IMG/VR virus record: IMGVR_UViG_3300025735_000005
Reading direction: 5' to 3' (one strand)
DNA length: 64,000 bases
DNA from: a virus
Taxonomy: Duplodnaviria > Heunggongvirae > Uroviricota > Caudoviricetes
The notes under the pieces are model-generated. The model worked only from the letters and a program-made list of their open reading frames with translations, had not been told where the DNA came from and did no database searches. How positions within the stretch are numbered: the first letter of the stretch is position 1; each line of letters starts with the position of its first letter. Made by a program: the position numbers and the translations under genes. Of this stretch, positions 1 through 64,000 are shown piece by piece.

Positions 1-1630
1 TTACAAATCTTGACTGCAAATCGACATACCCAGCACTGCCTGTTGCTATCGTCAAACCCGTATTTACATCAGTCATGGTGATAGTCATATTATCATCACC
101 AGCAAAGTATAACGAGTAATTACCTGCTTCAGACGACTCAACAGGGAGTAACCACTCAAGGTGTGCTGCAGTAGTACCACTACCAGACCAAACACCGTAC
201 TTATTTAGATGCCTTCCGCCAGATTCCGAGTCTTTCCATCCGCCAACACCAAGTGGATATCTCTTACCGCCAATACCTCTAAAATACGATGTATTGTATT
301 TTGACGGCCAAGACACGCTATCTTCTTTAAAGCCTTCATTTTCATTATGAAAACGAACTTGCACATGATTATATTTTGACTGTGCATCAGGCCACGTAAT
401 ATCTATGCTTTCGCCTAAAACTAGATCATCGTCAGTGATAGTACCTGCTACTACCAAATCTTCATTTGTGTTAGGGTACTGTAAACTCAATCGATATTTA
501 CCACCAGACCACACAAGCCTGGCATCGCCCATTGATGATAGAATACTTTCGATATTTTCTCTAATAGCCTTAGAGGTATCAATAATCAAATTGCATTCAT
601 ATAGAGGTATGTTACGACTAGTTATGTTAAACAGCCCGTCAGTGCTACGCCAAAATTTACCACCAACTGTTACATTCTCTTGAACGATAGTCCGGCAGAT
701 GGCATCAGCCTTTTCAAAACTATCTAGATCGATTTCATCTATAGAAACACCCTTGCCGTTTTCAGTATCTAACAAGTAATCAAGAAGACAAAGCGCTGGA
801 CTATTGTCGTAGCGGTACTTTGTAGGATCATCCTTGTACGATGCCGTAGTGCTGAGTTGGCCATTAGACACCCAACGTACTAAGCGGCCTTCAATCAAAG
901 ACTGTACACCAGGTGTACCGCTGAACTGCGGATTATCACGGTCTAGCCTAAAGACTGCAGATAGATATGCAATACCTGTGAAAAACGCATCAGAGCGTTC
1001 CCCGAAATTAGCAGCGCATATACTATCAACCTTACTGCCATTAAAGTGATAATCTAACCGTAGAGCTGCCTTGATGCCTGTATATTTATCTCTATTAGCT
1101 GTCTCTTCGATAACACCATAAGAGCCTAATGTTGGATCATTTAAATAACGCCCATTATCAATAATAACATCATGAACATTACTAATAGGACCAGCGCAGA
1201 GTGCTTGCTGATAGAATAGGAAATCGTTCTGTCCACCAACAAGGTTCGCAGTAAGATATCCGCTAGCCTGCCGACCGACAACATAGGAAGCAGTTTGAGT
1301 AGCTCCTAGTAGTGCTGACCAGATACGAAAGATTGCTGAGTATTGATTGTATCCAGCAGTGCCTGTCAGAAAACTCTTGTCACTGTTTGGTGTGGTATAT
1401 GTGAAGTTACCTGACGTGCTGTGCCAAGTTCTAGTACCACCAATAAGGGCTCGACCATACACAATTGGCAGGTATTCAGCATTACCTTCAGTTACAACTT
1501 CAAAACCTTTACGAGCATCTGCCGCTTTCAGAGCTTCTTCGCGCATTTTCTTCGCTTGTACGATAGAATACGCAGTTACAGCCGCTGTTAGAACAAAAGA
1601 AGCGATAGCAATAATCAGCTCAACGCCCAT
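1..1630 (-). CDS. Partial CDS (N-terminal ~543 aa; C-terminus beyond left edge): tail tip / host-specificity protein, lambda gpJ-like
   Basis: Minus-strand ATG at 1628-1630 (overlapping stop of upstream gene: TTAATGG) opens a reading frame with no stop down to position 1; translation MGVELIIAIASFVLTAAV...PALCLLDYLLDTENGKGVSIDEIDLDSFEKADAIC resembles the conserved region of lambda J (..MAWCLWDMLTHPRYGMG..). Position after TMP and two minor tail genes fits. Not in ORF track because it lacks a stop in-window. Confidence 0.5.
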   Translation of the reverse strand, partial: MGVELIIAIASFVLTAAVTAYSIVQAKKMREEALKAADARKGFEVVTEGNAEYLPIVYGRALIGGTRTWHSTSGNFTYTTPNSDKSFLTGTAGYNQYSAIFRIWSALLGATQTASYVVGRQASGYLTANLVGGQNDFLFYQQALCAGPISNVHDVIIDNGRYLNDPTLGSYGVIEETANRDKYTGIKAALRLDYHFNGSKVDSICAANFGERSDAFFTGIAYLSAVFRLDRDNPQFSGTPGVQSLIEGRLVRWVSNGQLSTTASYKDDPTKYRYDNSPALCLLDYLLDTENGKGVSIDEIDLDSFEKADAICRTIVQENVTVGGKFWRSTDGLFNITSRNIPLYECNLIIDTSKAIRENIESILSSMGDARLVWSGGKYRLSLQYPNTNEDLVVAGTITDDDLVLGESIDITWPDAQSKYNHVQVRFHNENEGFKEDSVSWPSKYNTSYFRGIGGKRYPLGVGGWKDSESGGRHLNKYGVWSGSGTTAAHLEWLLPVESSEAGNYSLYFAGDDNMTITMTDVNTGLTIATGSAGYVDLQSRFV

Positions 1631-2220
1631 TAAATGCGTCCCCACTTGTATGTAAGAGATCCAGAACCAGTATAGATAGCGTCGCAAGAGCCGTCATTAG
1701 AATCTCTAGCTCTAATATATTCACGGCTAAGAAAGATACCTTTGCTCATGTCCAGACTGATCATAGGTGAAGCACATGCAATTACAAAACTACTGTCTCC
1801 TAGTTCATTGGTATCAATTGCTGCGGAAGGACCATCAATCTGACCTCTATACACCACCAGTGTGTCATTCATATCTGAAACCAACGGCAATCCGGTATCT
1901 GGATCAACAAAACCTAGACGGATTTCAACGAGTTTGCCGATCATACCATATTCTGCTTCAATAGCATTTAAAAAATCAGGATCAGCAACAGTAATTTTAT
2001 ATTGCTCACGGTCGACAGTTGTGGTCATTTGCGGCGGATCAACAGATACAATAAAGTCGTCAGAAATATAGCTGACATTATTACCTGCTGTAAATGAATT
2101 ATAAAATGTGGTAGAGGCTCTGTATAGAGAACCATCCCCGTTAAGTATATGCAAAAAGAAGAAAGCTTCTGCCTTTCCTAATGCAATGATTTGTCTAACT
2201 TTACTACTAAAGAGTATCAT
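1630..2220 (-). CDS. minor tail protein (distal tail/tip assembly)
   Basis: 196-aa ORF immediately downstream of TMP module, start/stop coupled with neighbours (ATGA overlaps); no recognisable catalytic motif. Confidence 0.35.
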   Translation of the reverse strand: MILFSSKVRQIIALGKAEAFFFLHILNGDGSLYRASTTFYNSFTAGNNVSYISDDFIVSVDPPQMTTTVDREQYKITVADPDFLNAIEAEYGMIGKLVEIRLGFVDPDTGLPLVSDMNDTLVVYRGQIDGPSAAIDTNELGDSSFVIACASPMISLDMSKGIFLSREYIRARDSNDGSCDAIYTGSGSLTYKWGRI

Positions 2221-2813
2221 TACAGCCTCTCAATAAGCTTAATAGAGCCGAGGTCCATTAGAATACCATCATCGAATACCATACCCATTACAGTATCGGT
2301 ATCATAAAGACAATTCATAATGACATCGTCGCGATGTGTAAAAGACGTATTTGACACGGCAGTACGCAAAGTAGGATATATACCCACATTGCCGATTCCT
2401 GTTAGATCTGTCGTAGTCATGTACACCTTTGAATGATTAGAGAACCTAATAAAAGTACCTTTAACAATCCGACCTGCATTGCCAGTGACGGCGAGGGAAC
2501 TTGCCCCCGCCGCACCAGTTGCTAGAGGAGTGCTAGTAGAGGTACGCCCTTTAATAACACCAATGTTCTGAGGAACGATAATTGTAACCGCTTCTGAGTA
2601 CCCATGGGTAATCAAGTTCACGAATAGATCCTGTGCACCGCCAGACAAAGGCTCGAGGCGGGTTTCTAATTCCCACCTCTGAGCCGGACGACGGCTTACA
2701 GCCCTCTTCAAGGACAAGGTATCCGATACGAAGACGGGACTATTTGACTTCAGAGTCATAGGTACGACGAACTGAGCGATAACAACACCGTTTTCGTAGA
2801 TACCGTAAGCCAT
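2220..2813 (-). CDS. minor tail protein (distal tail/tip assembly)
   Basis: 197-aa ORF directly after tape measure gene with 1-nt stop/start overlap; position analogous to lambda M/L. Confidence 0.35.
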   Translation of the reverse strand: MAYGIYENGVVIAQFVVPMTLKSNSPVFVSDTLSLKRAVSRRPAQRWELETRLEPLSGGAQDLFVNLITHGYSEAVTIIVPQNIGVIKGRTSTSTPLATGAAGASSLAVTGNAGRIVKGTFIRFSNHSKVYMTTTDLTGIGNVGIYPTLRTAVSNTSFTHRDDVIMNCLYDTDTVMGMVFDDGILMDLGSIKLIERL

Positions 2814-5800
2814 TACTTTATTCCTTTCTCCTTGTTATGTGCATTAACGCCTGCTGCGATCTCTGGCAGCATTTCATAGACAGTCCTCTTGGTTTGCTTA
2901 GTTACATCCCCGGTGATTCCAAGGTTGATCTCAGTTTTACCAGATGTATTAGCTTTAGGCATTTTCTTCTCATCAATAGTAGATGTAGTAGGCACTGCAA
3001 TAATAGAACCGATAGATGAAGAACCTACAATACCACCATCAGCAAACTTAGGAAGTTTATCTTCGTTAATTGCTACAAGCAACTTACGATACTTCCTAGC
3101 TTGTTTAGCTTTAATAATATGTTCATCATTTGAGACTGCGGCAAGGATACTGTCAGAACGGTCGGAGCCTTTGCCAGAAATCTTACCAGTAGTAGAGATC
3201 TGACCGCCATCAGCAAAGAAACCAGCAATCAAGCTACCGAATAGACCGCCGGCAAGCGAGCCAAGGCCAGCAGCACCACTCGCACCCAATCCGCTAAAGG
3301 CGCCCGAAATACCCTTTGAGAGAGAGTCAGTACCTTTGCTAAGAGCATCGCCAATACCGCCAGAAAGAGCATCTGCACCAGTTCCCAAGGTATCACCAAT
3401 GGTACTAGCCCCTGAATCCAAACTGCCAAGGACATCCTTACCTAGAAGATCGCCGCCTTTCTTAAACAGACCAACGCCACTCCCAGCATCTAACGTAGGA
3501 AGTGAATTACCAATATTAAGAGAGCTGGCAAATCCACCAACATCAGGCACTACTGTATTCTTATCGCCACCTCCGAACAAACCGGAGAAAAGGCCATTAT
3601 TAATACCATCGCTGCCTTTACCAAATAGGCCACCTATTGCAGAGCCTATTCCACCTCCGCTAGAGCCACCGCCAAATACAGATCGAATGCCATTTGTGAT
3701 GACACCATTTTCACCAGTGATCGGCGCCGTAATAGCGCTAGTAGCTTGATGCAGGATATCTTGCGCAAGACCATCAAAGATTGTAGAGAAGAAATTACCC
3801 TTACCGCTAAAAGCGTTGAACAGTGCATCCTGGAAATTCTTATCCAGAGATTGCGCAAATTGTTCACCCATTTGACGGAAGTTATCACCTGCATGCACAA
3901 CACGATCCGTAAAACGTTCCATGCTACCTTGTGCAATTTGCAGTGATTTTGCGAGTTTAGAAGTATCTTCCCCAGCGGTATCGGCTTGTAGAATTGCTTC
4001 ATTCAAGCCATCAATACGCTTCTGGTATTGCTCTAGTGTTTGTAACTGAGCTGGCGTGAAGAGATCAAGTGTTTTACGATCAATACCACTAGCAGCAAGC
4101 GCATCCTTGCGGTTACCTCCATACTGTCTAGTGAAAGTAGAACTCTTCTTTGCTTGGTCGATAAGATCATAGACTTGAGAGTAACCACGCTCTAGTGGCG
4201 TATTCTTTGTCTTAATACCATCAACAACAATCGGAGGCGCCTCTGTGGAATCCACCATTGGTGCATTGCGCAAGGCAATATGCCAATTCTTACCGCCATT
4301 CTTTGCTGTAGACTTTCGGCTCTCGTCAATAGCCTCAGCAACCGAGTAACCAGCATCTTTAAATTTCTTTACGAAATCTTTGAAGGTTATCCCAGCCATC
4401 GGCTTGACATCAACAGCGGATACACCGGCTTCCGTGCCAGGAACATGATAAGAGCGATGATGTGTACCATCAGCATACAACTGGTCGTTACGTGCTTGCG
4501 TTCTGGAAAGACCATTTACACGTGCGTTAGGAAACAATCCTGTTACAATACCCTTTAGCTCTGTATCAGAGAATGCTTTTCCAGTTGCTACAGGAGGCGT
4601 GGCAAATCTATCAACGGCGCTGCTAAATCTATCAACGGCGCTTTCAAATGGTGTAGCATCAAACTTAGTCTTAAATTCCTTTTCGAATTCAGTCCTAAAG
4701 CGAGACATCACGTCATTTTGATTAGAACCATTGAAGCTGTTAATAATATCTACTAGAGGCTTAGTTAGATTAGGCAATTCTTGAGCACGATCTAGAGCAT
4801 CGAGATTAATAGCGCTCTGAGTGACAGACTGACGCTGTTCTGGAGAGAACCTGCGGAACTGCTGTTCTGTTACACCATAATCAGGAATGATATCTTTAAT
4901 TTTCTTAAAGGCACTACGAGCACCGCGAATAAAAGCATCATCGATAGACTGCGCCATATCATTAAACAGCGAGATATATTCACCTTGTTGTTTAATCTCT
5001 CGCAGCCAGCCGAAGGAAGCTTTACCTTGAGCAGCCAGCTTAGCCATTTGGGCTTTAATAACACCAGCGGCAGAACTGATGTATGCAGCAAACTGTTCAC
5101 CAAAGAGATCTGTATTAAACAGTTCAAGATTGGTACCAAATATCGAGTTAATACGCTCAGCGTATTTATCCATCGAATTGGTAGAGTCTTCAAGGAGTTT
5201 TGCACGCTCACGCTCGAGCTTATTCAACTGAGCCATCTTTGCAACATAATCTTCAAGATTAGTTACATCATCAGCTTCAAGACGCTTAAGTTGGATACGC
5301 TTGTCAAGCTCTACCAGCTGCTTTAGCTTATTTGTAGCGATAGCTTCAATAGAGACTTGATCACCGACTCCGCTACGAGACAGAGATTCACCAAGTGCCT
5401 TACCAGTTTTATCAAAAGAATCTACCAGCTTTTCACGCATACTGGCCAACAAGTCAGCCTTCTGCTGCAATAGCGCGGAGACATCTTGAGTAGGCGTAGC
5501 ATTCTTAAGCTGCTTTTCAATACCATGAATTTGAGAGGCAATAGACTGCAATGAAGATCTAGATGTCTGCGAAAGACGCGAAAATCCCATATCAGAGATT
5601 TCAACGCCAGCTTCATTTACATCAGCCAGAAGTTCCTTAAAGCCATAGCGATCTTTAACTTCCTTCTTAGGTGCTTGCCCAAGTTCATTGACACGTTCTC
5701 CAATTGCATCCAATCGGATCTTAGCAGCGTCTAGACGGGCAATCTCTGCAGGCGTAACCCCAGTAATACCGCCCTTACCATCATAACTGATGCGACTTTC

Positions 5801-8800
5801 AATACTAGCAGCATCAGCGGCGAGCTTTGCGCGCTCAGAGCCTAGCTTTGACACCTCTCCTGCGTTACGCTTAAGTGCTCTTGCGTTTGCGCCCAGCCCT
5901 GCTGTTTCATTAATTAAACGAGCTCGCAGTGTGGCCGGTATGGCACCAGCGCCGGCAATTTGTGAAGTAAGTACATTATCAGCTTCAGCCCTAGTGGCTG
6001 CCACATTAGCTGCAGCCTTGCGCAACTGTTCTAGAGCAGTTTTTGCACGAGCAGGACCATCGGTATCACCGATATGATCCATTGCAACACGAACGTCCTT
6101 AGATGCCTTATCCACATCCTTAAGTTCATCAGCCAGCGCTTGGATTTGGTCCGTCGGCAGGTTAATGTAGTCCGTCATATCTAGCGAAGGCACTTGAATC
6201 TTTTGGAGGGCGTTGTTAATCCCGTCAAAGCTCATATCACTAGGTTGCAGCGCACGCATCTTCGTTTCAGCTTCAGATACAGCATCTGCAATTTTCTTAA
6301 GCTGATCTGGTGTAGCATCCGATGGAGCTTTATCCAACTCAGTCTTAAGACGCAGGTACTCAGCAGAAGCTTTGCCGAATTCTACGGCAGCCTTTGAACC
6401 ACTAATTGCAAAATTACGAAGCAATCCTTCATTCGCGCCGTCGCCTAGTGCGCCTGCTTGCTGCGTTATCTTACTACCCAGCAGCATACGGTCAGCAATC
6501 TGCTTATTAAACTCATCAGCAGCTTCCGTTGCACTCTTCATCCATTGTTGTGCAATACGACGTGCAGTGAAGTCAGAAGCAGCAACAGCTTTTTCAGAGT
6601 CCGTAGTAGGATTCAGTCTGGCGTTCGCCTTGTTGAACTGATCTGAATACTTCTTAAAAGCTTCTACATCAGATTTACCTCCAAAGAACTTTTCACCCTT
6701 AGTTCCGAAGTCAGTACCCAGAGCTTTAGTCTTAGTGGTAAAGTCTGCAAGAGAATCATTGAAGGCCTTTACATCTGCGTTCTTTTGCCCAAGAACACCA
6801 AGAGCATCCGAGATACGGCGGTATGCAACTTCAACCTTTGCAAGATGCTGAAGCTCAGCACGACGGCGTGCTTCAAAATCGTCCTTGCCTTCGCCAAAAC
6901 GTTGGCCATCACGATTTGTAGCTGCCACAGTACGAACCGACTGGTCATACTCTGCCCTGGCGTTGTTAAATACACCTTGTTGCTTAGGAGACAGAAAAGC
7001 AAAATTCTTAACAGCCTTTGCTGTAAATTGCTTTTCCCACTCATTGTACATCTTGGTGTCGTTAACAGAAGTATCCTGCGCTCGCGCCCGTACAGCATCA
7101 AAAGCACCTTGTGCCTTATTACCTACAGCACGACCTGCACGACCAAGCCAACTATTAGAAATGTAGTCGCCGACTTTATTTAGAGCATGCGCAATAGCGT
7201 TCTTTACGTAGTCTGAAGCAGTGTAGATACCTGGCAGCGCTTTCTTCTCCCACCAGTCGCCAATACTAGTGAAGACATTCTTGATGTCTTTCCACATATT
7301 AGAGAGCCAGATGGTAAAACCGGTACCGTCACCTTTACCAAAGATAAAACGTCCAAGGTTGCCCGTAAGCGACGTATCTGGCTTAGCGCGATCAGCTGCA
7401 TTAATTGCAATCGTATCGCCGATATTTCTTGCAGTAGCCCCCGGCCTGAGAGGATATCTAGCCAACATTTCAGAAGAATCTTGCTGCAGCTTTGCAAAAC
7501 GACGCTTTTGTTCGTCATTGAGCTTACCGCCTTGAGACATAGCTTCGTCATTGAGCTGAGAAATCGTATCAGTAATGGTCTGTAGGTAGTTCTGAAGTGC
7601 AGCCTGCTGGCCGTCGGAAACTTGACTCAGATCAATATTCTTCAATTGATCTCTAATGTCAAATTTCTGTCCAGCAACATCCTTTACACCAAAATCTTTA
7701 GCCAGCTTTGCTGCCTTACCGGCGCCGCTCTTTGCGTCCATACCAAAGAAGCCGAGGATGTTATCGCCCAACCATTTGATGTTATCAGTGAACGACTCGA
7801 AAGGTCCAAAGAACCCTGCGATAAGGCCGGTAGCGATAGTCACCGCGCCAACCAAAGCAATGATCTCTGGTCCCAACGCAAGACCAAAGAAACCCAACAC
7901 AGCTGTCAGACCACGTGCCAGCAGTCCGGCAGCGCTGCCTAGTATTCTAGCAGCAAAGCCTGCACCCCGGAAAGCAGCTCCGACCGGTCTGAAAATACGC
8001 GCAAGAATACCTGCTTCTCTCGCTGCGCCTGAGACGCCACCAATCAGAATAGGCCCGGTACCACCAGAGATAGCACGAGCGCCAGCACCCATACCAACAG
8101 CACTACGCAGTGTAACGATAGCCTTGTCGATAATAATAGTCGCGCTTGCCCTACGAGAACCCAGCAGGGTGCCGAAGAACGTAGAAAAGCCTGCCTTCAA
8201 ACCTTCGCCAGCTTGCCTCGTCTGATTAAAACGATCCTTAGCATTGCTGAGAGAGTCCGTCAGGCTGGTTTCGCCCGACATCAGCTTTCCAATACGGTCA
8301 TTCCACCAGCTAGCGCTAAATACAGTAGCCTTTGACAGATCTTGCAGTCTGCTGGCAAAACCACGGATATTAAGTGTTACGGCGTCCCACGCTGCCTTTG
8401 TAGCAGCCTGATCAACACCAGAGCGAAGTTCTTGCTCCTTACTGTTGAGCTTCTCCTTAATACCCTTATTAAGCATTGCGCTGTAAGTACCACGTGATGC
8501 GGTGCCAAACTGTTCCATCCGCTGAGCTTTAGACAGCTTGTCAAAGTCCCAAAGCTTGGTTTGGCGCTTCTCATTAAGACTATCTTTGTAATTCTGCAGC
8601 TCACCGCCGATTGCATCATTAACAAAGTCTTTCTTAGTGCTTCTGAAGGTCTTAAAAGCTTGCACAGACTTTTGAACTGCTTTAAAGGCAGCGGCCAAGG
8701 CAAGCGTAGAAACTACAACGCCGCCAATATTACCGCCAAGATCCGTGAAAGCCTGCCCTGCACCAGTAGCTGCATTTGCAGTACTAGCTAGGCCGACAAT

Positions 8801-11800
8801 CAAAGCTCCGGCTGCAGCCAGCAGAAACAGCTTATTCTGCAAAAGTGAAGAAAGACCGCTCAATATTGGTGAAATGGCACTAAAGAAGCCAGAAATACCC
8901 GAGCGCAGCCCGCTAAAGATTTGTGCAGAAAACGAGAGCAACACAGTCTTCAAATTAGAAGTAGCGCCCTTGATTGTCCTGATAGCAGCGCTGCTAGCCT
9001 TTGTAACGCCGTCCTTAAGCTTCTTTCCGAAATCACCAAGGCTGGTGTTAGGAGAGATTTGAAGCTTAGATACACCTTCGCGTAGACTTTTGAAGGAGTC
9101 TATAAAGTTAGTATCTGACTGCGGTTGCTGAGGACCATTAGCGCCGACCACACTGCTCTTAAACAACGTGCTCTTAAGGTCCAACTCACCATTTGCGTAA
9201 CGTTCACGATTAGCAGCGATATTGCGAAACATATTTGCAAAATCATCGCCAATAGCTGCCAAGGCAGTAGCAATAGGGCCACGCTGTTGGTTTGCCACGC
9301 GCCTAAAGAGAAGAATAGGGCTAGACAACCATGTAGAAACACGCGCAGTCCAACCAGCAGGAAGCACAACAGACGCGGCATCTTTCGCCAGTTTGCCTAG
9401 CACGCCCGCAAGTAGATTGCTACCCATAACGGTAAGATCTCGCAGCAGGCGAGCGCCGCCGTCTTTACCAAACATCGCAATCGCAATGAAAGGCAGAGAG
9501 GCTTCTACAGCTTCCACCATTCCAAACGCATCAGTCAGACCTAGCGACAGGATGCCAGCGGCAATAGCCGCAAACTTAGGCTCATCAATCAGATTCTTAG
9601 CAAGGCTGCTGGTAAACTTAACACGAGAGAGTTGCCCCAAAATAGGGCCACTGTAACCTTCAAGCAGTGCCGGAGCAATACCAGGTTTACGCCTCTTACC
9701 TTCTTTACCGTTACCAAACAGCGTCGTGTAGATATCAGAAAACTTCTTCCCCGAAAACTTGCTATATGCAATCGTAATTGCTGCAAGTGCTCCGATTACA
9801 CTATTAGAGAAGATCGGGATAAGATTGCTTACAACATTCAGAGGCCCTTCCATAAATGGCAGAGCATCCAGGAAGATGCCACGAAGCATTGCAGGGATTG
9901 CGTGGCCGATAAGAGCGACACCTTCCATCGCACTCGCGAGCAACTTCTTAATAAACTCATTTGCGACTACGCCAGCAGCTTGCCCAATAGCTGGAGCTGC
10001 ATTAGTCAATGCTCCACCAGTTGCTGAGTCTACAATAGACATCAGGTAGGAAGCAGCGAAGAATTTAATCGGAGTACTCTTAGAGCGAAGCAACACGAAC
10101 GAAGCATACAATACGGAGCCAAAAGAAGACGCTAGATTCTTAGCAGTATTACCCCAATCGATGTCTTGGATAGTCAGCTTAAGGCTACGGAAGGTGCCAC
10201 CGAAGCGTTGGCCAAATCCTTCGATTTTCTTGTATACGCTTTCAAATGCTGATTTTACAAGATCACCAAACTTTTCGATAGCTGACTGCGAATGGAATAG
10301 GTTCTTCGTGTAAGCATTAACGTCATCGATCGTGTCCGGCCAGAAGGAGTGTCCAACAACTTCATCCCAGATATTGTAGAAAACGTCTTTGATCGTCTTC
10401 CCAAAGTTAGAAACAATACGTTCCACCTTGGCAAGTCCACCACTGGCATAAGATTCAACCGTACGGATCATATTGATGAAGCTTTGCAGCCCATCACGCG
10501 CAGACGCCTTCAAACTATCAAAGATAGCACTGTAATCTACCTGCTGAAGTTGATGCACCAGCTCTGAGCCGACACCAGCAAACACCCCGACCAGAAAGGC
10601 AGGCAGAGTCTTGGCAACACCAACTAGGATGCTAACAATAGTCTTGCCGATCTTAGTGCCTATATCATCGGCGTTTGCCACATTATTGAGCAGTTTTCGG
10701 GCCACTGTAGCGAGTGTCTTAAGCGCTCCAATAACGCCATTAACCAGAGCTTCTCCCAACGCCTTGCCTGTTTCAAAGCTAAAAGCTGAAGAGAAGATAT
10801 CTCGGATGGTCTTGAGGCCAATGTAGACATTTACAGCGGCCTTGTATGCAAAATTACTGAGATCTGGCAGAACAAGATCATTGAATGCTCGCTTGGCCAT
10901 ATCACCAATGAGACGCATATACTCAATAACGCGATCAAATCGGGTGTCTCGAATACGAACAAGTTTGTTGTCCATCAAGCCTAGCTGGATTAGCACATCC
11001 TGCAGAGGCCACACAGTAAACTCTTTAACCAGTCGTTCTTTTTCACGGATCAGGTACTGCACACGATCAATACGGATCAGGTGCCCATCAAAGGTATTAT
11101 TAAGCCTAGTAAGGTTGTCGGCGAATTCCGAAATATCTTTAGACTTAAAAAGGCTGACCAAAGCTCTAGGCGCAAAGTTATCTCCAAGGAAACCTACAGA
11201 CAGCGTTTCTTTAAGGCCTTCTAGTCCACGATTAAGCGGAAGAAGAGCTTTATATACAAATGTATCAGCATCATGCGCAGTCTTCGCAACGGTTGCACCG
11301 AAACTATCGCGGAAACGAACCATAGGTGCAATGATGACAGGCATACTACGCGCAATATTGCGAGCAATCAACTCCACGCTACGCGTCATCTGCACAGCAG
11401 AATCAGTGAGCGCTTCTACAGTCTTACGCGTGTCGCCTAGATCAAAGAATCCTCGATTGTCTTCCTTAGTAGGCTTCTTGATACGGCTGAACAGTCGTTG
11501 AATGATATTCTGTGGAACATCGATTTGATCTTGCGTCTTGAACAATTCGCGGATTTTATTCACCGCGTCCTTGGTCTGTGCCCGCATTTGGCTACGCAGC
11601 GACAAGGGATTGAAATCAAGGGCTAGCTGCCACTTAAGCCTAAACGAACGGAAGGCATCAAGTGACCTGATGTAATTGTCGAAAGCGCGCTGCGTAGTTG
11701 CAAGGCGGATAATGATCTTATCAGCACCAAAGCCTACATCATCTGCAATAGACGAAAATACCTTACCTAGAGACTGAGACGCGCCGAGGTAGGTATTGAT

Positions 11801-12691
11801 ATCACCAAAGAAGTAGCCAAAAGCCTGCGACATCTTGTTAAGACCAGCAGAGGCGGTAGTGGTCGTCTTTGTGAAGTCCTTATCAACACTTGCGGCCATC
11901 TTTTCAAGTTGCTGAACGAGGAGATCAGTAGTGATCTTACCGTTATTGGCAAACTGCCGAAGCTGGCCTACGCTGACATTAAGAGACTTAGCTAGTGCAA
12001 TGCCCAGATAAGGCATTTGCTCCATGACTGAGTTAAATTCTTCGCCACGGAGAACACCGGAGGCGATCCCCTGGTTCAGCTGAGTAATAGCAGCAGCAAT
12101 CGATTCTACAGAAGAACCTGAAAGTTGAGCACTCTGCTGGATCGTCTTATTCAGACGAATAATCTTTTCCTGGCTGGCACCCGTCTGCTCCAAAGATTTG
12201 CTGAGCGTAAAATACAGATCAGCATTATTCTTGAGTAAAGTGCGGGTATCTTGCGAAGTCTTAAACAAGGCTCGCTGCGACTGAGTAAGCTCTGCGGTAC
12301 CTTGCGTTACGAGCTTTAAGCGATTTCGAATATTCTCGAGATCATCGCCAACACGCGCGAAGGCAGTAACACCACGGGTGGCAACAAATGCTGCTGCAAC
12401 ACCAATAATACTACCCTTCAACAGGTTCATATTGGCTACAAGTTTGTTAGTGTCACCGGCGACGGCGCGGAGGGAGGCCGTACCAGTGGTCCCAAAAGCG
12501 CGCAACTGACGGTTAGTGCGGTCAACCTCCTGACCCACTTTCTTAAATTGATCGCTGTCTACACCGTTTAGTGCAGTACTAGCTTTATTACCTCTAAGCA
12601 CTAGATCTGCCAGCGACTTGTTAAGCTGCTTGAGATCAGACCGCGCTTTGTCAGAGCTGGTATCTACGTCAATAATAACGCCAGACATCAA
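2813..12691 (-). CDS. tail tape measure protein (3292 aa)
   Basis: Giant ORF located between tail assembly chaperones (G/GT) and minor tail genes; long coiled-coil-like Ala/Gln/Lys-rich stretches and a C-terminal Gly-rich block (GGGSSGGGIGSAIGGLFGKGSDG...GLGASGAAGLGSLAGGLFG) typical of TMPs. RBS AAGGAA 8 nt upstream of ATG. Confidence 0.8.
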   Translation of the reverse strand: MMSGVIIDVDTSSDKARSDLKQLNKSLADLVLRGNKASTALNGVDSDQFKKVGQEVDRTNRQLRAFGTTGTASLRAVAGDTNKLVANMNLLKGSIIGVAAAFVATRGVTAFARVGDDLENIRNRLKLVTQGTAELTQSQRALFKTSQDTRTLLKNNADLYFTLSKSLEQTGASQEKIIRLNKTIQQSAQLSGSSVESIAAAITQLNQGIASGVLRGEEFNSVMEQMPYLGIALAKSLNVSVGQLRQFANNGKITTDLLVQQLEKMAASVDKDFTKTTTTASAGLNKMSQAFGYFFGDINTYLGASQSLGKVFSSIADDVGFGADKIIIRLATTQRAFDNYIRSLDAFRSFRLKWQLALDFNPLSLRSQMRAQTKDAVNKIRELFKTQDQIDVPQNIIQRLFSRIKKPTKEDNRGFFDLGDTRKTVEALTDSAVQMTRSVELIARNIARSMPVIIAPMVRFRDSFGATVAKTAHDADTFVYKALLPLNRGLEGLKETLSVGFLGDNFAPRALVSLFKSKDISEFADNLTRLNNTFDGHLIRIDRVQYLIREKERLVKEFTVWPLQDVLIQLGLMDNKLVRIRDTRFDRVIEYMRLIGDMAKRAFNDLVLPDLSNFAYKAAVNVYIGLKTIRDIFSSAFSFETGKALGEALVNGVIGALKTLATVARKLLNNVANADDIGTKIGKTIVSILVGVAKTLPAFLVGVFAGVGSELVHQLQQVDYSAIFDSLKASARDGLQSFINMIRTVESYASGGLAKVERIVSNFGKTIKDVFYNIWDEVVGHSFWPDTIDDVNAYTKNLFHSQSAIEKFGDLVKSAFESVYKKIEGFGQRFGGTFRSLKLTIQDIDWGNTAKNLASSFGSVLYASFVLLRSKSTPIKFFAASYLMSIVDSATGGALTNAAPAIGQAAGVVANEFIKKLLASAMEGVALIGHAIPAMLRGIFLDALPFMEGPLNVVSNLIPIFSNSVIGALAAITIAYSKFSGKKFSDIYTTLFGNGKEGKRRKPGIAPALLEGYSGPILGQLSRVKFTSSLAKNLIDEPKFAAIAAGILSLGLTDAFGMVEAVEASLPFIAIAMFGKDGGARLLRDLTVMGSNLLAGVLGKLAKDAASVVLPAGWTARVSTWLSSPILLFRRVANQQRGPIATALAAIGDDFANMFRNIAANRERYANGELDLKSTLFKSSVVGANGPQQPQSDTNFIDSFKSLREGVSKLQISPNTSLGDFGKKLKDGVTKASSAAIRTIKGATSNLKTVLLSFSAQIFSGLRSGISGFFSAISPILSGLSSLLQNKLFLLAAAGALIVGLASTANAATGAGQAFTDLGGNIGGVVVSTLALAAAFKAVQKSVQAFKTFRSTKKDFVNDAIGGELQNYKDSLNEKRQTKLWDFDKLSKAQRMEQFGTASRGTYSAMLNKGIKEKLNSKEQELRSGVDQAATKAAWDAVTLNIRGFASRLQDLSKATVFSASWWNDRIGKLMSGETSLTDSLSNAKDRFNQTRQAGEGLKAGFSTFFGTLLGSRRASATIIIDKAIVTLRSAVGMGAGARAISGGTGPILIGGVSGAAREAGILARIFRPVGAAFRGAGFAARILGSAAGLLARGLTAVLGFFGLALGPEIIALVGAVTIATGLIAGFFGPFESFTDNIKWLGDNILGFFGMDAKSGAGKAAKLAKDFGVKDVAGQKFDIRDQLKNIDLSQVSDGQQAALQNYLQTITDTISQLNDEAMSQGGKLNDEQKRRFAKLQQDSSEMLARYPLRPGATARNIGDTIAINAADRAKPDTSLTGNLGRFIFGKGDGTGFTIWLSNMWKDIKNVFTSIGDWWEKKALPGIYTASDYVKNAIAHALNKVGDYISNSWLGRAGRAVGNKAQGAFDAVRARAQDTSVNDTKMYNEWEKQFTAKAVKNFAFLSPKQQGVFNNARAEYDQSVRTVAATNRDGQRFGEGKDDFEARRRAELQHLAKVEVAYRRISDALGVLGQKNADVKAFNDSLADFTTKTKALGTDFGTKGEKFFGGKSDVEAFKKYSDQFNKANARLNPTTDSEKAVAASDFTARRIAQQWMKSATEAADEFNKQIADRMLLGSKITQQAGALGDGANEGLLRNFAISGSKAAVEFGKASAEYLRLKTELDKAPSDATPDQLKKIADAVSEAETKMRALQPSDMSFDGINNALQKIQVPSLDMTDYINLPTDQIQALADELKDVDKASKDVRVAMDHIGDTDGPARAKTALEQLRKAAANVAATRAEADNVLTSQIAGAGAIPATLRARLINETAGLGANARALKRNAGEVSKLGSERAKLAADAASIESRISYDGKGGITGVTPAEIARLDAAKIRLDAIGERVNELGQAPKKEVKDRYGFKELLADVNEAGVEISDMGFSRLSQTSRSSLQSIASQIHGIEKQLKNATPTQDVSALLQQKADLLASMREKLVDSFDKTGKALGESLSRSGVGDQVSIEAIATNKLKQLVELDKRIQLKRLEADDVTNLEDYVAKMAQLNKLERERAKLLEDSTNSMDKYAERINSIFGTNLELFNTDLFGEQFAAYISSAAGVIKAQMAKLAAQGKASFGWLREIKQQGEYISLFNDMAQSIDDAFIRGARSAFKKIKDIIPDYGVTEQQFRRFSPEQRQSVTQSAINLDALDRAQELPNLTKPLVDIINSFNGSNQNDVMSRFRTEFEKEFKTKFDATPFESAVDRFSSAVDRFATPPVATGKAFSDTELKGIVTGLFPNARVNGLSRTQARNDQLYADGTHHRSYHVPGTEAGVSAVDVKPMAGITFKDFVKKFKDAGYSVAEAIDESRKSTAKNGGKNWHIALRNAPMVDSTEAPPIVVDGIKTKNTPLERGYSQVYDLIDQAKKSSTFTRQYGGNRKDALAASGIDRKTLDLFTPAQLQTLEQYQKRIDGLNEAILQADTAGEDTSKLAKSLQIAQGSMERFTDRVVHAGDNFRQMGEQFAQSLDKNFQDALFNAFSGKGNFFSTIFDGLAQDILHQATSAITAPITGENGVITNGIRSVFGGGSSGGGIGSAIGGLFGKGSDGINNGLFSGLFGGGDKNTVVPDVGGFASSLNIGNSLPTLDAGSGVGLFKKGGDLLGKDVLGSLDSGASTIGDTLGTGADALSGGIGDALSKGTDSLSKGISGAFSGLGASGAAGLGSLAGGLFGSLIAGFFADGGQISTTGKISGKGSDRSDSILAAVSNDEHIIKAKQARKYRKLLVAINEDKLPKFADGGIVGSSSIGSIIAVPTTSTIDEKKMPKANTSGKTEINLGITGDVTKQTKRTVYEMLPEIAAGVNAHNKEKGIK

Positions 12692-12710
12692 TTGATTCCT
12701 TTCAAAATTA

Positions 12711-12740
12711 AGCCCCTGCTAGGGCTTCCTAGCAGGGGCT
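12711..12740 (-). promoter_or_regulatory. perfect 12-bp stem-loop (agcccctgctag/ggcttc/ctagcaggggct) between chaperone-module and TMP start
   Basis: Inverted repeat read directly; on the minus strand it is followed by TAATTTTGAAAGG then the TMP RBS; possible attenuator/partial terminator or RNA processing site. Confidence 0.35.
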
Positions 12741-12744
12741 CAGG

Positions 12745-13047
12745 CTATTGTTGCCTAACGATGGTTCCACTAGGGGTTATACCCACTTGTGATAACAGTG
12801 TCTTTTCAATAAAGTATGCTGGTGCTTGTTCTGACGAGCCGTTATTTAGAGGAATGACATGTTCCACATCATTCACAATATTACCGGCGTTGTCTCTTTG
12901 CCACCCATCGCGAGCTTCTCCAGTATCTACCGGAGTAGCCTCTTTAAGTGCTTCAATTGCCTTGTCGACGATCTTATCTTTTGCAAGCTCTATAAGCTTA
13001 CTCAGATCTTTGTTAAGATCGCCTGTCAATCTGACTTTAACCTTCAT
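12745..13047 (-). CDS. small structural-module protein, HK97 gp10-like (tail/head-tail joining family)
   Basis: 100 aa; motif PVDTGEARDGWQRD resembles the vDTGxLRxS signature of the HK97 gp10 family; ATG overlaps stop of GT frame (ATGA). Confidence 0.35.
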   Translation of the reverse strand: MKVKVRLTGDLNKDLSKLIELAKDKIVDKAIEALKEATPVDTGEARDGWQRDNAGNIVNDVEHVIPLNNGSSEQAPAYFIEKTLLSQVGITPSGTIVRQQ

Positions 13048-13690
13048 AAGTCGATCTTGTCACCTCCTTGCGCCTTTATCATGGCCTGGAAGAAGAAAGA
13101 GCCCTTCAAGCTGTCCATAGGACTGTCAGTTTCACGTGTAGTTCGTTGGTATATCGCTTTGAGGCTGGGGAACAGCACCCAGGGCTTCTCTTTCACACCG
13201 GCGCTTTGAATAATCTTAGACGCACGGTCGTCTTCACGCCATCCTGGAGGACGACGTTCTAGGTAGTCATACCAGCCTAGCAGTTCATCATAAGGGATTT
13301 GTTCTACCTCATGTACAAACTTACCAAGCTGATACGCAATTTCATACAGCGAGATTTCAGCGTCAGTTAGGGTTACTTTCCCGCGTCTTCACCAATGCCG
13401 GAGTACTTCATAATAGCATTCGACAGGTCGCGGAGTTCATCCATCGGCCATTGTTCAAAATGCTCATCCTGAAGTTCGCTAGCGCCTTCGACGGCCCGGC
13501 GAATAACAGTACGGAGAATATCCAGACCGGCTTCTTCATCAGTTTCCAGGTTCTTTGCCTTTTCCTGGATCTCCTTGACTTCCGAAACGGTAAGCTTGAA
13601 GATAGTAACATCTTCGCCAAGGAACTTAACTCGCTTGGACATACGCTTGCCCAGGAGCGCCATGATGCCGGTGGTCTTGGTCTCAGTCAT
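13044..13690 (-). CDS. tail assembly chaperone GT-like fusion produced by -1 frameshift (approx 205 aa)
   Basis: After a -1 slip at GGGAAAG the reading frame stays open for ~100 more codons (GKVTLTDAEISLYEIAYQLGKFVHEVEQIPYDELLGWYDYLERRPPGWREDDRASKIIQSAGVKEKPWVLFPSLKAIYQRTTRETDSPMDSLKGSFFFQAMIKAQGGDKIDL) across the otherwise 'empty' gap 13048-13372 and ends with TGA overlapping the next ATG. Confidence 0.6.
13373..13690 (-). CDS. tail assembly chaperone (lambda gpG-like), zero-frame product
   Basis: 105-aa acidic ORF between major tail protein and TMP; ends ...GCG GGA AAG TAA with the canonical slippery heptamer. Confidence 0.7.
   Translation of the reverse strand: MTETKTTGIMALLGKRMSKRVKFLGEDVTIFKLTVSEVKEIQEKAKNLETDEEAGLDILRTVIRRAVEGASELQDEHFEQWPMDELRDLSNAIMKYSGIGEDAGK
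13376..13382 (-). promoter_or_regulatory. -1 programmed ribosomal frameshift slippery heptamer G_GGA_AAG
   Basis: Minus-strand GGGAAAG immediately before the TAA of the 105-aa chaperone; identical to the lambda G/GT slippery site. Confidence 0.65.
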
Positions 13691-13695
13691 TTCTA

Positions 13696-13932
13696 TTATC
13701 CCTTAAATTTAGCTGAATTAGTGCGCTGGTATTCATCCAGCCACTTTAGCATCCCGTGGAGGTGCGCAAGAGTTTCAAAAATCTCTGCCTGCTTGACAGG
13801 ATCATTTTCAAACTCTGCCTTTCGTTCAAACGTCTTTCGGATGCTGATGTTGACGCTCTTACGAATATGCTTTGCCGTCGTTCGAAGGACGTATCCAATA
13901 TCAAACGGACGGGATTCTTCCGTCTCTGACAT
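13696..13932 (-). CDS. hypothetical small protein in tail module
   Basis: 78-aa ORF between major tail gene/tRNA and chaperone. Confidence 0.3.
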   Translation of the reverse strand: MSETEESRPFDIGYVLRTTAKHIRKSVNISIRKTFERKAEFENDPVKQAEIFETLAHLHGMLKWLDEYQRTNSAKFKG

Positions 13933-13950
13933 AATTCTTCTTCTCTATAT

Positions 13951-14026
13951 TGGCGGATCCGCTAGGGGTCGAACCTAGATTGCTGGATTTGGAGACCAGA
14001 GTCCTACCATTGGACGACGTACCCAA
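13951..14026 (-). tRNA. tRNA-Trp (anticodon CCA), 76 nt with encoded CCA end
   Basis: Minus-strand sequence GGGTACGTCGTCCAATGGTAGGACTCTGGTCTCCAAATCCAGCAATCTAGGTTCGACCCCTAGCGGATCCGCCA folds as cloverleaf: D-arm GTCC/AATGGTA/GGAC, anticodon loop CTCCAAA (U33, CCA, A37), T-arm CTAGG/TTCGACC/CCTAG; acceptor stem has one A.G mismatch and anticodon stem one T.T mismatch. Confidence 0.55.
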
Positions 14027-14063
14027 AAGTCACTCCCCGCCGTAACAGGGAGTGATATTTCGA

Positions 14064-14666
14064 TTAGATCGTGTAAGCGCCGAAGAACGAACCCTGCAGG
14101 GTCATCGTCAGCGTAGCCGTGGTGGCATCAGTCAGCTGCGGATTAACCTGCAGAGCTTCGATCTTACCAACCCAGTAATACTGAGTATTAGGCACGGTAC
14201 CAAGACCCGATGCAGTCGAAGCGTACTGAGCATTCGTAGTACCAGTCGGAGCCGTAGTCAGAAGCGTGAAGCGGAAAACACGCTGCACACCGTCACCAAC
14301 CATACCGCCAAGAATGGTAGGCGTGCCCGACTTATCCCAGTCAGCAGGGACAAAGTTGAGAGTGATTTCCAGCGAGGGGGCATCAGCCTGACCCTGAATC
14401 TGCGAACTATTGCTCTGGCCATAAGCCGGAACGTTCACAACGTTAGCAGGGGTACCCATAGCAGGAAATTCGCGCACGTTCTTAATACGAACAAATGCAC
14501 CAGTAGCCTTAGTACCACCGATATTCTGGATTTCAGTCGCAAACAGAGCCTGGAAGCCTGCAGACGAATTAAGGGCACTAAGAGCCGACGCGGTGAGTTC
14601 CGACGCCGGAGTGGCAACAGCAAGGTCCGAGAACATGCTGGCGCCGATTGCGGAAATATGAGCCAT
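14064..14666 (-). CDS. major tail (tube) protein
   Basis: 200-aa Thr/Ala/Gly-rich ORF immediately upstream (in transcription order) of tRNA and G/GT chaperones; GC-richer codon usage like the capsid gene. Confidence 0.55.
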   Translation of the reverse strand: MAHISAIGASMFSDLAVATPASELTASALSALNSSAGFQALFATEIQNIGGTKATGAFVRIKNVREFPAMGTPANVVNVPAYGQSNSSQIQGQADAPSLEITLNFVPADWDKSGTPTILGGMVGDGVQRVFRFTLLTTAPTGTTNAQYASTASGLGTVPNTQYYWVGKIEALQVNPQLTDATTATLTMTLQGSFFGAYTI

Positions 14667-14668
14667 TC

Positions 14669-15061
14669 TTATTCTACTCCGAAGAGGTTAAAGGGTATCG
14701 TATATTGCGACCTTGCCAAACCTTGGTTATCTTTATCTTTTCCCATAGGAACTAGAGTGCTAATTAGCAGTTGCAAATTACCTACAGTTTTCGATTCAAG
14801 GTGTCGGTCTAGAATATCAGCGATCTCGAAAGCCCTCGCGGGACCTTGTCCGAAGGCTGTAAATATATCGATGATACAGATACCTGATGCGGAGTTACGA
14901 TTTATACTCTTCCCAGAAGGTATAATTGTAACGCGGAGAAACTCTTCTCCAGTGTTTGTTGGAATAACATCATTAGGGAAAGTCTTTACAGACTCTGCAG
15001 CCCAGGCAGTGCTGCCAAAAACAGAGAAGATAGCTGACATAGCGTCAGAAAACCTGCTCAT
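14669..15061 (-). CDS. head-tail joining / tail completion protein
   Basis: 130-aa ORF in the head-to-tail connector block between capsid and major tail genes; translationally coupled. Confidence 0.35.
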   Translation of the reverse strand: MSRFSDAMSAIFSVFGSTAWAAESVKTFPNDVIPTNTGEEFLRVTIIPSGKSINRNSASGICIIDIFTAFGQGPARAFEIADILDRHLESKTVGNLQLLISTLVPMGKDKDNQGLARSQYTIPFNLFGVE

Positions 15062-15477
15062 GCTTCCTTTTCCCTAAAAATGTTAAATACCCAGACCTTA
15101 CCACTCTGTTTCAGCACATCACCAATTCGCCAGATATATCCATCTAGCTGCATAGTATCGTACAAGGAAAAAGAAACCACATCAGCTCCCTTCGCCATGA
15201 GTGTACGTGTAATCGTATTTGATTTAGTGACTTCTCCAGTAACTACAATCTTTAATACAAGCGGTGCTGCTGTTTGATTAGACAGCTGACCTGCATTAAA
15301 ATCAAAGCTAGAAGAGGTACTCTTAACCAATGTAGCATCAACAGCCAGATCTTTGACTCTTTGAAAAGCCAAATTGATCTGGCGATCGATCATTGCGGAA
15401 TAACCCATTTCACCACGCCCTCCAAACAGCTCGAGAGCCTCCATTGATAAGCAAAGGTCTAATAATCCGTCGTACAT
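15058..15477 (-). CDS. head-tail joining protein
   Basis: 139-aa ORF in connector block. Confidence 0.35.
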   Translation of the reverse strand: MYDGLLDLCLSMEALELFGGRGEMGYSAMIDRQINLAFQRVKDLAVDATLVKSTSSSFDFNAGQLSNQTAAPLVLKIVVTGEVTKSNTITRTLMAKGADVVSFSLYDTMQLDGYIWRIGDVLKQSGKVWVFNIFREKEA

Positions 15478-15889
15478 GCGAAGGAATCAGAGAGGGATTG
15501 CTGACTGACTTCAAGGTAATATTACCTAGCTGCAGATCATTTACCTCACCAGTGCTGTCCAGGAGGCCATCGTTATTTAGAAGGTGGTAAGCCAACTCAA
15601 ACGTAGCCATAGAAATGCGATCAGGCGTTCCATTCATAGAAACAGCCCGACCGAGCCTTGGATCGAAATATGAGATTATACGAGGAAAGGCAAGTTTCTG
15701 AGTATCATCAGAGGCACAGCCCTCCCAGTTAAGCTGGTCGAGCGTAAGGGTTGCCGTTACCAGCGCCTTAGAACGAGTGTCTGCATCTGTAAGATCATCC
15801 CATGCGGCAGCATCTAGTCGAGTCTCGAAGTACTCAACAGCTTCCTCATAGGTGACGTTACAGTTGACGCCCTTAACCAGCGTAACCAT
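15410..15889 (-). CDS. head completion / head-tail connector protein
   Basis: 159-aa ORF directly after major capsid gene. Confidence 0.35.
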   Translation of the reverse strand: MVTLVKGVNCNVTYEEAVEYFETRLDAAAWDDLTDADTRSKALVTATLTLDQLNWEGCASDDTQKLAFPRIISYFDPRLGRAVSMNGTPDRISMATFELAYHLLNNDGLLDSTGEVNDLQLGNITLKSVSNPSLIPSHVRRIIRPLLINGGSRAVWRAW

Positions 15890-15891
15890 GA

Positions 15892-17079
15892 TTAGCTGTG
15901 GAAGACGGGCAGAATGCCGAGCGACAGGGCCGACGTAGTCTTACGCTGCCAGATACCCTTCACGTTCGCGATGTTAGCATCGACCATGTTAGCAACGGTA
16001 CGAACCGTGCTGCCATCAAGGACCGAAGCATAGTCAGCGTCCGAAGGGAAAGCTTCTTCTGGGCCAGCCCAGGTGTAGCCAGCGGGGTGGATCACATAGC
16101 CCCAACGGTGCCAGATTTCCTTGGTACCCGAACCCTTATAAGCAGCCGCGCGAGCGTCCACTTCCACAGGCTCAGGGATATCCAGCTGTTCCATAGCAAT
16201 AGCGCCAGGAAGCACCAGGAACGAGGTATACTGGCCAACGATATCAACGCCAGCACCGACATTGATCTTTGCAAGCTCTGCCGTAGTGAACGAGGTGTTA
16301 GCACGAGACAGAATCAGGCGGAACTTACCATTAAAGATGGTTTCAAATTCCAGCTGACCATCAACGATCTTATCTTGGTCAATCAGGTTAGCCGAACGAA
16401 CGCTCGCCAGGATAGCCGGATTAATAACCCAATACATATAGTCGGGTTCGCAATCCTTGAAAGCCATACCAACAGCACGGAACATAGCTTCTGCACGCTG
16501 AGCGCCCTGAGCCGTGGTCGTAGCAGCACCAACCGGAGAGTTAGCACCAAGGTCCACATAGAAACCATAACGCTTATCAGTCGGATCGTTGAAGAACGTC
16601 TGGCCACCAAGGCCGGCCTGTCCAGTTGCGCTGGCAGCACCATTCAGAAGCTCGGCAACGGCAACACCCTTCAGAACAGCCATAAGCGCGTTATGTTCGT
16701 CCTGCGCATGATGCTCTGCAAAGCTCTTACCCATCTGGATCAAGTCGTCCTTCTGAGTAATAAGCTGCTTGAGATTAACCTTCTTTGCGCCCCACGTACG
16801 CACAGTCTTAATATACTGCGCCCAGTCGCTGGCAAAATCATTGTAGGAACCGTCAGTCGAGTCCGTGATAGAAGCAACGTTGATGACGGCATTCATCGGC
16901 TTGAACCAGCGCATCTGACCGACAAACGTTTCAGTGTTCTTGTCAATCTGAGGATTACCGCCTACAATGGCAGTGCTGGACAGCTTCTTAGCATTAGTGT
17001 AGGCCTCATCGCTGTAAGCAGCGAGAGTTTCCTGCAGGACGTAGTTGAGTGCGCCTGCCGGGATCGAGGGAGTCGGCAT
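15892..17079 (-). CDS. major capsid protein
   Basis: 395-aa ORF following scaffold gene; size, position, composition and elevated GC (high-expression codon usage) fit a major capsid protein. Confidence 0.75.
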   Translation of the reverse strand: MPTPSIPAGALNYVLQETLAAYSDEAYTNAKKLSSTAIVGGNPQIDKNTETFVGQMRWFKPMNAVINVASITDSTDGSYNDFASDWAQYIKTVRTWGAKKVNLKQLITQKDDLIQMGKSFAEHHAQDEHNALMAVLKGVAVAELLNGAASATGQAGLGGQTFFNDPTDKRYGFYVDLGANSPVGAATTTAQGAQRAEAMFRAVGMAFKDCEPDYMYWVINPAILASVRSANLIDQDKIVDGQLEFETIFNGKFRLILSRANTSFTTAELAKINVGAGVDIVGQYTSFLVLPGAIAMEQLDIPEPVEVDARAAAYKGSGTKEIWHRWGYVIHPAGYTWAGPEEAFPSDADYASVLDGSTVRTVANMVDANIANVKGIWQRKTTSALSLGILPVFHS

Positions 17080-17097
17080 TTTTCAGAGATTCCTTGT

Positions 17098-17784
17098 TTA
17101 GCCCCTCGCAGGTTTACCTGCTAGGATGTTCGCAGCAATCTGATCAAAACCCATTTCAAAAATAGAACCAGGTTTATTTTCAGGTTTGCCGCTGGGTTTA
17201 ATAGGCTGGCTACCTCCGCCGCTATTACGCTTAGGCTTGAGCAAGTATGAATTATCATCATGCTCCAGGAAAGCCTTCACATAATCCTCGACAGAACGAC
17301 CATCCTTGGCCTTCCAAACGCCATCATCACCCTTGATAAGCTCAGAAGTGATTTCATTAACAGCAGCTTGCTTAGCCTTGGGAGTACGAAACTCTACGTC
17401 AACAGACGAGACAGCATCACGCACGTCACGATCACGAGACAGTCGAACGTTACTTTCGCGAAGGCTAGTAAGCTCCGACTCAAGAGCGGTCTTTTCGAGA
17501 GCGTAAGCTTCAGCAAGCTTACCTTCATCCCGCAGTCGGTTAGCCTCACGTTCACGTTCTGCCTTTTCAAGTGCAGCAGCCTTTTCTTCAGCCTGCTTTA
17601 CGCGCGCATTCAGATCGTCCATCTTCTTCTTGAAATCGGCCTTGGCCTTATCAAGAGCCTTTTGAGAGTCAGACACGTCCTCAATAGGACTGCCATCTTC
17701 GTTCTTGGTCGGATCATAGTCGGGGTTGTCGATCATCTGACCTTCGTTTTCAGGATCAGGGATCTGCTTTGGATTCACTAGCAT
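17098..17784 (-). CDS. scaffolding protein
   Basis: 228-aa highly charged, coiled-coil-like protein (KKKMDDLNARVKQAEEKAAALEKAEREREANRLRDEGKLAEAYALEKTALESE) immediately before capsid gene. Confidence 0.6.
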   Translation of the reverse strand: MLVNPKQIPDPENEGQMIDNPDYDPTKNEDGSPIEDVSDSQKALDKAKADFKKKMDDLNARVKQAEEKAAALEKAEREREANRLRDEGKLAEAYALEKTALESELTSLRESNVRLSRDRDVRDAVSSVDVEFRTPKAKQAAVNEITSELIKGDDGVWKAKDGRSVEDYVKAFLEHDDNSYLLKPKRNSGGGSQPIKPSGKPENKPGSIFEMGFDQIAANILAGKPARG

Positions 17785-17892
17785 TCAATATTCCTCTGAG
17801 CACAGCTCACTACTTAAGCAACAGTACAACTGTCACTTGAATGGAATGGCGGAAAGGCCACGCTTGAGCACTGCTTTCTACGTGACCCTACC

Positions 17893-17910
17893 GGGTTAAT
17901 TTAACGGGCT
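17893..17910 (-). promoter_or_regulatory. conserved motif GGGTTAATTTAACGGGCT (copy 1 of 4); candidate phage-RNAP promoter for scaffold/capsid operon
   Basis: Same 16-nt core as at 32428, 53644, 53692; lies in intergenic gap between RNAP gene stop (17916) and scaffold start (17784). Confidence 0.5.
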
Positions 17911-17915
17911 CGACT

Positions 17916-20900
17916 TTACCCTACACCGTACCAACCATAGTTATTTTCAAAGTCATACGGTACTTCTTCAAGCACTTGCTCTTGTGTTAGGATATCGTCT
18001 TCTGTAAGTACCTTACCACCAATCACAGACCTTCCTGCGACAGGCACTAGCCCTTTATCAATAGCGTCATTCAACAGCTGATCATAAATATCTTGAGGCA
18101 GACCTCTGTTTTTCATCTCATCCAGCGTCATAATGATAGGATTTTTATCCATAACCTTAGCGTAGATTTGGCGAAGAGCAGATCTGCCAGGAAGCATATC
18201 GGCAATATTAGTAAAGAAAGCGTCATGTACAGTGGAGGTAGCTACATTGTTAGCTTTACCCCAAAGATGAAACCGCTTAACAATGACAGCATCATTTGAA
18301 TGGTTTGCATTAACACCAAAAGCAGTGCCGGCTTTGATGGGATTAGCGATGTCATTGATAGTGCCCGACTTATTAAGTACTTGATCCCACCAGCTCGCTG
18401 CTGTCTTTTGTGGAATCATAAGGATATTAGTTTGCCAATTACCATCTTTATCTTTGTAAACTAAACGTTCTTCAAATGTTTGCGTGAAGGACTGATTGAT
18501 TACCTTTCCATCAAAGTTGACAGAGGGTACATAAGTCCAGCTCTTCGGCAAATCATTCATGTTGGTGTACAGTAGCGTGATTTCAGAAGCCTTTTCAACA
18601 TCCTTGAAACCAGTCACACCAAACTTTGAGGCGATATCTGCGATTGGTACGCCACCAACGCTAAGATCTAGCTTAAACAACTTTCGTCCTAGGGCACGTT
18701 CGCCTGGCTTTTCAACACCAAGGATTAGGTCTGCTAACCCACTTTCAGGCTTCCAATCAGTAAAGACCCGCTGCAGCAGTTCTGCTGTAACAGTGGTGTT
18801 TGGTGGAAGCCCTAAGTAACGCGCAAGCTCTTTACCGATAGGACCACGTCCTGGGCCTTTACGTTCACGCCCTGTCAGTGCGTATGAGGCAATTTTCTTC
18901 CAATTCAAACTGCTGTCTGATGGCTTGGCATTTGCTAGAAAGGCTTGAGCCATGCGTCTGAAGAAGGGACTAAACTCCTTTAGGATAGGCACTTGCTCAT
19001 TCAGATGGTCTGACATGATTCGGGCTACAGCTTCGAAGTCTTTAGGCGTCACGATTTCATCATACGCTTGAGACATCTTCTCTACTAGCTCGCGTGTTTT
19101 AGGCTCCAGGAACCAGAGTTCTGCCATGATTTCGTCGCCAGGTTGCTGACCTTTATTGAAGACATCTACAATATCCTTACGTAATTCGGCAAGCATGTCA
19201 GCGCCTTCTGGATCGTATCGAAGCAGACGTGCCCTCCTGGCATCAATCTCATTCAATACGGTCTGACGTTCTCCGGATGTAACCACAAGAGTATTATCAC
19301 GTTTACCGAGTACCTTACCAAGCTTTCCTTCTACATTCATGATGCCAGTTCTTTCACCAGCGCCGTAAAAGGTCACCATATTTTGGGCTTTAGCTGCTTT
19401 TTGCAGATCTTTAAGCTTCAACCCCAATCGTTCATTTAGGGTCTTAAAGCGAGGATCATTATAAGTAGCTGCAGCAATTTCGTCGTATAGACGTCGCTTT
19501 TGGCTAGTCGGAACCACGTTAGACAGTGACGCCAGTGCTCTGTTTCTAGTTGTAAGTGCAATAATCTGGGCACCCGACGATGATGCGTCCTGCTCCATAG
19601 CAAGGCCAGTCATTAGGTTATCTAGCGTTCCGCCACTTGTTACATGGTTCTCTATTTTAGCTGCTTCAATTGCAAAACGAAAGAACTTACCTAGCTCTTC
19701 ACCTTCAACTTCGGCAACAATATCGCTTTCTAGGATTGCCCTAATATCTGCAGGCCTAGCAGACAACATCTGTTTACCAATGTTTACAAGATCTGGCCAC
19801 CACTTCTCAGCGATGCGTTGCCTACCTCTGAACGTCAGACTATCATAATTACCCTCAAAGAAATCAGCTAGACCACCTAGAAAGCTTCCTATCTGATCTG
19901 TGAAGGCATCATACCCTGCTTTTCCCATTGGTTTTAGTGCAGCTGTGTTGAGGAAAGGGCGAAAGCTTTCACCACTCTGCGCTGAGATATAGCCACGATC
20001 GTAGACACGACCACGGTGGTCTACAAACGGCAGATTAGTGAACGTTTTACCGCGCAGCCATTGCATTGCTTTAAAACGTTCATAAGCATCGCCGCGAGAG
20101 GTAATATACTTACGATAATGATTAAGATCGTCATACTTCTTTGAATTACCTCTATCATCCTTAAAGTATAGAAGCTTTTCAATGAAGTTATGGAAATCTG
20201 AATCAACTGTGTACGCGGCTTTACCAGCCCAATTGAGGGCATCAGCCAAATCTTTATCTACAAAGTCACGAGTAACTTCTGAAGAAGTAATTGACTGGCG
20301 AGTGTTGTACCAGAGGCCGTTTCTTTTAGTGTAGTATGTGGTATAGCCAGGGCGAATCACCAGACCATTGTCAAAGGTGGCCGGAATACGCATACCAACT
20401 TCAATTTTACGCTCCAAAAGGCCATACTCGATTAGCCGAGGATCCAGCAGCCGGATGTAGTAAGAGACAGTATCATAGTACGGACCGAAGTATCTACCAG
20501 AGACGCTAGAACGCATTCTACGCTTTTGAACACCGAATGTATCAATGTCAAACAAATGTCCGGCCTTGCGCTCCAACAGCTTAACACCCAGCTCGTACCA
20601 ATCGCGACGATTGCCATTAAGATTTGCTGTATTATAAAGGCTTCTGCCTAGGTAAACAGCCAGAGCATCTCTATCGCTGCCCTCTCGAACCAATCTATGA
20701 GCAAACTGCTGATAAAATGATTGAAGCTGCGCATCAGATAGACGACGCTTGATCTTCAGTGGAATGCCGGGATCGAAGAAGCCTCGCAGCTCGTTTGCAA
20801 TTGTAGGAGCAACACGGTCTTCCCACTTGTTACGTGCAACAATATTATCAACTAGCCCTTTTTGGAGTTCATCAAGCTGAGTTCGACCTAGAACAGGGTC

Positions 20901-22571
20901 AATATACTCATCTTCCAGAAGCTTCTTAAGAACATCTTTATCACGGCGCAGCTGTGTTTCGATAGCATCCGAGATATTCATTACATCGAATTTCATCTGG
21001 CTATTTAAAACAGCTTTAAGGTTGCCCCAGGGCTGCCCATTCTGCCGAAAGCGGCCAATGACAATACGAAGGTTATCAGCAATAACAGAGCGCTCATTCA
21101 TACCCATCTTCATTGACAGGTCATCCATGACTTGCTTAATAAAAGCTTTATCTTGGTCTTTTAGAAGATCACTGTCATCCACACGGCGCAAGGCACCTGC
21201 GTAGACATCGCCGTTAGGCTGATAAATACGAACGTCATCGTATCTCTGTGTTAGAGGATTGAAGCGAAGCTGTTCTTCCTTTGGCGGTGTTGAAAGAACT
21301 CTATTGCGAGTCAATCGCTTATTACCAAGGTTGATACCACGGTAGGAAGTAAACGAAAGATTACCGTTGAGGTCACCTGCTTGAAGGAGGTAGTAATCTA
21401 CCAGCGTCTTGCGGATATCCTGCAGCTCCTCAGGTCTAGCAGCACCGAGTTGCATCGCGTCCAGACGTTGTTTTGCATCAGCAAATTTACGAGTATCACC
21501 AGGTACTACGTAATCGGCATCAGTAAGCTGTCGAAGCTCCTTAATACCAATATTATTACCCTTAGCATTAGTGAATTGGTCAACGGTCAATTCACCACTA
21601 TTCAACATCTCAACTTTCTTATACTCGCCAAGATGCCTCAATTGAACAGCTACGGGTTGCCTTTTGAGCCAGTCATTGTAGCTTTCCCGTAACGGCGTCT
21701 GACCATCGTAGAACTTTTTCTGTGCTTCTGTGAGCCCTTGTAGGTTTCTCCTACGGACTTCTGCGACGCTTTCCAGATTCGCGACATCTGACCAACTTTT
21801 GAAGACAGGTATGGAAGTAGAGCGACAATTCCAATGAGCTGGAGGAAGATGCTCCACATCACCGACCGGGTAGATTGTTCCATCACGATGGGCACACAAG
21901 GGAGTAGTACGGCTGTCCAAAACAGCAACGTATTGCCAACCTTGGATTGCTTTTTCGTTAGCTTTATAGACTTCATGATCAGCCTGATTATGGACAGACG
22001 TGATTGACGTTGTTACCAGCGTCTGTGATTGTTGCTTTGTAATGCTGTGAAGGTTGCCTTTACGAACAGCCAGAGCAATGTCTTGCATGCTATCACCATT
22101 AGCGATGCCACGGCGAATGATTTGCTCAATACGCTTGCGTTCATTTACAGAGACGCCCAACCAGCCTTGCTCTAGAGTCTTATCTGCGTAAAGAGGACGT
22201 TCAAGTACAACTTCTTCAGCCACACGTCTAGTCGGCCTCTGTGTGCGCCAAATCTTGCCCATCACGTTTTCTACGTTTTGATAAGCAAACGATACTTGGT
22301 CATTGAATAGATCTAAAAGCGAGCGACGCATGGTAGAATGGACTTCAGTAAAGGTATCCTGTAGCTCCTGATCTACAGCCTCTCTAAGACGTGCTAAGCC
22401 TTTGTCACTTTTCTCTGCGTCTACTACAAGCTTATCCAGACGAACAGCGTGGCCGTCAAGTACCAGTTCTACTTTACCCTGGACACGTCGTTCGTATAAG
22501 CGGATCATAGCCGCTCTATCAATAACCTTGTCATAAAGTTCAGTATTAGCATTGACGGCCTTCATTATCAT
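17916..22571 (-). CDS. fusion protein: N-terminal Mu F / SPP1 gp7-like head morphogenesis domain + C-terminal T7-like single-subunit DNA-dependent RNA polymerase (1551 aa)
   Basis: N-terminal region carries the Phage_Mu_F signature (WQYVAVLDSRTTPLCAHRDGTIYPVGDVEHLPPAHWNCRST). C-terminal region carries ssRNAP motifs: motif A AMEQDASSSGAQIIA (cf T7 DGSCSGIQHF, Asp537), motif B region MVTFYGAGERTG (cf MTLAYGSKEFG), motif C STVHDAFFTNIAD (cf HDSFGT, His811/Asp812). Confidence 0.85.
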   Translation of the reverse strand: MIMKAVNANTELYDKVIDRAAMIRLYERRVQGKVELVLDGHAVRLDKLVVDAEKSDKGLARLREAVDQELQDTFTEVHSTMRRSLLDLFNDQVSFAYQNVENVMGKIWRTQRPTRRVAEEVVLERPLYADKTLEQGWLGVSVNERKRIEQIIRRGIANGDSMQDIALAVRKGNLHSITKQQSQTLVTTSITSVHNQADHEVYKANEKAIQGWQYVAVLDSRTTPLCAHRDGTIYPVGDVEHLPPAHWNCRSTSIPVFKSWSDVANLESVAEVRRRNLQGLTEAQKKFYDGQTPLRESYNDWLKRQPVAVQLRHLGEYKKVEMLNSGELTVDQFTNAKGNNIGIKELRQLTDADYVVPGDTRKFADAKQRLDAMQLGAARPEELQDIRKTLVDYYLLQAGDLNGNLSFTSYRGINLGNKRLTRNRVLSTPPKEEQLRFNPLTQRYDDVRIYQPNGDVYAGALRRVDDSDLLKDQDKAFIKQVMDDLSMKMGMNERSVIADNLRIVIGRFRQNGQPWGNLKAVLNSQMKFDVMNISDAIETQLRRDKDVLKKLLEDEYIDPVLGRTQLDELQKGLVDNIVARNKWEDRVAPTIANELRGFFDPGIPLKIKRRLSDAQLQSFYQQFAHRLVREGSDRDALAVYLGRSLYNTANLNGNRRDWYELGVKLLERKAGHLFDIDTFGVQKRRMRSSVSGRYFGPYYDTVSYYIRLLDPRLIEYGLLERKIEVGMRIPATFDNGLVIRPGYTTYYTKRNGLWYNTRQSITSSEVTRDFVDKDLADALNWAGKAAYTVDSDFHNFIEKLLYFKDDRGNSKKYDDLNHYRKYITSRGDAYERFKAMQWLRGKTFTNLPFVDHRGRVYDRGYISAQSGESFRPFLNTAALKPMGKAGYDAFTDQIGSFLGGLADFFEGNYDSLTFRGRQRIAEKWWPDLVNIGKQMLSARPADIRAILESDIVAEVEGEELGKFFRFAIEAAKIENHVTSGGTLDNLMTGLAMEQDASSSGAQIIALTTRNRALASLSNVVPTSQKRRLYDEIAAATYNDPRFKTLNERLGLKLKDLQKAAKAQNMVTFYGAGERTGIMNVEGKLGKVLGKRDNTLVVTSGERQTVLNEIDARRARLLRYDPEGADMLAELRKDIVDVFNKGQQPGDEIMAELWFLEPKTRELVEKMSQAYDEIVTPKDFEAVARIMSDHLNEQVPILKEFSPFFRRMAQAFLANAKPSDSSLNWKKIASYALTGRERKGPGRGPIGKELARYLGLPPNTTVTAELLQRVFTDWKPESGLADLILGVEKPGERALGRKLFKLDLSVGGVPIADIASKFGVTGFKDVEKASEITLLYTNMNDLPKSWTYVPSVNFDGKVINQSFTQTFEERLVYKDKDGNWQTNILMIPQKTAASWWDQVLNKSGTINDIANPIKAGTAFGVNANHSNDAVIVKRFHLWGKANNVATSTVHDAFFTNIADMLPGRSALRQIYAKVMDKNPIIMTLDEMKNRGLPQDIYDQLLNDAIDKGLVPVAGRSVIGGKVLTEDDILTQEQVLEEVPYDFENNYGWYGVG

Positions 22572-22852
22572 TCCTTATTAGCTAAGCAGTAAGCTTCCAA
22601 CGGCCAAACTTTTCGCAAAGCGTCTTCACGTGCAAACTTCTCGCCCAATTCCTTATTGTAATTAACCGGGTCTACACAAGCACTTTCACCTACAATTTTA
22701 AAACCATTACGCAGTTTCAAAATACAAATGGTAAGCGTTTCATCGTAAAAGAATTTAGTATCTACGATTAGCGCAGTAATATCATCTAGCGTGATACGCT
22801 TGGACGTCTTAGCAACAGCCGCTGCGAGTTGATCACTCTGTTCAATACTCAT
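22568..22852 (-). CDS. hypothetical protein
   Basis: 94-aa ORF, ATGA overlap with RNAP fusion gene start. Confidence 0.4.
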   Translation of the reverse strand: MSIEQSDQLAAAVAKTSKRITLDDITALIVDTKFFYDETLTICILKLRNGFKIVGESACVDPVNYNKELGEKFAREDALRKVWPLEAYCLANKE

Positions 22853-23281
22853 TTAGTACTCCGGCTCTGGAATATGAAAGCCAATCTTTTGTTTCTCTTC
22901 TTTTACATCCTTGACTGTTTTATAGCCAAGGCTTTTCATACAGAATTTCACAAAGCTATCCAAAAGATAAGCTTGAGCTTCGTGGCTAGGCTTTCGTTCA
23001 CCAGCATACTCAAAGGTATTTTGGACAGCATGCATGCATTCATGTGCGATGACAGAGGCAGGACAGACATCTTCGTCATCCTGCATGTTTTCGGGGAATA
23101 CCATGAGAACCCAGAAAGCCGTTTCGCTTTCCATAGAGATAGTGACAGCGTAGCCACCATCAGGATCAATATAGGGCATTCCTTTACGCTTACAAAAGCG
23201 TTTGAGCGCTGCCTCATTGTCTACCACTGCAATATTAACAGGGTAAGGACGGGCTTTCATCTCTGCCACACGCTTCATCAT
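22853..23281 (-). CDS. small zinc metallopeptidase-like protein (HExxH)
   Basis: 142 aa with SVIAHECMHAV (HExxH) motif; sits between portal and MuF-RNAP genes. Confidence 0.45.
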   Translation of the reverse strand: MMKRVAEMKARPYPVNIAVVDNEAALKRFCKRKGMPYIDPDGGYAVTISMESETAFWVLMVFPENMQDDEDVCPASVIAHECMHAVQNTFEYAGERKPSHEAQAYLLDSFVKFCMKSLGYKTVKDVKEEKQKIGFHIPEPEY

Positions 23282-23285
23282 TATT

Positions 23286-24923
23286 TTATGCCTTTAATTT
23301 TGCCTTCATCTGCTGGGCAAAGTTGGATTGCTGGGCTGCATGCTGCTCACGAGCAGATACAACAGTCTCGTCTGCATTGATCTCCTTCTGAGCTTCGTCA
23401 TCATCAAAGTCAGGAGGAAGCATATCATTTTGCTTGAGGATAAGAAGCCAAGCACTACGAGGGATAAGCGCATTCTGATACCATTCAGTGGCCAGCCGAA
23501 GCCAGTCAGCACCTTGTGGAATTGGATTGAAATCAGAAGAAAGTTCAAATTCCATATCAGCGGGATCAATTTCAAGCGCATACCGCCAGTTAATCATAAA
23601 GCAGATAATCTGCCGTAGAGTATTTGAAACCTTAGTATTCAAAGAACCTAGTTGTGCAGTTTGAGCTGCATTACGTAACTCCAGCGCGACACCCGACTGA
23701 TTTCCAGTCTCAGGCGCCAGCATCCGAACACCCAGCTTAGCGATTTCTTCGTAGCCTGCTGCAATTGCATTCTCCATATGTTCCAAGGCATCTGCAGGCG
23801 CCTTTAGAATATCTGCCTTATCTTCAGAGTTAGGCAAATGGATCCAGCTACCTAAACCTCCTTCTACAACTTCCTCAAACTTATCATCAGACATGCTGGA
23901 AGAGAGAACCGGAGTATAAGTAGCTGCGCCGTACATCAAGTGGTTACGACGACTGATCTTATTGTAGAGGGCAATTTCCTTATCTACAATCGCAGTCAAC
24001 ATTGGCTCCTGGCCTTCAATAGAACCATTGAGAGGCCACGCGGGGATCATCGTCAGCGGCTTATCGTGAACTAACACAGGAATTGTGTCGATTAGTTTAT
24101 AAATAGGATTGTTGGTATTATTGATCTGCTTGTCACCGCCAACGTATGTGACACTGTCAGTAGCTTCGTCTACTTCAAAGACACGAATTTGGTAAGTACC
24201 AGCAGAGCTAAGCTCATGCACCCAGATAGTAGGAACCATCTTAGGGTGGAATTCGTACTGGTCCTCGTCGTAACGTTCAGTCCAACCCTTCACAACCACG
24301 CGGTCTAGGATGGTCTTACCTGCAGAGTCTGTACGAGTGCGAGTATTGATGATGCTCTCTGCCTGATAAAGCACAGGGTAGGGCTTTGCAGTGGCGTCTA
24401 CTTCTTCATCTTCAGGTACAACAGGGTAGTCAACAAACACCCATGCCGCGCTGGTCTGCACTTCCTCCCAGAGAGCTTCGTCCATAAAGGCAGTTAGAGC
24501 AGAATCGTCCTTACCAAACTCATGTAGAATCCAGTGGTATGCCTCTTTAGGAACACTATCTGGAAACTTGATAGTAGGTTGCTTACGCAGCAGACCGCCT
24601 ACGAGCGTCTTAGAGAACTGTGCAGTGATCCCAGGCAACTCTGCCTCTGCCTTATAAAAGGCATATTGACGAGCAGTCATAGACGGAGAGAAAGGAATGA
24701 GCAAATTCGTGAAGTTAACGACATCCAATGTATCATCGAAATCTTTTACGAATTGCTCACCTTTACAGACAGCCCTACTCTTTGCGCGAAGATACGAGAA
24801 GCTCTCATAAGCAGCAGAAGGATCAGCCACCGTCTTGACAGGCGTGGTTGCTGTATTAGCAACAGTAGTGGCACGAGACTTTATGGGCGCTGCCGCCAGC
24901 CTTTCGAAAGTGGCTTCATCCAT
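23286..24923 (-). CDS. portal protein
   Basis: 545-aa ORF positioned portal -> MuF-domain protein -> scaffold -> capsid exactly as in SPP1-type head modules; size typical of portals; acidic C-terminus. Confidence 0.55.
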   Translation of the reverse strand: MDEATFERLAAAPIKSRATTVANTATTPVKTVADPSAAYESFSYLRAKSRAVCKGEQFVKDFDDTLDVVNFTNLLIPFSPSMTARQYAFYKAEAELPGITAQFSKTLVGGLLRKQPTIKFPDSVPKEAYHWILHEFGKDDSALTAFMDEALWEEVQTSAAWVFVDYPVVPEDEEVDATAKPYPVLYQAESIINTRTRTDSAGKTILDRVVVKGWTERYDEDQYEFHPKMVPTIWVHELSSAGTYQIRVFEVDEATDSVTYVGGDKQINNTNNPIYKLIDTIPVLVHDKPLTMIPAWPLNGSIEGQEPMLTAIVDKEIALYNKISRRNHLMYGAATYTPVLSSSMSDDKFEEVVEGGLGSWIHLPNSEDKADILKAPADALEHMENAIAAGYEEIAKLGVRMLAPETGNQSGVALELRNAAQTAQLGSLNTKVSNTLRQIICFMINWRYALEIDPADMEFELSSDFNPIPQGADWLRLATEWYQNALIPRSAWLLILKQNDMLPPDFDDDEAQKEINADETVVSAREQHAAQQSNFAQQMKAKLKA

Positions 24924-24924
24924 T

Positions 24925-25119
24925 TTAAGCCCTCAGAGCAGCGTTAAATTCAGCGATAGTGCCCTCAAAACGTTCCTTAGAACCGAAAGCTTCTGCCACG
25001 ATAAGATCGTCTTCTACAGAAGTGATGCTCCAGTTAGAAGGGCAGCGCTCGACAAGCTTAACTTCAGGGGTGCTAAGCTCAATATCAAGAGGATTAGTAC
25101 CAATATTCAAATCAGCCAT
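24925..25119 (-). CDS. hypothetical small protein
   Basis: 64-aa ORF, coupled to neighbours. Confidence 0.3.
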   Translation of the reverse strand: MADLNIGTNPLDIELSTPEVKLVERCPSNWSITSVEDDLIVAEAFGSKERFEGTIAEFNAALRA

Positions 25120-25128
25120 TTAAATTCC

Positions 25129-25383
25129 TTATGAATCAGGTTGCATACAAGCCAGATGCCCTGGCCCACGAACCCAAATATTGTTTGCAGTTCCTACTGC
25201 TACATTTCCAGCATCAATAGAAACACCGTCTAGGGGTGTAGGCTTACTACCGCCAAAGTAGATGAAAATCGATTTATCAGAACGATTTTGCATAAGTACT
25301 TTAGTACCAGACAAAGCTGGCACCACCGTAGTGATGTCCAGCCAGTCAGAGGTGAGCCTAATGGTAGGGAAGCTGGTAGCCAT
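25129..25383 (-). CDS. hypothetical small protein
   Basis: 84-aa ORF. Confidence 0.3.
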   Translation of the reverse strand: MATSFPTIRLTSDWLDITTVVPALSGTKVLMQNRSDKSIFIYFGGSKPTPLDGVSIDAGNVAVGTANNIWVRGPGHLACMQPDS

Positions 25384-26195
25384 TAGCTAAAGCGCGAAGG
25401 ATTCTGTGTAATATCAGCTATAATAAGATCAGTGATAGTCTTAGAGCCGGCGACGGTCAGATCCCACAGCCACAGACGGCCAACAGCACCCTTAGCATCA
25501 GTGTTGTTGCCATAGGCACCAATGTACGGTGCACTGCCTGAAGGAACAACCAGGGAACCAGACCAGGTCTGCGCTGTCGAGGTATACACAAGAATACCAT
25601 CAATATACACTTTAATCTGGAAAGTGTTTGAGGTATTCGCATACATTTCAAAAGCGTAATGATGCACAAGCCCATCCGTAGGAATTACGGACTTAATATC
25701 CACCACGGCGCCGTTCATTGACAGGTAGATATTATTTGCCAGGCCGGTAGCCTTATCATAGAGCGCGCGGAGACCATACTGTGCATTAGAACCATTCGTC
25801 TGCGACCACCCAAACAGGGATGCATAGGTTGTGCCAGTGCCATTAATGGTAAACCCACTCAGCGGCACTTTCATAAAGCCACCAATAGCAAAGTGAGAGC
25901 AGGTAGATGGCAACTTCCATTCAGTACCTAGGGCAACCTGCGTAGCTGCGCCACTGATAATAAGCATCCCGCCAGACCAGGCAGGGGTTCCGGCAACAAT
26001 AGCTACGTTACCACTGCGCCTGTAATTACGCATATTAGTATTAGCAGCCACAGGAGTCGCCATCGCGGCATAGCCCCACTTGTGGTTAAAATCAAGAAGA
26101 CTAATACAGCCTGGATCGATAAGCTGATCACGGTAGAGAATACCAACATCAGTTCGACCCGTAGAAATTCCAACTTGTTCAATAATAGCAGGCAT
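25383..26195 (-). CDS. beta-rich protein, possible ConA/LamG-like lectin domain (fiber accessory / decoration?)
   Basis: 270 aa, Gly/Thr/Ser-rich beta-strand pattern; immediately downstream of the tail-fiber-like gene, ATGA-coupled. Confidence 0.3.
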   Translation of the reverse strand: MPAIIEQVGISTGRTDVGILYRDQLIDPGCISLLDFNHKWGYAAMATPVAANTNMRNYRRSGNVAIVAGTPAWSGGMLIISGAATQVALGTEWKLPSTCSHFAIGGFMKVPLSGFTINGTGTTYASLFGWSQTNGSNAQYGLRALYDKATGLANNIYLSMNGAVVDIKSVIPTDGLVHHYAFEMYANTSNTFQIKVYIDGILVYTSTAQTWSGSLVVPSGSAPYIGAYGNNTDAKGAVGRLWLWDLTVAGSKTITDLIIADITQNPSRFS

Positions 26196-27892
26196 TATTT
26201 ATCCCATCCTCTGCTCTGAACTGCAGCATACAGAGCATTAGCTTCAATTGTATTACCTGCACTGTTAGGGTGCAAGAAGTCAATTACAGTGTTATCTGAA
26301 TCTTTCACACGAAGTGAGCGTGGCGTAATACCATTTGCGATGTCAGCAAGGTCTCCAGCGGAGCCATCCCCACCATTCTGCAATGGCCCATTAAAATCTA
26401 CCCAATTATTAGGCCAACGTGCTTTGATAGCATTATTCGTGAAGTCAATAACTGCACGATTAGCAGTGCCAATTTCATCACCTTCGCCATAGAGACAAAG
26501 CGGAATCAGGAATCGTTTAGTAAGCGGTGTTTGCTGAGCAATTTGAAGTGCAATATTCTCAATAACGTCGTCTGTCTTATGCACATTATTACGAACAGGC
26601 CAGATGATTGCTAGAGCATCCTGGCGATACATAACAATACTACCAGTACCTGCGCCTAGCGGATAGAAACGGGTGCCTGCAGGTACTGTAACGTCGGTAC
26701 CACCTGCGTCTTGCGTCAGGTAGTAGACAGAATCATCGCCCGCCTTTGTAAGAGTAGCATAAGGTCCTGAAGTGCCAACACGCCCATAGATCTTCAGATT
26801 AGGAAGGCCAGGTGTAATTGGATTTTCAGTAATTACTGTAACAGTTGCAGCACCGCTTGCAGGCAGCAAATTAGAAGCCAAGGTAATATAGAACGGGCGT
26901 GCACCCACACGGGACGCAATCTGACGACCATCTTGTCCATTTACACCAAATCCATTTGCAGGCCAACCCAGGAGAACCCCAAGCTTATACCAGTAGCTAT
27001 TAGCGGCAATACCGCTAACATACGTCAAACTGTCACCACGAGCATCAATTGCACGGCTGGGGATGACAGGCACTTCTAGCGTTAGACCTGTAACGTTCCT
27101 TGCAAAGAGATTTGCAGGTGGGCCATTGCTGCGCGTTGACTTGTAAATCGCATAACCATCAGTACGAATACCAACAGCCGTATGGTTAGAACCTGCCGGA
27201 GACAGCTTAACCATTTTACCAGATGCGCGCTCGATGGAATACACCATAGTATTAGTGCCATCTGAGATTTCAGCAAGCTCGTATAGCTTATCAGCGTCGA
27301 CAGCTGCCGTTACTGTAGCAACAGGCTGTGGAGATATAATACGAAAATCAAGGTCAACTACAGCCTCACTTAAACCGCTGCGTTCATATTCATACACATC
27401 GAGTAGTGCAATAGAAACGCCATTCGCAGAAAGACCAGTAGCAATCACGGGTGCCGCAGCAGGAACTGCTTTGGTAGCGCCTGCAAGAATCCTATAATCA
27501 GCGTCGATGACAGCATATACATAGCCGCTGCGTTCATATTCCTCAGGCAGCATGGAAAGGCCTAGGGCGGCAACAACGTCAGCGCCGGAAACGATAGGTG
27601 TAGGTGTAGCCTTAGTTGCCCCAGCGAGAATCCTATAGTCAGCGTCAATAATAGCGTACGCATACCCACTACGCTCATACTCGCCCTGTGTGTCCACACC
27701 TAGCGTTGCAATTGCAGCACGCTCGTCGGCGGTCATGATTTTTGCAGTGGAAGTCTCTGTAAGAGTAGAGATAGGTGCGTTTGGCTGGACAGAGCCTTCA
27801 ACAGCGTTCTTAAGGTTAGTAAGGTTATTATCCATTTCCGAGTTAGTAAGAGGAGCTCCCTTACCAGCACGGGTTACAAGTGTAACAGCCAT
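26195..27892 (-). CDS. tail fiber / tailspike-like protein with three internal repeats and C-terminal SGNH(GDSL)-type esterase domain
   Basis: N-terminus MAVTLVTRAGKGAPLTNSEMDNNLTNL (fiber-like); three tandem ~45-aa repeats (EYERSGYAYAIIDADYRILAGATKA / EYERSGYVYAVIDADYRILAGATKA / EYERSGLSEAVVDLDFRIISPQ); C-terminal DFLHPNSAGNTIEANALYAAV resembles SGNH block V (DGxHP). Confidence 0.5.
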   Translation of the reverse strand: MAVTLVTRAGKGAPLTNSEMDNNLTNLKNAVEGSVQPNAPISTLTETSTAKIMTADERAAIATLGVDTQGEYERSGYAYAIIDADYRILAGATKATPTPIVSGADVVAALGLSMLPEEYERSGYVYAVIDADYRILAGATKAVPAAAPVIATGLSANGVSIALLDVYEYERSGLSEAVVDLDFRIISPQPVATVTAAVDADKLYELAEISDGTNTMVYSIERASGKMVKLSPAGSNHTAVGIRTDGYAIYKSTRSNGPPANLFARNVTGLTLEVPVIPSRAIDARGDSLTYVSGIAANSYWYKLGVLLGWPANGFGVNGQDGRQIASRVGARPFYITLASNLLPASGAATVTVITENPITPGLPNLKIYGRVGTSGPYATLTKAGDDSVYYLTQDAGGTDVTVPAGTRFYPLGAGTGSIVMYRQDALAIIWPVRNNVHKTDDVIENIALQIAQQTPLTKRFLIPLCLYGEGDEIGTANRAVIDFTNNAIKARWPNNWVDFNGPLQNGGDGSAGDLADIANGITPRSLRVKDSDNTVIDFLHPNSAGNTIEANALYAAVQSRGWDK

Positions 27893-28095
27893 TAGGTATA
27901 TCTCACTATAAAGTCGCTAGCAAAATAATCACCGACGACATAATTAAGGGCACCCGCCAGAATAGGTGTCGGAAACCATAGTGAGCTGTCCATCTTGACA
28001 TTCACACCATCTTGGCTTACCTTAGCAATCACAGACGGTATGGTAATGTCAACGGACACGTTAGGCCCGGTGATGGTCACATTTCTATCAGGCAT
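27892..28095 (-). CDS. hypothetical small protein
   Basis: 67-aa ORF. Confidence 0.3.
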   Translation of the reverse strand: MPDRNVTITGPNVSVDITIPSVIAKVSQDGVNVKMDSSLWFPTPILAGALNYVVGDYFASDFIVRYT

Positions 28096-28678
28096 CGGGC
28101 ACTACAGCGGTAGGACTAAACAGCATTTCAATGACGCCCCTGACCGGCTTCCATGTGTGCGCAAAGCCAGCAGTTACTTCCGTGACACGCAACTCAAAGA
28201 AGCCATAAACAGGGCTACCTACCGTAGGTTGCACAGTATAGTTTGCCCCAAGCGAGTCAGGAAATTGCACATAGATTTTGTTTAGTGTAGTTACACGCCA
28301 ATAAGGATCTTGGTCCGGCGTCGTATTGCTAGAGCGATTTACACCAGCGATAAGCTCATAGTACACAGTACCATAAGAAATCACGTCACCGGCAGTATAA
28401 CCAGTTGCGCTACTCCAGGCGCTCTTGTAAGAAGGCAGTCGTACTACTAGCTTTGACTGTACACCCGAAGGGCGAATAGCCGATGGGGTATCAGTCTGAC
28501 CTTCAACATTTAGAGCTTCCACAACAACAGCTTCGTAAACAAGCCCCTGAGAAGCATCTGCAACAAATGATAGCGTAATAGGGAATTCCAGCTGTTCGCC
28601 CATAACCATGGACCACAAGATGCTGCCACCATCGCTAATAAGATCGGACTTTACATCCGTAAGTTTGGAGCGTGCCAT
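28088..28678 (-). CDS. hypothetical protein (possibly structural)
   Basis: 196-aa ORF between terminase and fiber-like gene. Confidence 0.3.
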   Translation of the reverse strand: MARSKLTDVKSDLISDGGSILWSMVMGEQLEFPITLSFVADASQGLVYEAVVVEALNVEGQTDTPSAIRPSGVQSKLVVRLPSYKSAWSSATGYTAGDVISYGTVYYELIAGVNRSSNTTPDQDPYWRVTTLNKIYVQFPDSLGANYTVQPTVGSPVYGFFELRVTEVTAGFAHTWKPVRGVIEMLFSPTAVVPDA

Positions 28679-28687
28679 TAGGCCTCC

Positions 28688-28975
28688 TTAAAGTGGTAGA
28701 GATAATTGACGATGTTTAAGGCTTTCTAGATAATTATACACCAACTCAAAAAGAAGTTGTACAATTGGCGCCGACACCTTTATAGTACGCCCGTTTGCCA
28801 ATCGCAGTGTATGATTCCAGCTAGCATCCTTCCCGTAGCATGCAATAGTGGCCATGCAAAGGTCTATGAGACCATCTTTGTTAATAGACAGCGGCCCATA
28901 AGGGCTGTCGTAAATCCCCTCTGGATTTTCTTCCAGAAGCGCGCTGATCTTTTGCACGTTATCACCTCCGTTCAA
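28688..28975 (-). CDS. hypothetical protein
   Basis: 95-aa ORF. Confidence 0.3.
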   Translation of the reverse strand: MNGGDNVQKISALLEENPEGIYDSPYGPLSINKDGLIDLCMATIACYGKDASWNHTLRLANGRTIKVSAPIVQLLFELVYNYLESLKHRQLSLPL

Positions 28976-29279
28976 TACGTTCGGAGATCTTATCCAGTTT
29001 AATGTTGAAGTCCGAGAAGATCTCCTTCAGCTCGACCTTCGTAACATACTGCTTTGCTAGGAGAAGCTCCAGGTTACCTACACGATCGAGACGATTGAGC
29101 AGTTCCCTATGCTTCTCATCAATGTCTGACTTAGGCATATAAGTCTCTGTCACCCTCAATTTAAAGGCATCAAAGTCCTTTCTATGCTCCTTACTATCAG
29201 CCCAAATGGTTTTCATCCACCAGCCGCCTGCGGTCGCAACCAGAGACAGTACAGCTAGCAGGATTTGCTCAGTGCTCAT
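28962..29279 (-). CDS. membrane-anchored coiled-coil protein (N-terminal TM helix; i-spanin-like topology)
   Basis: 105 aa: hydrophobic ILLAVLSLVATAGGWWM followed by charged coiled-coil segment. Confidence 0.3.
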   Translation of the reverse strand: MSTEQILLAVLSLVATAGGWWMKTIWADSKEHRKDFDAFKLRVTETYMPKSDIDEKHRELLNRLDRVGNLELLLAKQYVTKVELKEIFSDFNIKLDKISERIERR

Positions 29280-29782
29280 TAGAAGTTGAACCCTCTTGCC
29301 GTTGCCTTGCGTGCTACCCTGATTGGGTGTAGATACTCTGTAGCGTAACGAACGCCATCAGAGAAGTGTTCTACACCATCCTTCTTGTCGATGGTGGCAG
29401 TATTGGGGTTATTATCCACCCACTTAGTCCGCTCCATAGAGAGGATAAGGTTAGGACACTTAATAGGATCAAATAGCATACCTCCATGATGAAGCATGCC
29501 GTTGACAGCATTGACGCTGTCCACCATGGATGGTGCTTTATTGTGTGCCAAGCAGCGAATACCATGGCTTTCCAGAATGGCAAAGTCAGTACGCCCAACC
29601 ATAGCAGAAGTCTTGCGAGCTCTACCAGAAGGGTCTGGATAAGCAAAGATACGCCGCTTGCCGTTGTCGTAGCGCCCTTTGATTGCTACAGCCAACTGTT
29701 CTGTATCAGGATGTCCCATGAACTCATCAAGCCATTGCATCTGTTTGCCGCGATGCGCAAAGACACCAGAGGCTTGTATCAA
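29279..29782 (-). CDS. terminase large subunit, C-terminal nuclease portion (second exon/fragment)
   Basis: 167-aa ORF (track start is TTG; first ATG gives MQWLDEF... at ~29740) with RNase-H-like terminase nuclease features (IFAYPDPSG..., ILESHG, DGVEHFSDGVRYATEY); in-frame stop at 29801-29803 limits exon to <=29800. Confidence 0.55.
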   Translation of the reverse strand: MIQASGVFAHRGKQMQWLDEFMGHPDTEQLAVAIKGRYDNGKRRIFAYPDPSGRARKTSAMVGRTDFAILESHGIRCLAHNKAPSMVDSVNAVNGMLHHGGMLFDPIKCPNLILSMERTKWVDNNPNTATIDKKDGVEHFSDGVRYATEYLHPIRVARKATARGFNF

Positions 29783-30367
29783 ATTGTTCAGTAGATGGCG
29801 TTAACATCTACCCGACTATTGGAGAAGATATGTAGCAGCTTGTGCTAGATTATAGATACTGTCTTTAAAAGCCCCTAATCCTGTGTTGCAGTGTCCACAT
29901 AAAATACCACGGATGGTACCAGTTGTATGACAATGATCAACAACAGCAGCGTCGCCTGTATTATCCTGCCGACCTGCTCTAAAATGTACAGGATTACGAC
30001 ATATTGCGCAGCAACCGTCTTGCTGTTCTAAAATTGCATCGCGTTCATGAAGCTCTATCCCAAATTTACGGCGATAGTACCACTCAGCTTGCTTTTCCTT
30101 AGCGCATTGCTTGCAATAAGTCTGTCGGCCATCAGCACGTCTAGCGTGAGGGCCGAAATATTCGTAAGGCTTTTTAATTTTACAGTAAGTACAAATTTTC
30201 AATTTATATCTCCAAAGTCCGCTATATGTTACCATATAGATCAGACTATATCATCAGTTGCCTTTAGTGACTATTTCTCAAGTCCAGCACTGCCTGGCGC
30301 TTCCGTTACACTTGTAACGTACTCCCCTGCGGGATAGTCGTTGCACCTTCCTCTTACGAGGCTTGGC
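29783..30367 (-). mobile_element. intervening sequence splitting terminase large subunit (candidate group I intron carrying HNH ORF)
   Basis: Terminase ATPase ORF stops at 30368 and nuclease ORF resumes by 29800; the 585 nt between contain the HNH ORF flanked by hairpin-rich non-coding sequence (e.g. tcccgcagggga, cgttacaagtgtaacg). Confidence 0.45.
29816..30235 (-). CDS. HNH homing endonuclease
   Basis: 139 aa with CxxC...CxxC zinc knuckles and AVVDHCHTTGTIRGILCGHCN (HNH core). Confidence 0.8.
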   Translation of the reverse strand: MVTYSGLWRYKLKICTYCKIKKPYEYFGPHARRADGRQTYCKQCAKEKQAEWYYRRKFGIELHERDAILEQQDGCCAICRNPVHFRAGRQDNTGDAAVVDHCHTTGTIRGILCGHCNTGLGAFKDSIYNLAQAATYLLQ

Positions 30368-31288
30368 TCAGAGTTGTCCCATAAGGATATTCTCTGAATT
30401 CACCAGGTTTAGTATGTGGGCATACAGTTCACCCACGTTAAAGTCGATAGCTACATGCACATCCTCGTGTTCTCCCAGAGGCTCTAGCGTCTTGTTATGC
30501 TTAGCGCGTTCATAGGAGTAGAACACCATATTACCAGAGTCCATGAAGGACGCCATATATTCCGCAGCAAAGGCCCGTGGATCCATAGTACTCTTCAGCG
30601 CTACGATTTCTTCTGGGTCTAGAAAAGGAGAACCAGTATAGTCATAATGATAAGAGTTCCAGGTAGGGTCTTTCTCGTGGAAATGATGAAGCTCATGAAA
30701 GAAATCATAGCCATTAGGTGTAGAAGCAAAGACAGCACGACCAGGACTTCTAGCACCATAGCGACGTGCGTTTGCAGGAGACCAGCGGGTGCTGATGCAG
30801 GGTCGTACAATAGACTCCCAAGCAGCTTTTGCGCCAATACCCTTAGTGCAGGTGGTGACTTCGTCCCAGCCAACGAAATAATAGCCCTTACCGCGCATAC
30901 GCTGTACTGCTTCAAAAGACAGCAGGCGAAGTTCTACATTATTTGGGAGGACAAAGCGGCCTTCATCTTGGCTCGCCTTAATGGCAATTTCTTCCAGCCC
31001 CATATCCTGAGCCAGGATAGGGTAAAAGATGTCTGTAACCTGATCGTATGTCGGGGCAATAATACCTACACGTTTGTTAGGAACGTTTCTAGGTAACGCC
31101 ATAAGCTCATGCACTGCAGTTGCAGCACAGGCAGAGAGGAAGTATGATTTACCCCAGCCACGAGCACAGCATACAGACACAAAGCGGTGAGCTTGATCAA
31201 TAAAGAGATCTTCGTAAGCATCGCTCTGCCCGTAGTGGAGATCAATCACACCTGCAACTCCAAAGGGCAAGCTTCTTGGCCAGTACAA
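30368..31288 (-). CDS. terminase large subunit, N-terminal ATPase portion (first exon/fragment)
   Basis: 306 aa with Walker A CARGWGKS and Walker B YYFVGWDEV; ends with VAIDFNVGE resembling the first catalytic-Asp strand of the nuclease domain, then stops. Confidence 0.8.
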   Translation of the reverse strand: MYWPRSLPFGVAGVIDLHYGQSDAYEDLFIDQAHRFVSVCCARGWGKSYFLSACAATAVHELMALPRNVPNKRVGIIAPTYDQVTDIFYPILAQDMGLEEIAIKASQDEGRFVLPNNVELRLLSFEAVQRMRGKGYYFVGWDEVTTCTKGIGAKAAWESIVRPCISTRWSPANARRYGARSPGRAVFASTPNGYDFFHELHHFHEKDPTWNSYHYDYTGSPFLDPEEIVALKSTMDPRAFAAEYMASFMDSGNMVFYSYERAKHNKTLEPLGEHEDVHVAIDFNVGELYAHILNLVNSENILMGQL

Positions 31289-31345
31289 TTACAGCGTTTA
31301 CAAAACCAATAAGTGGGAAGCCATCGACACAGAAAGGTGCCTGGA

Positions 31346-31540
31346 TTAATCACCACAAAGCAACTCCTTAATTTCGCGCTCGATACGCTCTTTCTGCTTG
31401 CGCAGCAGCGTGAGGCGGTCCATGAGACCATTACAAGGAGCTGCCAAGCATTCATCCGTAGCGTCACAATGGCGGCAGACATAGTCAGTAGTTAGAGAAA
31501 TATCAGATACATCCACTACTACGTGTGATTTATGGATCAT
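31346..31540 (-). CDS. small Cys-rich protein
   Basis: 64 aa, CxxC...C...C pattern. Confidence 0.3.
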   Translation of the reverse strand: MIHKSHVVVDVSDISLTTDYVCRHCDATDECLAAPCNGLMDRLTLLRKQKERIEREIKELLCGD

Positions 31541-31836
31541 ACAGGGATCCTTGCCAGCGCAAGAGCCAGTGTGCGACAGGCGGATGGCGGAAGAGGAAGC
31601 TGCACAGTGATGCCTTCACCACGAACAGTAGCTGTAATAGCACCCTCATCATCTTCATTTACAGAGATATAGTCAGGGCATGATGTATTGGACATATCAG
31701 TCCAAGCTGCGAGATTCTTCATCAACAGTATTCCCATCAGTGTGATAAACTTCACCCTTTTTACGGGTGTTGATAATAAGCGGCGGAATAGAAGCCGTTT
31801 CCAGCACATTAGTTTCAGGTACACGACCATAGCCAT
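31537..31836 (-). CDS. hypothetical protein
   Basis: 99-aa ORF upstream of terminase. Confidence 0.3.
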   Translation of the reverse strand: MAMVVYLKLMCWKRLLFRRLLSTPVKRVKFITLMGILLMKNLAAWTDMSNTSCPDYISVNEDDEGAITATVRGEGITVQLPLPPSACRTLALALARIPV

Positions 31837-32143
31837 AACGCAACAGCTGTTCTGCGATCTTAATCTTTTGTTCAGTAAGCTTGATATAAAGCTCTGGCTT
31901 CCAGATGATCACACGACCAGTGTTGGGATTGAGTTCTACAGTAACACCATCACGAAGATCCTCTTCGCGCTTAATAGCGGCGGACAGTCGATGATGCTCA
32001 GTAACCAATTCACCAATGGGGTCATAACGAAGTTGTCTCAGTCGATCCTTAGAGCGCTCAGATCCTGCGTGGTAGCGACGTCCATCATAGAGTTCACCAT
32101 CACGAACAGGAGGCTGCTCAATGACTGCATTCTTAAGTGACAT
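31697..32143 (-). CDS. candidate terminase small subunit
   Basis: 148-aa ORF that is first gene after promoter motif/terminator junction and lies upstream of terminase large subunit; no diagnostic motif. Confidence 0.3.
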   Translation of the reverse strand: MSLKNAVIEQPPVRDGELYDGRRYHAGSERSKDRLRQLRYDPIGELVTEHHRLSAAIKREEDLRDGVTVELNPNTGRVIIWKPELYIKLTEQKIKIAEQLLRYGYGRVPETNVLETASIPPLIINTRKKGEVYHTDGNTVDEESRSLD

Positions 32144-32427
32144 TATTTCTCCTCTCGGACACTAAGGCAGCTGCAAAATATCAAGCTGTGCCTGTGTGAC
32201 CCATCATTAAGCTAACGGTTTCGTGATTATCCCTTTGCACACCTATCTTGTACGCTGCCAGAAAACGTTTGTAAATCAACGCTCTCGACGCCCGGCTAAA
32301 GGTACACAGGAGGAACACTCCTATAGGGGTAAGGGTATAGGGTATAATATAGGGTCTATCATCTATCATCCTCTACCCTTATACTCCCAATCTTGTTACC
32401 TAACGGTAACGGAGGACGTAAATATCA

Positions 32428-32444
32428 TTAATTTAACGGGTTGA
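32428..32444 (-). promoter_or_regulatory. conserved motif TTAATTTAACGGGTTGA (copy 2 of 4); candidate phage-RNAP promoter for packaging/late genes
   Basis: Shares 13-nt core with the three other copies; sits 30 nt downstream (in transcription direction) of a strong terminator. Confidence 0.45.
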
Positions 32445-32470
32445 GCCTCGGATTATTGCCTATAAAGCTT

Positions 32471-32553
32471 AAAAAAAAAATAAATAAGCCGCCCCTCAGG
32501 GAGCATTAACCCTACAGCCCTAAGGCCATAAGATCAATGCTCCCTGAGGGGCG
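32471..32553 (-). terminator. rho-independent terminator for leftward transcription (18-bp stem, then T10)
   Basis: Plus strand A10-TAAATAA followed by inverted repeat cgcccctcagggagcatt ... aatgctccctgaggggcg; on minus strand hairpin is followed by CTTATTTATTTTTTTTTT. Confidence 0.75.
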
Positions 32554-32555
32554 TG

Positions 32556-32771
32556 TCAAATTGGTTCTTCAATAGCTACAGCGATTACTTGCAACGGTAG
32601 ATCACGATTGACTGTATACCGCATACGGCTCGTGGCTGGCCCGGTCGTACGATAGAATTGAGCATTTTCAAATGTGCTCCATCCTCCACGATGATGCGTG
32701 TAAAGTCCTGTTTCTCTATCTTTAATAACGTATAATTTCATCAGCAATATCCGTCTCGTAAAGTGTCTCAA
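32556..32771 (-). CDS. hypothetical protein
   Basis: 71-aa ORF, last before terminator. Confidence 0.3.
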   Translation of the reverse strand: MRHFTRRILLMKLYVIKDRETGLYTHHRGGWSTFENAQFYRTTGPATSRMRYTVNRDLPLQVIAVAIEEPI

Positions 32772-32995
32772 ATTGTTTGCCGGGAATCACTTTCAAAATA
32801 CCTACATCATTATAAGTAATATAATCACCTACCTTGATCCGGGAGGATTCTACACGCCATCCGTCATGAAATGAAATACGCCCACTAGTGATTGCCTTCT
32901 GCAGCCATTGTGGCGATTCACTGAAACAAAGCGCCCATGTTCATAGTCTATAGAAACAAATTTAACAGCTTCAACAGGCTTACACCTATACTTCA

Positions 32996-33277
32996 TTAGC
33001 TTAGCTCTTTAATACGACGCTTCACAAAAGCCAGTCGGACAATATCCAGATGCTGTGTTTGTCCCTCTTGTGCGGCTTGGTAGGCTGTACTCCCGAAAGG
33101 AAATAAACTTTCACCTGCGTGTATTTCTAGATCTACCTCTACTGAGCAGTTGCCCCAAGTCTTTGCATTTTCGCAAAGACCACAACGTTTCATAGTCTCT
33201 TCATAAGGAACCGTGTAACCGGCGGCAAGGGCTTCAGCTAGATCTAGCCATTCTTTATAGAAGTCAAGGAGGTCCAT
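32996..33277 (-). CDS. paralog-family protein (1 repeat unit)
   Basis: 93 aa; unit pattern LxFYKxWL...GLCxNA..WGNCS...H...FPFG..Y....TQHL...RL.FV.RRI.EL. Confidence 0.5.
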   Translation of the reverse strand: MDLLDFYKEWLDLAEALAAGYTVPYEETMKRCGLCENAKTWGNCSVEVDLEIHAGESLFPFGSTAYQAAQEGQTQHLDIVRLAFVKRRIKELS

Positions 33278-33821
33278 CGGTCAATTCCTTAATACGGCGC
33301 TCAACAAAATCAATCCTATTTGGATTTATATTTTGTGTGCCATAATACCAGTCGTACTTGTACGCAACCTCTCCAAAAGGGTATATTTGATCACCAAAAT
33401 GATATTTGATGTCTGCTAGCACAGTAGCACCACAACCCATTTCTTCTGCATTAATACAAAGGCCAGCCGCCCTGACTGCATACGAAGGATTTTTGCTGTT
33501 AGCGTCCGCCAACCATGCTTCATAAAACTTAAGTAGCTCGAGCTCTGTTATACGTTTCCTAACAAAAGTTAAACGTTGACAATCTAGATGTTGAGTCCTT
33601 CTCGCATGATGATAATTATATCTAGTTTCACCGAAAGGATACTCTGGATCTTTTGTATGAGCAGCTAGATCATCGTATAGAGCATCGCTGCAGTTTCCCC
33701 AAACCTGCGCATTACTGCACAAACCATAATCTTCTAAGAAAAGCGAGTAAGGCACCGCTATACCGCTAGCGAGCGCTGTTGCGCGCTCAAGCCATGTTTT
33801 GTAAAACTCAAGCAAGTTCAT
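33264..33821 (-). CDS. paralog-family protein (2 repeat units)
   Basis: 185 aa containing two copies of the same ~90-aa unit. Confidence 0.5.
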   Translation of the reverse strand: MNLLEFYKTWLERATALASGIAVPYSLFLEDYGLCSNAQVWGNCSDALYDDLAAHTKDPEYPFGETRYNYHHARRTQHLDCQRLTFVRKRITELELLKFYEAWLADANSKNPSYAVRAAGLCINAEEMGCGATVLADIKYHFGDQIYPFGEVAYKYDWYYGTQNINPNRIDFVERRIKELTDGPP

Positions 33822-34080
33822 TGAGTTGTTCCCTCACCCACGCAAGACGCTTCGGATTTCTATGAGCAAATCCACCAATGGTTTCTCGTAGGTAATCATA
33901 ACCGCTTTCGTTGAAAGGATAGGTCTCTTTGAACTTAGGCATAGCCTTAAATACCTCAGGCGCGTACCTGGCGGCAACAAAGCACAAACCGCCGTGCTTT
34001 ATATTTTCTTTGAAGCTCTCAGGGTAACTTGCATCACCCTCAGCGGCTGCTAAGTAATCTTTAAAGAATTCACGAAGCAT
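33808..34080 (-). CDS. paralog-family protein (1 diverged unit)
   Basis: 90 aa, diverged version of unit (GGLC...YPF..G..Y....AHRNP.RLAWV). Confidence 0.45.
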   Translation of the reverse strand: MLREFFKDYLAAAEGDASYPESFKENIKHGGLCFVAARYAPEVFKAMPKFKETYPFNESGYDYLRETIGGFAHRNPKRLAWVREQLNELA

Positions 34081-34645
34081 ATAGGCTCTCCAATTTACAG
34101 CGGACCCAATCGAGCCGCGTTTGGTTCAAATGCTGTGTTTCTTTTGCCTTTGCGCGCATATACTCATGCATATCGTCATGAAAAGGTGCCGCCGTGGTGA
34201 TATCTAGATTTGCGAGCACATCAGGCCCGCCGTAGGTTTCGGCATTCATGCAGAGGCCACAGGTTCGCATCGTGCGTAGCCGCTCTTTAATAATCTTTGA
34301 GACATCACCACTATTCGCCATAGCCATTGCAATTTCGAGGTATTCCTCAAGAAATTGAATGGTCTTCAAACGAAGAATCTCGTTGGCAATCCAAGTCAGT
34401 CGCTGCTGATTTTCATGCTGTGTGCCTGTATGAGCCGCGCACCAATACTCAGCACCCGATGTGTTGAATGGCCACTGACTTTTTGTATGAAAACGCTTTA
34501 ATAGGTCATCACCACCACCGTATAGCACACAAAGACCATGTACACGAACGTCATCAGCAGGTGATGCAGGGGTAACGTAACAACCAGCATGCACCGCCTT
34601 GACATCTTTTAAGTACTTCTGAAGAAACTGCAAAAGGTTCGACAT
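34070..34645 (-). CDS. paralog-family protein (2 repeat units)
   Basis: 191 aa with two units (HGLCVLYGG...WPF...Y...TQHENQQRLTW; CGLCMNAETYGG...PF...TQHLNQTRLDWV). Confidence 0.5.
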   Translation of the reverse strand: MSNLLQFLQKYLKDVKAVHAGCYVTPASPADDVRVHGLCVLYGGGDDLLKRFHTKSQWPFNTSGAEYWCAAHTGTQHENQQRLTWIANEILRLKTIQFLEEYLEIAMAMANSGDVSKIIKERLRTMRTCGLCMNAETYGGPDVLANLDITTAAPFHDDMHEYMRAKAKETQHLNQTRLDWVRCKLESLYAS

Positions 34646-34781
34646 AAGATGATCCTACTGTTAATCAAGGTTTGACGTGTTATCTGACATAAAACTGCAG
34701 TTTAGGAATGAGCTCTTCAAGAGTTATTTGTGTATCATCAACTAGAAGATTCACTATAATGGCAGCCGTGACCTCTCTCAA

Positions 34782-35219
34782 TCATTTTGCCAACTCAAAG
34801 AGTTGATCACCGTGTTTACTGTCTAATACAGTATCTTCAATCTTCCAGCGCAAAACGTTGAAGCCCCATGATCGCAGTGTCGTCACCACAAACAGTGTTT
34901 CGCGTTTGATCTGATACAAGCTCTTGTGACGTCCCGTGATAAATCCAGTTGGTTCTTTGTCTTTGTGCATTTCAAAAGTAGCGAGTTTCCAGTTGCTGAA
35001 AGCGTCTTCTATACGCTTACCAGCGAGTTCTGTCTCCGCATTTCTTTCAAAATTGACATGGGCTTCATAATAAAGTCGAGCTTCTCTCATTTCTTTACTC
35101 TCCTGTAGTTTATAATCGGCGGGCTGTGGAGTACATGCACACCCGCGCCACCACAACCAGGGCATGTCCACCACTGCAACCCATACAGTGTAGTTAGCAG
35201 AGAACCTGAGCCTTTGCAA
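34782..35219 (-). CDS. hypothetical protein
   Basis: 145-aa ORF (true start may be internal ATG). Confidence 0.3.
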   Translation of the reverse strand: MQRLRFSANYTVWVAVVDMPWLWWRGCACTPQPADYKLQESKEMREARLYYEAHVNFERNAETELAGKRIEDAFSNWKLATFEMHKDKEPTGFITGRHKSLYQIKRETLFVVTTLRSWGFNVLRWKIEDTVLDSKHGDQLFELAK

Positions 35220-35222
35220 ACG

Positions 35223-35672
35223 CTACAGATCATACACAACCGGCTGTATATGGGTGAATTCCTCTTCAATAATCTTTTCTACAACAGACCATTCGCCATT
35301 CGCTAAGCCACAACCGATACGTGGCAGTGCTATAGCTGCTGTAAAAGGAGCACATTGTTTATTAACAGTTTCACAGCAAAGCCGCAGTGCGGCGTAGCTA
35401 ATATAGCGACGTGTCCTATCTCTACCATACATGCGTTGTGTGATTGCATTGATGATCATCTTATCGCTGCCATGCGCAATAATAATCTGACCTAAATACA
35501 AACGACCACCCTGGTCATTATAGACCTTGTAATATCTTTGATAAGCTTCAGACCACCTGTCTCGTATAGCTTTCGCTACACCAGATTGCATTACACCTTG
35601 TGCGTTGCAACCATGCATGATATATGGCTCTTCGCAATCCAACAGATTGCCTTTCTTGTAGATAATCTTCAT
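35223..35672 (-). CDS. macro-domain protein (ADP-ribose binding / ADP-ribosyl hydrolase)
   Basis: 149 aa: KGNLLD...HGCNAQGVMQSGVAKAI and PRIGCGLANGEW match macro-domain signature blocks. Confidence 0.65.
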   Translation of the reverse strand: MKIIYKKGNLLDCEEPYIMHGCNAQGVMQSGVAKAIRDRWSEAYQRYYKVYNDQGGRLYLGQIIIAHGSDKMIINAITQRMYGRDRTRRYISYAALRLCCETVNKQCAPFTAAIALPRIGCGLANGEWSVVEKIIEEEFTHIQPVVYDL

Positions 35673-35741
35673 TAAGGTAATGCCCTTTACAAGCCTGACT
35701 TAACCGCACACGATTATTTATTGATAATCGCTTCTCTCCTG

Positions 35742-36197
35742 TCACCACCCCTTCCACCATTGATTGCCGGGAGTCTGCATATCTGCGTAGAAGTTTTGAA
35801 TAACAGATTCAGGAACTTTATGTTCTTCAGGCCGCTTTGAATTGCGCTCTAACAAAGTTTTAAGTGACAGATCAAACAGTTTGACGGTGGGTTGAATCCG
35901 CAGCTCATTATAAAAGGGTTCTACATTACGCCAATGAATGCCGGTATCACTCAGCAGAACTTCTTTGTACCAGTGGTAGCCGGCTCGAAGAGCTCCCAGC
36001 ATGGCTGGTGTAACCACACGAGATTTATTGCTGTAATGCAATGGGTGCTCTTGGTACGCTTGCCTTGATCCAAAGATGGCTTCTCTAAACTTGTCACGCT
36101 CCAGCCTAAGTACATAAGGCCTTGTTGCACAGTATTCATCTGCCCATGTGCTTTTACCAGAGCCTGGGCATCCAACTGTGACAATAAACTTATTCAT
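35742..36197 (-). CDS. polynucleotide 5'-kinase (T4 Pnk kinase-domain-like)
   Basis: 151 aa: TVGCPGSGKSTWA P-loop and LLERNSKR closely parallel T4 Pnk (TIGCPGSGKSTWA ... LVKRNSKRG). Confidence 0.75.
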   Translation of the reverse strand: MNKFIVTVGCPGSGKSTWADEYCATRPYVLRLERDKFREAIFGSRQAYQEHPLHYSNKSRVVTPAMLGALRAGYHWYKEVLLSDTGIHWRNVEPFYNELRIQPTVKLFDLSLKTLLERNSKRPEEHKVPESVIQNFYADMQTPGNQWWKGW

Positions 36198-36378
36198 CTG
36201 TCAAATACTCCTCAAGAAAACCATCTTCTATAAGCTTTGCAGTGAATGTCTCTCGTGTCCAGCCTTCTCCGTACATTTGCTCTCTAAATTTTTCACTGAA
36301 ATGATCTTTAATCATTTCATCAAGGATATCGTCATCTATAACAAGCGTCTGAACACCCATTATTGAGCTTCTCTCCAT
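36190..36378 (-). CDS. hypothetical small acidic protein
   Basis: 62-aa ORF. Confidence 0.3.
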   Translation of the reverse strand: MERSSIMGVQTLVIDDDILDEMIKDHFSEKFREQMYGEGWTRETFTAKLIEDGFLEEYLTDE

Positions 36379-36560
36379 GCTTTTTCACGACTAAAACGTG
36401 TGCTGCCAACTGAACCTTTACGCATACGCTTCTTTACAGCAATGCCGAAAACCTCTGGGTATTTGTCTCTACCACAAAGAACGCAGCAGAGTGCGTCACC
36501 CATACCGCCTCCGCCATCAAGGACACGCGCATGGATGCCCATAAAACACAAAATGTTCAT
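36360..36560 (-). CDS. hypothetical small protein
   Basis: 66-aa ORF. Confidence 0.25.
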   Translation of the reverse strand: MNILCFMGIHARVLDGGGGMGDALCCVLCGRDKYPEVFGIAVKKRMRKGSVGSTRFSREKAWREAQ

Positions 36561-36569
36561 ATTTTAATC

Positions 36570-37100
36570 CTATAGTAGACTTTTCAAATCGACAGTACCG
36601 CGATACTCTAGAGGGATCTGATCCCAGACCATACTGAACAGCGCTCGATTGCCACGTGTAAGCACAGCCATCAGTTGTACTTTTTCAGGAAAGTAAACCC
36701 TGCTGAAACCGGGGTCACGTCCGACGATCGTGCGCGTATTGCTGTAGAGGTCTGCTAGCTTGATGGTATGAACTTCATCTTGAGCAGCGCCCAGACGATC
36801 CCTTGACAAAGCTTTACGAGTTGCTCGGTTACCCTTCTCCATATCCGAAAGCGCCATAACATATGACGTCACAACAGGACCAAATACAACCCTAAGCTCA
36901 GCTTCAGTCACATTGCAATCTTCAACAACATCGTGGAGGAGAGCCGCCTGCTGCATTTCTACAGAGCCGCCGAAGTTGCGCACCAGCATCATCACTTCAA
37001 TAGGGTGCACAATATAGGGTTCGCCCGTGTACTTGCGCTCCTGATCAACGGCGCAATGCGCAGCAGTGGCGTAAACAAGAGCACGATTAACTTCATTCAT
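36570..37100 (-). CDS. HD-domain phosphohydrolase, SpoT/Mesh1-like (p)ppGpp-hydrolase family
   Basis: Track ORF 36570..37226 in a frame overlapping the upstream gene; likely start at internal ATG (MNEVNRALVYATAAH...). Motifs YIVHPIEVMMLV and AALLHDVVED match the HD signature of RelA/SpoT hydrolase domains. Confidence 0.6.
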   Translation of the reverse strand: MNEVNRALVYATAAHCAVDQERKYTGEPYIVHPIEVMMLVRNFGGSVEMQQAALLHDVVEDCNVTEAELRVVFGPVVTSYVMALSDMEKGNRATRKALSRDRLGAAQDEVHTIKLADLYSNTRTIVGRDPGFSRVYFPEKVQLMAVLTRGNRALFSMVWDQIPLEYRGTVDLKSLL

Positions 37101-37887
37101 AATTAGTTTCCTTACAATACGCCGAATTCGTCGTGGACTTGTTTGCCTTAGTGAGAAAGTACCGCTTAGCGATATCCGAAATAGGTTTACCCAAATCTTT
37201 ATGAGTAAACCCACTTGCGGCAACACGATCAGACTCTTCTTTCATAACGTCTGCAAACACCCAACGAAGGTAGTGTCCGATATTACGCAGCTCAAACGCA
37301 TGCTCTTGCAAGAATATCTGCAAACCCTGCTCAAGCCGATTTTCAGTAACGATCGCAGCGATCAAATCATCCTTGCGCGCAATAGCTTCTACGTCAACTT
37401 CAACAAGTTTACTTACCTTTGAGACGCTGTGCTTTTCGCCTTTTACCTTAAACCAGTATCTGCTATCTGAATACTCAGTATCGACGGGCTTCCATACAAT
37501 ACCTTCGCCAATTCCACTAACATCAGCTAGCTGTTTAGCGACAGGGCATTCCGCTTCTACAGCGGAGGTATATTCTACCAGCCTGTTTTGCACAAGTTCG
37601 GGCTGATTGAAATCAATTTCAACCATCCAATTTGGAAAATCATGAATACAATAAATATTATAATCACTAAATGCAATTAGACGTAGGTTCCTAATATCTA
37701 ACCATTCGTCGCCAGCGCGTACTGCAAACACCACAAAGTGTTTAGCGGAAAGATGGTTAATACCGACGCCTCTTTGAATGCCAGGTCCGCACCATTCGCC
37801 AAAAAGAGTGTATTGCTTAGACTTGCTGTATATACTATGCACCAAGTCGAATACTGCAGGTAGGACGCTGGTCTCTAGAGTACTCAT
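37093..37887 (-). CDS. RNA ligase (Rnl2-like), C-terminal portion as annotated; motif I lies upstream of the ATG
   Basis: Motif IV EGIVWKP and motif V WFKVKGEKH in the 264-aa ORF; the same frame continues upstream to 38097 and encodes motif I GTVKLHGTNAG (cf T4 Rnl2 EKIHGTNF) without any in-frame ATG/GTG/TTG. Confidence 0.55.
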   Translation of the reverse strand: MSTLETSVLPAVFDLVHSIYSKSKQYTLFGEWCGPGIQRGVGINHLSAKHFVVFAVRAGDEWLDIRNLRLIAFSDYNIYCIHDFPNWMVEIDFNQPELVQNRLVEYTSAVEAECPVAKQLADVSGIGEGIVWKPVDTEYSDSRYWFKVKGEKHSVSKVSKLVEVDVEAIARKDDLIAAIVTENRLEQGLQIFLQEHAFELRNIGHYLRWVFADVMKEESDRVAASGFTHKDLGKPISDIAKRYFLTKANKSTTNSAYCKETNYE

Positions 37888-38104
37888 ATACGCGCAAAAG
37901 CCAGCATTATCTTGCGATTGAGTAATAACTCGATTTCGCGAAAGGTAGGTGTATGTGGAGCCCTGATGAATACCGGCGTTTGTACCATGTAGCTTTACTG
38001 TCCCATTAAACCAAAGCTTTGGTACAGGTTGCTCTTTGAAAGTACAATGATCACGAATGGCCCTAACTACATGCCGGTATTGTTCAATAGATGGAACTTA
38101 TTCA

Positions 38105-38770
38105 TTACCAACCTTCCATGGGAAACTCGAGATAGACCTGCGTTTGCGCCCTAAGTTCATTTGTAATAGTTTTGACCCTATCAGTGTCGCGGCTGACACG
38201 ACCGAACCAACGCCAACCAGAACCAACAGCTTTTGTACCGCTATGAAATGTTTGCCAGTCAAATTCAATTAATTGGCGATCTGGAGCTTCCCATTGTGCT
38301 AGCTTGTTTTCCTCTAGCATCTGCTTAATGCGAGTATCCCAGTCACGATATATCAACCCATTGACTTTAGGCAATTCACATTCACCCAAGGCAAATGAAG
38401 TAGGAGCTAAATGCGCATTAACCAACCCCATAATATGCCTGCTGTGGTAGGCAGGTGTATCGTAATCAGGTTGACCAGCTGTGAGAAAATGCTGGCCTAC
38501 CGGAATAGGCGGGCGTGGAACGTCATCGTGGTGATACCCTGGAATCCCAGGATACCATCCAGACATAAGCATATGAACCCTGCTATCAAATACACACGGC
38601 ACTGATAGCCAATCTTGAGGCATAGATGAGATAAAAGAGCGCGTAATAGGACCGCCCTTTTCATACGCAAATTCAAGATCTGAATTGAAGAACATAGGTT
38701 CATTCTTCACATCATCACAATATTTTGCAAAAGAATTAAGTAGATATGCACGACTGTTGAAGCTGTACAT
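38105..38770 (-). CDS. hypothetical protein (weak HxD...H 2OG-oxygenase-like pattern)
   Basis: 221 aa; YHHDD...H spacing reminiscent of Fe/2OG oxygenases but not diagnostic. Confidence 0.25.
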   Translation of the reverse strand: MYSFNSRAYLLNSFAKYCDDVKNEPMFFNSDLEFAYEKGGPITRSFISSMPQDWLSVPCVFDSRVHMLMSGWYPGIPGYHHDDVPRPPIPVGQHFLTAGQPDYDTPAYHSRHIMGLVNAHLAPTSFALGECELPKVNGLIYRDWDTRIKQMLEENKLAQWEAPDRQLIEFDWQTFHSGTKAVGSGWRWFGRVSRDTDRVKTITNELRAQTQVYLEFPMEGW

Positions 38771-39131
38771 CTATATTCTCCGTGAAATTTATACCCACTC
38801 TGTTTTTAAATAAACTTGCAATACTTTGCTGTTTTGCTAAGTATAAATCGTATAAACTTAATTCACTCTTAATGTACGATTTCGGAAGATTAAATATAAC
38901 CTGCCGATATCTTACTTTAATATCAACAGCCTCAAATATACTGACTACAAAGGAGTCATCATAAAGATTTTCTAGTATTTTGATAGGAAATACATAAAAG
39001 AGATCTTCTAATGACGCAAATCCGCAGAATTCTGCATCGTAATCAATGATACCTAAATCAGGTGAAATCAAATCGCCAGGATAGGTCACCCCATGAGATC
39101 TGGAAAGGTTTTGCAAGATTACGTGGCCCAT
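38736..39131 (-). CDS. hypothetical protein
   Basis: 131-aa ORF. Confidence 0.3.
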   Translation of the reverse strand: MGHVILQNLSRSHGVTYPGDLISPDLGIIDYDAEFCGFASLEDLFYVFPIKILENLYDDSFVVSIFEAVDIKVRYRQVIFNLPKSYIKSELSLYDLYLAKQQSIASLFKNRVGINFTENIDVQLQQSCIST

Positions 39132-39197
39132 ATCACGTCCTCGTCAGGGGCCACGATCTGCATGTCCTTTAAGATGTATTCTATATACCTCGGACAT

Positions 39198-40559
39198 TTA
39201 GAAATCCTTTGCACGATTGCGGACTTCATCGAAAGTATGCTTAACAAGCAGTTCGCCATCTCGCCACACAGGCTGCATGAGATCAACAGCATGATGCGAG
39301 AGATGATCAGTGCGAATAGCACGATATTGACCGTCGTATTCGATAACAGATTGGCGGCCAGCCTTGCTTGCCTTTTGGATGCTGCCAGTAGGCGTCTTCT
39401 GAACATCCCGCCAGCCATCGCCGTAATTAACAGCATTCATCTTCATGGCAAAGCTGAGTGTATCGCGATCGACTTTCTGAAGAAGACCACCGCCCATGCC
39501 AAATACGATATTATCCAGCGAGAAGCCGGCATGAATGATATTGCGGATAAGTTCCTCAATAGAATCCTCATTCATACCATCGCCTTGAATAACACGTACG
39601 TGCGAGTCCAGAACACGGTATCCCTTACTGTTTACAGTACCACCAAAAGCTTCCCACAACTTGTGCATGATATCGATCGATACCGTCGTAGGGTTGCCGC
39701 TATCAGGCCGAACAACAAGAGTGCCATTGCGTTCAAGAATCTCTTCCTTGAGACTATAGCACCAAGCCTTACGTACGGCACGTTCCAGGTCATAGCTATC
39801 CGAAACGATCGATACAAGACCATCAGGAAAACTCTTGAGAATGTGATGATACGCATTGTATTCGCGTTCACGTCCCCAGCTAGTAATAGTGCTGTGCTCG
39901 GCCGCAGGGATATTGAAGCCGGGCATACCAGCCTTGTAATAGTGCTGCGCATGGAGAATGCCAGCGAGGGTATCCGTGCTGCTGAAATTTAGCAAATGCG
40001 CCATGCCACCCAGAGCAGCGCTTTCCCGGCTGCTGGCACCACGAGCACCCATATCGTGCAGTTTGAATTCGATCTGGCCGTCAGGGTCATCACTGCTGAT
40101 CAACAGACCGCGATAAATGATCTTACGGCATTTTGCCGACAGCGTAGCAACCGTAGAAGGATACCATGTTGTGCGCGTCAAATCCGTGTCGATGAAGTTA
40201 GGCAGCCACGGGAAGCGTGGATCTGTGTTGACAACCTCAAATAGCGGTGTACCACAAGGAACTGCAATCCCTTCAGGCAAGGCGCGGATTTCCAGTGGTA
40301 GATAGCCCAGATTTTCCAGATCACGAAAGCCCTTATCATTAAAAGGGATGCCGTGGGCCGCGAGCACATCTGCGCATTCTTCGATCATATCAAGGTCTGG
40401 CGCATCCATACTGTCCATCAACGTAGGTTGCAGACCAAAGAAGATCATGCGATGGCTGAAATTGTTGATGCGTGCCTCGCCGTAGACAGAAGCGTACTTC
40501 ATTTCCGGCGGATACTGCATAAAGTGCGAGTGCTTATAGCTATCAACATCAAAAATCAT
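39198..40559 (-). CDS. nadV: nicotinamide phosphoribosyltransferase (NAMPT/NadV)
   Basis: Start taken at internal ATG (MIFDVDSYKHSHFMQYPP, cf human NAMPT ATDSYKVTHYKQYPP); FGMGGGLLQKVDRDT matches NAMPT GSGGGLLQK block; length ~453 aa. Confidence 0.8.
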   Translation of the reverse strand: MIFDVDSYKHSHFMQYPPEMKYASVYGEARINNFSHRMIFFGLQPTLMDSMDAPDLDMIEECADVLAAHGIPFNDKGFRDLENLGYLPLEIRALPEGIAVPCGTPLFEVVNTDPRFPWLPNFIDTDLTRTTWYPSTVATLSAKCRKIIYRGLLISSDDPDGQIEFKLHDMGARGASSRESAALGGMAHLLNFSSTDTLAGILHAQHYYKAGMPGFNIPAAEHSTITSWGREREYNAYHHILKSFPDGLVSIVSDSYDLERAVRKAWCYSLKEEILERNGTLVVRPDSGNPTTVSIDIMHKLWEAFGGTVNSKGYRVLDSHVRVIQGDGMNEDSIEELIRNIIHAGFSLDNIVFGMGGGLLQKVDRDTLSFAMKMNAVNYGDGWRDVQKTPTGSIQKASKAGRQSVIEYDGQYRAIRTDHLSHHAVDLMQPVWRDGELLVKHTFDEVRNRAKDF

Positions 40560-40560
40560 T

Positions 40561-41544
40561 TCAAAACCCCTTGTAAAAAGCCATGTGGTAGTGGTCTTCA
40601 AAGTATTGTGTTGGATGAACTGCGTGCTCATGCATCCAGCCAGCCCAGGATGCATCATCCTTACCCTGAGGCGCTGGCATGTCTACGTTGTCAGGAATTT
40701 CTATGTAAGCGGCATGAGTGATGATACGCCCTCGCAAGCTGCGTTCAGGATCATCAAAGATATGCCAACCAACAATGTATTGCGGATCGATGAGAAGTCC
40801 TGTCTCTTCCTCGACTTCTCTAAGCATACCTCTTTCGATACGCTCGTCAGGTTCAAGAAATCCTCCTGGCGCTGCATATAGGTTTTTACCTACAGCACCG
40901 CCGCGCTTGATAAGAAGTCTTTTGTCACGCCAGCGGATAATACCATCAACTGTGACAAAAGGACCAGTCCCATATTTAAGGCGATCCTTATCTACACCTT
41001 CCTTATAAGACAAGAGCTCCTTGAATGTATCCGTCATCTTGAAATGCTCAAGGAACGTCAAGGTATTTGGTGTGATGTAGGGAGCAGGGATATGAGGCAG
41101 ACGCCGAAGGTACACCTCACGAACATCGCTGGCGGAAAAGGTGCCGTAACTACTGCTAATCTGAATGCTTTCCCACGATGGAAACATATTCAGATAGTAG
41201 CTGGATTTGTCTTTGCCGTAGCCGGTCAGATAGATTATATCTTCAGGCTTGGAGCAAGAGCTGATGAGATTTTCAACGTTTTGCAGCCAATCCGCGTCGC
41301 TGTACGGGTAGTCATCAAGCGGAAGAACCTCCAACCGACCCAGTGCGTGCTCATAAGCAAAGGCGTTACTGATCAGCGATCGACGTTCTTCATATGTGAA
41401 AGGGTTCTTCGGATCTCGGGCTTTATTTGCAGAGCCAACAAGCACAATCAGCCTATCAACCTTTGAAAGAGCTTCCGAAATGACATGCGCGTGACCGATA
41501 TGCATCGGCTGAAAGCGCCCGATAAAAACGCCTATTTTGCTCAT
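40561..41544 (-). CDS. natV: bifunctional NMN adenylyltransferase / Nudix ADP-ribose pyrophosphatase (NatV/NadM-Nudix)
   Basis: N-terminal GRFQPMHIGH ((H/T)xGH nucleotidyltransferase motif); C-terminal Nudix box GGFLEPDERIERGMLREVEEETG. Confidence 0.8.
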   Translation of the reverse strand: MSKIGVFIGRFQPMHIGHAHVISEALSKVDRLIVLVGSANKARDPKNPFTYEERRSLISNAFAYEHALGRLEVLPLDDYPYSDADWLQNVENLISSCSKPEDIIYLTGYGKDKSSYYLNMFPSWESIQISSSYGTFSASDVREVYLRRLPHIPAPYITPNTLTFLEHFKMTDTFKELLSYKEGVDKDRLKYGTGPFVTVDGIIRWRDKRLLIKRGGAVGKNLYAAPGGFLEPDERIERGMLREVEEETGLLIDPQYIVGWHIFDDPERSLRGRIITHAAYIEIPDNVDMPAPQGKDDASWAGWMHEHAVHPTQYFEDHYHMAFYKGF

Positions 41545-41831
41545 AAAATCTCCGGGATGTGAACCAGCGAATGCATGGTGAATTCGTAGCGGTTGAAAAG
41601 GCTAGCGAGCGTAAATGCTGCATTTGCCTTCTGCGTCTCTTCGGCTGCGTGCGCCTCTGTCATTCGGTAACTCTCGCTGTCATGACCACGTTGATCGGCA
41701 TGAAGAGCGGCCTGCCGTAGTAAACTATTTGCAGAATCACGGTGTTTATCAGCGATACTCCGCAAGGCGCTCACTACGAGTTCTAACTCATTCTCCGTCA
41801 AATCGCGCGATGTCGTCATAAGGTTTTCCAA
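41541..41831 (-). CDS. hypothetical protein
   Basis: 96-aa ORF. Confidence 0.3.
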   Translation of the reverse strand: MENLMTTSRDLTENELELVVSALRSIADKHRDSANSLLRQAALHADQRGHDSESYRMTEAHAAEETQKANAAFTLASLFNRYEFTMHSLVHIPEIL

Positions 41832-42014
41832 TCACGGATGATTATCAACAAAATCAGCCATCAGTATGAAATCCAGGGTGTCTGCACAAATTTTAAACTC
41901 TGCACAAGTTTTTAAATCAGCCTCGTCATCGTCAGCTAGATTCAGATAAAAGGCCACAACTTTATCATAAAAGGCTTCATTAGTCACCGAATATCTCCAA
42001 AAGATGCTCCCCAC
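41832..42014 (-). CDS. hypothetical small acidic protein
   Basis: 60-aa ORF. Confidence 0.25.
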   Translation of the reverse strand: MGSIFWRYSVTNEAFYDKVVAFYLNLADDDEADLKTCAEFKICADTLDFILMADFVDNHP

Positions 42015-42037
42015 CGCTAGGCAGGGAGCTTCCTAGA

Positions 42038-42433
42038 TTACTCTGACAGCTCAGCCAGTTGGCGATCGAGGTCTTCGTCCGTCATCTTGCCGATCCTGTC
42101 GTCTGCGCGCTTGGCCTTTTCATCCAGCAAACGCATGCGATGCGTACGACGATCCATTGCAGCAGCTGCCTGGTTCTTCTCGTTGAGCTTCACCGCAATG
42201 ATATGCTTGACAACTTCAAGACGCAGCTTTGCAATACGCACCGCAGGATCTTCACCTTGCGTAACCAGAGACTCGCCTTCAGAGTCCTTAATGAAGCGAT
42301 TAATCTGGCGTCCGACAGCATCCAGACTGCAAGCACCGGTCAGCGGCAGATCCCAAAGCTGTTCAGTGCTGAGGCTGCCCTTTTGGCTTTCAAAGCGGAA
42401 CTTGCTGCGGGTTGCATTTTCAAAAATGTTCAT
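42038..42433 (-). CDS. hypothetical protein
   Basis: 131-aa ORF. Confidence 0.3.
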   Translation of the reverse strand: MNIFENATRSKFRFESQKGSLSTEQLWDLPLTGACSLDAVGRQINRFIKDSEGESLVTQGEDPAVRIAKLRLEVVKHIIAVKLNEKNQAAAAMDRRTHRMRLLDEKAKRADDRIGKMTDEDLDRQLAELSE

Positions 42434-42441
42434 TGTAAATC

Positions 42442-42720
42442 CTATCTAGCTATGCTAAGGGTTAAGAGAATAAGACTTGTGAATATTACTGTGCCGAAGA
42501 CAATAGCTGTAAATTCATCGGTACCTCGTCCATTCTGAGAGCCACGTGGTCTATATTCCCACCCAGCGCGGTAATAGGTACCGTACTCTCCGTACGAGTA
42601 CCTCACCCTTCTCTCAGCCTTCCCTATAACTACACCATTCATAGTTGGCCTTGGCACAAATACAAAACAATTATGCCAACCGTCTGGTGGAGTTTTTCGC
42701 TTAAAACTGATATTCATCAA
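42442..42720 (-). CDS. small tail-anchored membrane protein
   Basis: 92 aa with C-terminal hydrophobic segment AIVFGTVIFTSLILLTLSI. Confidence 0.3.
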   Translation of the reverse strand: MMNISFKRKTPPDGWHNCFVFVPRPTMNGVVIGKAERRVRYSYGEYGTYYRAGWEYRPRGSQNGRGTDEFTAIVFGTVIFTSLILLTLSIAR

Positions 42721-44693
42721 AACATCAATTCATAGGCGCGGTTGTTGTCGACAATAACGGTAACAGTGTCACCACGTGCCCTTGTGAAACCAACACCTGA
42801 GAGCTGAGTTTCAGAGACTTCACATTTGGTGCGAGCGCCGAGTACTTCAAACACCTTACGATGTTCCTGAAGCTCCGGTCGGAGATCCTCGTTATAGAAA
42901 CCTCGCACAGGATCAGGGTTCTTACAACCCTTCAGCATGAAGAAGAGGTGCTTTGAGCCGAAGCCGCCTGCGCCATCCCAATGATTCGGGGAAAGTAGCA
43001 CAGTCTCTACGTCCACCAGAGTATCAGTAGAAAGGCCCCACTTCGTCGCAGAAGCACTAACAGACGGAAGGTTGGATTCAAATTTTACAGGCCTTCCGTC
43101 CTTCACTGTAACCACGACAGCGTTGACGCGCCCACCATTAGGTACTGCATTATTGTATGTATACGTCGTCACCACGCCTTCGAATTCTACATCGATATTA
43201 AAGCCAACGTCTACACTTTCGCGTCGTGTAAAATTATGTACGCTAAAGCCGTAGACACCGTCTTGCAAGCTGTTAAACGCCATATTCTCGACAGCGTCAC
43301 GTTTATGGCCGCCACCGGCGTTCATATCAACGTCTAGGATACCCATCTTGTTTCGGAAATAGATGTGCTCTCCCGAAGGCGCATAACAATGGAGATCGAG
43401 ATCATCAAAGTTGAACCACGACAACGACACACGGAAGAAAGTATCGGTGCGACCGCCCGCAGCTTTTACACGCTCCTTAACGCTGTCCTTCACATCGCCA
43501 TCGTAGGACCATGAAAAGTCATTCTGCCAATTGAACAGACGTCCGGTGCTTTCATGCTGTGGCGCCGTAATTGACACGAAATTGCCCAAGTGCTTATTGG
43601 TCAACTTCAGCTTCAATGAAGAAGCTTGTGGAAGAATAGTGTTGATGAATTGATCTGGATCAATCTTCTGTGCATGTGCCAAATCCGGAGCCTTCGCGGG
43701 CTTAACATCCAGAGCGAGCAGGTCTTCAATACCACCGCGCATCTTACCTTGCACGGCGTTGTCGACGAAGAGCACATCGTTCACAGACAAATCTTCAACG
43801 GTAGCAAAGCGTCGTTTAATCGACTGCTCCAAACCCAGTGACTCTAGCGTAGCGTTTGCCTGCTGCACCATTTTCGTAGTGATCGGAGCCGACGAACGAC
43901 GGAAGTTGCGAGGAGCCATTACAGCATCGTATGCTCGCAAGCAGGCATCAAGATCAAGTCCTTTGGAAAGATTGATCAAAAGCGTGCCGAAAGCATTGTT
44001 GCGGATCCTTGCAACGGGTGTATCACTTTGGCTCCAGGCGAATGCTTCCTTGTCGGCAGAAGCATCATAAGCCAGTTTGAAATCTCTGAACTTACGGACA
44101 GCGTTTTCGTATTCAGCGCCTCGGTAGAGTTCATTATTATTGATGAGATCGAGCGCTGTATCGAATGCTTCAATCGTCAGCTCACGAAGACCGCGTTCGA
44201 ACACTTGTGCTTTCGTGTTAAAATCGCCTCGCGCTTTATCGGCGTCTTTTGAATAATGCCGCTGAGCGATAACACCATAGAAGTGCGACCATTGCCTATT
44301 TGTATGAGCATCGTAGTTATGACGTTCGCCATACCAATTCTGCTTAGTTCTGTAAACGCTCTTGATTGGCGCTTGCAGGACAAGATCGCTCATTCGTTCA
44401 GCAACAGTCTCGTACGGCTCTGGCAGTGCGCCCAGGCCGCCCCATACTGTCATACGCTCGCCGTTATCATCAAAGGCAATAACGCCGCCCAGATTCTTGA
44501 TAAAGTTTCGGCAGGTATGACAGGTATGCTCGGTCTCTTTGCGATACAGAGGATCTGTTCCGGCAGGAAAGGCTGCCAAGTACTTCGCATACAAGTCGTC
44601 GAGATCAACCACGAAAAGCTCATTTCGCTTCATGACGTCAAAACGAGCGATAACGGCTTTTGCAAACTTATCAAACATGTTAATAATCCTCAC
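42717..44693 (-). CDS. large hypothetical protein (658 aa, GTG start in track; first ATG 44676-44678)
   Basis: Long uninterrupted ORF, no motif I can confidently assign. Confidence 0.5.
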   Translation of the reverse strand: MRIINMFDKFAKAVIARFDVMKRNELFVVDLDDLYAKYLAAFPAGTDPLYRKETEHTCHTCRNFIKNLGGVIAFDDNGERMTVWGGLGALPEPYETVAERMSDLVLQAPIKSVYRTKQNWYGERHNYDAHTNRQWSHFYGVIAQRHYSKDADKARGDFNTKAQVFERGLRELTIEAFDTALDLINNNELYRGAEYENAVRKFRDFKLAYDASADKEAFAWSQSDTPVARIRNNAFGTLLINLSKGLDLDACLRAYDAVMAPRNFRRSSAPITTKMVQQANATLESLGLEQSIKRRFATVEDLSVNDVLFVDNAVQGKMRGGIEDLLALDVKPAKAPDLAHAQKIDPDQFINTILPQASSLKLKLTNKHLGNFVSITAPQHESTGRLFNWQNDFSWSYDGDVKDSVKERVKAAGGRTDTFFRVSLSWFNFDDLDLHCYAPSGEHIYFRNKMGILDVDMNAGGGHKRDAVENMAFNSLQDGVYGFSVHNFTRRESVDVGFNIDVEFEGVVTTYTYNNAVPNGGRVNAVVVTVKDGRPVKFESNLPSVSASATKWGLSTDTLVDVETVLLSPNHWDGAGGFGSKHLFFMLKGCKNPDPVRGFYNEDLRPELQEHRKVFEVLGARTKCEVSETQLSGVGFTRARGDTVTVIVDNNRAYELMF

Positions 44694-44902
44694 TTGAATA
44701 AAGATCTTCGATGATCTGTTGGCGATCAGCGTTTGTCAGTCGCTTTTCAATCCAATTCCACTTATAAGGCTTTCCAGCCACATGCGTGATATACCAATCA
44801 TCTATATAGGATTCGGGGATGCCGACATCTGGTTCAGCAGGTTGCATCGAGTAACAAATTGTTACAGGAAGACCGCCCAGAACAAAGATGTCGGCCTCGC
44901 CC

Positions 44903-45214
44903 TTAGGCAGGAAGACCGCCGAAGATATACCGGAGCAGATCTACCGGGTTAGTGCCCTTTGAGCACGGCAGGCTGATGTACTGCCCTGACTGAAAGAGGT
45001 CAATAGCCCGCTCAGCACCGATCCGCCGATTATATCGATCTTTTGGGTTCAAGAAAGTAACGGCCACATCCATCAGCGTTTGATTGCTCTTTCGCTGAAA
45101 AACCAGGGTGCAGCTTCGTGCATGACCACCGAAGGGTCCGTACAGACCGCTGTTATTAACATGTACAAGAGTAAGGCCGTTTGCTGCAAGCTCAGCTGGA
45201 ATATCACGCTTCAT
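44903..45214 (-). CDS. hypothetical protein
   Basis: 103-aa ORF. Confidence 0.3.
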   Translation of the reverse strand: MKRDIPAELAANGLTLVHVNNSGLYGPFGGHARSCTLVFQRKSNQTLMDVAVTFLNPKDRYNRRIGAERAIDLFQSGQYISLPCSKGTNPVDLLRYIFGGLPA

Positions 45215-45225
45215 GATTGATTTCC

Positions 45226-45726
45226 TTAAAGACGAATGCCACGACGCGAAGGAGCGCCACTGCGACGAGTCTGCGTTACAAGCGCGGGCTTCTCCCTCAA
45301 CTGCTTGTGATCCACAAGTACTGATCGTTGCCGATCACCGGTGAGCCAATGAATTCGTGGTGTAATAAGTACAAAGCAGCAGCCATTGCGAGTGATCAGC
45401 CTCTCAGTGATAACACCAGAGACACCAGTAACAGGGTCTGTAACCTTTTCCCCGAGATCTACTGCAAACGGCAGATCCGGAGCCGGCAAACCTGAAGGCG
45501 CTGTTCGCTCCAAAATCTCGAGCTGAAAGGCATCAAAGCTTTGGAGATCTGGCACCGTATCCAGCTTGTCATCACTGCACTTTGGCTGAATTTGCACTTG
45601 TACAGAGCCATTGCGTAGCTCTGCAAAGCTGTCGATGATGCCTGTAAAACCTGTGAATTGATCACGGACTTTCCATCCGCGCTGCAGAACTTCACCATCG
45701 ATAGTTGGAATAGCAAAATCAGTCAT
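45226..45726 (-). CDS. hypothetical protein
   Basis: 166-aa ORF. Confidence 0.3.
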   Translation of the reverse strand: MTDFAIPTIDGEVLQRGWKVRDQFTGFTGIIDSFAELRNGSVQVQIQPKCSDDKLDTVPDLQSFDAFQLEILERTAPSGLPAPDLPFAVDLGEKVTDPVTGVSGVITERLITRNGCCFVLITPRIHWLTGDRQRSVLVDHKQLREKPALVTQTRRSGAPSRRGIRL

Positions 45727-45741
45727 GTTTATACCTCTTGG

Positions 45742-46005
45742 TTATTTAGGTTTCTTCTGTGCAGCAAATGCTTGATTTAAACCTGCTCGGCATTCTTCAA
45801 TCATCTTTGCGCGGATGGCATCCTTGTCAGCGTCTACTGCTAAAATATCAACTGAAACACCTGCTTCAATCTTGACATTTTCAAAATTTCCAAGATTTAC
45901 TGTTCTACCAATGCTAAGCGACATTGATCTAATAGCAAATGCATCAGGCTTTTCTACTTCGAGCCATGGAATAGAGTCGTCTAAAGCTTCTGAAAGTGTG
46001 GACAT
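45742..46005 (-). CDS. hypothetical protein
   Basis: 87-aa ORF. Confidence 0.3.
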   Translation of the reverse strand: MSTLSEALDDSIPWLEVEKPDAFAIRSMSLSIGRTVNLGNFENVKIEAGVSVDILAVDADKDAIRAKMIEECRAGLNQAFAAQKKPK

Positions 46006-46012
46006 TGTACCC

Positions 46013-46831
46013 TCACTTATTTACAATAAGTGGCGTGCCCTGCTGAATAAACGTGCAGTTATTATCGCCGCAGACTTCTTTAAGTGTATCCAACTTCAGC
46101 TTTTCCATATATTGATCGCTGGTCAAACCAAGACCTTGCTGATATGCGCGATCAGCTGCCGCGCGCTTGGCTTCAGAGATCGCTCGCTGCTCTTCTGCAA
46201 GTACTTCCTGCTTCAATGTTTGTACCTTTTGCTGAGAAGCTGCAGTAGCAACACGCTGATCCTTAATGCTATCCGGCGGGTTAGCCTTACCAAGCGTAAA
46301 GCGAACCAAACGAACCGGGAACCGGTTAGCCTTCAAATACGCTTCAATCCGAGTGGATACGTTACTATCAATCTCAGCAGCTGCTGTAGTGGCGATCGCC
46401 GTCTCGTTCATACCATGCTTCTTGACTTCATCGCGAACATATGAGAGAACTTCACTGTAGATGTTATTCTCGTACCACTTTGGACCAAAACGCTTGACAA
46501 GATCAAGGGCGTCAGTGGTCTGGGTAACAAGCGTAGCGTCAAAATCAAGCGGTACGCCGTCAGAAGACATGAGATCATTGAATTCAATAGCATGCTGCTG
46601 TGGTTGCATATTCACAGCAACACCTTCCGTCGTTCTCCAGGTAAAACTGGTGCCTGGCCCTTTCAGCGTTTCTGAATAATAACCGCCGGAGCCAAACCAT
46701 GGCTTTGAAAGTAGTACGACTTCTTCGCCACGATCTGCGGTGACATAATGGGTACTCATACAACCAGTGACTAGGAGAAAGAAGGAGAGGACAGCGGCGG
46801 CGGCCAGCTTAACAATGATATTATTAGTCAT
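46013..46831 (-). CDS. lipoprotein with coiled-coil/SPFH-like C-terminal region
   Basis: Signal peptide with lipobox LLVTGC at N-terminus; C-terminal QQKVQTLKQEVLAEEQRAISEAKRAAADRA coiled coil. Confidence 0.4.
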   Translation of the reverse strand: MTNNIIVKLAAAAVLSFFLLVTGCMSTHYVTADRGEEVVLLSKPWFGSGGYYSETLKGPGTSFTWRTTEGVAVNMQPQQHAIEFNDLMSSDGVPLDFDATLVTQTTDALDLVKRFGPKWYENNIYSEVLSYVRDEVKKHGMNETAIATTAAAEIDSNVSTRIEAYLKANRFPVRLVRFTLGKANPPDSIKDQRVATAASQQKVQTLKQEVLAEEQRAISEAKRAAADRAYQQGLGLTSDQYMEKLKLDTLKEVCGDNNCTFIQQGTPLIVNK

Positions 46832-46837
46832 AAAACC

Positions 46838-47347
46838 TCAAAGCTTTGTGCGATTAACAACGGATTTTTCAAATCTATCAGTGGCTTGCATTACGTATGT
46901 AGTCTTTCCTGTTGCATTTGCCAAACGTTCGGCTTCTTTAAGAGCTTTAGAATATGAATTATGCCCAACTGATGGTGTACTACCGCCTATGACGTAGCAC
47001 ATCCAAAACTTGTCAAGTTCAATATTTGGTATATAATGAAATAACATTTTATCATGATCCATAAAGCTGACGGTAAGACCCGCCGCGCCCTTTGTGATAT
47101 TGATTGGCTCACCGATGTTAGGAAACTTCATGATAAGCTCTCGTGATACCCGAGTTGCTTCGTCATTAGATACGTAATCAGTCAGTTTATCAATTAAAGG
47201 ACTCATTATTGTTTCCTTATATAGTACATTAAAGATGCGATTGTTACAGCGTCTGTTTAAATCGTCTGCCAGATCATTCGCTTCTTTCATAGTTTTAACA
47301 GGGGCAGTTACAGTCTTAGTGATCGAGTTTTCTACATAATAAGGCAT
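46838..47347 (-). CDS. hypothetical protein
   Basis: 169-aa ORF. Confidence 0.3.
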   Translation of the reverse strand: MPYYVENSITKTVTAPVKTMKEANDLADDLNRRCNNRIFNVLYKETIMSPLIDKLTDYVSNDEATRVSRELIMKFPNIGEPINITKGAAGLTVSFMDHDKMLFHYIPNIELDKFWMCYVIGGSTPSVGHNSYSKALKEAERLANATGKTTYVMQATDRFEKSVVNRTKL

Positions 47348-47580
47348 TACATAGCATCCTTTTGTAAAAGTGCATCTACAACTACAAGACTGTTTACAAC
47401 AGCTGTCACAGCTTCTGGCGATGTAAACGCGATATAAAAATCTGGCATTGTAGAAGGCTGCATAACCTGCTGTACAACACCGTCATTATTGCGTTTCCAA
47501 AAACACAATGCAGGGCCTTCAGGCAGCTGCCCGACGCCTACGGTCCATGCGCCGTTTCCGGCGATGATCTTATCGTGCAT
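47347..47580 (-). CDS. hypothetical small protein
   Basis: 77-aa ORF. Confidence 0.3.
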   Translation of the reverse strand: MHDKIIAGNGAWTVGVGQLPEGPALCFWKRNNDGVVQQVMQPSTMPDFYIAFTSPEAVTAVVNSLVVVDALLQKDAM

Positions 47581-48064
47581 AAAAGAAAGCTACCTGCTGT
47601 ATGATAAGCGCGGCGCCTACTGCCCAAGTCAATGATCGCCAAAACTTTGTTTCGTTCTTTGGAATCATATCAATATCTGCATAATCCCGGATTATATGTT
47701 CCCCGGTGTCTACATCTTCAAAGCTGAGACCGATTCTAGCACGTTGGCTAGATGCACCCACCCAACTGACAAAATATTTATTGTCAATAAAAAAGTCAGA
47801 GCGTCGCTCATACATATCTTTATAATATGATGTATTCTCATTGCTCTTTTTAAGAGCAACACTCAATGTTTGTATAGCATCGTGATCCGCGGCTTTTCGT
47901 GTCTTATACGCGTCTGTGATGACACCGAGTTCACTGATAAGTTCTTCAATAAGCATCTCAGCCGTAAGAGATGAATTGACAACAGTATCATTTACAGCGA
48001 TACTATAGTATTTACCTTTCTTAATAATCTCTACCGTTGTGCCATTTCTTTCAAACTTAATCAA
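47570..48064 (-). CDS. hypothetical protein with C-terminal TM segment
   Basis: 164-aa ORF ending WAVGAALIIQQVAFFYAR. Confidence 0.3.
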   Translation of the reverse strand: MIKFERNGTTVEIIKKGKYYSIAVNDTVVNSSLTAEMLIEELISELGVITDAYKTRKAADHDAIQTLSVALKKSNENTSYYKDMYERRSDFFIDNKYFVSWVGASSQRARIGLSFEDVDTGEHIIRDYADIDMIPKNETKFWRSLTWAVGAALIIQQVAFFYAR

Positions 48065-48168
48065 TGGGACAGCCTCCTTGGATCTGGCGGATAATCACCT
48101 AGGATAAGCCCAAGTTTAACCTCGCCCATGCCATACGATTTTGCAAAATAATATTTTAGGGTATAATA

Positions 48169-48432
48169 CTACCGCCCCCGTTTAATAAAGGCATTTGCCT
48201 TCCTCTTTGACACAGCAAACCATTTTGTAGGCCTTTTATCTCTAAGAGCGGTTGCTAGCTCACCATCGCAGTAAGCAATAACAGCCATTTCGCTGGTATC
48301 GTTAGTGGAGACTAGCGCAATAGGAATTTCTTCTTTATTTTTTAAAACCTTTTTAGCTTCATCCTTACTTATTTCACGTCCATGATTCCTTAACCATTTT
48401 TCCTTCTCTGGAACCTCGACGTAGAAACTCAT
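48169..48432 (-). CDS. hypothetical small protein
   Basis: 87-aa ORF. Confidence 0.3.
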   Translation of the reverse strand: MSFYVEVPEKEKWLRNHGREISKDEAKKVLKNKEEIPIALVSTNDTSEMAVIAYCDGELATALRDKRPTKWFAVSKRKANAFIKRGR

Positions 48433-48441
48433 AGCAGACTC

Positions 48442-48831
48442 CTAAACGATTAGCAAGATAACACTAGACTCCTCTTTAAAGAATTCAGTGTCATTCTCAC
48501 ACAACACACACCCACAAGGTACCACTGGTTCCTTTGGATGTAGCTCTTGGTATAGTTTGTATTCGTGCGATGGCATTGGTACTACAGTTAGTGTTGACCC
48601 AATCATCGCCAAATCTCTCTGCAAGTCATCAACTGCAACCGCAACAGTCCAGCCAACAAAACAGTCGTATCGGCCTGATCCTCGAATTGAGTCGCGTACT
48701 CGCGAGACAACGAAGTCTGGACAACCGTAATCGCCGCAGACTTCGCCAATCTCGAAGTAGCGCTCCCTGGGAGCCCGTATGCTGATAGCTAGACCAGCCG
48801 GATAACCGTAGGGCTTAGGAAGCGCCAACAT
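48442..48831 (-). CDS. Cys-rich hypothetical protein
   Basis: 129-aa ORF with several Cys pairs. Confidence 0.3.
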   Translation of the reverse strand: MLALPKPYGYPAGLAISIRAPRERYFEIGEVCGDYGCPDFVVSRVRDSIRGSGRYDCFVGWTVAVAVDDLQRDLAMIGSTLTVVPMPSHEYKLYQELHPKEPVVPCGCVLCENDTEFFKEESSVILLIV

Positions 48832-49104
48832 TTATGCGTTTCCTTCGATAGTTTCGAGGGTTCTCTTAGAAATTGCTACCGGAACACATACCATAGCAAC
48901 CTCGCCTGCAGCAAGATCAACTGACAATGCCTCTGCAGATGCAGAAGCTCGATCGCCATGCAGCATAGACTGCCTCACCTCGCCAGCCGCATTGACAACA
49001 ACAGCAAGTACAGCAGTATGAATAGGACGAGCAGACATTTCAGAGTTCTCCTCTTTAGATAGAACAGCTTTACGGAATTCAGAATCGCCACGTAGAATAC
49101 GCAT
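48832..49104 (-). CDS. hypothetical small protein
   Basis: 90-aa ORF. Confidence 0.3.
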   Translation of the reverse strand: MRILRGDSEFRKAVLSKEENSEMSARPIHTAVLAVVVNAAGEVRQSMLHGDRASASAEALSVDLAAGEVAMVCVPVAISKRTLETIEGNA

Positions 49105-49145
49105 TGTAGGGTTCTCCTTTCATATAAGATACCCGAGATTGCGCA

Positions 49146-49445
49146 TTACAAAGCATTAGCCCAGGTGTAAGCCTGAATAGCCGATATAAGTCCAACTTTA
49201 AAACCCCTGTACTCTCCATTTTCGAAGAGTACAAGGGTGGGAGCTGCGCGAATATCTACTGCTTTTGCAACATCAGGATATTTCTCGATATCTACACTTG
49301 CTGTCGGTATGCCCTCTAGATTTTCTAATCGCATAAGCATTTCAACAGAAGGAAGCGCCCATTCAACCCAGAAAAGTACTAGAAGTTTACCTGTACATTC
49401 AAGCACATCTTTATTGAAATTTTCTGATGTTATCTCATTAGGCAT
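49146..49445 (-). CDS. thioredoxin-fold protein lacking the CGPC active site (redox-inactive thioredoxin homolog)
   Basis: Aligns along its length with E. coli TrxA (FNKDVLE..GKLLVLFWVEWALPSVEMLM vs [29 protein letters not shown]; ...APTLVLFENGE vs IPTLLLFKNGE) but CGPC is replaced by ALPS. Confidence 0.6.
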   Translation of the reverse strand: MPNEITSENFNKDVLECTGKLLVLFWVEWALPSVEMLMRLENLEGIPTASVDIEKYPDVAKAVDIRAAPTLVLFENGEYRGFKVGLISAIQAYTWANAL

Positions 49446-49728
49446 AGGCCTTCACCTTTTGTTTACGATCATTTTCGCGGATCTCCACCACGCTTTTGAC
49501 ATAATGCTTAAAGTGGATGCCTAGATGCGTCATTATATACACACCAGAGTCTCCATAGAGACCTGTGCATTCAATAAGACCTAGCTTTTCAGCAGCCTCA
49601 AATGCCTTCGCACTGGGCTTGTAAAGGCTCCAATGATTGTTGGTGAAGGCCCTGTGTGTAGGAGCCCCTTCGACGATCATCAGAACGCCCATGGACGCCG
49701 CTTCCAGCAGCTTTTCGTAACCAACCAT
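49438..49728 (-). CDS. hypothetical protein
   Basis: 96-aa ORF. Confidence 0.3.
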   Translation of the reverse strand: MVGYEKLLEAASMGVLMIVEGAPTHRAFTNNHWSLYKPSAKAFEAAEKLGLIECTGLYGDSGVYIMTHLGIHFKHYVKSVVEIRENDRKQKVKAYA

Positions 49729-49771
49729 TATATACTTCCTTTAAACAAAAGAATGTGGAGTCCGCATGCTG

Positions 49772-50083
49772 CTAATCGATTTCTACAGCAATACGCTCCT
49801 CAAGTGGAATTGATGTACTTTCATCGACAATAGCGGTGAAACGATTTTCATTGAAGTGATTTCTCGGAAAATTATCCATGGAGTCACGGCATCGCCTGAT
49901 ATACCCTTGGATATTCTTTTCAGAAAACACATCGACCAAAGCCTTAAGATCATCTGGCAACCCATGTTCTAGTATTTCTACCAAAACATCTGCTGCAATG
50001 TCTTCTGCAACATCAAAGGTCATACCTTTGGGCAAAAGTGTTGCAATATTTTCATTGGTCTTAATCACTTGTGACAATTGCAT
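49772..50083 (-). CDS. hypothetical protein
   Basis: 103-aa ORF. Confidence 0.3.
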   Translation of the reverse strand: MQLSQVIKTNENIATLLPKGMTFDVAEDIAADVLVEILEHGLPDDLKALVDVFSEKNIQGYIRRCRDSMDNFPRNHFNENRFTAIVDESTSIPLEERIAVEID

Positions 50084-50122
50084 TTCACCCTCCCAGATCG
50101 ATTGTAAATAGCATGAATCACA

Positions 50123-50473
50123 TTATATACTTTCCTCCCATGTAAATCCTCTTACTTTCGCCCAGTCCTGAATATCATTCCAGCAACCGATCATGAGCAT
50201 GAAGATTAGGTAAGCCTCATTATCGTCGCGCGCGTTTGCTGCAGCGGCTTCTTGCGTAGAAATGCGGTAAGTTCCGCAGTTCAGCGTAGACTCGATGCCA
50301 CAAACTACAATTTTTGCTTTTGCAGGTACATAGCTATCTTCTCGAAGCTTCATAGCTCTAAGTACACGTACAGCCAGATTATCGTAGTCTGAACCTAGGT
50401 TTTCTTGATCAGTGAAGCAAACCCTCGGAAGCGCCTGGTTGTCGTTTGATTGCTGCAAAGTCAACTGCCTCAT
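50123..50473 (-). CDS. hypothetical protein
   Basis: 116-aa ORF. Confidence 0.3.
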   Translation of the reverse strand: MRQLTLQQSNDNQALPRVCFTDQENLGSDYDNLAVRVLRAMKLREDSYVPAKAKIVVCGIESTLNCGTYRISTQEAAAANARDDNEAYLIFMLMIGCWNDIQDWAKVRGFTWEESI

Positions 50474-50660
50474 TACTGTAAGTATTAAAGGTTACCACGC
50501 GAGTGGTTTTGGGTGTATGATTGACTTTGGTCTCACTTGAGCGAAAAGAACGTGTAAGATTGTATTGATCGACACTAAATTCTACAATTTGGCCATTGAA
50601 CGCAACAGTTGCGTCAGGGTCCATATGTTCTAGTAGTCGAATCAGTTGATCTACTCGCAC
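50409..50660 (-). CDS. hypothetical small protein
   Basis: 83-aa ORF (overlaps previous; start uncertain). Confidence 0.25.
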   Translation of the reverse strand: MRVDQLIRLLEHMDPDATVAFNGQIVEFSVDQYNLTRSFRSSETKVNHTPKTTRVVTFNTYSNEAVDFAAIKRQPGASEGLLH

Positions 50661-50713
50661 GTGTTTCCAATCAATTTAAAAGGAGCAGGCCCGAAGGCCC
50701 ACTCCAGTGGTGA

Positions 50714-50938
50714 TTACAAAGTTTCCAAGACAGCCTTGAGACTAGTCTTCAGCGGATGATCAGCCGCCTTAAGGGCAGCTTCAACAACCGTCTTACGTTG
50801 CTCAGATGGCATCTCAACGCCAAGCAGCGCAACAGTCACCTGCTGAATATCTTCTACCTTATTTTCAGGATGCGCCTTGAAATGCGCCGTCATGATTTCG
50901 GTGGCGGTATCAGCAGCAGGTTCAAATTCAACAGCCAT
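50714..50938 (-). CDS. hypothetical small protein
   Basis: 74-aa ORF. Confidence 0.3.
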   Translation of the reverse strand: MAVEFEPAADTATEIMTAHFKAHPENKVEDIQQVTVALLGVEMPSEQRKTVVEAALKAADHPLKTSLKAVLETL

Positions 50939-51132
50939 TATTTTACTCCTTCGTAGATTGGTTCATCGCGCATAGGCAGCTTATCTTCAAAAGGTGCTAC
51001 ACGAAATGCGTCGTAGCCCGCATACCATTCAAGACCACGACTGGGCGGAGACTGGCGAATAGCGCCGCTAAAAGCAGCATTCCAGCCATACATAAAATCT
51101 GTGCTAAACGGCGGCTTATAGACCAAAGTCAA
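50938..51132 (-). CDS. hypothetical small protein
   Basis: 64-aa ORF. Confidence 0.25.
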   Translation of the reverse strand: MTLVYKPPFSTDFMYGWNAAFSGAIRQSPPSRGLEWYAGYDAFRVAPFEDKLPMRDEPIYEGVK

Positions 51133-51694
51133 TATCCTTAGCCGAAGTTACCTTCTTTACAGAAGGTGTTACAAAGTTGCCAGGTTTAACGGGTACAAAA
51201 ATATCGCTGAGATCAATTTTATTTTTACTTTCGATTGGCTTTAGATGCGGCAAGATCCAGTCAGGCACCTCAGTCAGCCAATGCTTACCTTGTATCTTCT
51301 CAGCAATATAGTACGCCCTGTAGCTGGCGACAGGATCTTTTTGTTTATACATATCTGGCATACAGAGTACCGGTGTTGTGATACTCTCGAAAGGCGATGG
51401 TTTTACAAACTCTTTCAAGTGCTCTAGAATATTTCTAGGCTTAAGAAATTTGAACTCGCGAGGGTTTGGATATCTGATGTCGAATTGTGCAAGCAATGCT
51501 GCCATGTGACATAGCAACCACCAAACATTCGCTTCAGATTCTTCTAACCATAAGGTGCATGGATGATTATCCACGCTCTTTGGTCTGCCTGACCATCCTT
51601 GTGCTTTTGGTGAACCATCAATAATAGGTGGCGGAGTGGGCAAATCACGTTTCTCAGCCCAAGCTGATAACATTTGAGAACATTCACTAATCAT
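51116..51694 (-). CDS. hypothetical protein
   Basis: 192-aa ORF. Confidence 0.3.
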   Translation of the reverse strand: MISECSQMLSAWAEKRDLPTPPPIIDGSPKAQGWSGRPKSVDNHPCTLWLEESEANVWWLLCHMAALLAQFDIRYPNPREFKFLKPRNILEHLKEFVKPSPFESITTPVLCMPDMYKQKDPVASYRAYYIAEKIQGKHWLTEVPDWILPHLKPIESKNKIDLSDIFVPVKPGNFVTPSVKKVTSAKDIDFGL

Positions 51695-51806
51695 CTTGAC
51701 AATATGCTGGTCGTGCTGGTAGCCGGCCCTGGCAAATGATGTAGAAAGAATATATTCACGTGTGTACGCCCTGCTTGAATCTCGCTTAGAGTGTACTCGG
51801 GTGTCA

Positions 51807-52007
51807 TTAAATTTTCAATACAAGCGGGCCTGGCTGCATTTCTTTAATTTTTGCAGCGACTGTTTTATAACTTTCATTAACTACAACAGCGTCTGAGCTA
51901 CCCAAATAGAGTATGGCATTAGTGCCGTTGCTTTGAAGTTTACGAAACTTTCTGAGATTGATCAGTATAGGACGCTGTGTATAGTAGTCAGTAAGTTCAA
52001 TATACAT
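51807..52007 (-). CDS. hypothetical small protein
   Basis: 66-aa ORF. Confidence 0.25.
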   Translation of the reverse strand: MYIELTDYYTQRPILINLRKFRKLQSNGTNAILYLGSSDAVVVNESYKTVAAKIKEMQPGPLVLKI

Positions 52008-52010
52008 AGA

Positions 52011-52691
52011 TCACCCTGGAAAAGAGGCACTGTTATTATGGTATTGCGACGAGTGCACAAAACCATTATCAGTATGGAAACCCCAATCTTTTTCTTTCTT
52101 GAAGGTTCCAAAAAGACTAACACAATCAGGAGATGTTTCTACAATAGCATGAACACTATCTGCTGAGCGAACAACAACATCGCCCACCTTTCGAATACGT
52201 GATGCGATTAGTTTATTTGTACCTGATTCATAGCAATGCTCACGGTAGTAACCGCGAACAACTAGTGTCATGTTTGCCCATGGATGACAATGAGGGTCGT
52301 CTTTATCACTACGATCATAACGATGTAGATACAGGTTTTCCAGTTCACTTGGAATAAAACCAAGGGTACCACCTAGAGTTTGCCACGCAGGGTCATCATA
52401 CACAGGTACAGCAGCTTTACGTGACAGCATCCAACGGCTAATATACGGTTCACTATGTCGCTTAATCAATTGATTAGGTTCACGTGATGCCATTACGTAT
52501 TCGCAACCCGCAGTGATAAGTTTCATCAATTCAGGAAGAATTGCGTTAGTAAACGATTGAAAGTCTTGCATTATTAGCCTTAACCATTTCTTTGATAGTT
52601 TCAACAGAACGCTTAAGTGGCGGCGGGAGGTCTTCGGGTGTGGGGTGCACGAAAGCAAGACGCACAGAAGGATTTTCTGCAAGAATTGCAT
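52011..52691 (-). CDS. hypothetical protein
   Basis: 226-aa ORF. Confidence 0.3.
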   Translation of the reverse strand: MQFLQKILLCVLLSCTPHPKTSRRHLSVLLKLSKKWLRLIMQDFQSFTNAILPELMKLITAGCEYVMASREPNQLIKRHSEPYISRWMLSRKAAVPVYDDPAWQTLGGTLGFIPSELENLYLHRYDRSDKDDPHCHPWANMTLVVRGYYREHCYESGTNKLIASRIRKVGDVVVRSADSVHAIVETSPDCVSLFGTFKKEKDWGFHTDNGFVHSSQYHNNSASFPG

Positions 52692-52818
52692 TACGAGCTC
52701 GTACTAGGATTTGAATTTCAGTACTGTAGAAGTAATTATCACCAGTATCGGCACCCAGCTTTTTACGAGCAGCCACAATCTTATCAGATATCTCTTGCAG
52801 TTCTTCAATAGCTGCCAT
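52546..52818 (-). CDS. hypothetical small protein
   Basis: 90-aa ORF first after terminator (overlaps next ORF in another frame). Confidence 0.3.
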   Translation of the reverse strand: MAAIEELQEISDKIVAARKKLGADTGDNYFYSTEIQILVRARNAILAENPSVRLAFVHPTPEDLPPPLKRSVETIKEMVKANNARLSIVY

Positions 52819-52827
52819 ACTCTATCT

Positions 52828-52858
52828 TTCACAAAATAAAACCTCCCCGAAGGGAGGT
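52828..52858 (-). terminator. rho-independent terminator (leftward): 7-bp stem ACCTCCC/CGAA/GGGAGGT followed by TTTTATTTTGTG
   Basis: Read directly: plus strand acaaaataaaacctccccgaagggaggt; sits just downstream of the 201-aa gene. Confidence 0.7.
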
Positions 52859-52986
52859 AACTGCATCAGGGCATGAATTTGGGGACCGGACAGACCTCGG
52901 CTTTCATCATTTAAGAGTTGTTAGCTACAACAACACCCCTGTTACAGTAGACAGTTTATTGACTTGTCTAGGTCTCACAAAGCCTC

Positions 52987-53592
52987 TTAGGCTTCGGCGC
53001 TCTCTGCTGCAGCAGCCTCACGGGCAGCCTTTTCAGCGGCCTGCTTAGCGCGGTATTCAGCTAGAGCATTGGTAGCATTCGGCGACACAGGGCGCGTGGG
53101 CTTCGCAGCCTTGTACGCTTCCGTAATCGCTTCACGGTTTTCGACGATATAAGCAGCGAGCTTTTCGTTCTCGCTCGCTTCCGTCAGAACGCGAACCATT
53201 TCAGCAGCCTTCGCAGCGTCGTCCATACGCTTCACAGCCGGCCAGCGGAAGCCTTCAAAGGCAACCACAAGGTTTTCAGCCATAAAAGGCATAGCCTTGG
53301 CAAAAGCCTTACCTTCAGGAGTTTCCAGGAATGCGGGAGCGGCTTCCACATCCTTTTCGATCTTCTTCAGTTCCGACTTGGTAACACGCTTGATGGTACC
53401 GACTTCGAAGGCACCTTCAACGGCTTCTTGGTTTTCCACAAGCCAATCGATAAGACGGTCAGCCTGTTCGCCCGTACCAACAGTGGCACGAAGGGCGTCT
53501 ACGATCTTGGGACGACGGACAAAGGCTTCAGCTTCAGCCTTGGTGTCGAAAAAGCGATCGCCAACCTTGAAAACCTGGGTGAGTTCGGTCAT
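52987..53592 (-). CDS. highly expressed Ala/Glu/Lys-rich 201-aa protein of unknown function (monocistronic unit)
   Basis: GC-rich codon usage like capsid/tail-tube genes; two internal similar segments (VENQEAVEGAFE / VENREAITEAYK); preceded by twin promoter motifs and followed by a terminator. Confidence 0.55.
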   Translation of the reverse strand: MTELTQVFKVGDRFFDTKAEAEAFVRRPKIVDALRATVGTGEQADRLIDWLVENQEAVEGAFEVGTIKRVTKSELKKIEKDVEAAPAFLETPEGKAFAKAMPFMAENLVVAFEGFRWPAVKRMDDAAKAAEMVRVLTEASENEKLAAYIVENREAITEAYKAAKPTRPVSPNATNALAEYRAKQAAEKAAREAAAAESAEA

Positions 53593-53643
53593 GTATAATT
53601 CCTTCTGTATAATGGCGTTCTGAAAAGGCTGAGTGCCCTTTCA

Positions 53644-53663
53644 GGGTTAATTTAACGGGTTGA
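53644..53663 (-). promoter_or_regulatory. conserved motif GGGTTAATTTAACGGGTTGA (copy 3 of 4)
   Basis: 52 nt upstream of the 201-aa gene ATG; flanked by CCCTTTCA. Confidence 0.5.
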
Positions 53664-53691
53664 TTATGCCCGGTCAACCGTCCCTTTTCAA

Positions 53692-53710
53692 GGGTTAATT
53701 TAACGGGTTA
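53692..53710 (-). promoter_or_regulatory. conserved motif GGGTTAATTTAACGGGTTA (copy 4 of 4), tandem with copy 3 (48 bp apart)
   Basis: Same core and same CCCTTTTCAA flank as copy 3. Confidence 0.5.
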
Positions 53711-53835
53711 AACCGGGCTGTTTGACGAAAGTGTCGTCAGAAGTGCCTGAAATTTGCACCTGGAGAGCCGCTGGAGACCGTTCGTCCGGCGCAGTAGATT
53801 CCCGTGCGCGCGGGTCGCCAGCAGCCCTGTCTACG

Positions 53836-54222
53836 TCAATCAACGCTAATGCACGCGGATTGTCCCTCCTTATTTTCTTGAATAAAGGTTGCCTGCAGAC
53901 GCCCAAGCAGCCCATTCTTAATCTGCAGCGAATAATGAATAACCTTACGTTCAGAACCCCATGCATCCGCCGGGAAGTGCTTTTGTACAAATTCCCAAAC
54001 AACAGCAACACGAGCATAATCCATTGGTTTTCTGAGGTTATAAAATGTTTCATCAAAGTCTCTGAACAAAATTCCTTTAACGTAGCTTTCAGGAATTTCG
54101 CCATGAGCAATATAACGCAGCAGATCAGAACGAGCGTCTTGTGGTATAACCAGCCCACCGTTTTCACTGGCAAACATACCAAGACGTTTCTTCCAAGCTA
54201 GTTCAAAGAGTGGGCTAATCAT
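53836..54222 (-). CDS. hypothetical protein
   Basis: 128-aa ORF; preferred over overlapping 53700..54182 frame which would run through the promoter motifs. Confidence 0.35.
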   Translation of the reverse strand: MISPLFELAWKKRLGMFASENGGLVIPQDARSDLLRYIAHGEIPESYVKGILFRDFDETFYNLRKPMDYARVAVVWEFVQKHFPADAWGSERKVIHYSLQIKNGLLGRLQATFIQENKEGQSACISVD

Positions 54223-54226
54223 ATTC

Positions 54227-54571
54227 TTATCCTTGTTTCAAATATTTGGACATTCGCTCGTGAACGTCAACAGCGATCATATGCCAAGTCTGTGGGGATA
54301 CAAGCCCTTTGAACTCAGGATCGGCGGGTCCAGGGTTATTTTCTGAAGCTGTCTTTGCATAATGACGTATAGCTTCAATAATGAAAATCTGCCCCAATCC
54401 ACCGAATGGCGAACAGTTCATCAGATTTTCAATAAAGTTCATATTAGAATGAAACTGTGTTTGAGGTTCTTCTACCTTTGGTAACACCAAATTCTTTCCA
54501 CGCTCTTCCGGAGGTTTTTCCAGTTCCATGCGACGAACATCGCCTAGATTTGGTGTCTTATTAATTTTCAT
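54227..54571 (-). CDS. hypothetical protein
   Basis: 114-aa ORF. Confidence 0.3.
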   Translation of the reverse strand: MKINKTPNLGDVRRMELEKPPEERGKNLVLPKVEEPQTQFHSNMNFIENLMNCSPFGGLGQIFIIEAIRHYAKTASENNPGPADPEFKGLVSPQTWHMIAVDVHERMSKYLKQG

Positions 54572-54822
54572 TTAAACTCCTCAGGACGGATATAACCCAT
54601 TAGAATACCATCATACAGCCATAAGCCATAGCCTCTGGCAAAGATATCTTCACAACTAACCCCTGCACTATTTGGTTCGTCTGGATGCTTAAATCTCCAA
54701 CAATACCAAAAGTGAGCAGGTCTTGTACAGAATCTTTGTATCAAATGGTATACATCAGCTCTTTTCGGAAACGATATCAAGTGGGTGGCGGATTTGAGGT
54801 TTGATATATGTTCCATCGCCAT
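54568..54822 (-). CDS. hypothetical small protein
   Basis: 84-aa ORF. Confidence 0.3.
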   Translation of the reverse strand: MAMEHISNLKSATHLISFPKRADVYHLIQRFCTRPAHFWYCWRFKHPDEPNSAGVSCEDIFARGYGLWLYDGILMGYIRPEEFK

Positions 54823-55024
54823 TGTAGCGTTCTAGTTTACCTTCTACTGAAACAATGAAGTCACACATACGGGAAGCTTTTACGAAGTTGCCTCCATTAT
54901 CCTTAAGCAAAGGACGCAGTACTATAACTTTACGACCGTCACGTGTAAAGCCTTCAAAACCCAAATGTAGCTTCATATCAACCCTTCGTACTTTCACGAG
55001 CAGTTTTTGCAAGCTTAACAGCAC
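54755..55024 (-). CDS. hypothetical small protein
   Basis: 89-aa ORF. Confidence 0.25.
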   Translation of the reverse strand: MLLSLQKLLVKVRRVDMKLHLGFEGFTRDGRKVIVLRPLLKDNGGNFVKASRMCDFIVSVEGKLERYNGDGTYIKPQIRHPLDIVSEKS

Positions 55025-55292
55025 GCATAGAGCGATAAATATGGTTTCCCTTAAGATTTAGGATTTCATCAAGTGCATTACGATAGGTATCTCCCCTAAA
55101 GCGTAGCGTACTTACTACCTTCCTAAATGCTTCAATTTCTTGAGTCTTGTCGTCAATAGTTTGATTTTTGGTATTCAGCAACTCAGCGTAGTTTTCAATA
55201 GTACTCTTTTGATTTGTAATAGTTTCGCGATAATGACTCACCAGACAGCCGGTGATCAATCCAAGAAGACTAATAAGGATAATAGAGATCAT
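54978..55292 (-). CDS. small lipoprotein with coiled-coil domain
   Basis: MISIILISLLGLITGC lipoprotein signal/lipobox followed by heptad-like region. Confidence 0.4.
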   Translation of the reverse strand: MISIILISLLGLITGCLVSHYRETITNQKSTIENYAELLNTKNQTIDDKTQEIEAFRKVVSTLRFRGDTYRNALDEILNLKGNHIYRSMRAVKLAKTARESTKG

Positions 55293-55294
55293 AA

Positions 55295-55501
55295 TTATAG
55301 GTGTCCAGTCTGTTTGTTGTACTCTGCGATAAGCAGATTGCGTTTACGCGGGCACATTACCCGCTCTTTGATGACGTTAGTGAAGATATCACCATCTTCG
55401 TACGTCTTTCCGAAGATCATGACAGGAGAAAATATTCGGACCTTAATTTCACGTTCGACAGTCACATAGGCGTCGCTAACGAAAATTGATCTAATGGTCA
55501 T
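55295..55501 (-). CDS. hypothetical small protein
   Basis: 68-aa ORF. Confidence 0.25.
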   Translation of the reverse strand: MTIRSIFVSDAYVTVEREIKVRIFSPVMIFGKTYEDGDIFTNVIKERVMCPRKRNLLIAEYNKQTGHL

Positions 55502-55512
55502 CTGAAATTCTT

Positions 55513-55776
55513 TCAGAACCTACTGAAGAGTCTCTGCAGTAGGGTAGGTTTGTTGATGATAACTAAACGGCCTGAGTATTTACATTTGATATTACGGTTA
55601 CTATTTGGCGCTGTATGCCAAACATCATCACCGCTGATACCTGTAATAATTCTAACATCAATCAAAGGATTAATAGCCGAGCCTGCTGGCTTGATGACAG
55701 TCATACCTACGCTGAGTTTCTTACCAAAATAGTCACAGCCATCATTAATATAATTACGAGTGGTATTTTTCATCAC
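55513..55776 (-). CDS. hypothetical small protein
   Basis: 87-aa ORF. Confidence 0.3.
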   Translation of the reverse strand: MMKNTTRNYINDGCDYFGKKLSVGMTVIKPAGSAINPLIDVRIITGISGDDVWHTAPNSNRNIKCKYSGRLVIINKPTLLQRLFSRF

Positions 55777-56747
55777 AGATCCATCTTACTGCGGAAACCG
55801 AGAGCACGAGCTTGGCGATATTTATCTTTTGCACCATGTGGGAAGTGACGGTATTTAATCAATCGGCCTTTATCTCTTGGCCAATTGTCCCAAATATCCT
55901 GCAACTGTTCATGAGTGAACATGCCGGGGGCACAGCTGAATTCGTCTTCTGCGGAAGTGCCAAGCTTAAATTTACCTACTGTTCCTGCAGGCACGAGATT
56001 TTCGGAAGCCTTGCTGCGCTTCGCAGCGCCAAGGGCATCGCGCTCTTGCTCATTATTATTGATAACACGCTCAACAAGACGGTACAAAGGTGCTTCAGCG
56101 TCTTCCTCATTCTTCAACTTGTAGCTGATATTTTCCAACCACGTACTTCGGCCAGGCTTATAGCGTCCACTAGCAGACTTTGATATACTGCCTTCATAAC
56201 CATCTTCGATGAATTCGCTGTGAGCTTCCATCATTTCGGTAGCAGTAGTAACACGCTTTTGAGGAACCATGTAAATACCTGGCACACCTTCAGCCAGACG
56301 CGCTGCCTCTGCATAGCGTTCTTCAAATGGCCTATTCAACCATTCAGGATGACAGTAATCGAAGACATAAAAAGCCAGCAATGGTGATGGCTTATCAAAA
56401 GCCATGACATGTGATTGCGTCTTGTTGTATACAGCCGGATCTGTAGGCTCGCCTGCAATTGCCTCACCATCAAGAAATGGAATTGATGTGAAATACTGCT
56501 GCAATTGCCTTGAACGCAAAGGCTCAAGCTTTCGGCTGTAAGCCACCTGATCATACCCAATCAGACACCGAATACCGTCAATCTTGGGGCTTATCAGCTG
56601 CGGTCCACGAGATACAATAGTTTCGCAGTACAAAGGCGTCTTAGCCAGACTATGGCTATTACAGCAAAGGCTTGGTTTACTTAGAAAGCTGCTCATGCCA
56701 TTCCTTATGAAATTTGAACTTCTTCTGCCCACGTGCTGCAATATCAT
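55773..56747 (-). CDS. ATP-dependent DNA ligase
   Basis: Motif I KIDGIRC (KxDG), motif IV EGSISK, motif V KLK...; ~320 aa like T7 gp1.3; real start probably an internal ATG (MSSFLSK...). Confidence 0.75.
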   Translation of the reverse strand: MILQHVGRRSSNFIRNGMSSFLSKPSLCCNSHSLAKTPLYCETIVSRGPQLISPKIDGIRCLIGYDQVAYSRKLEPLRSRQLQQYFTSIPFLDGEAIAGEPTDPAVYNKTQSHVMAFDKPSPLLAFYVFDYCHPEWLNRPFEERYAEAARLAEGVPGIYMVPQKRVTTATEMMEAHSEFIEDGYEGSISKSASGRYKPGRSTWLENISYKLKNEEDAEAPLYRLVERVINNNEQERDALGAAKRSKASENLVPAGTVGKFKLGTSAEDEFSCAPGMFTHEQLQDIWDNWPRDKGRLIKYRHFPHGAKDKYRQARALGFRSKMDL

Positions 56748-56991
56748 TTATCGACAAATCATAACGATTTATCAAATGCTGCAATGTGCTGAAAACATCG
56801 GCGACTTCGTCTTGAAGCCATTTACGATTGGTGATGTCCTCGCCAGGTACCTGAGCATCAATTCCTTGAATAAGGATTCGGCTAATTACTGTAGCGCACT
56901 CATTCAGCTCTTCAGCAGCCTTGCCGAGGATGGCAATATCGACTTTATCAGTCATAGGCTGCCAGATATCGTTTGTAAGCCGATCAGTCAT
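56677..56991 (-). CDS. MazG-like nucleoside triphosphate pyrophosphohydrolase
   Basis: 104 aa; AAEELNECATVISR resembles MazG EExGE motif region. Confidence 0.45.
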   Translation of the reverse strand: MTDRLTNDIWQPMTDKVDIAILGKAAEELNECATVISRILIQGIDAQVPGEDITNRKWLQDEVADVFSTLQHLINRYDLSINDIAARGQKKFKFHKEWHEQLSK

Positions 56992-57295
56992 TAATAATAC
57001 GTCCCATATTCACATTGATATCGCCGTATTCATGTTTATACTTATACAACTTTCTTTTAAAGTTGTAATAAGATTGAATAGGTGCTCTGAAGACCTGCTG
57101 CGGGTTGCTTTGAATTGTAATCAGCAGATCGCCGCCATTTGATGGGTTCAGCTGGAAGTTACGGGTGGCAATGGTTATATCTATTGCACCTTTAATCTCC
57201 TCTAAAATAGCCTCCATAGGCTTTCTTGCGGTGGCGTACTGAAACTGTACAGCCCTGGTGTTTACATCACGATATACTACAAACTTTCGGCTCAT
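56984..57295 (-). CDS. hypothetical protein
   Basis: 103-aa ORF. Confidence 0.3.
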   Translation of the reverse strand: MSRKFVVYRDVNTRAVQFQYATARKPMEAILEEIKGAIDITIATRNFQLNPSNGGDLLITIQSNPQQVFRAPIQSYYNFKRKLYKYKHEYGDINVNMGRIIND

Positions 57296-57333
57296 ATGCT
57301 GTCCGTTAAAGGGCGGCTCATCGGCCGCCCATA

Positions 57334-57696
57334 TTACCCACGCATAGCTACGTATATCTGTTTAAGGATTTGCTCAACATCGTAATTGTCTAGCGCTAGG
57401 ATTCCAGCCATATCTAGACGGTACCCGTCAACGAGCAGTACACGCGTCAGCAAATACGCCTTCTGATGAGCAGGCGCTTTTTGATTTGCTGCAATAACAT
57501 CCTCATAAGTAGCCCTATAAAATTCGGCTAATTGCCCTGAGTGCAGCACCCGACTCCCAATAAGCTTAGAGCCAGGAACTCGATCCGGGCGAAGTCCTTC
57601 AGCTTCCTGCCTTATAAAGAACTTAGGAGGCTTTATATACTCATCAACAGGAATTGTTAGGACTAAGCGCAAACCAAGCGCTTTATAAATATCCAT
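57334..57696 (-). CDS. hypothetical protein
   Basis: Track 57334..57726; start trimmed to internal ATG (MDIYKALG) to avoid overlap with nrdB. Confidence 0.3.
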   Translation of the reverse strand: MDIYKALGLRLVLTIPVDEYIKPPKFFIRQEAEGLRPDRVPGSKLIGSRVLHSGQLAEFYRATYEDVIAANQKAPAHQKAYLLTRVLLVDGYRLDMAGILALDNYDVEQILKQIYVAMRG

Positions 57697-57697
57697 T

Positions 57698-58675
57698 TCA
57701 TTCCTTCTTGTAAGCACCCCACACATTTCCCCAGCTGCCTGTCAAGGCTGCCTTTGCGTACGAGGTTGCTCGTGTTTCAAAGAAATTCTCATGATTTTGC
57801 GAAGAAATCATGTCATCAAACCAACCCAGAGGATCAGTCAATTCCTTGTACACTGGCGGTATACCCATGCGGATAAGTCGCTTATTGACCGTATACCTGA
57901 TAAATCGCTTCAGGTCTTTCTTATGCAAACCTCGGATTTCATCGCGGCCAGCATAACTGTATTCAATAAAATCCATTTCCATTTCAGCCATAAGCTGACC
58001 AATTGCGGAAATCTCTTCTTCTACCTCTGGCGTCCAAGAGTCAGGATCTTCTTCCTTCATCTTATCCAGCAGATACATTAGACCTTCTACGTGTTTCTGC
58101 TCATCTAGAACAGACCATGATACGATCTGACCCATACCCTTCATCAGCCCGTTACGGGGATAATTCATAAGCATCGCAAATGAAGAGAATAGGAACATAC
58201 CCTCTGTAAAAGCGCTGATACCAGCAATCTTGATAGGCAGTGCACCATCAGTGCCAGAGATCACCTTTTCAAAGAACTCATGCTTAGCCGCCATAACAGG
58301 CACTTTGAGGAATTCTTCGTAAAAGCTATCAGTCTTGCCCAGCGATTCATTCAAATAGCTGTAAGCATCGATATGAACAGCTTCTCTGGCAGCAAAACTC
58401 AAGAGCATCATACGGATTTCAGGATGCTCAAAGTGGGGTAGGTAGTCATGAATATATCCGCCGGACACATCGACATCGCCCTGCGTAAATAGCCTTAAGA
58501 TATCGTCTAGGTAATTACGATCATAGTCGTCGAGCTTATTACGCCAGTCACGTGTGTCTTCATGCAAGTTTACCTCGCGTGGAAGCCAATGCATCTGCTC
58601 GTGTTCAAGCCAAATATTATAAGCCTCCGGATACAAGAATGGCTTATAAGTCTTGCGCTTATCAAAAATTTTCAA
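57698..58675 (-). CDS. nrdB: ribonucleotide reductase small subunit (class I, NrdB/R2)
   Basis: 325 aa with di-iron ligand pattern (EAVHIDAYS ... E..H) and R2-like spacing. Confidence 0.8.
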   Translation of the reverse strand: MKIFDKRKTYKPFLYPEAYNIWLEHEQMHWLPREVNLHEDTRDWRNKLDDYDRNYLDDILRLFTQGDVDVSGGYIHDYLPHFEHPEIRMMLLSFAAREAVHIDAYSYLNESLGKTDSFYEEFLKVPVMAAKHEFFEKVISGTDGALPIKIAGISAFTEGMFLFSSFAMLMNYPRNGLMKGMGQIVSWSVLDEQKHVEGLMYLLDKMKEEDPDSWTPEVEEEISAIGQLMAEMEMDFIEYSYAGRDEIRGLHKKDLKRFIRYTVNKRLIRMGIPPVYKELTDPLGWFDDMISSQNHENFFETRATSYAKAALTGSWGNVWGAYKKE

Positions 58676-58814
58676 AGCTTATTTCTCCACTTGCGAATTT
58701 GATAATCAGCACTTGCATACAAACAAATCAAAAGAATCGCAAGAATCCCAGCCATTGTGACTAAGATTGGAAAAATCTGAACAAAGCAGTAAACAGCCAA
58801 TATAAAAGCAGGCA

Positions 58815-60593
58815 TTATCCCTCACACGCAATACAGCCCTCATCGAGGGTCTGCTGGAAATTGTGAACAACCTTGCGACGCTGATTTCCCTCACCACTGT
58901 ACAGCTTATCCGAGCGACAATAGTAAAGAGTCTTCAATCCCTTCTTCCATGCCATAAAATGCACATGGTGGAGGTACTCTACCGAAACGTCTGCCTTAAA
59001 GAAGATATTAATTGACTGAGCTTGGTCAATAAACTTCTGCCGATCAGCTGCAAATTCAATAATCCACATCTGGTCAAGTTCGGAGGCTGTCTTGAAGATA
59101 TTACGCTCACGCTCAGTTAGCTCTTCGTCAAGATGCTGCACGGAGCCCGCATTCTTAACAATGCTACGCCAGATTTCGTCGTAGTAGTCGCCTGTGCCGA
59201 AACGGTTCTTAAGAATTTCGTCTAGACGGCGATTCTTAAGGATAAAAGAACCAGACAAGGTGTCTTGCCTGACTGCATTTGCTCGAATGGGTTCTACAGA
59301 TGCAGACGTATTATTCATTACAATCGAAGTAGACGCATTTGGTGCTACTGCCATCTTGCAACTAAATCGTTCCATCACACCGTAATCAGCAGCATCTGGA
59401 CATGGGCCACGCGCATGAGCCAGTCGAACGCTGCACGCATCAAGAGACTTACGGATATGCTGAAAGATCGTAATGTTCAAACCCTTTGCCATCGGGCTTT
59501 CAAATGCAATCATCTTCTTCTGGAGCAGCGCATGAAATCCGATCGCGCCAACTCCAATAGCACGTTCACGCATTGCCGAGTAGGCAGCTCTCTTAGCACG
59601 TTCACTTGCGTTATCAATATAGTATTGCAGGCAGTTATCTAGGAATTCTCCAAGATCATCAAGGAATAATGGATCATTCTTCCAATCATCCCAATACTCT
59701 AGATTTGGCGAACTCAAACAGCAAACAGCAGTCCGGTCTTTATCGGTTGGAAGAGTGATCTCGGTACAGATATTTGACTGTACAATTTTGAGACCCTTTG
59801 CCTGTTGATACCAAGGCATCGCACGATTACTGGCGTCGATGAAATGCATAAAGGGTTCACCAGTACGCATCCTAGTTTCCAGCATCTGTTCCCAAGTGTT
59901 TCTAACAGACACTACTTCCTTAACAGCGCCTGTATGCGGATCTCGCAGTTCCCATCGATCGTCAGCGTCTGGATCCATCATGCAGGCTTCTACACGCTGC
60001 ATAAAGTCATCGCTGATGTTGAACGCATGGTGCAATTCCATACAACGCTTGGACTGATCCCCTGTAGGCTTTCGCAGATCAAGGTGGTCTTGCATATTCG
60101 GATGATCAATATCAAGGTAGCCCGCAAAAGAACCTCGCCGCGTTTTACCTTGGCGATACGCCAGGCTTACAGCTTCAAATACTTTTTGGTGAGGACCGAT
60201 ACCTACAGACTTGCTGTCTTCAGAACGAATACCAAGCCCGATACCTACGCCGCCGCCGCCCATAGACAGCACGGCGATTTCAGCAAGGGCGTCTACCAAG
60301 CCTTCCTTACTATCGTGCACATAGGAAAGGAAACAGCTGATAGGCATTCCTTCCTTACTACCCTTGAAAGCTAGAATAGGAGTTGCAAAGGAAACCCAAT
60401 GCCGACTTGCGTAATTGTACATGCGCTTTGCATGAGCCTCGTTACTGGCAAACGCGGCTGATACATACGCAAATCGTTCTTGTGGGCTGGTCTCATCATC
60501 TGCGAGATAGGAGTCTCGCAGACGACGCATACCCATTTCTTCAAAAAGGTCATCGCGGGAATAGTCAATTTCAATTGGATATTGTGGCTTCAT
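58815..60593 (-). CDS. nrdA: ribonucleotide reductase large subunit (class I, NrdA/R1), short form without ATP cone
   Basis: 592 aa; active-site NxCxE motif VQSNICTEITLP; C-terminal Cys pair CIACEG; adjacent to nrdB. Confidence 0.75.
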   Translation of the reverse strand: MKPQYPIEIDYSRDDLFEEMGMRRLRDSYLADDETSPQERFAYVSAAFASNEAHAKRMYNYASRHWVSFATPILAFKGSKEGMPISCFLSYVHDSKEGLVDALAEIAVLSMGGGGVGIGLGIRSEDSKSVGIGPHQKVFEAVSLAYRQGKTRRGSFAGYLDIDHPNMQDHLDLRKPTGDQSKRCMELHHAFNISDDFMQRVEACMMDPDADDRWELRDPHTGAVKEVVSVRNTWEQMLETRMRTGEPFMHFIDASNRAMPWYQQAKGLKIVQSNICTEITLPTDKDRTAVCCLSSPNLEYWDDWKNDPLFLDDLGEFLDNCLQYYIDNASERAKRAAYSAMRERAIGVGAIGFHALLQKKMIAFESPMAKGLNITIFQHIRKSLDACSVRLAHARGPCPDAADYGVMERFSCKMAVAPNASTSIVMNNTSASVEPIRANAVRQDTLSGSFILKNRRLDEILKNRFGTGDYYDEIWRSIVKNAGSVQHLDEELTERERNIFKTASELDQMWIIEFAADRQKFIDQAQSINIFFKADVSVEYLHHVHFMAWKKGLKTLYYCRSDKLYSGEGNQRRKVVHNFQQTLDEGCIACEG

Positions 60594-60594
60594 A

Positions 60595-62319
60595 TTATTT
60601 CTTCACCCAGGTCGTCTCGAGTTTTTCGGTGCTCCCGCCTTTGCTAAAACCTTCATCGCTGTCAGACAAGGAGTCATCGTCTGCAGCAGTAAGCCGTCCT
60701 GTTTCGTAATCGTAGATGGCTCCGATACACCTCCCTGTCAATCCGACAGTTCGGCATTTCAGCACAGCCATCTTGATTGTATTTCGTGTTTTTTCTTCCG
60801 CAGCATTCATATTACGGGCGAATGCAATAATATCAAACGAGATCTGCTTAATTGAACCGGAACCTTTAATATCATCCATAGAAGGCAGCTTTCCTTCTTC
60901 AAAGCTAGTCTGCCCCTGACCCACCTTACGCAAGTGTGAAACCAGACCGATCCAAACAGGGTAACGCTTAACGATAGACAGCAGCGCATTCATAATCTTA
61001 TCTTGGGCTTCGTTGCCTTGCAGATTATCAATACCCTCTGACACTAGAATGGTGATGTGGTCAATCAAAATATATCGGCAGCCCATCAAGCACATATACT
61101 CGATCTTGTCAATGATCGATGTGTCATTCATAGAGCCTTCGTGATCGAGCATGAGGATGCGCTCTTCTTCGTCCTCAGTGCCAAATAGTTCATCAAATCC
61201 TTGCTCAAGGGTTTCGAAGTCTAGTTCTTCACGAGCTGTGTTGCGGTTTAGCTGCATACCAGACATTCGACGAGCTTCGGCTTCTGGGCTTTCTTCCAGA
61301 GCGCAGATACCAATCTTATGCTCAAGCGGTGCGGTTCGCTTGATCTCTAGGATAATCTCGCGGAGAAGCGTTGACTTGCCAGAGCCGGTGCCAGATGTGA
61401 ATAGAGTAATTTCGCCAAAGCGCATACCCTTTGCTTTGCTATTTACGCCAGCCATACAATCAGGGTAAGGCAGCGCAACTACGCTATTGAGCAGCCGCAT
61501 CCGCTCTTTGAGATCTTTGCGAGATATGATGCCACCAGGTTTGACGCGTTCAGCATCAAAGACTGGTTTAAGAATATTTTCCCAACCAGCCTTTAGGTGT
61601 ACTTCATTTGCATCTTTGAATTCAGAGTGTTTGGCAACTTTTACCTTGTCGAAGCCAATGATTCTTACAGCTTTTTCTAAAGCAGCTTTACCAGCTTTAT
61701 CGCTGTCCATCCACAAGACGACTTCGTCATAGGAGCGAATCCACTCGCGATTCTGCGCCAGCAGCTCAATATTGCTAGCAGACCCCATAGTAACAACAGG
61801 GTAAATCCTATCCCACTTCCGCTTTGAAGCATAGGCAATCGACAACATGTCGATCTCACCCTCAGTGATGATAAGACGCTTACCACCTGCTGAGAACTTC
61901 TCTTGACCGCACAGTTCGGATTTGCGTCCTACTGTGTAAAACTTTTTATCAGCTACAACACGAACATTATAGCCTTCACCATAAGGGTAAAAGTGTTGGT
62001 CAATTTCGCCCTTACCATCAAAGGAGACTCTGATACCGAAGAATTCACAGATATCACGAGGGATACCGCGTTTTTGAAACCCCTTCACAGGCAGCTCATG
62101 GATCTCTGCCAAAGAGATTTGTTTCTTTACGCGTTTAAAACCTTCAACCTCGTCCACTGAATTCCCTTTAGTAGGCGCCCCGTCTACTTCTTCTTTTTTC
62201 CAAAAGTTTTGGCATACGAAGCAGAAGCCATCTCCTCCCTCGTATACCTGCATACCATCACTTGATCGGCATTTCACTTGATCTGGGCAAGGTTGATTCT
62301 TAATTGCGATTGCACCCAA
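60595..62319 (-). CDS. DNA primase-helicase (T7 gp4-like)
   Basis: N-terminal Cys4 zinc ribbon (CPDQVKC...CFVC), TOPRIM primase (ITEGEIDMLS, DSDKAG), DnaB-like helicase with Walker A GTGSGKST. Confidence 0.85.
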   Translation of the reverse strand: MGAIAIKNQPCPDQVKCRSSDGMQVYEGGDGFCFVCQNFWKKEEVDGAPTKGNSVDEVEGFKRVKKQISLAEIHELPVKGFQKRGIPRDICEFFGIRVSFDGKGEIDQHFYPYGEGYNVRVVADKKFYTVGRKSELCGQEKFSAGGKRLIITEGEIDMLSIAYASKRKWDRIYPVVTMGSASNIELLAQNREWIRSYDEVVLWMDSDKAGKAALEKAVRIIGFDKVKVAKHSEFKDANEVHLKAGWENILKPVFDAERVKPGGIISRKDLKERMRLLNSVVALPYPDCMAGVNSKAKGMRFGEITLFTSGTGSGKSTLLREIILEIKRTAPLEHKIGICALEESPEAEARRMSGMQLNRNTAREELDFETLEQGFDELFGTEDEEERILMLDHEGSMNDTSIIDKIEYMCLMGCRYILIDHITILVSEGIDNLQGNEAQDKIMNALLSIVKRYPVWIGLVSHLRKVGQGQTSFEEGKLPSMDDIKGSGSIKQISFDIIAFARNMNAAEEKTRNTIKMAVLKCRTVGLTGRCIGAIYDYETGRLTAADDDSLSDSDEGFSKGGSTEKLETTWVKK

Positions 62320-62322
62320 ACC

Positions 62323-62847
62323 TTACTCTCCAATAAAATCGTGCATTGTCACTACTTTGTTAAGACGTTCTATATGTCGCGGAGTTACATCGTTCTTCAC
62401 TGACCATGTAATCTCTTCTACGCGCTTATTGTACCACTTAGGGTCTAGTGGCGCTTTTACAGAAACCAGACCCCAAGTTTCAGCCCAACCTACATCACCT
62501 CTGGATGTATATTCTTCCAAGACAATGCATTCAAATTCGTGCCAAGGTCTCTCTTTTAACATCGTTGCTAACGTGCCTGAAGAGGACTTATAGGTTCGCC
62601 AGTCAGATTCTACCCATTTTCTAGTAGTTTTATCTCGTTTCTGATAAAACTTCTTACCCATGTAAAAGCGGCTTAGGTAAGGATCTCGTATAATATACAC
62701 GAATCCTACGACACCTTTGCGCTTCCCCATAGGCTCTGGGAAAGACCAGTGGCCATTTACACGATGATCTGTTCTAGCCTCAACGGCTGCCAGAGCGGCG
62801 GTGACCTTGACCAGGGGTATATTTGGGATCTCCCCTTCGAATTTCAT
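62323..62847 (-). CDS. GIY-YIG family endonuclease (free-standing homing endonuclease candidate)
   Basis: 174 aa; GVVGFVYIIRD...RFYMGKK matches GIY-(10-11 aa)-YIG spacing. Confidence 0.45.
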   Translation of the reverse strand: MKFEGEIPNIPLVKVTAALAAVEARTDHRVNGHWSFPEPMGKRKGVVGFVYIIRDPYLSRFYMGKKFYQKRDKTTRKWVESDWRTYKSSSGTLATMLKERPWHEFECIVLEEYTSRGDVGWAETWGLVSVKAPLDPKWYNKRVEEITWSVKNDVTPRHIERLNKVVTMHDFIGE

Positions 62848-63025
62848 TAAGTGTATTCCATCTATCAGTCAACTCCTGCTCAACACCTCCGGGATCATAG
62901 CCCAATTCTGGATGCTCTTCGCCTATTACGACAACTTTGCAGTTGTCACATAAAATCGATGGTGTTCGATTTTTGCTGTACACCATTGTTGGCTTTTGCC
63001 GGCACAGTCTGCACACGAAGATCAT
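62780..63025 (-). CDS. small zinc-ribbon protein
   Basis: 81 aa with CRLCRQ ... CDNC. Confidence 0.3.
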   Translation of the reverse strand: MIFVCRLCRQKPTMVYSKNRTPSILCDNCKVVVIGEEHPELGYDPGGVEQELTDRWNTLNEIRRGDPKYTPGQGHRRSGSR

Positions 63026-63860
63026 GGTCTAGCTCCTGAGCTACTGGCCAATCGTGAAGATCGAACCAGTCGTTTTCATAACGCTGGATATGAATCATTT
63101 TACCATTAGACAGCAGCCAATTTCGCCAGTCATCACCGTAGGTACTAATATACATACCTACCACAGTTTCTTGGTACTCTTTTACAGTTTTACAATTTGC
63201 CAGAGCCTTGGTGGCTTTTACAGGGCCTACACCAGGAAGACCTGGAATATTGTCAACTGGATCCCCTTTAATCAACTGCTCAAAATAAAGGCGATCTGCG
63301 TCTTCTTGCGTAACAGTGATGTATTCATCTTTTCGGATGTTATAATGCTTTCCTGGAATACATAGTAGATCTTTGTCATTAGACGCGATGATGACTTCTT
63401 GGCCTACAGCAGCTGCTTCCAAAGCCCACCAACGAAGCAGATCGTCTGCTTCACAACCTGTTGAAGGCACAGCCAGGCCACTCTGAACGGCAAGCTTTCT
63501 AAGAATAGGAAGAAACTTAGTGTATTCATTTGGTTTATTCGTCCGTCCACTAGACATCTTATACTCTGGGTACATCTTGGCGCGGTAATTATTAGGCCCC
63601 TGCACAGCAACCATTGCTTCATCACAAAACAATTTTTCCTGGATGTCTAAGACTTTATCTTGAAATCTCTGCCAGGTTTCTTTCAAATATGCTGCGTCTT
63701 CTTCTTTCGTATACGTCTTTTCAATCCGCATTGGACGACCGGAAAGCGGATCAAGCTGCGTAACAGCAACACCCTGAGGCGTTACATTGTTTAGCCATCT
63801 TGGCTCAAAGGAGAGGTAACACAAAACGTCACCATCAATTAGAGCAATCTTTTTAGCCAA
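62946..63860 (-). CDS. 5'-3' exonuclease / flap endonuclease (FEN, T5 D15 / T4 RNase H family)
   Basis: 304 aa; PIN-like N-terminus (ALIDGDVLCY), EADDLL, and H3TH motif DNIPGLPGVGPVKA. Confidence 0.8.
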   Translation of the reverse strand: MAKKIALIDGDVLCYLSFEPRWLNNVTPQGVAVTQLDPLSGRPMRIEKTYTKEEDAAYLKETWQRFQDKVLDIQEKLFCDEAMVAVQGPNNYRAKMYPEYKMSSGRTNKPNEYTKFLPILRKLAVQSGLAVPSTGCEADDLLRWWALEAAAVGQEVIIASNDKDLLCIPGKHYNIRKDEYITVTQEDADRLYFEQLIKGDPVDNIPGLPGVGPVKATKALANCKTVKEYQETVVGMYISTYGDDWRNWLLSNGKMIHIQRYENDWFDLHDWPVAQELDHDLRVQTVPAKANNGVQQKSNTIDFM

Positions 63861-63873
63861 GCTTATCCTTTAG

Positions 63874-63906
63874 AAAAAAAAGAGGGTTGCACACTCGCAC
63901 AACCCT
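63874..63906 (-). terminator. rho-independent terminator (leftward) upstream of exonuclease gene
   Basis: Plus strand A8 then agggttgcacactcgcacaaccct; on minus strand hairpin is followed by TTTTTTTTCTAAAGG. Confidence 0.6.
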
Positions 63907-64000
63907 TTGATAGTTTAATCGTCGTAGTCAGAGAGGCCACGCATAGCCTCGCTGTACCATTCCCAATTATCAACACCGTTTGCTTCCAAAGCTGACAGCT

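Follow-up and report, generated by a model that had tools for sequence, protein, structure and literature searches.

The window, a 64,000-nucleotide (nt) stretch of viral DNA, carries three minus-strand open reading frames (ORFs), at 30368..31288, 29816..30235 and 29279..29782, in a region that forms a complete head and packaging module. The ORF at 30368..31288 contains the CARGWGKS and VGWDEV motifs of the ATPase of a terminase large subunit (TerL), as the initial annotation had reported, and matches Pfam Terminase_6N. That at 29279..29782 encodes the rest of the terminase nuclease domain, and an endonuclease ORF lies between them. Two independent JGI metagenome contigs (L150 and L151) are 100% identical over the region, and this identity across two metagenome samples rules out an assembly artefact. 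When the region was compared with 50,697 phage genomes by megablast, no close relative emerged, and the only match was 36 nt of the core.

A comparison with intact terminases divides the terminase coding sequence into two exons. Exon 1 (30431..31288, minus strand) encodes the ATPase domain and the first β-strand of the nuclease domain, ends with ...VAIDFNVG, and is colinear with the intact terminases of DSS3_PM1 and EBPR siphovirus 1 as far as DFNVG. Its frame runs 20 codons into the insert, to a stop at 30370-30368; the ORF does end at 30368 as initially annotated, but the final E of the VAIDFNVGE described there is already encoded by the insert. Position 31288 is an ORF limit; TerL itself probably starts at GTG 31249, associated with a GGAG at 31261-31258, or at TTG 31270, the start assigned by the JGI gene caller. 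Exon 2 (29279..29779, minus strand) is colinear with intact homologues over the remaining nuclease domain, and begins with the codon ATA for Ile274 (IQASGVFAHRGKQMQWLDE...). The nuclease ORF of the initial annotation is retained, but its terminase part starts at 29779 rather than at ATG 29740. Joining the exons at GGU|AUA restores the frame (...VAIDFNVG|IQASG...), with a predicted spliced junction of ...AACGTGGGT|ATACAAGCC... (junction-spanning string, AACGTGGGTATACAAGCC) and a 1.3-kb coding sequence for an ATPase–nuclease terminase of ~440 amino acids (aa).

The predicted spliced product corresponds to a normal two-domain terminase, consistent with the earlier expectation of a single ATPase–nuclease polypeptide. 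It aligns with phrog_2 in one continuous match (residues 7-430), and its AlphaFold (AF2) model has a pLDDT of 88.9. A Foldseek search with this model retrieved the full-length terminases D6E (E = 1e-16), T4 gp17, Sf6 and HK97, as well as nuclease-domain matches to P22 (TM 0.68), SPP1 and G20c. In PDB sequence searches, a single-sequence query with the spliced terminase gave no match and a profile query matched only the ATPase domain, and hhalign against T4 gp17 yielded a probability of 42%, with an alignment apparently one β-strand off at the start of the nuclease. Residues D269, D322 and D414 are invariant among homologues and are likely to be the catalytic acidic residues of the nuclease, and all 95 columns invariant across 38 homologues are kept in both exons. 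In the AF2 model, the junction is located in a β-turn between the strand comprising residues 264-271, which contains D269, and that comprising residues 274-283.

The insert corresponds to a group I intron of 651 nt (29780..30430, minus strand), longer than the 0.58 kb initially estimated. The initial annotation had suggested such an intron and proposed a covariance-model search and a comparison with intron-less homologues; the former recovered a complete group I core, and the latter placed the exon boundaries at canonical U|...G| splice sites. The intron starts at G30430, after the exon nucleotide U30431, and ends with ...AAUUUG at ωG 29780. Rfam RF00028 (Intron_gpI) aligns from end to end (model positions 1-253) with 30450..30222 on the minus strand, scoring 87.5 bits against a gathering cut-off of 50 (E = 2.3e-22), and an Rfam scan of the whole window detected no other intron. 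P1 and its guide (30416..30436, minus strand) consist of 6 bp between the exon sequence GUGGGU (30436-30431) and GCCCAC (30421-30416), with a U30431·G30421 wobble closing P1 at the 5′ splice site. Immediately adjacent to the P1 guide, on its 5′ side, UGUAU (30426-30422) forms a 5-bp P10 with AUACA (29779-29775) of exon 2. Homologous introns in the roseophage DSS3_VP1 and in a metagenomic contig (L118) carry compensatory changes in these helices: P1 is GUCGGU/GCCGAC in L118, and P10 is AUCAU/AUGAU in DSS3_VP1 compared with AUACA/UGUAU here, while P10 of L118 is weak (~3 bp).

The catalytic core (30222..30407, minus strand) comprises P3 (30407-30401/30299-30293), P4, P5, P6/P6a, P7 (30339-30335/30248-30244), P7.1 (UCCCGCAGGGGA, 30334-30323), P7.2 (CGUUACAAGUGUAACG, 30319-30304), P8 (30292-30255) and a P9 hairpin with a GUAA loop (30239-30222), and the stop codon of the exon-1 frame falls within the 3′ strand of P4. 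The conserved P3–P8 core, including the P3/P7 pseudoknot, is present, and every core helix, J6/7 and J8/7 are intact. P7.1 and P7.2, both of which covary in the family, lie between P7 and the 3′ strand of P3 and are joined by G-U-A (30322-30320), the arrangement characteristic of IA2 introns (PMC3428280), and the IA2-like assignment follows this criterion rather than a subgroup-specific model. The minimum free energy fold of the mini-intron recovers the core helices (z = −4.4), and all of them pair in the three TerL introns (window, DSS3_VP1 and L118), with double changes. In a model-fitted alignment of 131 members of the lineage, pairing holds in 95.1% of cells compared with 39-43% in slid controls, compensatory changes occur in 46 of 47 pairs, and covariation scores 0.62, against 0.05-0.11 in the controls. 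These members were collected by a 19-nt exact pattern spanning the P6 3′ strand, J6/7 and the 5′ strands of P7 and P7.1, which makes the columns of the pattern invariant by ascertainment; P7, being invariant, provides no covariation information. Taken with the splice sites and the intact homologues, these features indicate that the locus is very probably a minus-strand TerL gene interrupted by a mobile group I intron of a phage IA2-like lineage, which encodes an endonuclease VII (Endo VII)-motif homing endonuclease.

The same ORF arrangement could be produced by a genuinely split terminase, considered in the initial annotation, in which an ATPase part (exon 1 with a 20-aa tail) and a nuclease part (from ATG 29740) would be translated separately without splicing. 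Gene callers annotate the locus in this way, as does the GenBank record of DSS3_VP1, and the exon-1 ORF ends in a stop codon of its own. A complete covarying ribozyme whose splice sites restore the frame exactly nevertheless makes this reading very improbable, and neither ATG 29740 nor TTG 29782 is preceded by a Shine–Dalgarno (SD) sequence. The split would moreover cut inside a β-hairpin, four residues past the invariant D269, leaving exon 2 without the catalytic first β-strand; in the model, the fragment from ATG 29740 lacks the nuclease-fold strands β1 and β2. Among database homologues, TerL is a single uninterrupted polypeptide in 118 of the 120 best protein clusters. An intein was ruled out, since translation in the exon-1 frame would meet a stop after 20 codons of the insert, and upstream of 29800 the exon-2 frame is not open.

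In the interrupted TerL gene, the core P1–P9 lies entirely upstream of the endonuclease ORF. The RNA-like hairpins noted initially on both sides of this ORF belong to a real ribozyme, but the ORF follows the core instead of being symmetrically flanked by it. It seems to form the loop of a P9.1-like long-range helix (29814..30220, minus strand), whose 5′ strand (GGACUUUGGAGA, 30220-30209) covers the endonuclease SD and whose 3′ strand (UCUCCAAUAGUC, 29825-29814) covers the last ORF codons and the stop. The duplex energies are −15.9 kcal/mol here, −17.8 in DSS3_VP1 and −19.3 in L118, compared with a mean of about −11 ± 2.9 for shuffled controls, each duplex alone being only moderately significant; the three duplexes occupy the same relative position with unrelated sequences. 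The 3′-terminal domain (29780..29811, minus strand) consists of a GUAGAUG-UUAACGC-CAUCUAC hairpin (29811-29791), followed by UGAACAAUUUG and ωG 29780. Its layout is common to DSS3_VP1 and L118: a stem of differing sequence, a UAACG-containing loop, and UGAACA followed by 4-5 nt and G. In T4 nrdD (sunY) and other phage IA2 introns, the whole core likewise precedes the ORF, which is looped from a peripheral P9.x element, leaving the 3′ splice site far from the core. The layout of core and ORF in the window intron is like that of these T4 nrdD-type introns; the T4 nrdD endonuclease, I-TevII, is GIY-YIG-like, and its host gene is nrdD rather than a terminase.

The intron ORF, initially described as an HNH gene at 29816..30235, exists but encodes a putative homing endonuclease of the Endo VII-motif type and probably starts at TTG 30202, giving a 128-aa protein (29816..30202, minus strand). 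TTG 30202 has a GGAG (30213-30210) 7 nt upstream and aligns with the ATG of the DSS3_VP1 orthologue. The in-frame ATG 30235 (139 aa) is a less likely start, because it lacks an SD and lies inside the P9 stem, and because orthologues start at the TTG position. The protein matches Pfam PF02945 (Endonuclease_7; E = 1.5e-20) and phrog_2633 (endonuclease VII), and retains the full DHHRN motif (C65xxC68, D89, H90, H92, R98, C102xxC105 and N106). This motif spans residues 65-106 of 128, in the C-terminal half, unlike the N-terminal motif of T4 Endo VII resolvases. The best PDB match is Hpy99I (E = 1.2e-7), whereas T4 Endo VII matches with E = 0.05. We rejected a classic HNH endonuclease of the I-HmuI or I-PfoP3I type, as no Pfam HNH family matches even at E ≤ 1 and BLASTP against I-PfoP3I gives E = 0.18; the endonuclease and the classic HNH enzymes share no closer relationship than membership of the His-Me finger superfamily.

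The F-CphI/DHHRN motif has been defined as CX2-4C...D-H-x-H...R...CX2C-N in the C-terminal half of the protein, and Hpy99I has been placed in an 'endonuclease clade' with F-CphI (Fang et al. 2018, PMC6083498). The window endonuclease shares this motif, its position and Hpy99I as best PDB relative, and its sequence identifies it as an F-CphI-type (DHHRN) candidate homing enzyme, with family membership assigned from motif, Pfam and PHROG matches rather than from a direct F-CphI alignment. F-CphI differs in being free-standing beside a psbA intron, whereas the target here would be the terminase gene; some phage DNA polymerase genes carry introns that encode DHHRN members (PMC6083498). A candidate cleavage target is the intron-less site of two IMG/VR relatives (L004 and L005), ATCGACTTTAACGTGGGTATCCAAGC. 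A note in the DSS3_VP1 record names PfWMP3_35, which is not I-PfoP3I: I-PfoP3I is PfWMP3_13, unrelated to the window endonuclease (E = 0.18), whereas the Endo VII-like gene PfWMP3_35 is free-standing and shares 37% identity with that endonuclease. A second Endo VII-like locus at 53805-53912 was a weak tblastn match without Pfam support and was dropped.

HK97 gp74 is an HNH protein that stimulates terminase cleavage. The endonuclease could, as the initial annotation suggested, be a recruited packaging cofactor of this kind instead of a selfish homing enzyme, and its relatives often adjoin terminase genes as free-standing ORFs: PfWMP3_35 lies between terminase and portal genes, and the match in LPP-2 is annotated 'recombination endonuclease | terminase'. 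We regard this as extremely improbable, however, because the endonuclease is located inside the intron, co-occurs strictly with it, and is missing from all 26 intron-less TerL loci including ±3-kb flanks (DSS3_PM1, EBPR siphovirus 1 and 24 IMG/VR relatives). Its absence beside otherwise orthologous terminases implies that packaging in this lineage does not need it. It also belongs with the Endo VII-motif clade of F-CphI and Hpy99I (PMC6083498) rather than with Pfam HNH proteins.

As an intron with a putative homing gene, the element is sporadic in distribution and occurs at one identical site. The same intron with an orthologous endonuclease is present at the same codon boundary in DSS3_VP1 and L118, and the endonuclease is 55-59% identical to the ORFs of these two introns. 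By contrast, the sister phage DSS3_PM1, with exons 96% identical to those of DSS3_VP1, has an intact 446-aa TerL, and TerL is uninterrupted in all 24 IMG/VR relatives; an Rfam scan found no intron in DSS3_PM1, EBPR siphovirus 1 or three of the IMG/VR relatives (L004-L006). Members of the wider intron lineage are very frequent in viral metagenomes, where they occur in at least 120 contigs. Across the three carriers, endonuclease and terminase divergences are almost proportional, a pattern equally compatible with active homing and with prolonged vertical co-residence accompanied by many losses.

The TerL intron of DSS3_VP1 (Naomviridae) was published in 2021, with splicing predicted (Rihtman et al., PMC8323127). 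This 680-nt insert occupies the same site to the nucleotide, after the GGT of DFNVG and before ATH, and shares with the window intron a core layout with P7.1/P7.2 and without P2 (82% core nucleotide identity), an orthologous endonuclease ORF after P9 (59% aa identity), and the 3′ hairpin with a UGAACA...G tail. The host terminases are only 54% identical. The window intron differs in its far longer P8 (38 nt), in the P10 and P9.1/P9.2 sequences, where the changes are compensating, and in the endonuclease start, TTG instead of the ATG of DSS3_VP1. Its P9.1 3′ strand overlaps the last ORF codons, and the 5′ strand covers the SD.

These features suggest a model for expression and mobility. TerL would be transcribed as a single pre-mRNA in which the P1–P9 ribozyme core folds; an exogenous guanosine would attack after U30431, at the U·G pair in P1. 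P10 would then align exon 2, allowing the freed 3′-OH of exon 1 to attack after ωG 29780 and join the exons at GGU|AUA into one frame. In a mixed infection, the endonuclease would cleave or nick terminase alleles that lack the intron, near ...GACTTTAACGTGGGT|ATHCA..., and recombinational repair from intron-bearing genomes would copy the intron and endonuclease into the site. Splicing, the activity and target of the endonuclease, and homing are here deduced from the sequence. The intron might instead be a decayed, non-splicing relic, or depend on a host or phage factor, leaving the terminase non-functional in a defective element; certain Bastillevirinae introns splice in vivo only (PMC11878797), and splicing here is inferred rather than directly evidenced. 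We consider this very unlikely, as the ribozyme retains every core helix, J6/7, J8/7, ωG and the U·G pair intact, the exons and the endonuclease preserve every invariant column and catalytic residue, the surrounding head and packaging module is complete, and the same sequence was recovered from two samples.

A splicing-competent intron might also be more than a passenger, with the folded RNA silencing endonuclease translation and GTP-dependent splicing gating late terminase production in relation to timing or energy; we view this as unlikely. The nearly proportional divergences would be compatible with a very old, stably retained intron, and folding would silence the endonuclease because the P9.1-like helix buries its SD and the P9 stem contains the alternative ATG. 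A 'molecular on-switch' has been raised for Bastillevirinae introns, some of which fail to self-splice in vitro yet splice in vivo (PMC11878797).

The TerL intron is well supported but ordinary, belongs to a kind previously reported from a related phage, and opens no new question. It corrects the annotation of a 'terminase' fragment, an 'endonuclease VII' and a 'hypothetical protein' to one terminase gene with a mobile intron, and terminase phylogenies and marker-gene surveys should use the spliced coding sequence. With it, the terminase intron of DSS3_VP1 extends to a second phage lineage and is known from a third sequence, giving compensatory changes that pin down P1, P10 and a P9.1/P9.2 3′ domain. 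The window intron is also a further case of homing elements targeting catalytic-motif DNA, here four codons past the first Asp of the nuclease.

Other phage introns resemble it in part. The intron encoding I-PfoP3I, in cyanophage Pf-WMP3's DNA polymerase gene, is an IA2 intron with a homing nuclease and proven self-splicing (PMC3428280); like the window intron, it is nuclease-encoding, lacks P2 and has P7.1/P7.2 joined by G-U-A. Unlike the window ORF, which follows P9, its ORF begins within P6a, overlapping core helices; its endonuclease is unrelated in sequence, and its host gene is a different one. Bastillevirinae (SIOphi; PMC11878797) and the Pectobacterium phages phiTE and CB7 also carry group I introns in terminase large-subunit genes, but in other terminase families, at other insertion sites and with other types of endonuclease: phiTE has an rv5-like HNH endonuclease encoded upstream of P7, and the Bastillevirinae include VSR-like enzymes. 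The phiTE and CB7 introns share an identical 36-nt P7–P9 stretch with the window intron.

The large terminase (TerL) locus comprises three successive ORFs on the minus strand (window 29279-31288). The N-terminal terminase ORF (30368..31288) matches Pfam Terminase_6N and carries the CARGWGKS and VGWDEV motifs, the second ORF (29816..30235, 139 aa) matches Pfam Endonuclease_7 (PF02945, E 1.5e-20), and the 167-aa downstream ORF (29279..29782) has no Pfam match of its own. The layout described in the initial annotation, including both motifs, is thus borne out, and it is real and reproducible, because two JGI metagenome contigs, each from its own sample, match the window at 100% identity throughout the locus. 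At the start of TerL, a candidate GTG (31249) shares bases with the TGA stop of a 78-aa ORF lying upstream (31246..31482), in a GTGA layout (31246-31249); this ORF is Cys- and Trp-rich and looks non-coding, and the JGI gene caller's alternative TerL start is TTG 31270.

The complete Rfam Intron_gpI model (positions 1-253) matches the element interrupting TerL at 30450..30222 (minus strand) with 87.5 bits (E 2.3e-22; gathering score 50). Because uninterrupted homologues are available, the exon boundaries could be fixed: the intact terminases of DSS3_PM1 and EBPR siphovirus 1 read ...VAIDFNVG-I/K..., and alignment to them ends exon 1 (...VAIDFNVG) at U30431 and starts exon 2 (IQASGVFAHRGKQMQWLDE...) at A29779, delimiting a 651-nt intron (30430..29780, minus strand). 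The joined exons form an in-frame CDS. Judged by sequence, the element is a group I intron, and both in silico checks proposed with the initial annotation, a covariance-model search and a comparison with intron-less homologues, support its placement of such an intron between the ATPase and nuclease parts. Its length and the start of exon 2 are revised: the element measures 651 nt rather than 0.58 kb, and the downstream ORF, which does hold the rest of the nuclease domain, begins as exon 2 at A29779 and not at an ATG near 29740. The predicted splice sites are canonical. P1 pairs exonic GUGGGU (30436-30431) with the internal guide GCCCAC (30421-30416), placing U30431·G30421 at the cleavage site; P10 pairs the adjoining guide UGUAU (30426-30422) with AUACA, the first five bases of exon 2; and the last intron base is G. 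We infer that splicing occurs at this junction. The Rfam scan, even at permissive thresholds, found no second intron in the 64-kb window.

A single continuous match to PHROG 2 (terminase large subunit) covers residues 7-430 of the spliced protein, which keeps all 95 columns that do not vary in 38 homologues, D269, D322 and D414 among them. Its AlphaFold2 model is confident (pLDDT 88.9, pTM 0.76), and Foldseek matched the full-length terminases of D6E (E 1e-16), T4 (gp17), Sf6 (gp2) and HK97, and the isolated nuclease domains of P22 (TM 0.68), SPP1 and G20c. The predicted spliced product is a normal terminase. From its invariance and position, D269 is probably the nuclease's first catalytic Asp; the junction, G273|I274, falls in the turn between the β-strand bearing D269 (264-271) and the next (274-283), so the intron lies four codons after this residue. 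A terminase genuinely split into two polypeptides, an alternative raised in the initial annotation, is unlikely, since exon 2 lacks a ribosome-binding site, the break lies within a β-hairpin and a complete ribozyme restores the reading frame exactly. An intein was excluded by in-frame stop codons.

The roseophage DSS3_VP1, a sister of DSS3_PM1 (terminase exons 96% identical), belongs to the Naomviridae; the terminase of the window phage shares about 54% identity with the one found in this family. At the same GGT|ATH boundary as in the window, DSS3_VP1 carries a 680-nt insertion (Intron_gpI, 93.9 bits), whereas Rfam scans of DSS3_PM1, EBPR siphovirus 1 and the three closest IMG/VR relatives scanned gave no intron match; the DSS3 pair is a natural control for intron presence. 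This site also holds a 679-nt intron in a third carrier, the IMG/VR contig L118. None of the 24 IMG/VR relatives, which reach 74% identity, has an interrupted terminase. Among the 120 best database clusters, 118 are full-length and without interruption; the other two are the exon-1 ORF of the window phage and a fragment from a contig of only 1.3 kb. In the closest intron-less relatives the candidate homing site is almost identical and reads ATCGACTTTAACGTGGGT|ATCCAAGC. Across the three carrier pairs, endonuclease divergence parallels terminase divergence (terminase/endonuclease identities of 54/59%, 55/55% and 69/71%), so old co-residence with frequent loss is as plausible as recent homing. 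The 50 mismatches between the DSS3_VP1 and DSS3_PM1 exons are unevenly spread: 46 precede the insertion site, the closest of them at -4, -16 and -34, and just four follow it, starting at +251. A co-conversion or recombination tract could account for this asymmetry; the -4 mismatch (GTG versus GTC) lies within P1 and the likely homing site.

Pairing is maintained among the three TerL introns. In L118, exonic GUC, a synonymous Val codon, is accompanied by the guide GCCGAC, preserving P1, and in DSS3_VP1 exonic AUCAU and the guide AUGAU preserve P10. Four of the seven P3 pairs vary yet all remain paired, and P4, P5, P7.2 and P9 show two-sided changes with pairing kept. At least 120 IMG/VR viral contigs (L028-L147) contain the 19-nt core signature AAGGTGCAACGACTATCCC, and a covariance model derived from the three TerL introns retrieved 131 full-length copies in 100 sources, with a single copy in the window. 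In the resulting alignment, which is fitted to its covariance model and whose retrieval pattern fixes the P6 3′, P7 5′ and P7.1 5′ strands, 95.1% of cells are standard pairs (39-43% with slid partners), 46 of 47 pairs show two-sided changes and covariation scores 0.62, against 0.05-0.11 in slid controls. Model-free minimum free energy folding of an ORF-deleted mini-intron recovered P1, P3-P6, P7.1, P7.2, P8, P9 and the terminal hairpin (z-score -4.4; 0 of 200 shuffles folded as well). Decay of the intron is unlikely, as the core elements, exons and endonuclease motif are all intact.

In the window intron, G-U-A links P7.1 and P7.2 and P2 is absent, which fits the IA2 description of the Pf-WMP3 intron (PMC3428280). 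The catalytic core (30430-30222, minus strand) lies entirely 5′ of the endonuclease ORF. The segment following P9 (30220-30209), which includes the GGAG of the endonuclease, is complementary to the last ORF codons and stop (29825-29814), and equivalent pairings of unrelated sequence occupy the same relative position in DSS3_VP1 and L118. Their duplex energies (window -15.9, DSS3_VP1 -17.8 and L118 -19.3 kcal/mol; shuffles about -11 ± 2.9) are individually moderately significant, and the pairing probably represents a P9.1-like helix whose loop contains the ORF. In all three introns, the ORF is followed by a hairpin with a covarying stem, then UGAACA, 4-5 nt and the terminal G.

The intron-encoded protein is 59% identical to its DSS3_VP1 counterpart and 55% to that of L118. 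A 128-aa product starting at TTG 30202 seems more likely than the 139-aa product, because this TTG aligns with the DSS3_VP1 ATG and has GGAG 7 nt upstream, whereas ATG 30235 lacks a Shine–Dalgarno sequence and lies inside the P9 stem. The C-terminal half contains a complete Endo VII catalytic motif (CX2C, D89, H90, H92, R98, CX2C, N106), and among solved structures the restriction enzyme Hpy99I is the closest (E 1.2e-7). Such features characterize the 'DHHRN' family of homing endonucleases, with F-CphI as its defining member (PMC6083498), and the protein is a putative homing enzyme of this type. The element does encode a predicted endonuclease, as first annotated, but one of the Endo VII-motif type rather than a classic HNH enzyme; I-PfoP3I, which belongs to the latter class, is unrelated to it (E 0.18). 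Phage homologues are common, mostly as free-standing 'endonuclease VII' genes, and none was found at the intron-less terminase loci examined, flanks included. The initial annotation's other alternative, an HK97 gp74-like packaging cofactor, is unlikely, since orthologous terminases at 26 related loci work without the protein. Free-standing homologues (37-38% identical) directly adjoin the terminase genes of the cyanophages Pf-WMP3 (L148, 38309-38689) and Leptolyngbya phage LPP-2 (H76); these may be free-standing homing endonucleases also aimed at terminase genes.

The DSS3_VP1 terminase intron was described by Rihtman et al. (2021, PMC8323127), terminase introns with demonstrated splicing occur in Bastillevirinae (PMC11878797), and the window element is a divergent addition to those already known. 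A 36-nt stretch (30221-30256, P7 3′ strand to P9) is 100% identical in the Pectobacterium phages phiTE and CB7; in phiTE (L152, JQ015307, 107125-112160) it lies within a split terminase (phiTE_206/HNH endonuclease phiTE_207/phiTE_208). Unlike in the window, the phiTE endonuclease is an rv5-like HNH enzyme encoded ahead of P7, and insertion took place far closer to the terminase N terminus. Related introns in L077, L072, L029, L080, L145 and L044, and on the opposite strand in L142, L085 and L082, have an Endo VII-like ORF (33-43% identity to the window ORF) that ends directly before the P6 3′ strand/J6/7 signature. This ORF therefore lies within the P6 loop and not behind P9. The presence of one endonuclease family in different loops of one intron lineage suggests independent endonuclease invasion. 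Several contigs, such as L042, L069 and L089, have three or more intron copies within a few kilobases.

Besides the intron, the only Rfam or ARAGORN match in the window is a tRNA-Trp gene (anticodon CCA; 13951-14024, minus strand) between structural genes. The strand of the head and packaging genes also carries very large ORFs at 2813-12691 (3292 aa) and 17916-22571 (1551 aa), both minus; a comparable gene of 7.7 kb in DSS3_PM1 is annotated as 'host specificity protein J'. A nicotinamide phosphoribosyltransferase gene (39198-40658, minus strand; phrog_448, E 6e-149) is also reported for DSS3_VP1, and a 658-aa protein encoded at 42717-44693 (minus strand) matches phrog_1735, of unknown function (E 1.5e-216).

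What the first reader, a model, noticed from the sequence alone, without database searches (positions are those of the whole stretch)
32996..34645. Tandem array of six diverged ~90-aa paralogous units spread over four adjacent genes
Seen directly: ORFs of 93, 185, 90 and 191 aa each contain one or two copies of a unit with the conserved skeleton LxFYKxWL-(A-rich)-...-GLCxNA..WG.CS...-H-...-(Y/F)PFG..Y-...-TQH(L/E)N..RL.(F/W)V..RI.EL.

Inference: conserved Cys/His positions suggest a small metal-binding module. Repeated duplication and divergence of a small early gene family next to an anti-defense island is the pattern seen for host-takeover and anti-defense factors under arms-race selection. 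I cannot place the unit in any family I know.
Basis: partly seen in the sequence, partly recalled or inferred. Interest (0 to 1): 0.6.

Follow-up and report, generated by a model that had tools for sequence, protein, structure and literature searches.

The report
Six-copy phage accessory gene cluster
Four adjacent phage genes really do encode six diverged copies of one small helical protein domain; the domain belongs to a widespread phage-only family whose function nobody has tested, and it sits beside known counter-defence genes, so it is a reasonable but unproven candidate for a host-directed or anti-defence factor.

Summary
Four translationally coupled minus-strand genes (93, 185, 90 and 191 aa; 32996-34645) hold six ~90-aa units. 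A profile built only from outside sequences scores them at 33-76 bits, against 11 bits for the best of 800 shuffles.

The unit is not an orphan. It belongs to PHROG family phrog_2510 (function unknown), which has 976 representative clusters at 50% identity. Members occur in T7-like, N4-like, T4-like and phAPEC8-like phages and in a prophage, always among small early or accessory genes. It has no match in Pfam, NCBIfam, PADLOC or the PDB. A confident model (pLDDT 94.9) is a six-helix domain with no solved structural relative.

The metal-binding idea is poorly supported. Only one Cys (100%) and one His (97%) are conserved, and many members have a single Cys. Two-unit fusions often lose the His in one half (8 of 17, against 7 of 151 single-unit proteins), which suggests the protein works as a dimer.

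Multi-copy expansions also exist in phAPEC8 (7 copies) and a T4-like contig (6). This array is therefore the most compact example of a recurrent pattern, not a unique one.

A host-directed or anti-defence role fits the context but is untested.

The parts
34070..34645 (-). Gene D, 191 aa, a two-unit protein. Unit D1 is 34367-34642 and unit D2 is 34082-34360. These are the most diverged units. Both keep Cys, Tyr, His and Arg.
   Evidence: ORF; two HMM domains (33 and 46 bits with the external-only HMM); key residues; an AGGA-type Shine-Dalgarno motif upstream of the start.
33808..34080 (-). Gene C, 90 aa, a single unit. Its start overlaps the end of gene D by 11 nt.
   Evidence: 55 bits. Its closest relatives are external proteins (P0029 at 44% identity), not its neighbours.
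33264..33821 (-). Gene B, 185 aa, a two-unit protein. Unit B1 is 33537-33821 and unit B2 is 33279-33539, fused seamlessly (…ITELE|LLKFYEAW…). B2 has Asn in place of the family His. The start overlaps gene C by 14 nt.
   Evidence: 76 and 60 bits; B2 reads C-Y-N-R.
32996..33277 (-). Gene A, 93 aa, a single unit. It is the closest paralogue of B1 (50% identity). Its start overlaps gene B by 14 nt, and its stop overlaps the next ATG (TAATG).
   Evidence: 66 bits. AlphaFold2 model with pLDDT 94.9 and pTM 0.85, six helices.
32470..32553 (-). Intrinsic terminator that closes the transcription unit containing the array. It is a perfect 30-bp hairpin (32490-32553) followed by a U-rich tract that includes U10 (32470-32489).
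   Evidence: Scan hit, sequence. RNA fold gives -63.3 kcal/mol, z = -10.7, with 0 of 200 shuffles as stable.
34646..34781 (-). A 136-nt non-coding gap upstream of gene D containing one sigma-70-like match (TTGAGA-17-TATAGT, 34781-34753). It may be an internal promoter, but the evidence is weak.
   Evidence: One search found 10 promoter-like sites where 15.5 were expected, so there is no enrichment. No motif from this gap recurs elsewhere in the window.

Best explanation
Shown. The locus is a compact, translationally coupled cluster of four genes encoding six copies of a ~95-aa all-alpha domain. The domain belongs to a phage-specific family (phrog_2510) that is normally single-copy but has expanded repeatedly in some phages.

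Inferred anatomy. Each unit is a six-helix bundle. Its core is built by conserved aromatic and aliphatic residues of helices 1 and 6. A small constellation of conserved residues (G33-L34-C35 at the N-cap of helix 3, P60-F61-G62, Y66, T74-Q75-H76, R81) flanks a segment (positions 36-58) that varies greatly in sequence and length.

Inferred working form. The protein probably works as a dimer. Tandem two-unit fusions are common, and a fusion can afford to lose the His in one half while always keeping the Cys and Arg.

Inferred function (untested). The proteins are host-directed accessory factors made before virion assembly. They bind and neutralise a host protein or defence component, or capture its ligand. 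The conserved Cys/His/Arg site would do the work and the variable segment would set specificity. The six diverged units would then give this phage a panel of specificities, expressed together with its NAD-reconstitution, RNA-repair and Macro-domain counter-defence genes.
For: - Repeat reality and family membership; phrog_2510 at E 1e-11 to 1e-20.
- Family size and architectures: 976 representatives, mostly single-unit, 17 of 168 with two units.
- Phage-only carriers, in early or accessory positions. PP2 gp003 and RSB1 gp05 lie near the left end of T7-like genomes. Alcaligenes N4-like gp73 is the second gene from the genome end, upstream of the RNAP subunits. In phAPEC8 members lie in a run of small genes. 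A Sphingopyxis prophage copy lies between a repressor-like gene and Erf/SSB. On a 140-kb contig a member lies 1.6 kb from a Tad2-like gene.
- Neighbouring counter-defence-type genes in the window; NARP2 definition in bioRxiv 10.1101/2024.02.11.579819.
- No partner gene conserved across lineages, so the family acts as a stand-alone gene.
- Recurrent expansion: 7 copies in phAPEC8 and 6 in T4-like contig L036.
- Conservation pattern: C35 100%, R81 99%, H76 97%, with hypervariable, indel-rich segments at 19-32 and 36-58.
- His lost in one half of 8 of 17 fusions against 7 of 151 single-unit proteins, Fisher p = 8e-6, with Cys and Arg kept in 34 of 34 units.
- Mildly acidic proteins, median pI 5.3.
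- Coupled genes ending at a strong terminator just ahead of the packaging module.
Against: - No experiment or homology links any member to a function. Every named member is 'hypothetical'.
- Location among accessory genes is only guilt by association.
- In this phage the array is mid-genome, and its time of expression is unknown.
- An invariant Cys/His/Arg set fits an enzyme or ligand-binding site at least as well as a protein-binding inhibitor.
- The dimer inference rests on fusion statistics alone.
- C, D1 and D2 may have been acquired separately rather than having diversified in place.
Confidence: 0.4

Rival explanations
1. The unit is a small enzyme, or a small-molecule or cofactor binder such as a signal 'sponge' or a thiol-dependent hydrolase or transferase. 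The invariant Cys at a helix N-terminus would act together with His76, Arg81 and Tyr66. The paralogues would differ in substrate or ligand.
For: C35 is 100% conserved, R81 99%, H76 97% and Y66 90% (98% counting Phe) across sequences only ~30% identical. That is unusually strict for purely structural residues. The Cys lies at the start of helix 3 in the confident model. Losing the His in only one half of tandem fusions is typical of sites that are needed once per dimer. Known anti-defence sponges are similarly small and oligomeric (my own knowledge).
Confidence: 0.25
2. One reading: each unit is a small Cys/His metal-binding (zinc) module.
For: One Cys and one His are nearly invariant. A dimer could in principle build an intersubunit Cys2His2 site, which would also explain why tandem fusions are common.
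Against: Only two candidate ligands per unit are conserved. 20 of 120 members have a single Cys. The 'WG.CS' Cys and the mid-unit His are not conserved even among the six window units. 8 of 17 fusions, and window protein B, lack one of the two His that an intersubunit site would need. No zinc-binding Pfam family matched.
Confidence: 0.08
3. The family serves the phage's own programme rather than targeting the host, for example as a transcription or replication accessory factor, a chaperone or an assembly helper. Extra copies would reflect dosage or subfunctionalisation.
For: The family is present in very different phage types, many with their own RNA polymerases (T7-like, N4-like, and this phage with a Mu-F/RNAP fusion). 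The array sits at the boundary between the metabolism and packaging modules.
Against: It is patchy and varies in copy number (0, 1, 2, 6, 7) among related phages. It lies in hyperplastic regions of small genes rather than in core modules. No core partner gene is linked to it. It is acidic, with no DNA-binding signature.
Confidence: 0.15
4. The array is decaying or selfish DNA with no current function, and the ORFs persist only by chance.
For: D1 and D2 are strongly diverged (33-46 bits). The gene just downstream appears frameshifted.
Against: All six units are intact and in frame, keep the Gly, Leu, Cys, Pro, Phe and Arg invariants, have Shine-Dalgarno motifs and coupled overlaps, and are identical in two independent datasets.
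Confidence: 0.03

Closest known systems
PHROG family phrog_2510 (function unknown)
   Same: All four window proteins match it (E 7e-11 to 1e-20). The two long proteins match twice, and the 219-position profile itself corresponds to a two-unit protein.
   Different: PHROGs gives no function. The window adds a contiguous six-unit cluster. Sequences are only ~25-45% identical to any other member.
Paralogue sets of the same family in Escherichia phage phAPEC8 (phAPEC8_0018, 0019, 0030, 0041, 0044, 0051, 0054) and in T4-like contig L036
   Same: The same domain, six or seven copies per genome region, some as adjacent overlapping gene pairs, all annotated hypothetical.
   Different: There the copies are single-unit genes scattered over 12-20 kb among unrelated small genes. 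Here the six units are back to back in 1.65 kb, and two pairs are fused into two-unit proteins.
Two-unit members such as Pectobacterium phage PP2 gp003 (214 aa)
   Same: The same unit-unit fusion architecture as window genes B and D. PP2 gp003 lies in the early region of a T7-like phage.
   Different: PP2 has a single such gene, whereas the window has two fusions plus two single-unit genes.
Segmental amplification of anti-defence loci in T-even phages (T4 dmd-tifA, eLife 2022, PMC9391042; SegB-driven amplification in T6, PMC13096335)
   Same: Tandem multiplication of small accessory genes in a phage, interpreted as a response to host immunity.
   Different: From my own knowledge of those papers, their copies are recent and near-identical DNA repeats. 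Here the units are only 28-50% identical in protein, and no DNA repeat is detectable. This is old divergence, not a recent 'accordion'.
Small oligomeric anti-defence 'sponge' proteins (Tad1, Tad2, Acb2)
   Same: Similar size, similar genomic setting and a likely oligomeric working form. One family member lies 1.6 kb from a Tad2-like gene.
CRISPR type III small subunits (Cmr5/Csm2)
   Different: These scores are in the range of generic helical-bundle matches, identity is at most 16%, and the Pfam Cas10 hit is at chance level (E 0.024). I do not count this as a relationship.

Membership tests
phrog_2510 (PHROGs v4) | Significant match to the family HMM | tested here: met
   E = 6.6e-11 (A), 1.3e-20 (B, two stretches), 8.9e-11 (C) and 2.7e-20 (D, two stretches).
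The family as delimited here (GLC / PFG / TQH / R-L-A-W-V skeleton) | Recognition by a profile built only from external members | tested here: met
   Six domains at 33-76 bits, against a best of 11 bits among 800 shuffles.
The family as delimited here (GLC / PFG / TQH / R-L-A-W-V skeleton) | Retention of the near-invariant residues G33, L34, C35, P60, F61, Y66, H76 and R81 | tested here: met
   All six units keep G, L, C, P, F, Y and R. His is kept in five of six (B2 has Asn), as in 8 of 17 two-unit relatives.
Any curated domain family (Pfam-A 2025, NCBIfam 20.0) | Score above the curated cut-off | tested here: not met
   No hit above cut-off for the four proteins, for 126 family members, or in NCBIfam including the family consensus.
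Cys/His zinc-binding module | Three or four conserved metal ligands (Cys/His) per unit | tested here: not met
   Only C35 (100%) and H76 (97%) are conserved. 20 of 120 members have one Cys. B2 lacks the His.
Cys/His zinc-binding module | Bound metal | not testable with these tools
   This needs metal analysis of purified protein. An intersubunit site cannot be excluded computationally.
Phage anti-defence / host-takeover proteins | Location among accessory or early genes and other counter-defence genes | tested here: met
   In the window: downstream of Nampt + Nmnat/Nudix, RNA ligase, HD, a kinase and Macro. In relatives: early regions of T7-like and N4-like phages, small-gene runs in phAPEC8 and T4-like phages, and close to a Tad2-like gene.
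Phage anti-defence / host-takeover proteins | Demonstrated inhibition of a defence system or host factor | not testable with these tools
   No member has been characterised.
Known anti-defence protein folds with solved structures | Sequence or structural similarity to a solved protein | tested here: not met
Recent segmental amplification ('genomic accordion') | Near-identical tandem DNA copies | tested here: not met
   TRF finds nothing. The closest pair, A and B1, is 50% identical in protein and clearly diverged in DNA.
Anti-phage defence system component (PADLOC) | Match to a defence-protein model | tested here: not met
   No PADLOC hit for A-D.

The most novel reading that the evidence does not exclude
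phrog_2510 could be a large, structurally new superfamily of phage counter-defence or host-takeover proteins. On this reading they work as dimers or pseudo-dimers through a conserved Cys-His-Arg site next to a hypervariable specificity segment. Arrays such as this one, and the 6-7 copy sets in phAPEC8-like and T4-like phages, would then be panels of inhibitors or ligand traps, each aimed at a different host immune target.
Probability: 0.3. Interest if true: 0.75.

Novelty: new member of a known kind. Interest (0 to 1): 0.4.

Why it matters
If the family is host-directed, it would add a widespread class to the known phage counter-defence repertoire. It has about a thousand 50%-identity clusters and occurs in T7-like, N4-like, T4-like, phAPEC8-like and temperate phages of Proteobacteria. 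It also has a confidently predicted fold with no solved relative.

The family is easy to study. Cultured coliphages (phAPEC8-like) and T7-like phages carry it. Three residues (C35, H76, R81) are obvious mutagenesis targets. The loss of His in one half of fusions gives a concrete structural prediction: one functional site per dimer.

The window's array itself mainly shows how far this family can expand and fuse. It does not reveal the function.

Tried and rejected
- I first guessed that the 3,292-aa ORF marked an N4-like phage. Rejected: it carries a tape-measure domain (TMP_3), not a virion RNA polymerase.
- Megablast of the region against 50,697 phage records found nothing.
- The word-indexed protein search with the six units returned only the window's own proteins plus one other. 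The exhaustive HMM search was needed.
- The first AlphaFold2 run, with 7 sequences, was poor (pLDDT 68.5). I did not use it for fold searching.
- The afdb50 fold library was unavailable.
- The search for related loci failed with the broad alignments. The genome scan that did run used a narrow pattern, so it is not an exhaustive test for cellular homologues.
- Searches for close relatives of this phage in IMG/VR, using gene B and the Macro protein, found none. Copy-number variation among sister phages therefore could not be assessed.
- Longer family proteins gave no informative fused domain, only a sub-threshold SH3-like hit.
- Clustering of neighbouring genes found no partner conserved across lineages.
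- No phage-specific promoter motif was found upstream of gene D. Sigma-70-like sites are not enriched in the region.
- TRF and DNA alignment found no recent duplication.
- The two datasets carrying the array are identical, so there are no polymorphisms to analyse for selection.
- Literature searches for phAPEC8 paralogues, the PHROG id and Phapecoctavirus anti-defence found no characterisation of this family.

Full report

Yes. The window has four minus-strand ORFs at exactly the stated coordinates: A 32996-33277 (93 aa), B 33264-33821 (185 aa), C 33808-34080 (90 aa) and D 34070-34645 (191 aa). All-against-all BLASTP shows that A matches B twice (E 1e-30 and 2e-17), B matches D over its full length, and C matches A and both halves of D (E 1e-7 to 1e-9).

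Splitting B and D gives six ~90-97-aa units. They align over their whole length, with invariant F6, L11, G33-L34-C35, P60-F61, R81 and L92.

As an independent test I built an HMM from 120 external relatives only. It finds six domains at 33-76 bits, while the best of 800 shuffled versions scores 11 bits. No other copy exists in the 64-kb window.

The genes overlap by 11, 14 and 14 nt. Each has a Shine-Dalgarno-like motif, and A's stop overlaps the next start (TAATG). Within B and D the units join seamlessly at the point where separate genes join elsewhere. Fusion by a small indel at an overlapping stop/start junction is therefore the obvious origin, though this is an inference.

**2. What is the unit?**

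It has no Pfam, NCBIfam or PADLOC match. All four proteins match PHROG family phrog_2510, annotated 'unknown function'.

An exhaustive HMM search of 1.84 billion representative proteins found 976 at E<=1e-3 and 73 at E<=1e-10. Most are single units of 90-120 aa, about one in ten has two units, and a few are longer.

Scanning 126 members against Pfam gave nothing. A family profile found no PDB sequence even at E<=10.

**3. Conserved features**

Across 126 sequences that are ~30% identical:
- G33 and C35 are invariant.
- L34, P60, F61 and R81 are at 98-99%.
- H76 is at 97%, V85 at 95%, W84 at 92% and Y66 at 90%.

Helices 1 and 6 carry the conserved hydrophobic face. The segments at positions 19-32 and 36-58 are hypervariable and hold most of the insertions. 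The proteins are mildly acidic, with a median pI of 5.3.

The 'WG.CS' Cys and the mid-unit His are not conserved even among the six units. Twenty of 120 relatives have only one Cys. So at most two ligands per unit are conserved.

One new observation emerged. In two-unit proteins the His is replaced in one half in 8 of 17 cases, against 7 of 151 single-unit proteins (Fisher p = 8e-6 by protein and 1.5e-3 by unit). Cys and Arg are kept in 34 of 34 units. Window protein B follows this rule, since B2 has Asn. I take this to mean that the family works as a dimer in which one His-containing site can suffice. That is an inference. I could not run a multimer model or inspect the model coordinates.

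**4. Where does the family live?**

I found it only in phages, and always among small accessory genes:
- T7-like phages, close to the left end: PP2 gp003, RSB1 gp05 and Providencia MTT.
- An N4-like Alcaligenes phage, where gp73 is the second gene from the end, ahead of the RNAP subunit genes.
- phAPEC8-like coliphages.
- T4-like contigs.
- A 140-kb contig, 1.6 kb from a Tad2-like gene.
- A Sphingopyxis prophage, between a repressor-like gene and Erf/SSB and near an integrase.

Twenty-one of 24 IMG/VR loci have a single unit within ±6 kb. No neighbouring gene family is conserved across lineages.

Expansions do recur. phAPEC8 has seven copies within 12 kb, and T4-like contig L036 has six within 20 kb, including two adjacent overlapping pairs. 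The window's array is therefore the tightest example I saw, and the only one with two fusions, but the pattern is already present, unremarked, in public genomes.

**5. History of the six units**

A and B1 are each other's best match (50% identity), and B2 is next (38%), which indicates local duplication. For C and D2, the best matches are proteins of other phages (44% and 37%). D1 is about equally distant from everything.

TRF finds no DNA repeat, and even A and B1 are well diverged in DNA. The array is therefore old and mixed. It is not a recent amplification of the kind described for T4 dmd-tifA or T6 (PMC9391042, PMC13096335).

**6. Context in this phage**

The window is part of a 79,040-bp metagenomic contig (ENA ERZ27252359). 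The array region is identical in a second dataset, SRR6056556.

All genes run on the minus strand. In transcription order:
- primase/helicase, ribonucleotide reductase and DNA ligase
- Nmnat/Nudix and Nampt
- RNA ligase, an HD phosphohydrolase, a PNK-like kinase and a Macro domain protein
- a 102-aa ORF
- D, C, B and A
- two small ORFs
- a perfect 30-bp hairpin with a U-tract (-63.3 kcal/mol, z = -10.7)
- the terminase and structural genes

Nampt plus Nmnat is the composition of the NARP2 counter-defence pathway (bioRxiv 10.1101/2024.02.11.579819). From my own knowledge, RNA ligase with a kinase, and Macro domains, are classic repair and reversal functions. The 'next to an anti-defence island' remark therefore holds. 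However, the array is mid-genome, and its time of expression is only inferred.

**7. Most likely mechanism**

I favour (confidence 0.4) a host-directed accessory role. On this view, small dimeric helical proteins use a conserved Cys/His/Arg site and a neighbouring hypervariable segment to bind and neutralise a host factor or immune component. The six diverged units would provide several specificities.

The main rivals are:
- a ligand-binding or thiol-dependent enzymatic role, 0.25. This overlaps with the favoured view if the target is an immune signal.
- a phage-internal role, 0.15.
- a zinc module, 0.08.
- non-functional DNA, 0.03.

None can be settled computationally. The decisive experiments are listed separately.

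**8. Novelty and score**

The proteins are new, distant members of a catalogued but uncharacterised family. Multi-copy sets and two-unit fusions already exist in deposited phages. I therefore rate the finding as a new member of a known kind, with moderate interest (0.4).

The value lies in the family rather than in this particular array. It is large and phage-restricted, its predicted fold has no solved relative, it has strikingly invariant residues, and it can be studied in cultured coliphages.

Noticed in passing
window 17916-22571 (-): A 1,551-aa protein combines an N-terminal Mu-F/SPP1-gp7-like head-morphogenesis domain (PF04233, E 3e-16) with segments matching T7-type single-subunit RNA polymerase (PF00940, 25.5 bits against a cut-off of 22; phrog_414). 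This may be a capsid-packaged RNA polymerase injected with the DNA.
   Followed up: partly
window 2813-12691 (-): A giant 3,292-aa ORF whose only recognisable part is a tape-measure domain (TMP_3) at residues 111-299. This is either an extremely long tape measure or a multifunctional ejection protein.
   Followed up: partly
window 29279-31288 (-): The large terminase appears split. An N-terminal ATPase part (30368-31288) is followed by an Endonuclease VII gene (29816-30235) and a 167-aa ORF (29279-29782) with no Pfam hit that might be the terminase C-terminal part. This suggests an inserted homing-type endonuclease.
   Followed up: partly
window 32772-32996 (-): The ORF right after gene A looks like one ~94-aa gene broken by a frameshift near 32905. 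The 48-aa reading frame continues in another frame as '…WLQKAITSGRISFHDGWRVESSRIKVGDYITYNDVG…'. The rejoined protein has no Pfam match.
   Followed up: partly
window 39198-41544 (-): Nampt (PF18127/PF04095) lies next to a bifunctional Nmnat (cytidylyltransferase-like) + Nudix protein. This is the gene pair that defines the NARP2 NAD-reconstitution counter-defence pathway.
   Followed up: partly
window 35223-37887 (-): A block of RNA ligase, an HD_4 phosphohydrolase, an AAA_33 PNK-like kinase and a Macro-domain protein lies immediately upstream of the array. It looks like an RNA-repair and ADP-ribose-reversal module.
   Followed up: no
whole window: The phage is only distantly related to cultured phages. 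Its portal is 43-46% identical to those of Pelagibacter phages Kolga and Aegir, Ruegeria phages DSS3_VP1 and PM1, and EBPR siphovirus 1. Every gene is on one strand.
   Followed up: partly
L017 5293-6444; proteins P0011 and P0013: Some family members have a unit, a ~130-aa insert and a second unit, and P0013 also has a C-terminal tail. Neither the insert nor the tail has a Pfam match.
   Followed up: partly
L034 8098-8355: On a 140-kb metagenomic contig a Tad2-like gene (PF11195) and a YunG-like gene lie 1.6 kb upstream of a family member, and a SIR2-domain gene lies ~9 kb downstream on the opposite strand.
   Followed up: no
window 34782-35090 (-): The 102-aa ORF between the Macro gene and the array has no family assignment. 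Its only hit is a chance-level AbiEi match in PADLOC (E 0.008).
   Followed up: no

Follow-up and report, generated by a model that had tools for sequence, protein, structure and literature searches.

Organization of the locus

The window, the whole 64,000-nucleotide stretch of viral DNA that was analyzed, carries a block of closely packed genes at about positions 34782-42014, all of them on the minus strand (Table 1). Profile and structure searches confirmed the six domain assignments of an earlier sequence-only reading, namely NAMPT, an NMNAT-Nudix fusion, a macro domain, a T4-Pnk-type kinase, a PF09414 RNA ligase and a SpoT-type HD hydrolase, with agreeing coordinates and with every motif quoted there present in the translations. 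The intergenic distances within the block range from -35 to +69 nt, which suggests a single transcription unit. A terminator-like hairpin with a 10-bp stem containing 7 GC pairs is located upstream of the block, and orf60, the first ORF past this hairpin in the ORF list, probably opens the transcription unit.

Table 1. Features of the block and of the anchors of its slot.
Feature	Position	Strand	Assignment and remarks
orf131b	42038-42433		Conserved anchor of the slot
Hairpin	42006-42029		Terminator-like
orf60	41832..42014	-	Small orphan ORF
orf96	41541..41831	-	Small orphan ORF; stop overlaps natV start by 4 nt
natV (NadM-type)	40561..41544	-	Bifunctional fusion of NMN adenylyltransferase and Nudix (ADP-ribose pyrophosphatase-type)
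nadV	39198..40559	-	Nicotinamide phosphoribosyltransferase, Nampt clade; true start MIFDVDSYK
orf131	38736..39131	-	Orphan protein
orf221	38105..38770	-	2OG-Fe(II)-oxygenase-fold protein; phrog_1843, highly conserved phage family
RNA ligase	37093..38105	-	PF09414 (Rnl2-superfamily) type; apparent 1-nt deletion after codon 4
HD hydrolase	36570..37100	-	Stand-alone SpoT/Mesh1-type; small-alarmone-hydrolase architecture
orf66	36360..36560	-	Small orphan ORF
orf62	36190..36378	-	Small acidic orphan ORF; overlaps kinase start by 8 nt
Polynucleotide 5'-kinase	35742..36197	-	Homolog of the T4 Pnkp kinase domain only; without 3'-phosphatase domain
Macro-domain protein	35223..35672	-	T4 Tk.4 / BT1257 / Poa1p-Adpp type, 'A1pp phosphatase'
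orf145	34782..35219	-	Small family of ~102-aa proteins; core from Met44; ferredoxin-like fold
orf148	31697-32143		Conserved anchor of the slot

A related phage (L005-L008) has the thioredoxin, Band_7, DUF8224, orf131b, orf148 and TerL genes in common with the window. Its two anchors are separated by about 1.6 kb holding only six small ORFs, compared with about 9.9 kb in the window, and natV, nadV, the HD, kinase and macro genes and the paralog array were not found in the 15-21 kb of its contig examined around the slot. The block is therefore accessory, as had been proposed. The sequence-only reading further took it for a stack of independent counter-defenses, one per gene set, with NadV and NatV acting against NAD+ depleters, Pnk and Rnl against anticodon nucleases (PrrC/RloC), the macro domain against DarT-type DNA ADP-ribosylation, the HD hydrolase against alarmone or signaling-nucleotide defenses, and the orphan ORFs as further new anti-defense proteins. 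The presence of all the domain families and the accessory nature of the block in a variable slot speak for such a stack, which on the whole is regarded as unlikely.

The NAD+ salvage pair

The natV product matched CTP_transf_like (1.5e-12) and NUDIX (4.4e-13) in Pfam, phrog_395 (5.7e-51) and, over residues 4-321, the PDB entry 2qjo (3.9e-55), while its match to the NCBIfam bifunctional NMNAT/Nudix model PRK05379 (9e-76) fell under the equivalog cut-offs. Its translation shows GRFQPMHIGH together with the Nudix box GGFLEPDERIERGMLREVEEETGL. The nadV gene starts 1 nt past the natV stop, and its product matched NAPRTase (1.2e-50) and NAMPT_N (3.2e-11) in Pfam, phrog_448 (1.8e-148), NF006629 in NCBIfam (539 bits, above the cut-off of 405) and the NAMPT structure 7yqo (2e-127). 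Considering this spacing, the placement of NadV in the Nampt clade and the lack of a Prs-like Adps gene among the scanned ORFs of the window, the pair is by its sequence of the NARP2 type, which bears out the earlier proposal. The pairing is near-universal, as 68 of the 71 dereplicated NadV loci also contain natV (IMG/VR).

The Nampt and Nmnat of KVP40 constitute an experimentally established NARP2 (bioRxiv 10.1101/2024.02.11.579819). By homology to them, NadV would convert nicotinamide and PRPP to NMN and the adenylyltransferase domain of NatV would convert NMN to NAD+, an output expected to offset NAD+-depleting defenses, and the Nudix domain of NatV probably cleaves ADP-ribose to AMP and ribose-5-phosphate. 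The block could alternatively belong to ordinary auxiliary metabolism, in which the phage boosts NAD+ and nucleotide pools and tidies RNA and nucleotide by-products for its own replication, whatever the immunity of the host. Consistent with this, a thioredoxin, a DNA ligase and the large and small subunits of RNR are also encoded in the window, NAD+ is overproduced by NARP2 also when no defense system is present (bioRxiv 10.1101/2024.02.11.579819), and NadV is carried by 22-33% of medium and jumbo phages (PMC9503650). Nevertheless, the DNA ligase of the phage is ATP-dependent (PF01068), leaving no obvious sink for NAD+; the anti-defense activity of NARP2 has been demonstrated in the literature, and the block is missing from the syntenic slot of the relative, as expected of arms-race cargo. 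A purely metabolic role is thus held to be improbable.

The macro-domain protein as a candidate helper

The macro-domain protein matched Macro in Pfam (7e-10), phrog_335 'phosphatase' (5e-42) and the PDB entries 2fg1, 5e3b, 5m31 and 6lfu. It shares 25.7% identity with T4 Tk.4 (E 2.8e-8), which is annotated 'phosphatase; A1pp motif', and 35.6% with the macro protein of an Adps-macro-Namat operon (L027), and its closest functionally characterized homolog is Poa1p. Its top model in both NCBIfam and PADLOC is DarG, in line with the anti-DarT role assigned to it in the counter-defense stack. However, the score is 49.8 bits against a DarG cut-off of 250, a Q occupies the position of the catalytic lysine of DarG/TARG1, and the C-terminal DarT-binding domain of DarG is absent, which leaves the anti-DarT reading weak.

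Of the 71 natV-nadV loci, 8 carry a macro-like gene no more than 10 kb from the pair, compared with none of 131 controls without nadV (IMG/VR; Fisher p = 1.8e-4), and the order natV-macro-nadV occurs in L045 and L143. SpoT-like HD genes likewise occur at this distance from nadV in 8/71 loci versus 1/71 (IMG/VR), although the p value is modest (0.03) and the link is one-directional, nadV being present in only 1 of 68 HD-anchored loci. An HD gene is near nadV in all six closest NadV relatives, with the orders natV-HD-nadV in L094 and HD-natV-nadV in L095. These enrichments suggest that the macro-like and SpoT-like HD genes near natV-nadV are helpers of NAD+ reconstitution.

A phage macro protein, Adpp, dephosphorylates ADPR-1''P in NARP1 operons (bioRxiv 10.64898/2026.01.28.702374). 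Based on family membership and the enrichment next to natV-nadV, the most likely substrates of the macro protein of the window are soluble derivatives of ADP-ribose, such as ADPR-1''-phosphate, which it would dephosphorylate, and the protein would be a helper of NAD+ recycling instead of a DarT antidote. Contrarily, it is not adjacent to nadV but located downstream, with 3.5 kb and seven genes in between, the aRES defense is already canceled by NARP2 alone so that a phosphatase helper is not required, and the family occurs in 1,399-2,789 phage records, mostly without NARP. Moreover, a macro homolog is located about 600 bp upstream of a ligase homolog in Mydovirus, which makes an RNA-linked role equally possible.

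RNA-end repair genes and the HD hydrolase

The 151-aa kinase matched AAA_33 in Pfam (2.6e-14) and aligned to positions 1-142 of the 295 of phrog_505 and to T4 Pnk in the PDB (1ly1/1ltq; 1.5e-16), with GCPGSGKS, RD..R and RNSKR aligned. Whereas T4 Pnkp has 301 aa, the window protein covers its residues 1-144 only. The scanned ORFs of the window yielded neither a 3'-phosphatase/2',3'-cyclic-phosphodiesterase domain nor a HAD, 2H, KptA or RtcB match. T4 counters PrrC with Pnkp and Rnl1, which speaks for the counter-defense stack, but the domain needed for 2',3'-cyclic phosphate ends and any other phosphoesterase family are lacking among these ORFs, and the ligase as assembled is frameshifted. Both families of the proposed Pnk-Rnl healing pair are present, while T4-style healing is incomplete because the Pnk is kinase-only.

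The ligase matched PF09414 (1e-15) and phrog_548 (3e-59) in the frame 37093-38097. Its designation as Rnl2-like holds at the superfamily level and not beyond, with a TIGR02307 score of 26 bits, where the cut-off is 197, and 2.8e-4 against T4 Rnl2 in the PDB. In this frame a stop lies at 38098-38100, and no ATG, GTG or TTG follows until Met85 (37887), downstream of the catalytic lysine of KLHGTN. A canonical start codon gives an ORF of at most 264 aa (37093-37887), which is without this motif I lysine and is the form given by the gene caller and by the database cluster P0001. The 5' end of the gene reads ATG (38105-38103), AAT, AAG and TTC before the frame shifts, and the residues on its two sides, MNKF and PSIEQY, correspond to MKELIKFPSIEQF and MKLFPSIEQF in homologs. 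The nucleotidyltransferase motifs are all intact; in the homolog comparison K35, G100, W102, F124, E198, G199, K217 and K219 are invariant and E101 nearly so. The ligase and the kinase-only Pnk would form an RNA-end repair module (module B), which the frameshift may have crippled, or a base may have been lost in assembly. A Pnk-like kinase occurs near this ligase subfamily in only 1 of 71 loci, so the pairing here may be coincidental.

The HD gene, whose start overlaps the ligase stop by 8 nt, would be translationally coupled to the ligase. Its product matched HD_4 in Pfam (3.3e-16) and spoT_relA TIGR00691 in NCBIfam (4e-21), as well as Lmo0812, Rel/SpoT hydrolase domains and MESH1 in the PDB, and its invariant residues are H32, H56-D57, E60-D61, K114 and D117. 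Phage SAHs neutralized all tested toxSAS toxins (PMC7229694), a further point for the counter-defense stack, and MESH1 has NADPH phosphatase activity (bioRxiv 10.1101/325266). One role for the HD protein would be that of the 3'-end phosphoesterase that the module lacks, with an activity that extends to the 3'-pyrophosphates added by toxSAS to tRNA CCA ends; the other would be that of an alarmone or NADP(H) phosphohydrolase.

All these genes might also serve a single RNA-repair pathway that depends on NAD+, of the Trl1-Tpt1-Poa1p type seen in fungi and plants. Broken RNA would be sealed by the kinase and ligase with a 2'-phosphate left behind, a host or unrecognized 2'-phosphotransferase would strip this phosphate using NAD+, the macro protein would clear the resulting ADP-ribose-1''-phosphate, NadV and NatV would regenerate the consumed NAD+, and the HD protein would open or remove the 3' terminal phosphate. 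A KptA/2H/Macro wing of viral RNA repair and NAD+-utilizing repair neighborhoods in V5/Mydo phages were described by Iyer et al. 2022 (PMC9503650), and these neighborhoods hold ligase and macro homologs about 1 kb apart or less. In 7/71 loci of this ligase subfamily, nadV or Namat is no more than 10 kb away, which points the same way, as do the relation of the macro protein to Poa1p and the contiguous natV-macro-nadV-rnl of L045. On the other hand, this ligase was found in 0/71 NadV loci, the scanned ORFs of the window contain no KptA/Tpt1, sirtuin, 2H phosphoesterase or HxT...HxT pattern, and no ART or 2H fold was found in orf131 or orf145. Rnl2-superfamily ligases seal 3'-OH/5'-P nicks and, to our knowledge, have no need of a 2'-phosphate. 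Such a pathway is accordingly given little credence.

A proposed mosaic of known phage genes

Every gene family in the block is already known in phages. The explanation toward which we lean, by a modest degree and as a whole, is that the block would be a mosaic, put together from auxiliary genes that are widely shuffled among phages, and not a new system, combining NARP2 (NadV and NatV, with the macro protein as a likely helper; module A) with module B in a hypervariable slot between orf131b and orf148 of a novel tailed phage. An NAD+-rebuilding pair, RNA-repair genes and nucleotide-cleaning genes in one block make it a good example drawn from known families.

The orf221 family shows 60-69% identity across many phages and the relative also has a copy; the view of orf221 as an orphan specific to the island was thus rejected, which counts against the stack of counter-defenses. 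For orf131, no Pfam, NCBIfam or PADLOC match and no tblastn match in 50,697 phage records was obtained, and a search of 1.84 billion cluster representatives returned only itself and a 4099-aa protein that matched weakly through repeats. No family match was found for orf96, orf66 or orf62, and no homolog of these or of orf60 occurred in the fetched loci (4.2 Mb for orf60). The orf145 family is marked by the motifs RLYYEAH and VLRWKIEDTVLDS.

A putative NARP2-type salvage pair within one minus-strand block

Profile searches confirmed all six domain assignments that a sequence-only reading had combined into a stacked counter-defence toolkit (NAMPT, NMNAT-Nudix, macro, Pnk-type kinase, PF09414 ligase and HD), and the island turns out to be composed of familiar parts, every component belonging to a known phage family. 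The long ORFs of the window are all located on the minus strand, and adjacent ORFs of the block, which runs from 42014 down to 34782, are spaced by -35 to +69 nt. A strong terminator-like hairpin stands immediately upstream of the block, and a 136-nt gap with a promoter-like site follows it downstream; with this directly observed spacing, one transcription unit is the simplest reading. Because the GC content is even (0.44-0.48 across the whole region), composition gives no hint of recent import. No Rfam elements, including NAD+, PRPP and ppGpp riboswitches, were found in the island at E < 0.1.

Features of the island, in block order, and of the neighbouring and structural regions (window positions)
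Feature	Position	Strand	Assignment
DUF8224/phrog_1735 protein	42717-44693	-	658 aa
orf131b	42038-42433	-	phrog_2018
Terminator-like hairpin	42029-42006		
orf60		-	
orf96		-	
natV	40561-41544	-	NMNAT and Nudix domains; Synechocystis bifunctional 2qjo, 4e-55, residues 4-321
nadV	39198-40559	-	NF006629, 539 bits, above NCBIfam equivalog cut-off 405
orf131	38736-39131	-	
orf221	38105-38770	-	
RNA ligase frame	37093-38097	-	PF09414 (1e-15); phrog_548
HD hydrolase	36570-37100	-	176 aa; HD_4, 3.3e-16; TIGR00691, 4e-21, hydrolase part only
orf66	36360-36560	-	
orf62	36190-36378	-	
Kinase	35742-36197	-	T4 Pnkp residues 1-144 (1ly1), E 1.5e-16
Macro	35223-35672	-	149 aa; Pfam Macro; phrog_335 'phosphatase'
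orf145	34782-35219	-	
Promoter-like site	34781-34753		
Paralog array	32996-34645	-	phrog_2510
orf148	31697-32143		
Large terminase, split	29279-31288	-	
N-terminal ATPase ORF	30368-31288	-	
Group I intron	30222-30450		RF00028, 87.5 bits
Homing-endonuclease ORF	29816-30235		Endonuclease VII/HNH
C-terminal terminase ORF	29279-29782	-	
Giant ORF	17916-22571	-	1551 aa
tRNA-Trp (CCA)	13951-14024	-	
Giant ORF	2813-12691	-	3292 aa

The natV stop is separated from the nadV start by 1 nt. NadV aligned end to end with solved NAMPT structures (residues 2-450, 2e-127), and its partner genes together with the profile and structure scores place it in the Nampt clade. No Pribosyltran or Pribosyl_synth match, which would mark the Prs-like ADPR pyrophosphokinase Adps, was obtained in the ORFs covered by the Pfam scan, namely all but the two giant and a few small ones. 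A Nampt-clade NadV adjoining an NMNAT-Nudix natV, with no Adps detected, supports the proposal that the two genes encode a putative NARP2-type pair.

NARP2, found in roughly 1% of phages, was experimentally established for Nampt and Nmnat of KVP40 and defeats several systems that deplete NAD+ (Osterman et al. 2024, 10.1101/2024.02.11.579819), and the RES-type defence aRES is cancelled by NARP2 alone (Osterman et al. 2026, 10.64898/2026.01.28.702374). The window pair resembles KVP40 NadV-NatV in its adjacent Nampt-clade and bifunctional NMNAT-Nudix enzymes without Adps, and the domain architecture and catalytic motifs agree. It differs in the gene order, natV then nadV, in a longer operon with RNA-repair-type genes, in an activity that is predicted, and in the phage lineage of about 79 kb that carries it. 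The major capsid protein of this phage is only 55% identical to that of EBPR siphovirus 1 and 39% to that of roseophage DSS3_VP1, indicating that the lineage is poorly sampled. NAD+ depletion is central to bacterial immunity and phage NAD+ reconstitution (NARP1, NARP2, NARP1-AP and NARP3) is an active field, to which the locus adds a NARP2 pair from a previously unsampled phage lineage.

Accessory status of the block

The window comes from a metagenomic contig of 79 kb. When the island was compared with 50,697 phage records by megablast, no match was obtained, and IMG/VR single-protein scans for the same phage returned distant ligase relatives only. A related phage whose ligase is 60% identical carries the thioredoxin, Band_7, DUF8224, orf131b, orf148 and TerL genes in the same order, with an orf131b-orf148 interval of 1.6 kb and six small ORFs versus 9.9 kb in the window. 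Homologs of natV, nadV, orf131, HD, kinase, macro, orf145 and the paralog array were absent from the 15-21 kb of this relative examined around the slot, and its orf221 and ligase genes are kept elsewhere, upstream of DUF8224. The claim of an accessory block thus holds for most of its genes, except orf221 and the ligase, which the relative has in another position.

Directly downstream of the island, the paralog array consists of four overlapping ORFs with six copies of a ~90-aa domain, and a search of the related phage and of 4.2 Mb of fetched loci gave no homologs of it.

Macro and HD genes recur in NARP2 operons

For each of three anchors (homologs of the ligase, NadV and HD proteins), 80 IMG/VR loci (±10 kb) were fetched, searched with the window proteins and dereplicated; fetched loci are denoted by L numbers.

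Loci containing homologs of island genes, by anchor
Anchor (loci)	natV	nadV/Namat	macro	HD	ligase	kinase
NadV (71)	68	71 (anchor)	8	8	0	0
Ligase (71)	4	7	3	1	71 (anchor)	1
HD (68)	2	1	0	68 (anchor)	0	0

The natV-nadV link is obligatory. Macro genes near NadV, found in 8/71 loci versus 0/131 control loci without nadV (Fisher p = 1.8e-4), represent a real, minority association. Six of these eight macros lie within 1.5 kb on the same strand; the order is natV-macro-nadV in L143 and nadV-macro in L140 and L121. All three macros of the ligase-anchored loci stand beside NadV or Namat. L045 contains a contiguous natV-macro-nadV-ligase arrangement, and L027 shows the published NARP1-AP layout, Prs-like-macro-Namat. 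The HD association is suggestive: SpoT-like HD genes occurred near NadV in 8/71 loci versus 1/71 ligase loci (p = 0.03) and in all six closest NadV relatives, including natV-HD-nadV (L094) and HD-natV-nadV (L095). A general HD-NadV linkage was rejected, as only 1/68 loci had nadV when viewed from the HD side, and a general ligase-NadV linkage was likewise dismissed as symmetric evidence (7/71 from the ligase side, 0/71 from the NadV side). The Pnk-like kinase was found near the ligase subfamily in 1/71 loci and near NadV in 0/71, and the ligase-kinase pairing looks specific to the window phage.

That NARP2 operons repeatedly contain macro or SpoT-like HD genes, which is undescribed in the literature searched, is the most interesting by-product of the IMG/VR comparison and a concrete lead.

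Several further genes were observed around NARP2 pairs. The DUF8224 protein and orf131b recur at most a few kb upstream of natV-nadV in L096, L091, L114 and L141, which are unrelated, larger phage contigs, and their linkage to NARP2 may go beyond chance. NARP2 operons of other phages also encode nucleoside 2-deoxyribosyltransferase-like proteins (L132 and L143), a protein resembling UDP-glucose dehydrogenase (L140), a NadR-like CTP_transf+AAA_28 protein (L121), and a radical SAM protein paired with an R2K ATP-grasp protein (L132).

The macro protein

A DarT-directed role had been proposed for the macro protein, a claim that proved over-confident. Against the DarG model NF048014 it scored 49.8 bits versus a cut-off of 250, covering positions 1-140 of 338, and the C-terminal DarT-binding domain is missing. 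In the HMMER alignment to 5m31, 'AITQR' of the window protein stands opposite 'FPTKK' of DarG, leaving Q at the site of the catalytic lysine (T. aquaticus DarG K80, TARG1 K84); BT1257 and SCO6735 likewise have Q. These two are also its closest solved relatives (1.9e-14 and 1.9e-10), followed by DarG, Poa1p (Poa1p-type structure 6lfu, 6.3e-6) and TARG1.

The macro family was found in 1,399-2,789 phage records and includes T4 Tk.4 (E 2.8e-8), annotated 'phosphatase; contains A1pp phosphatase motif', for which we know of no established function. Like Tk.4, BT1257 and SCO6735, the window protein is a stand-alone protein of about 150 aa; its gene lies beside a kinase downstream of NARP2, in contrast to the tk-vs region of the T4 gene.

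In NARP1 operons the Poa1p-like phage macro Adpp turns ADPR-1''-phosphate into ADPR (Osterman et al. 2026, 10.64898/2026.01.28.702374). The window macro shares 35.6% identity (1.4e-13) with its counterpart in the Adps-macro-Namat operon of L027, and 28-43% with macros of NARP2 loci. In view of this family kinship to Adpp and of the similar macros in NARP2 operons, we favour a role as a phosphatase of soluble ADPR derivatives, predicted from homology, over DNA de-ADP-ribosylation. NARP1-AP (Adps-Adpp-Namat, Vibrio phage Gary) is comparable in its Poa1p-like macro, which belongs to the same broad family as judged through the L027 macro, and homologs of the window macro elsewhere are encoded within natV-nadV operons or next to them. 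In the window, the partner pathway is nevertheless NARP2, which does not use ADP-ribose directly and beats aRES unaided. Moreover, the macro gene lies at a distance of 3.5 kb from nadV, with seven genes in between, whereas the published criterion for detecting Adpp asks for a position within two genes of the NARP operon; the two genes, on one strand, probably share a common transcript.

The HD hydrolase

The HD protein comprises a RelA/SpoT-type hydrolase domain and no synthetase domain. Its invariant residues H32, H56-D57, E60-D61, K114 and D117 correspond to the His, the HD and ED diads and the KxxD motif, and its relatives of known structure are Lmo0812, the hydrolase domains of Rel/SpoT, MESH1 and small alarmone hydrolases (SAHs). 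The single RelA/SpoT-type HD domain with both diads is shared with phage SAHs (Salmonella phages PVP-SE1 and SSU5; PMC7229694) and metazoan MESH1. The window gene differs from these in its translational coupling to an RNA ligase, whose stop it overlaps by 8 nt, and in that its relatives sit inside natV-nadV operons.

Three roles are compatible with these features. By analogy with phage SAHs that counter toxSAS, including through tRNA CCA de-pyrophosphorylation (Jimmy et al. 2020, PMC7229694; 10.1101/2021.04.30.441581), the protein may be a small alarmone hydrolase acting against toxSAS and their effect on the tRNA CCA end. It may alternatively be a Mesh1-like NADP(H)/ribose-phosphate phosphatase (10.1101/325266) that supplies the NAD pool, or the missing RNA 3'-end phosphoesterase for the adjoining ligase.

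An extended form of NARP2, undescribed so far, in which natV-nadV operons recruited a macro phosphatase of the Tk.4/Adpp type and an HD phosphohydrolase of the Mesh1/SpoT type, seems to us an unlikely explanation of these associations. Macro and HD would then funnel non-canonical NAD+ breakdown or storage products back into NAD+ synthesis; the candidate substrates, ADPR-1''-phosphate from RES-type NAD+ phosphorylases and NADP(H) or other ribose-2'/3'-phosphorylated adenine nucleotides, would pass through the Nudix domain of NatV to PRPP and NadV. The window would represent a dispersed four-enzyme module, and L045, L143, L094 and L095 would be compact versions. If macro and HD are such helpers, NARP2, like NARP1, would be upgraded against non-canonical NAD+ cleavage, and the widespread T4 Tk.4 and phage SAH families would gain a biochemical context.

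Kinase and RNA ligase

A working Pnk/Rnl tRNA-repair pair, as first read from the sequence, was also claimed with too much confidence: the kinase lacks a 3'-phosphatase and the ligase is frameshifted near its start. The GCPGSGKS P-loop, ERDKFR (RD..R) and RNSKR motifs of the kinase align with T4 Pnkp, and the protein ends at residue 151, its phrog_505 match covering positions 1-142 of 295, so that the DxDxT 3'-phosphatase half is missing. A search for a concealed phosphatase or other end-processing enzyme, by a Pfam sweep of the scanned ORFs and a motif scan, revealed no D.DGT motif and no HAD, 2H, KptA, sirtuin or RtcB protein. With a kinase-only Pnk and no other phosphoesterase detected among the scanned ORFs, T4-style healing of 2',3'-cyclic phosphate ends is not recognisably encoded; the kinase-only Pnk near the HD hydrolase hints at an alternative RNA 3'-end healing.

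The ligase contains motifs I (KxHGxN), III, IIIa, IV and V. Among 37 homologs including the window sequence, no variation occurs at K35, G100, W102, F124, E198, G199, K217 and K219, and E101 is almost invariant. It scored 26.4 bits against TIGR02307 (cut-off 197) and reached only 2.8e-4 with PDB 2hvq, and by these profile comparisons is classed as a separate PF09414 subfamily below the T4 Rnl2 equivalog level.

The open frame of the ligase starts directly after a TAA at 38098-38100, and its first in-frame ATG, GTG or TTG, Met85 at 37887, lies downstream of the adenylylated lysine (KLHGTN). An ATG at 38105-38103, preceded by the Shine-Dalgarno-like GGAAGG, overlaps the orf221 stop (TAATG); the reading ATG AAT AAG TTC from it is thereafter one base out of frame. 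Homologs begin with MKELIKFPSIEQF or MKLFPSIEQF, the general form being MK(L/E..)FPSIEQF, and a single C added in TTCC(C)A would let the window ligase read MNKFPSIEQY. Both the gene caller of the contig and the database cluster contain a truncated 264-aa product only, and the frame beyond the shift site is undecayed. A programmed frameshift was rejected, as a slippery heptamer of the form X XXY YYZ is missing from ATG AAT AAG TTC C and the reading frame changes as early as codon 4. Initiation at an ATT, codon 4 of the open frame, was rejected too, since it has no Shine-Dalgarno sequence and would lose the conserved FPS residues. A search of JGI metagenome contigs for the junction pattern gave no match, and no independent assembly was found. 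The frameshift is therefore either a genuine inactivating deletion of recent date or a base lost from the sequence.

The T4-type polynucleotide 5'-kinase domain and the Rnl2-superfamily ligase with its motifs recall T4 Pnkp plus Rnl1/Rnl2; the absent DxDxT domain and the separate, frameshifted ligase set the window apart. The connection between NAD+, ADPr and RNA repair is known, including V5/Mydo-type neighbourhoods (Iyer et al. 2022, PMC9503650). In these NAD+-dependent, sirtuin- or KptA-centred repair systems, ligase, nucleotide kinase, phosphoesterases and NAD+-linked enzymes are similarly clustered, and Mydovirus phages contain homologs of the window ligase, macro and HD within about 7 kb; the window differs from those neighbourhoods in that no gene for a sirtuin, KptA, cREC, MazG or 2H protein was detected.

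In the NARP2-bearing contig L056 (8805-11011), a T4 Rnl1-type ligase is encoded immediately upstream of the PF09414 ligase, and in a second such contig, L045 (12613-13449), the ligase is followed 1.6 kb downstream by a calcineurin-like phosphoesterase. Both would offer other ways of end healing, with partners that are missing from the window.

orf221, small ORFs and other regions

The view of orf221 as an unassigned orphan was overturned: it has 1116 homologs, the best 120 of which are 60-69% identical, in Mosigvirus, Aeromonas, Stenotrophomonas and further phages, and a predicted double-stranded beta-helix 2OG-Fe(II)-oxygenase fold. The AlphaFold model is confident (pLDDT 90). In the sequence alignment, H80, H81, D82, D83, H176, R187 and R191 show no variation and S193 next to none, and these His, Asp and Arg positions would fit a candidate HxD...H plus RxS site. 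No Pfam oxygenase model matches orf221, and a BFVD fold search returned uncharacterised or PhyH-like viral proteins only. Identity with T4 e.4 was rejected, since the T4 e-tRNA region has no homolog, though Mosigvirus has one. The orf221 and HD families, two genes apart in the window, are also neighbours in Stenotrophomonas phage S72 (L010, 6005-7922), where the orf221-family gene lies ~0.8 kb from a SpoT-like ppGpp pyrophosphohydrolase.

By homolog searches, orf131, orf66 and orf62 are true orphans. The family of orf145 has 17 members, whose fold is generic and ferredoxin-like and whose gene neighbours are not conserved. An EAHVT motif had suggested that orf145 might be a half-size 2H phosphoesterase, a reading rejected on account of the generic beta-alpha-beta-beta-alpha-beta fold with only one conserved His. 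By tblastn, residues 2-143 of orf145 resemble a 63-kb phage contig (L253/L254), including the N-terminal 43 residues that gene callers omit; the corresponding part of L253, when translated directly, is interrupted by stop codons, so that any start assigned to the orf145 family is tentative. A 131-aa/221-aa gene pair in L253 bears no sequence similarity to orf131 and orf221, and the like lengths are a coincidence.

A Pfam sweep of 49 further ORFs detected ribonucleotide reductase, thioredoxin, Band_7, flap endonuclease, primase-helicase, ATP-dependent DNA ligase, portal and homing endonucleases. Two giant ORFs occupy the structural region, and the tRNA-Trp gene is the sole tRNA gene in the window. 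The large terminase gene is split into two ORFs by a group I intron holding a homing-endonuclease ORF, whereas TerL of the related phage is unsplit (452 aa).
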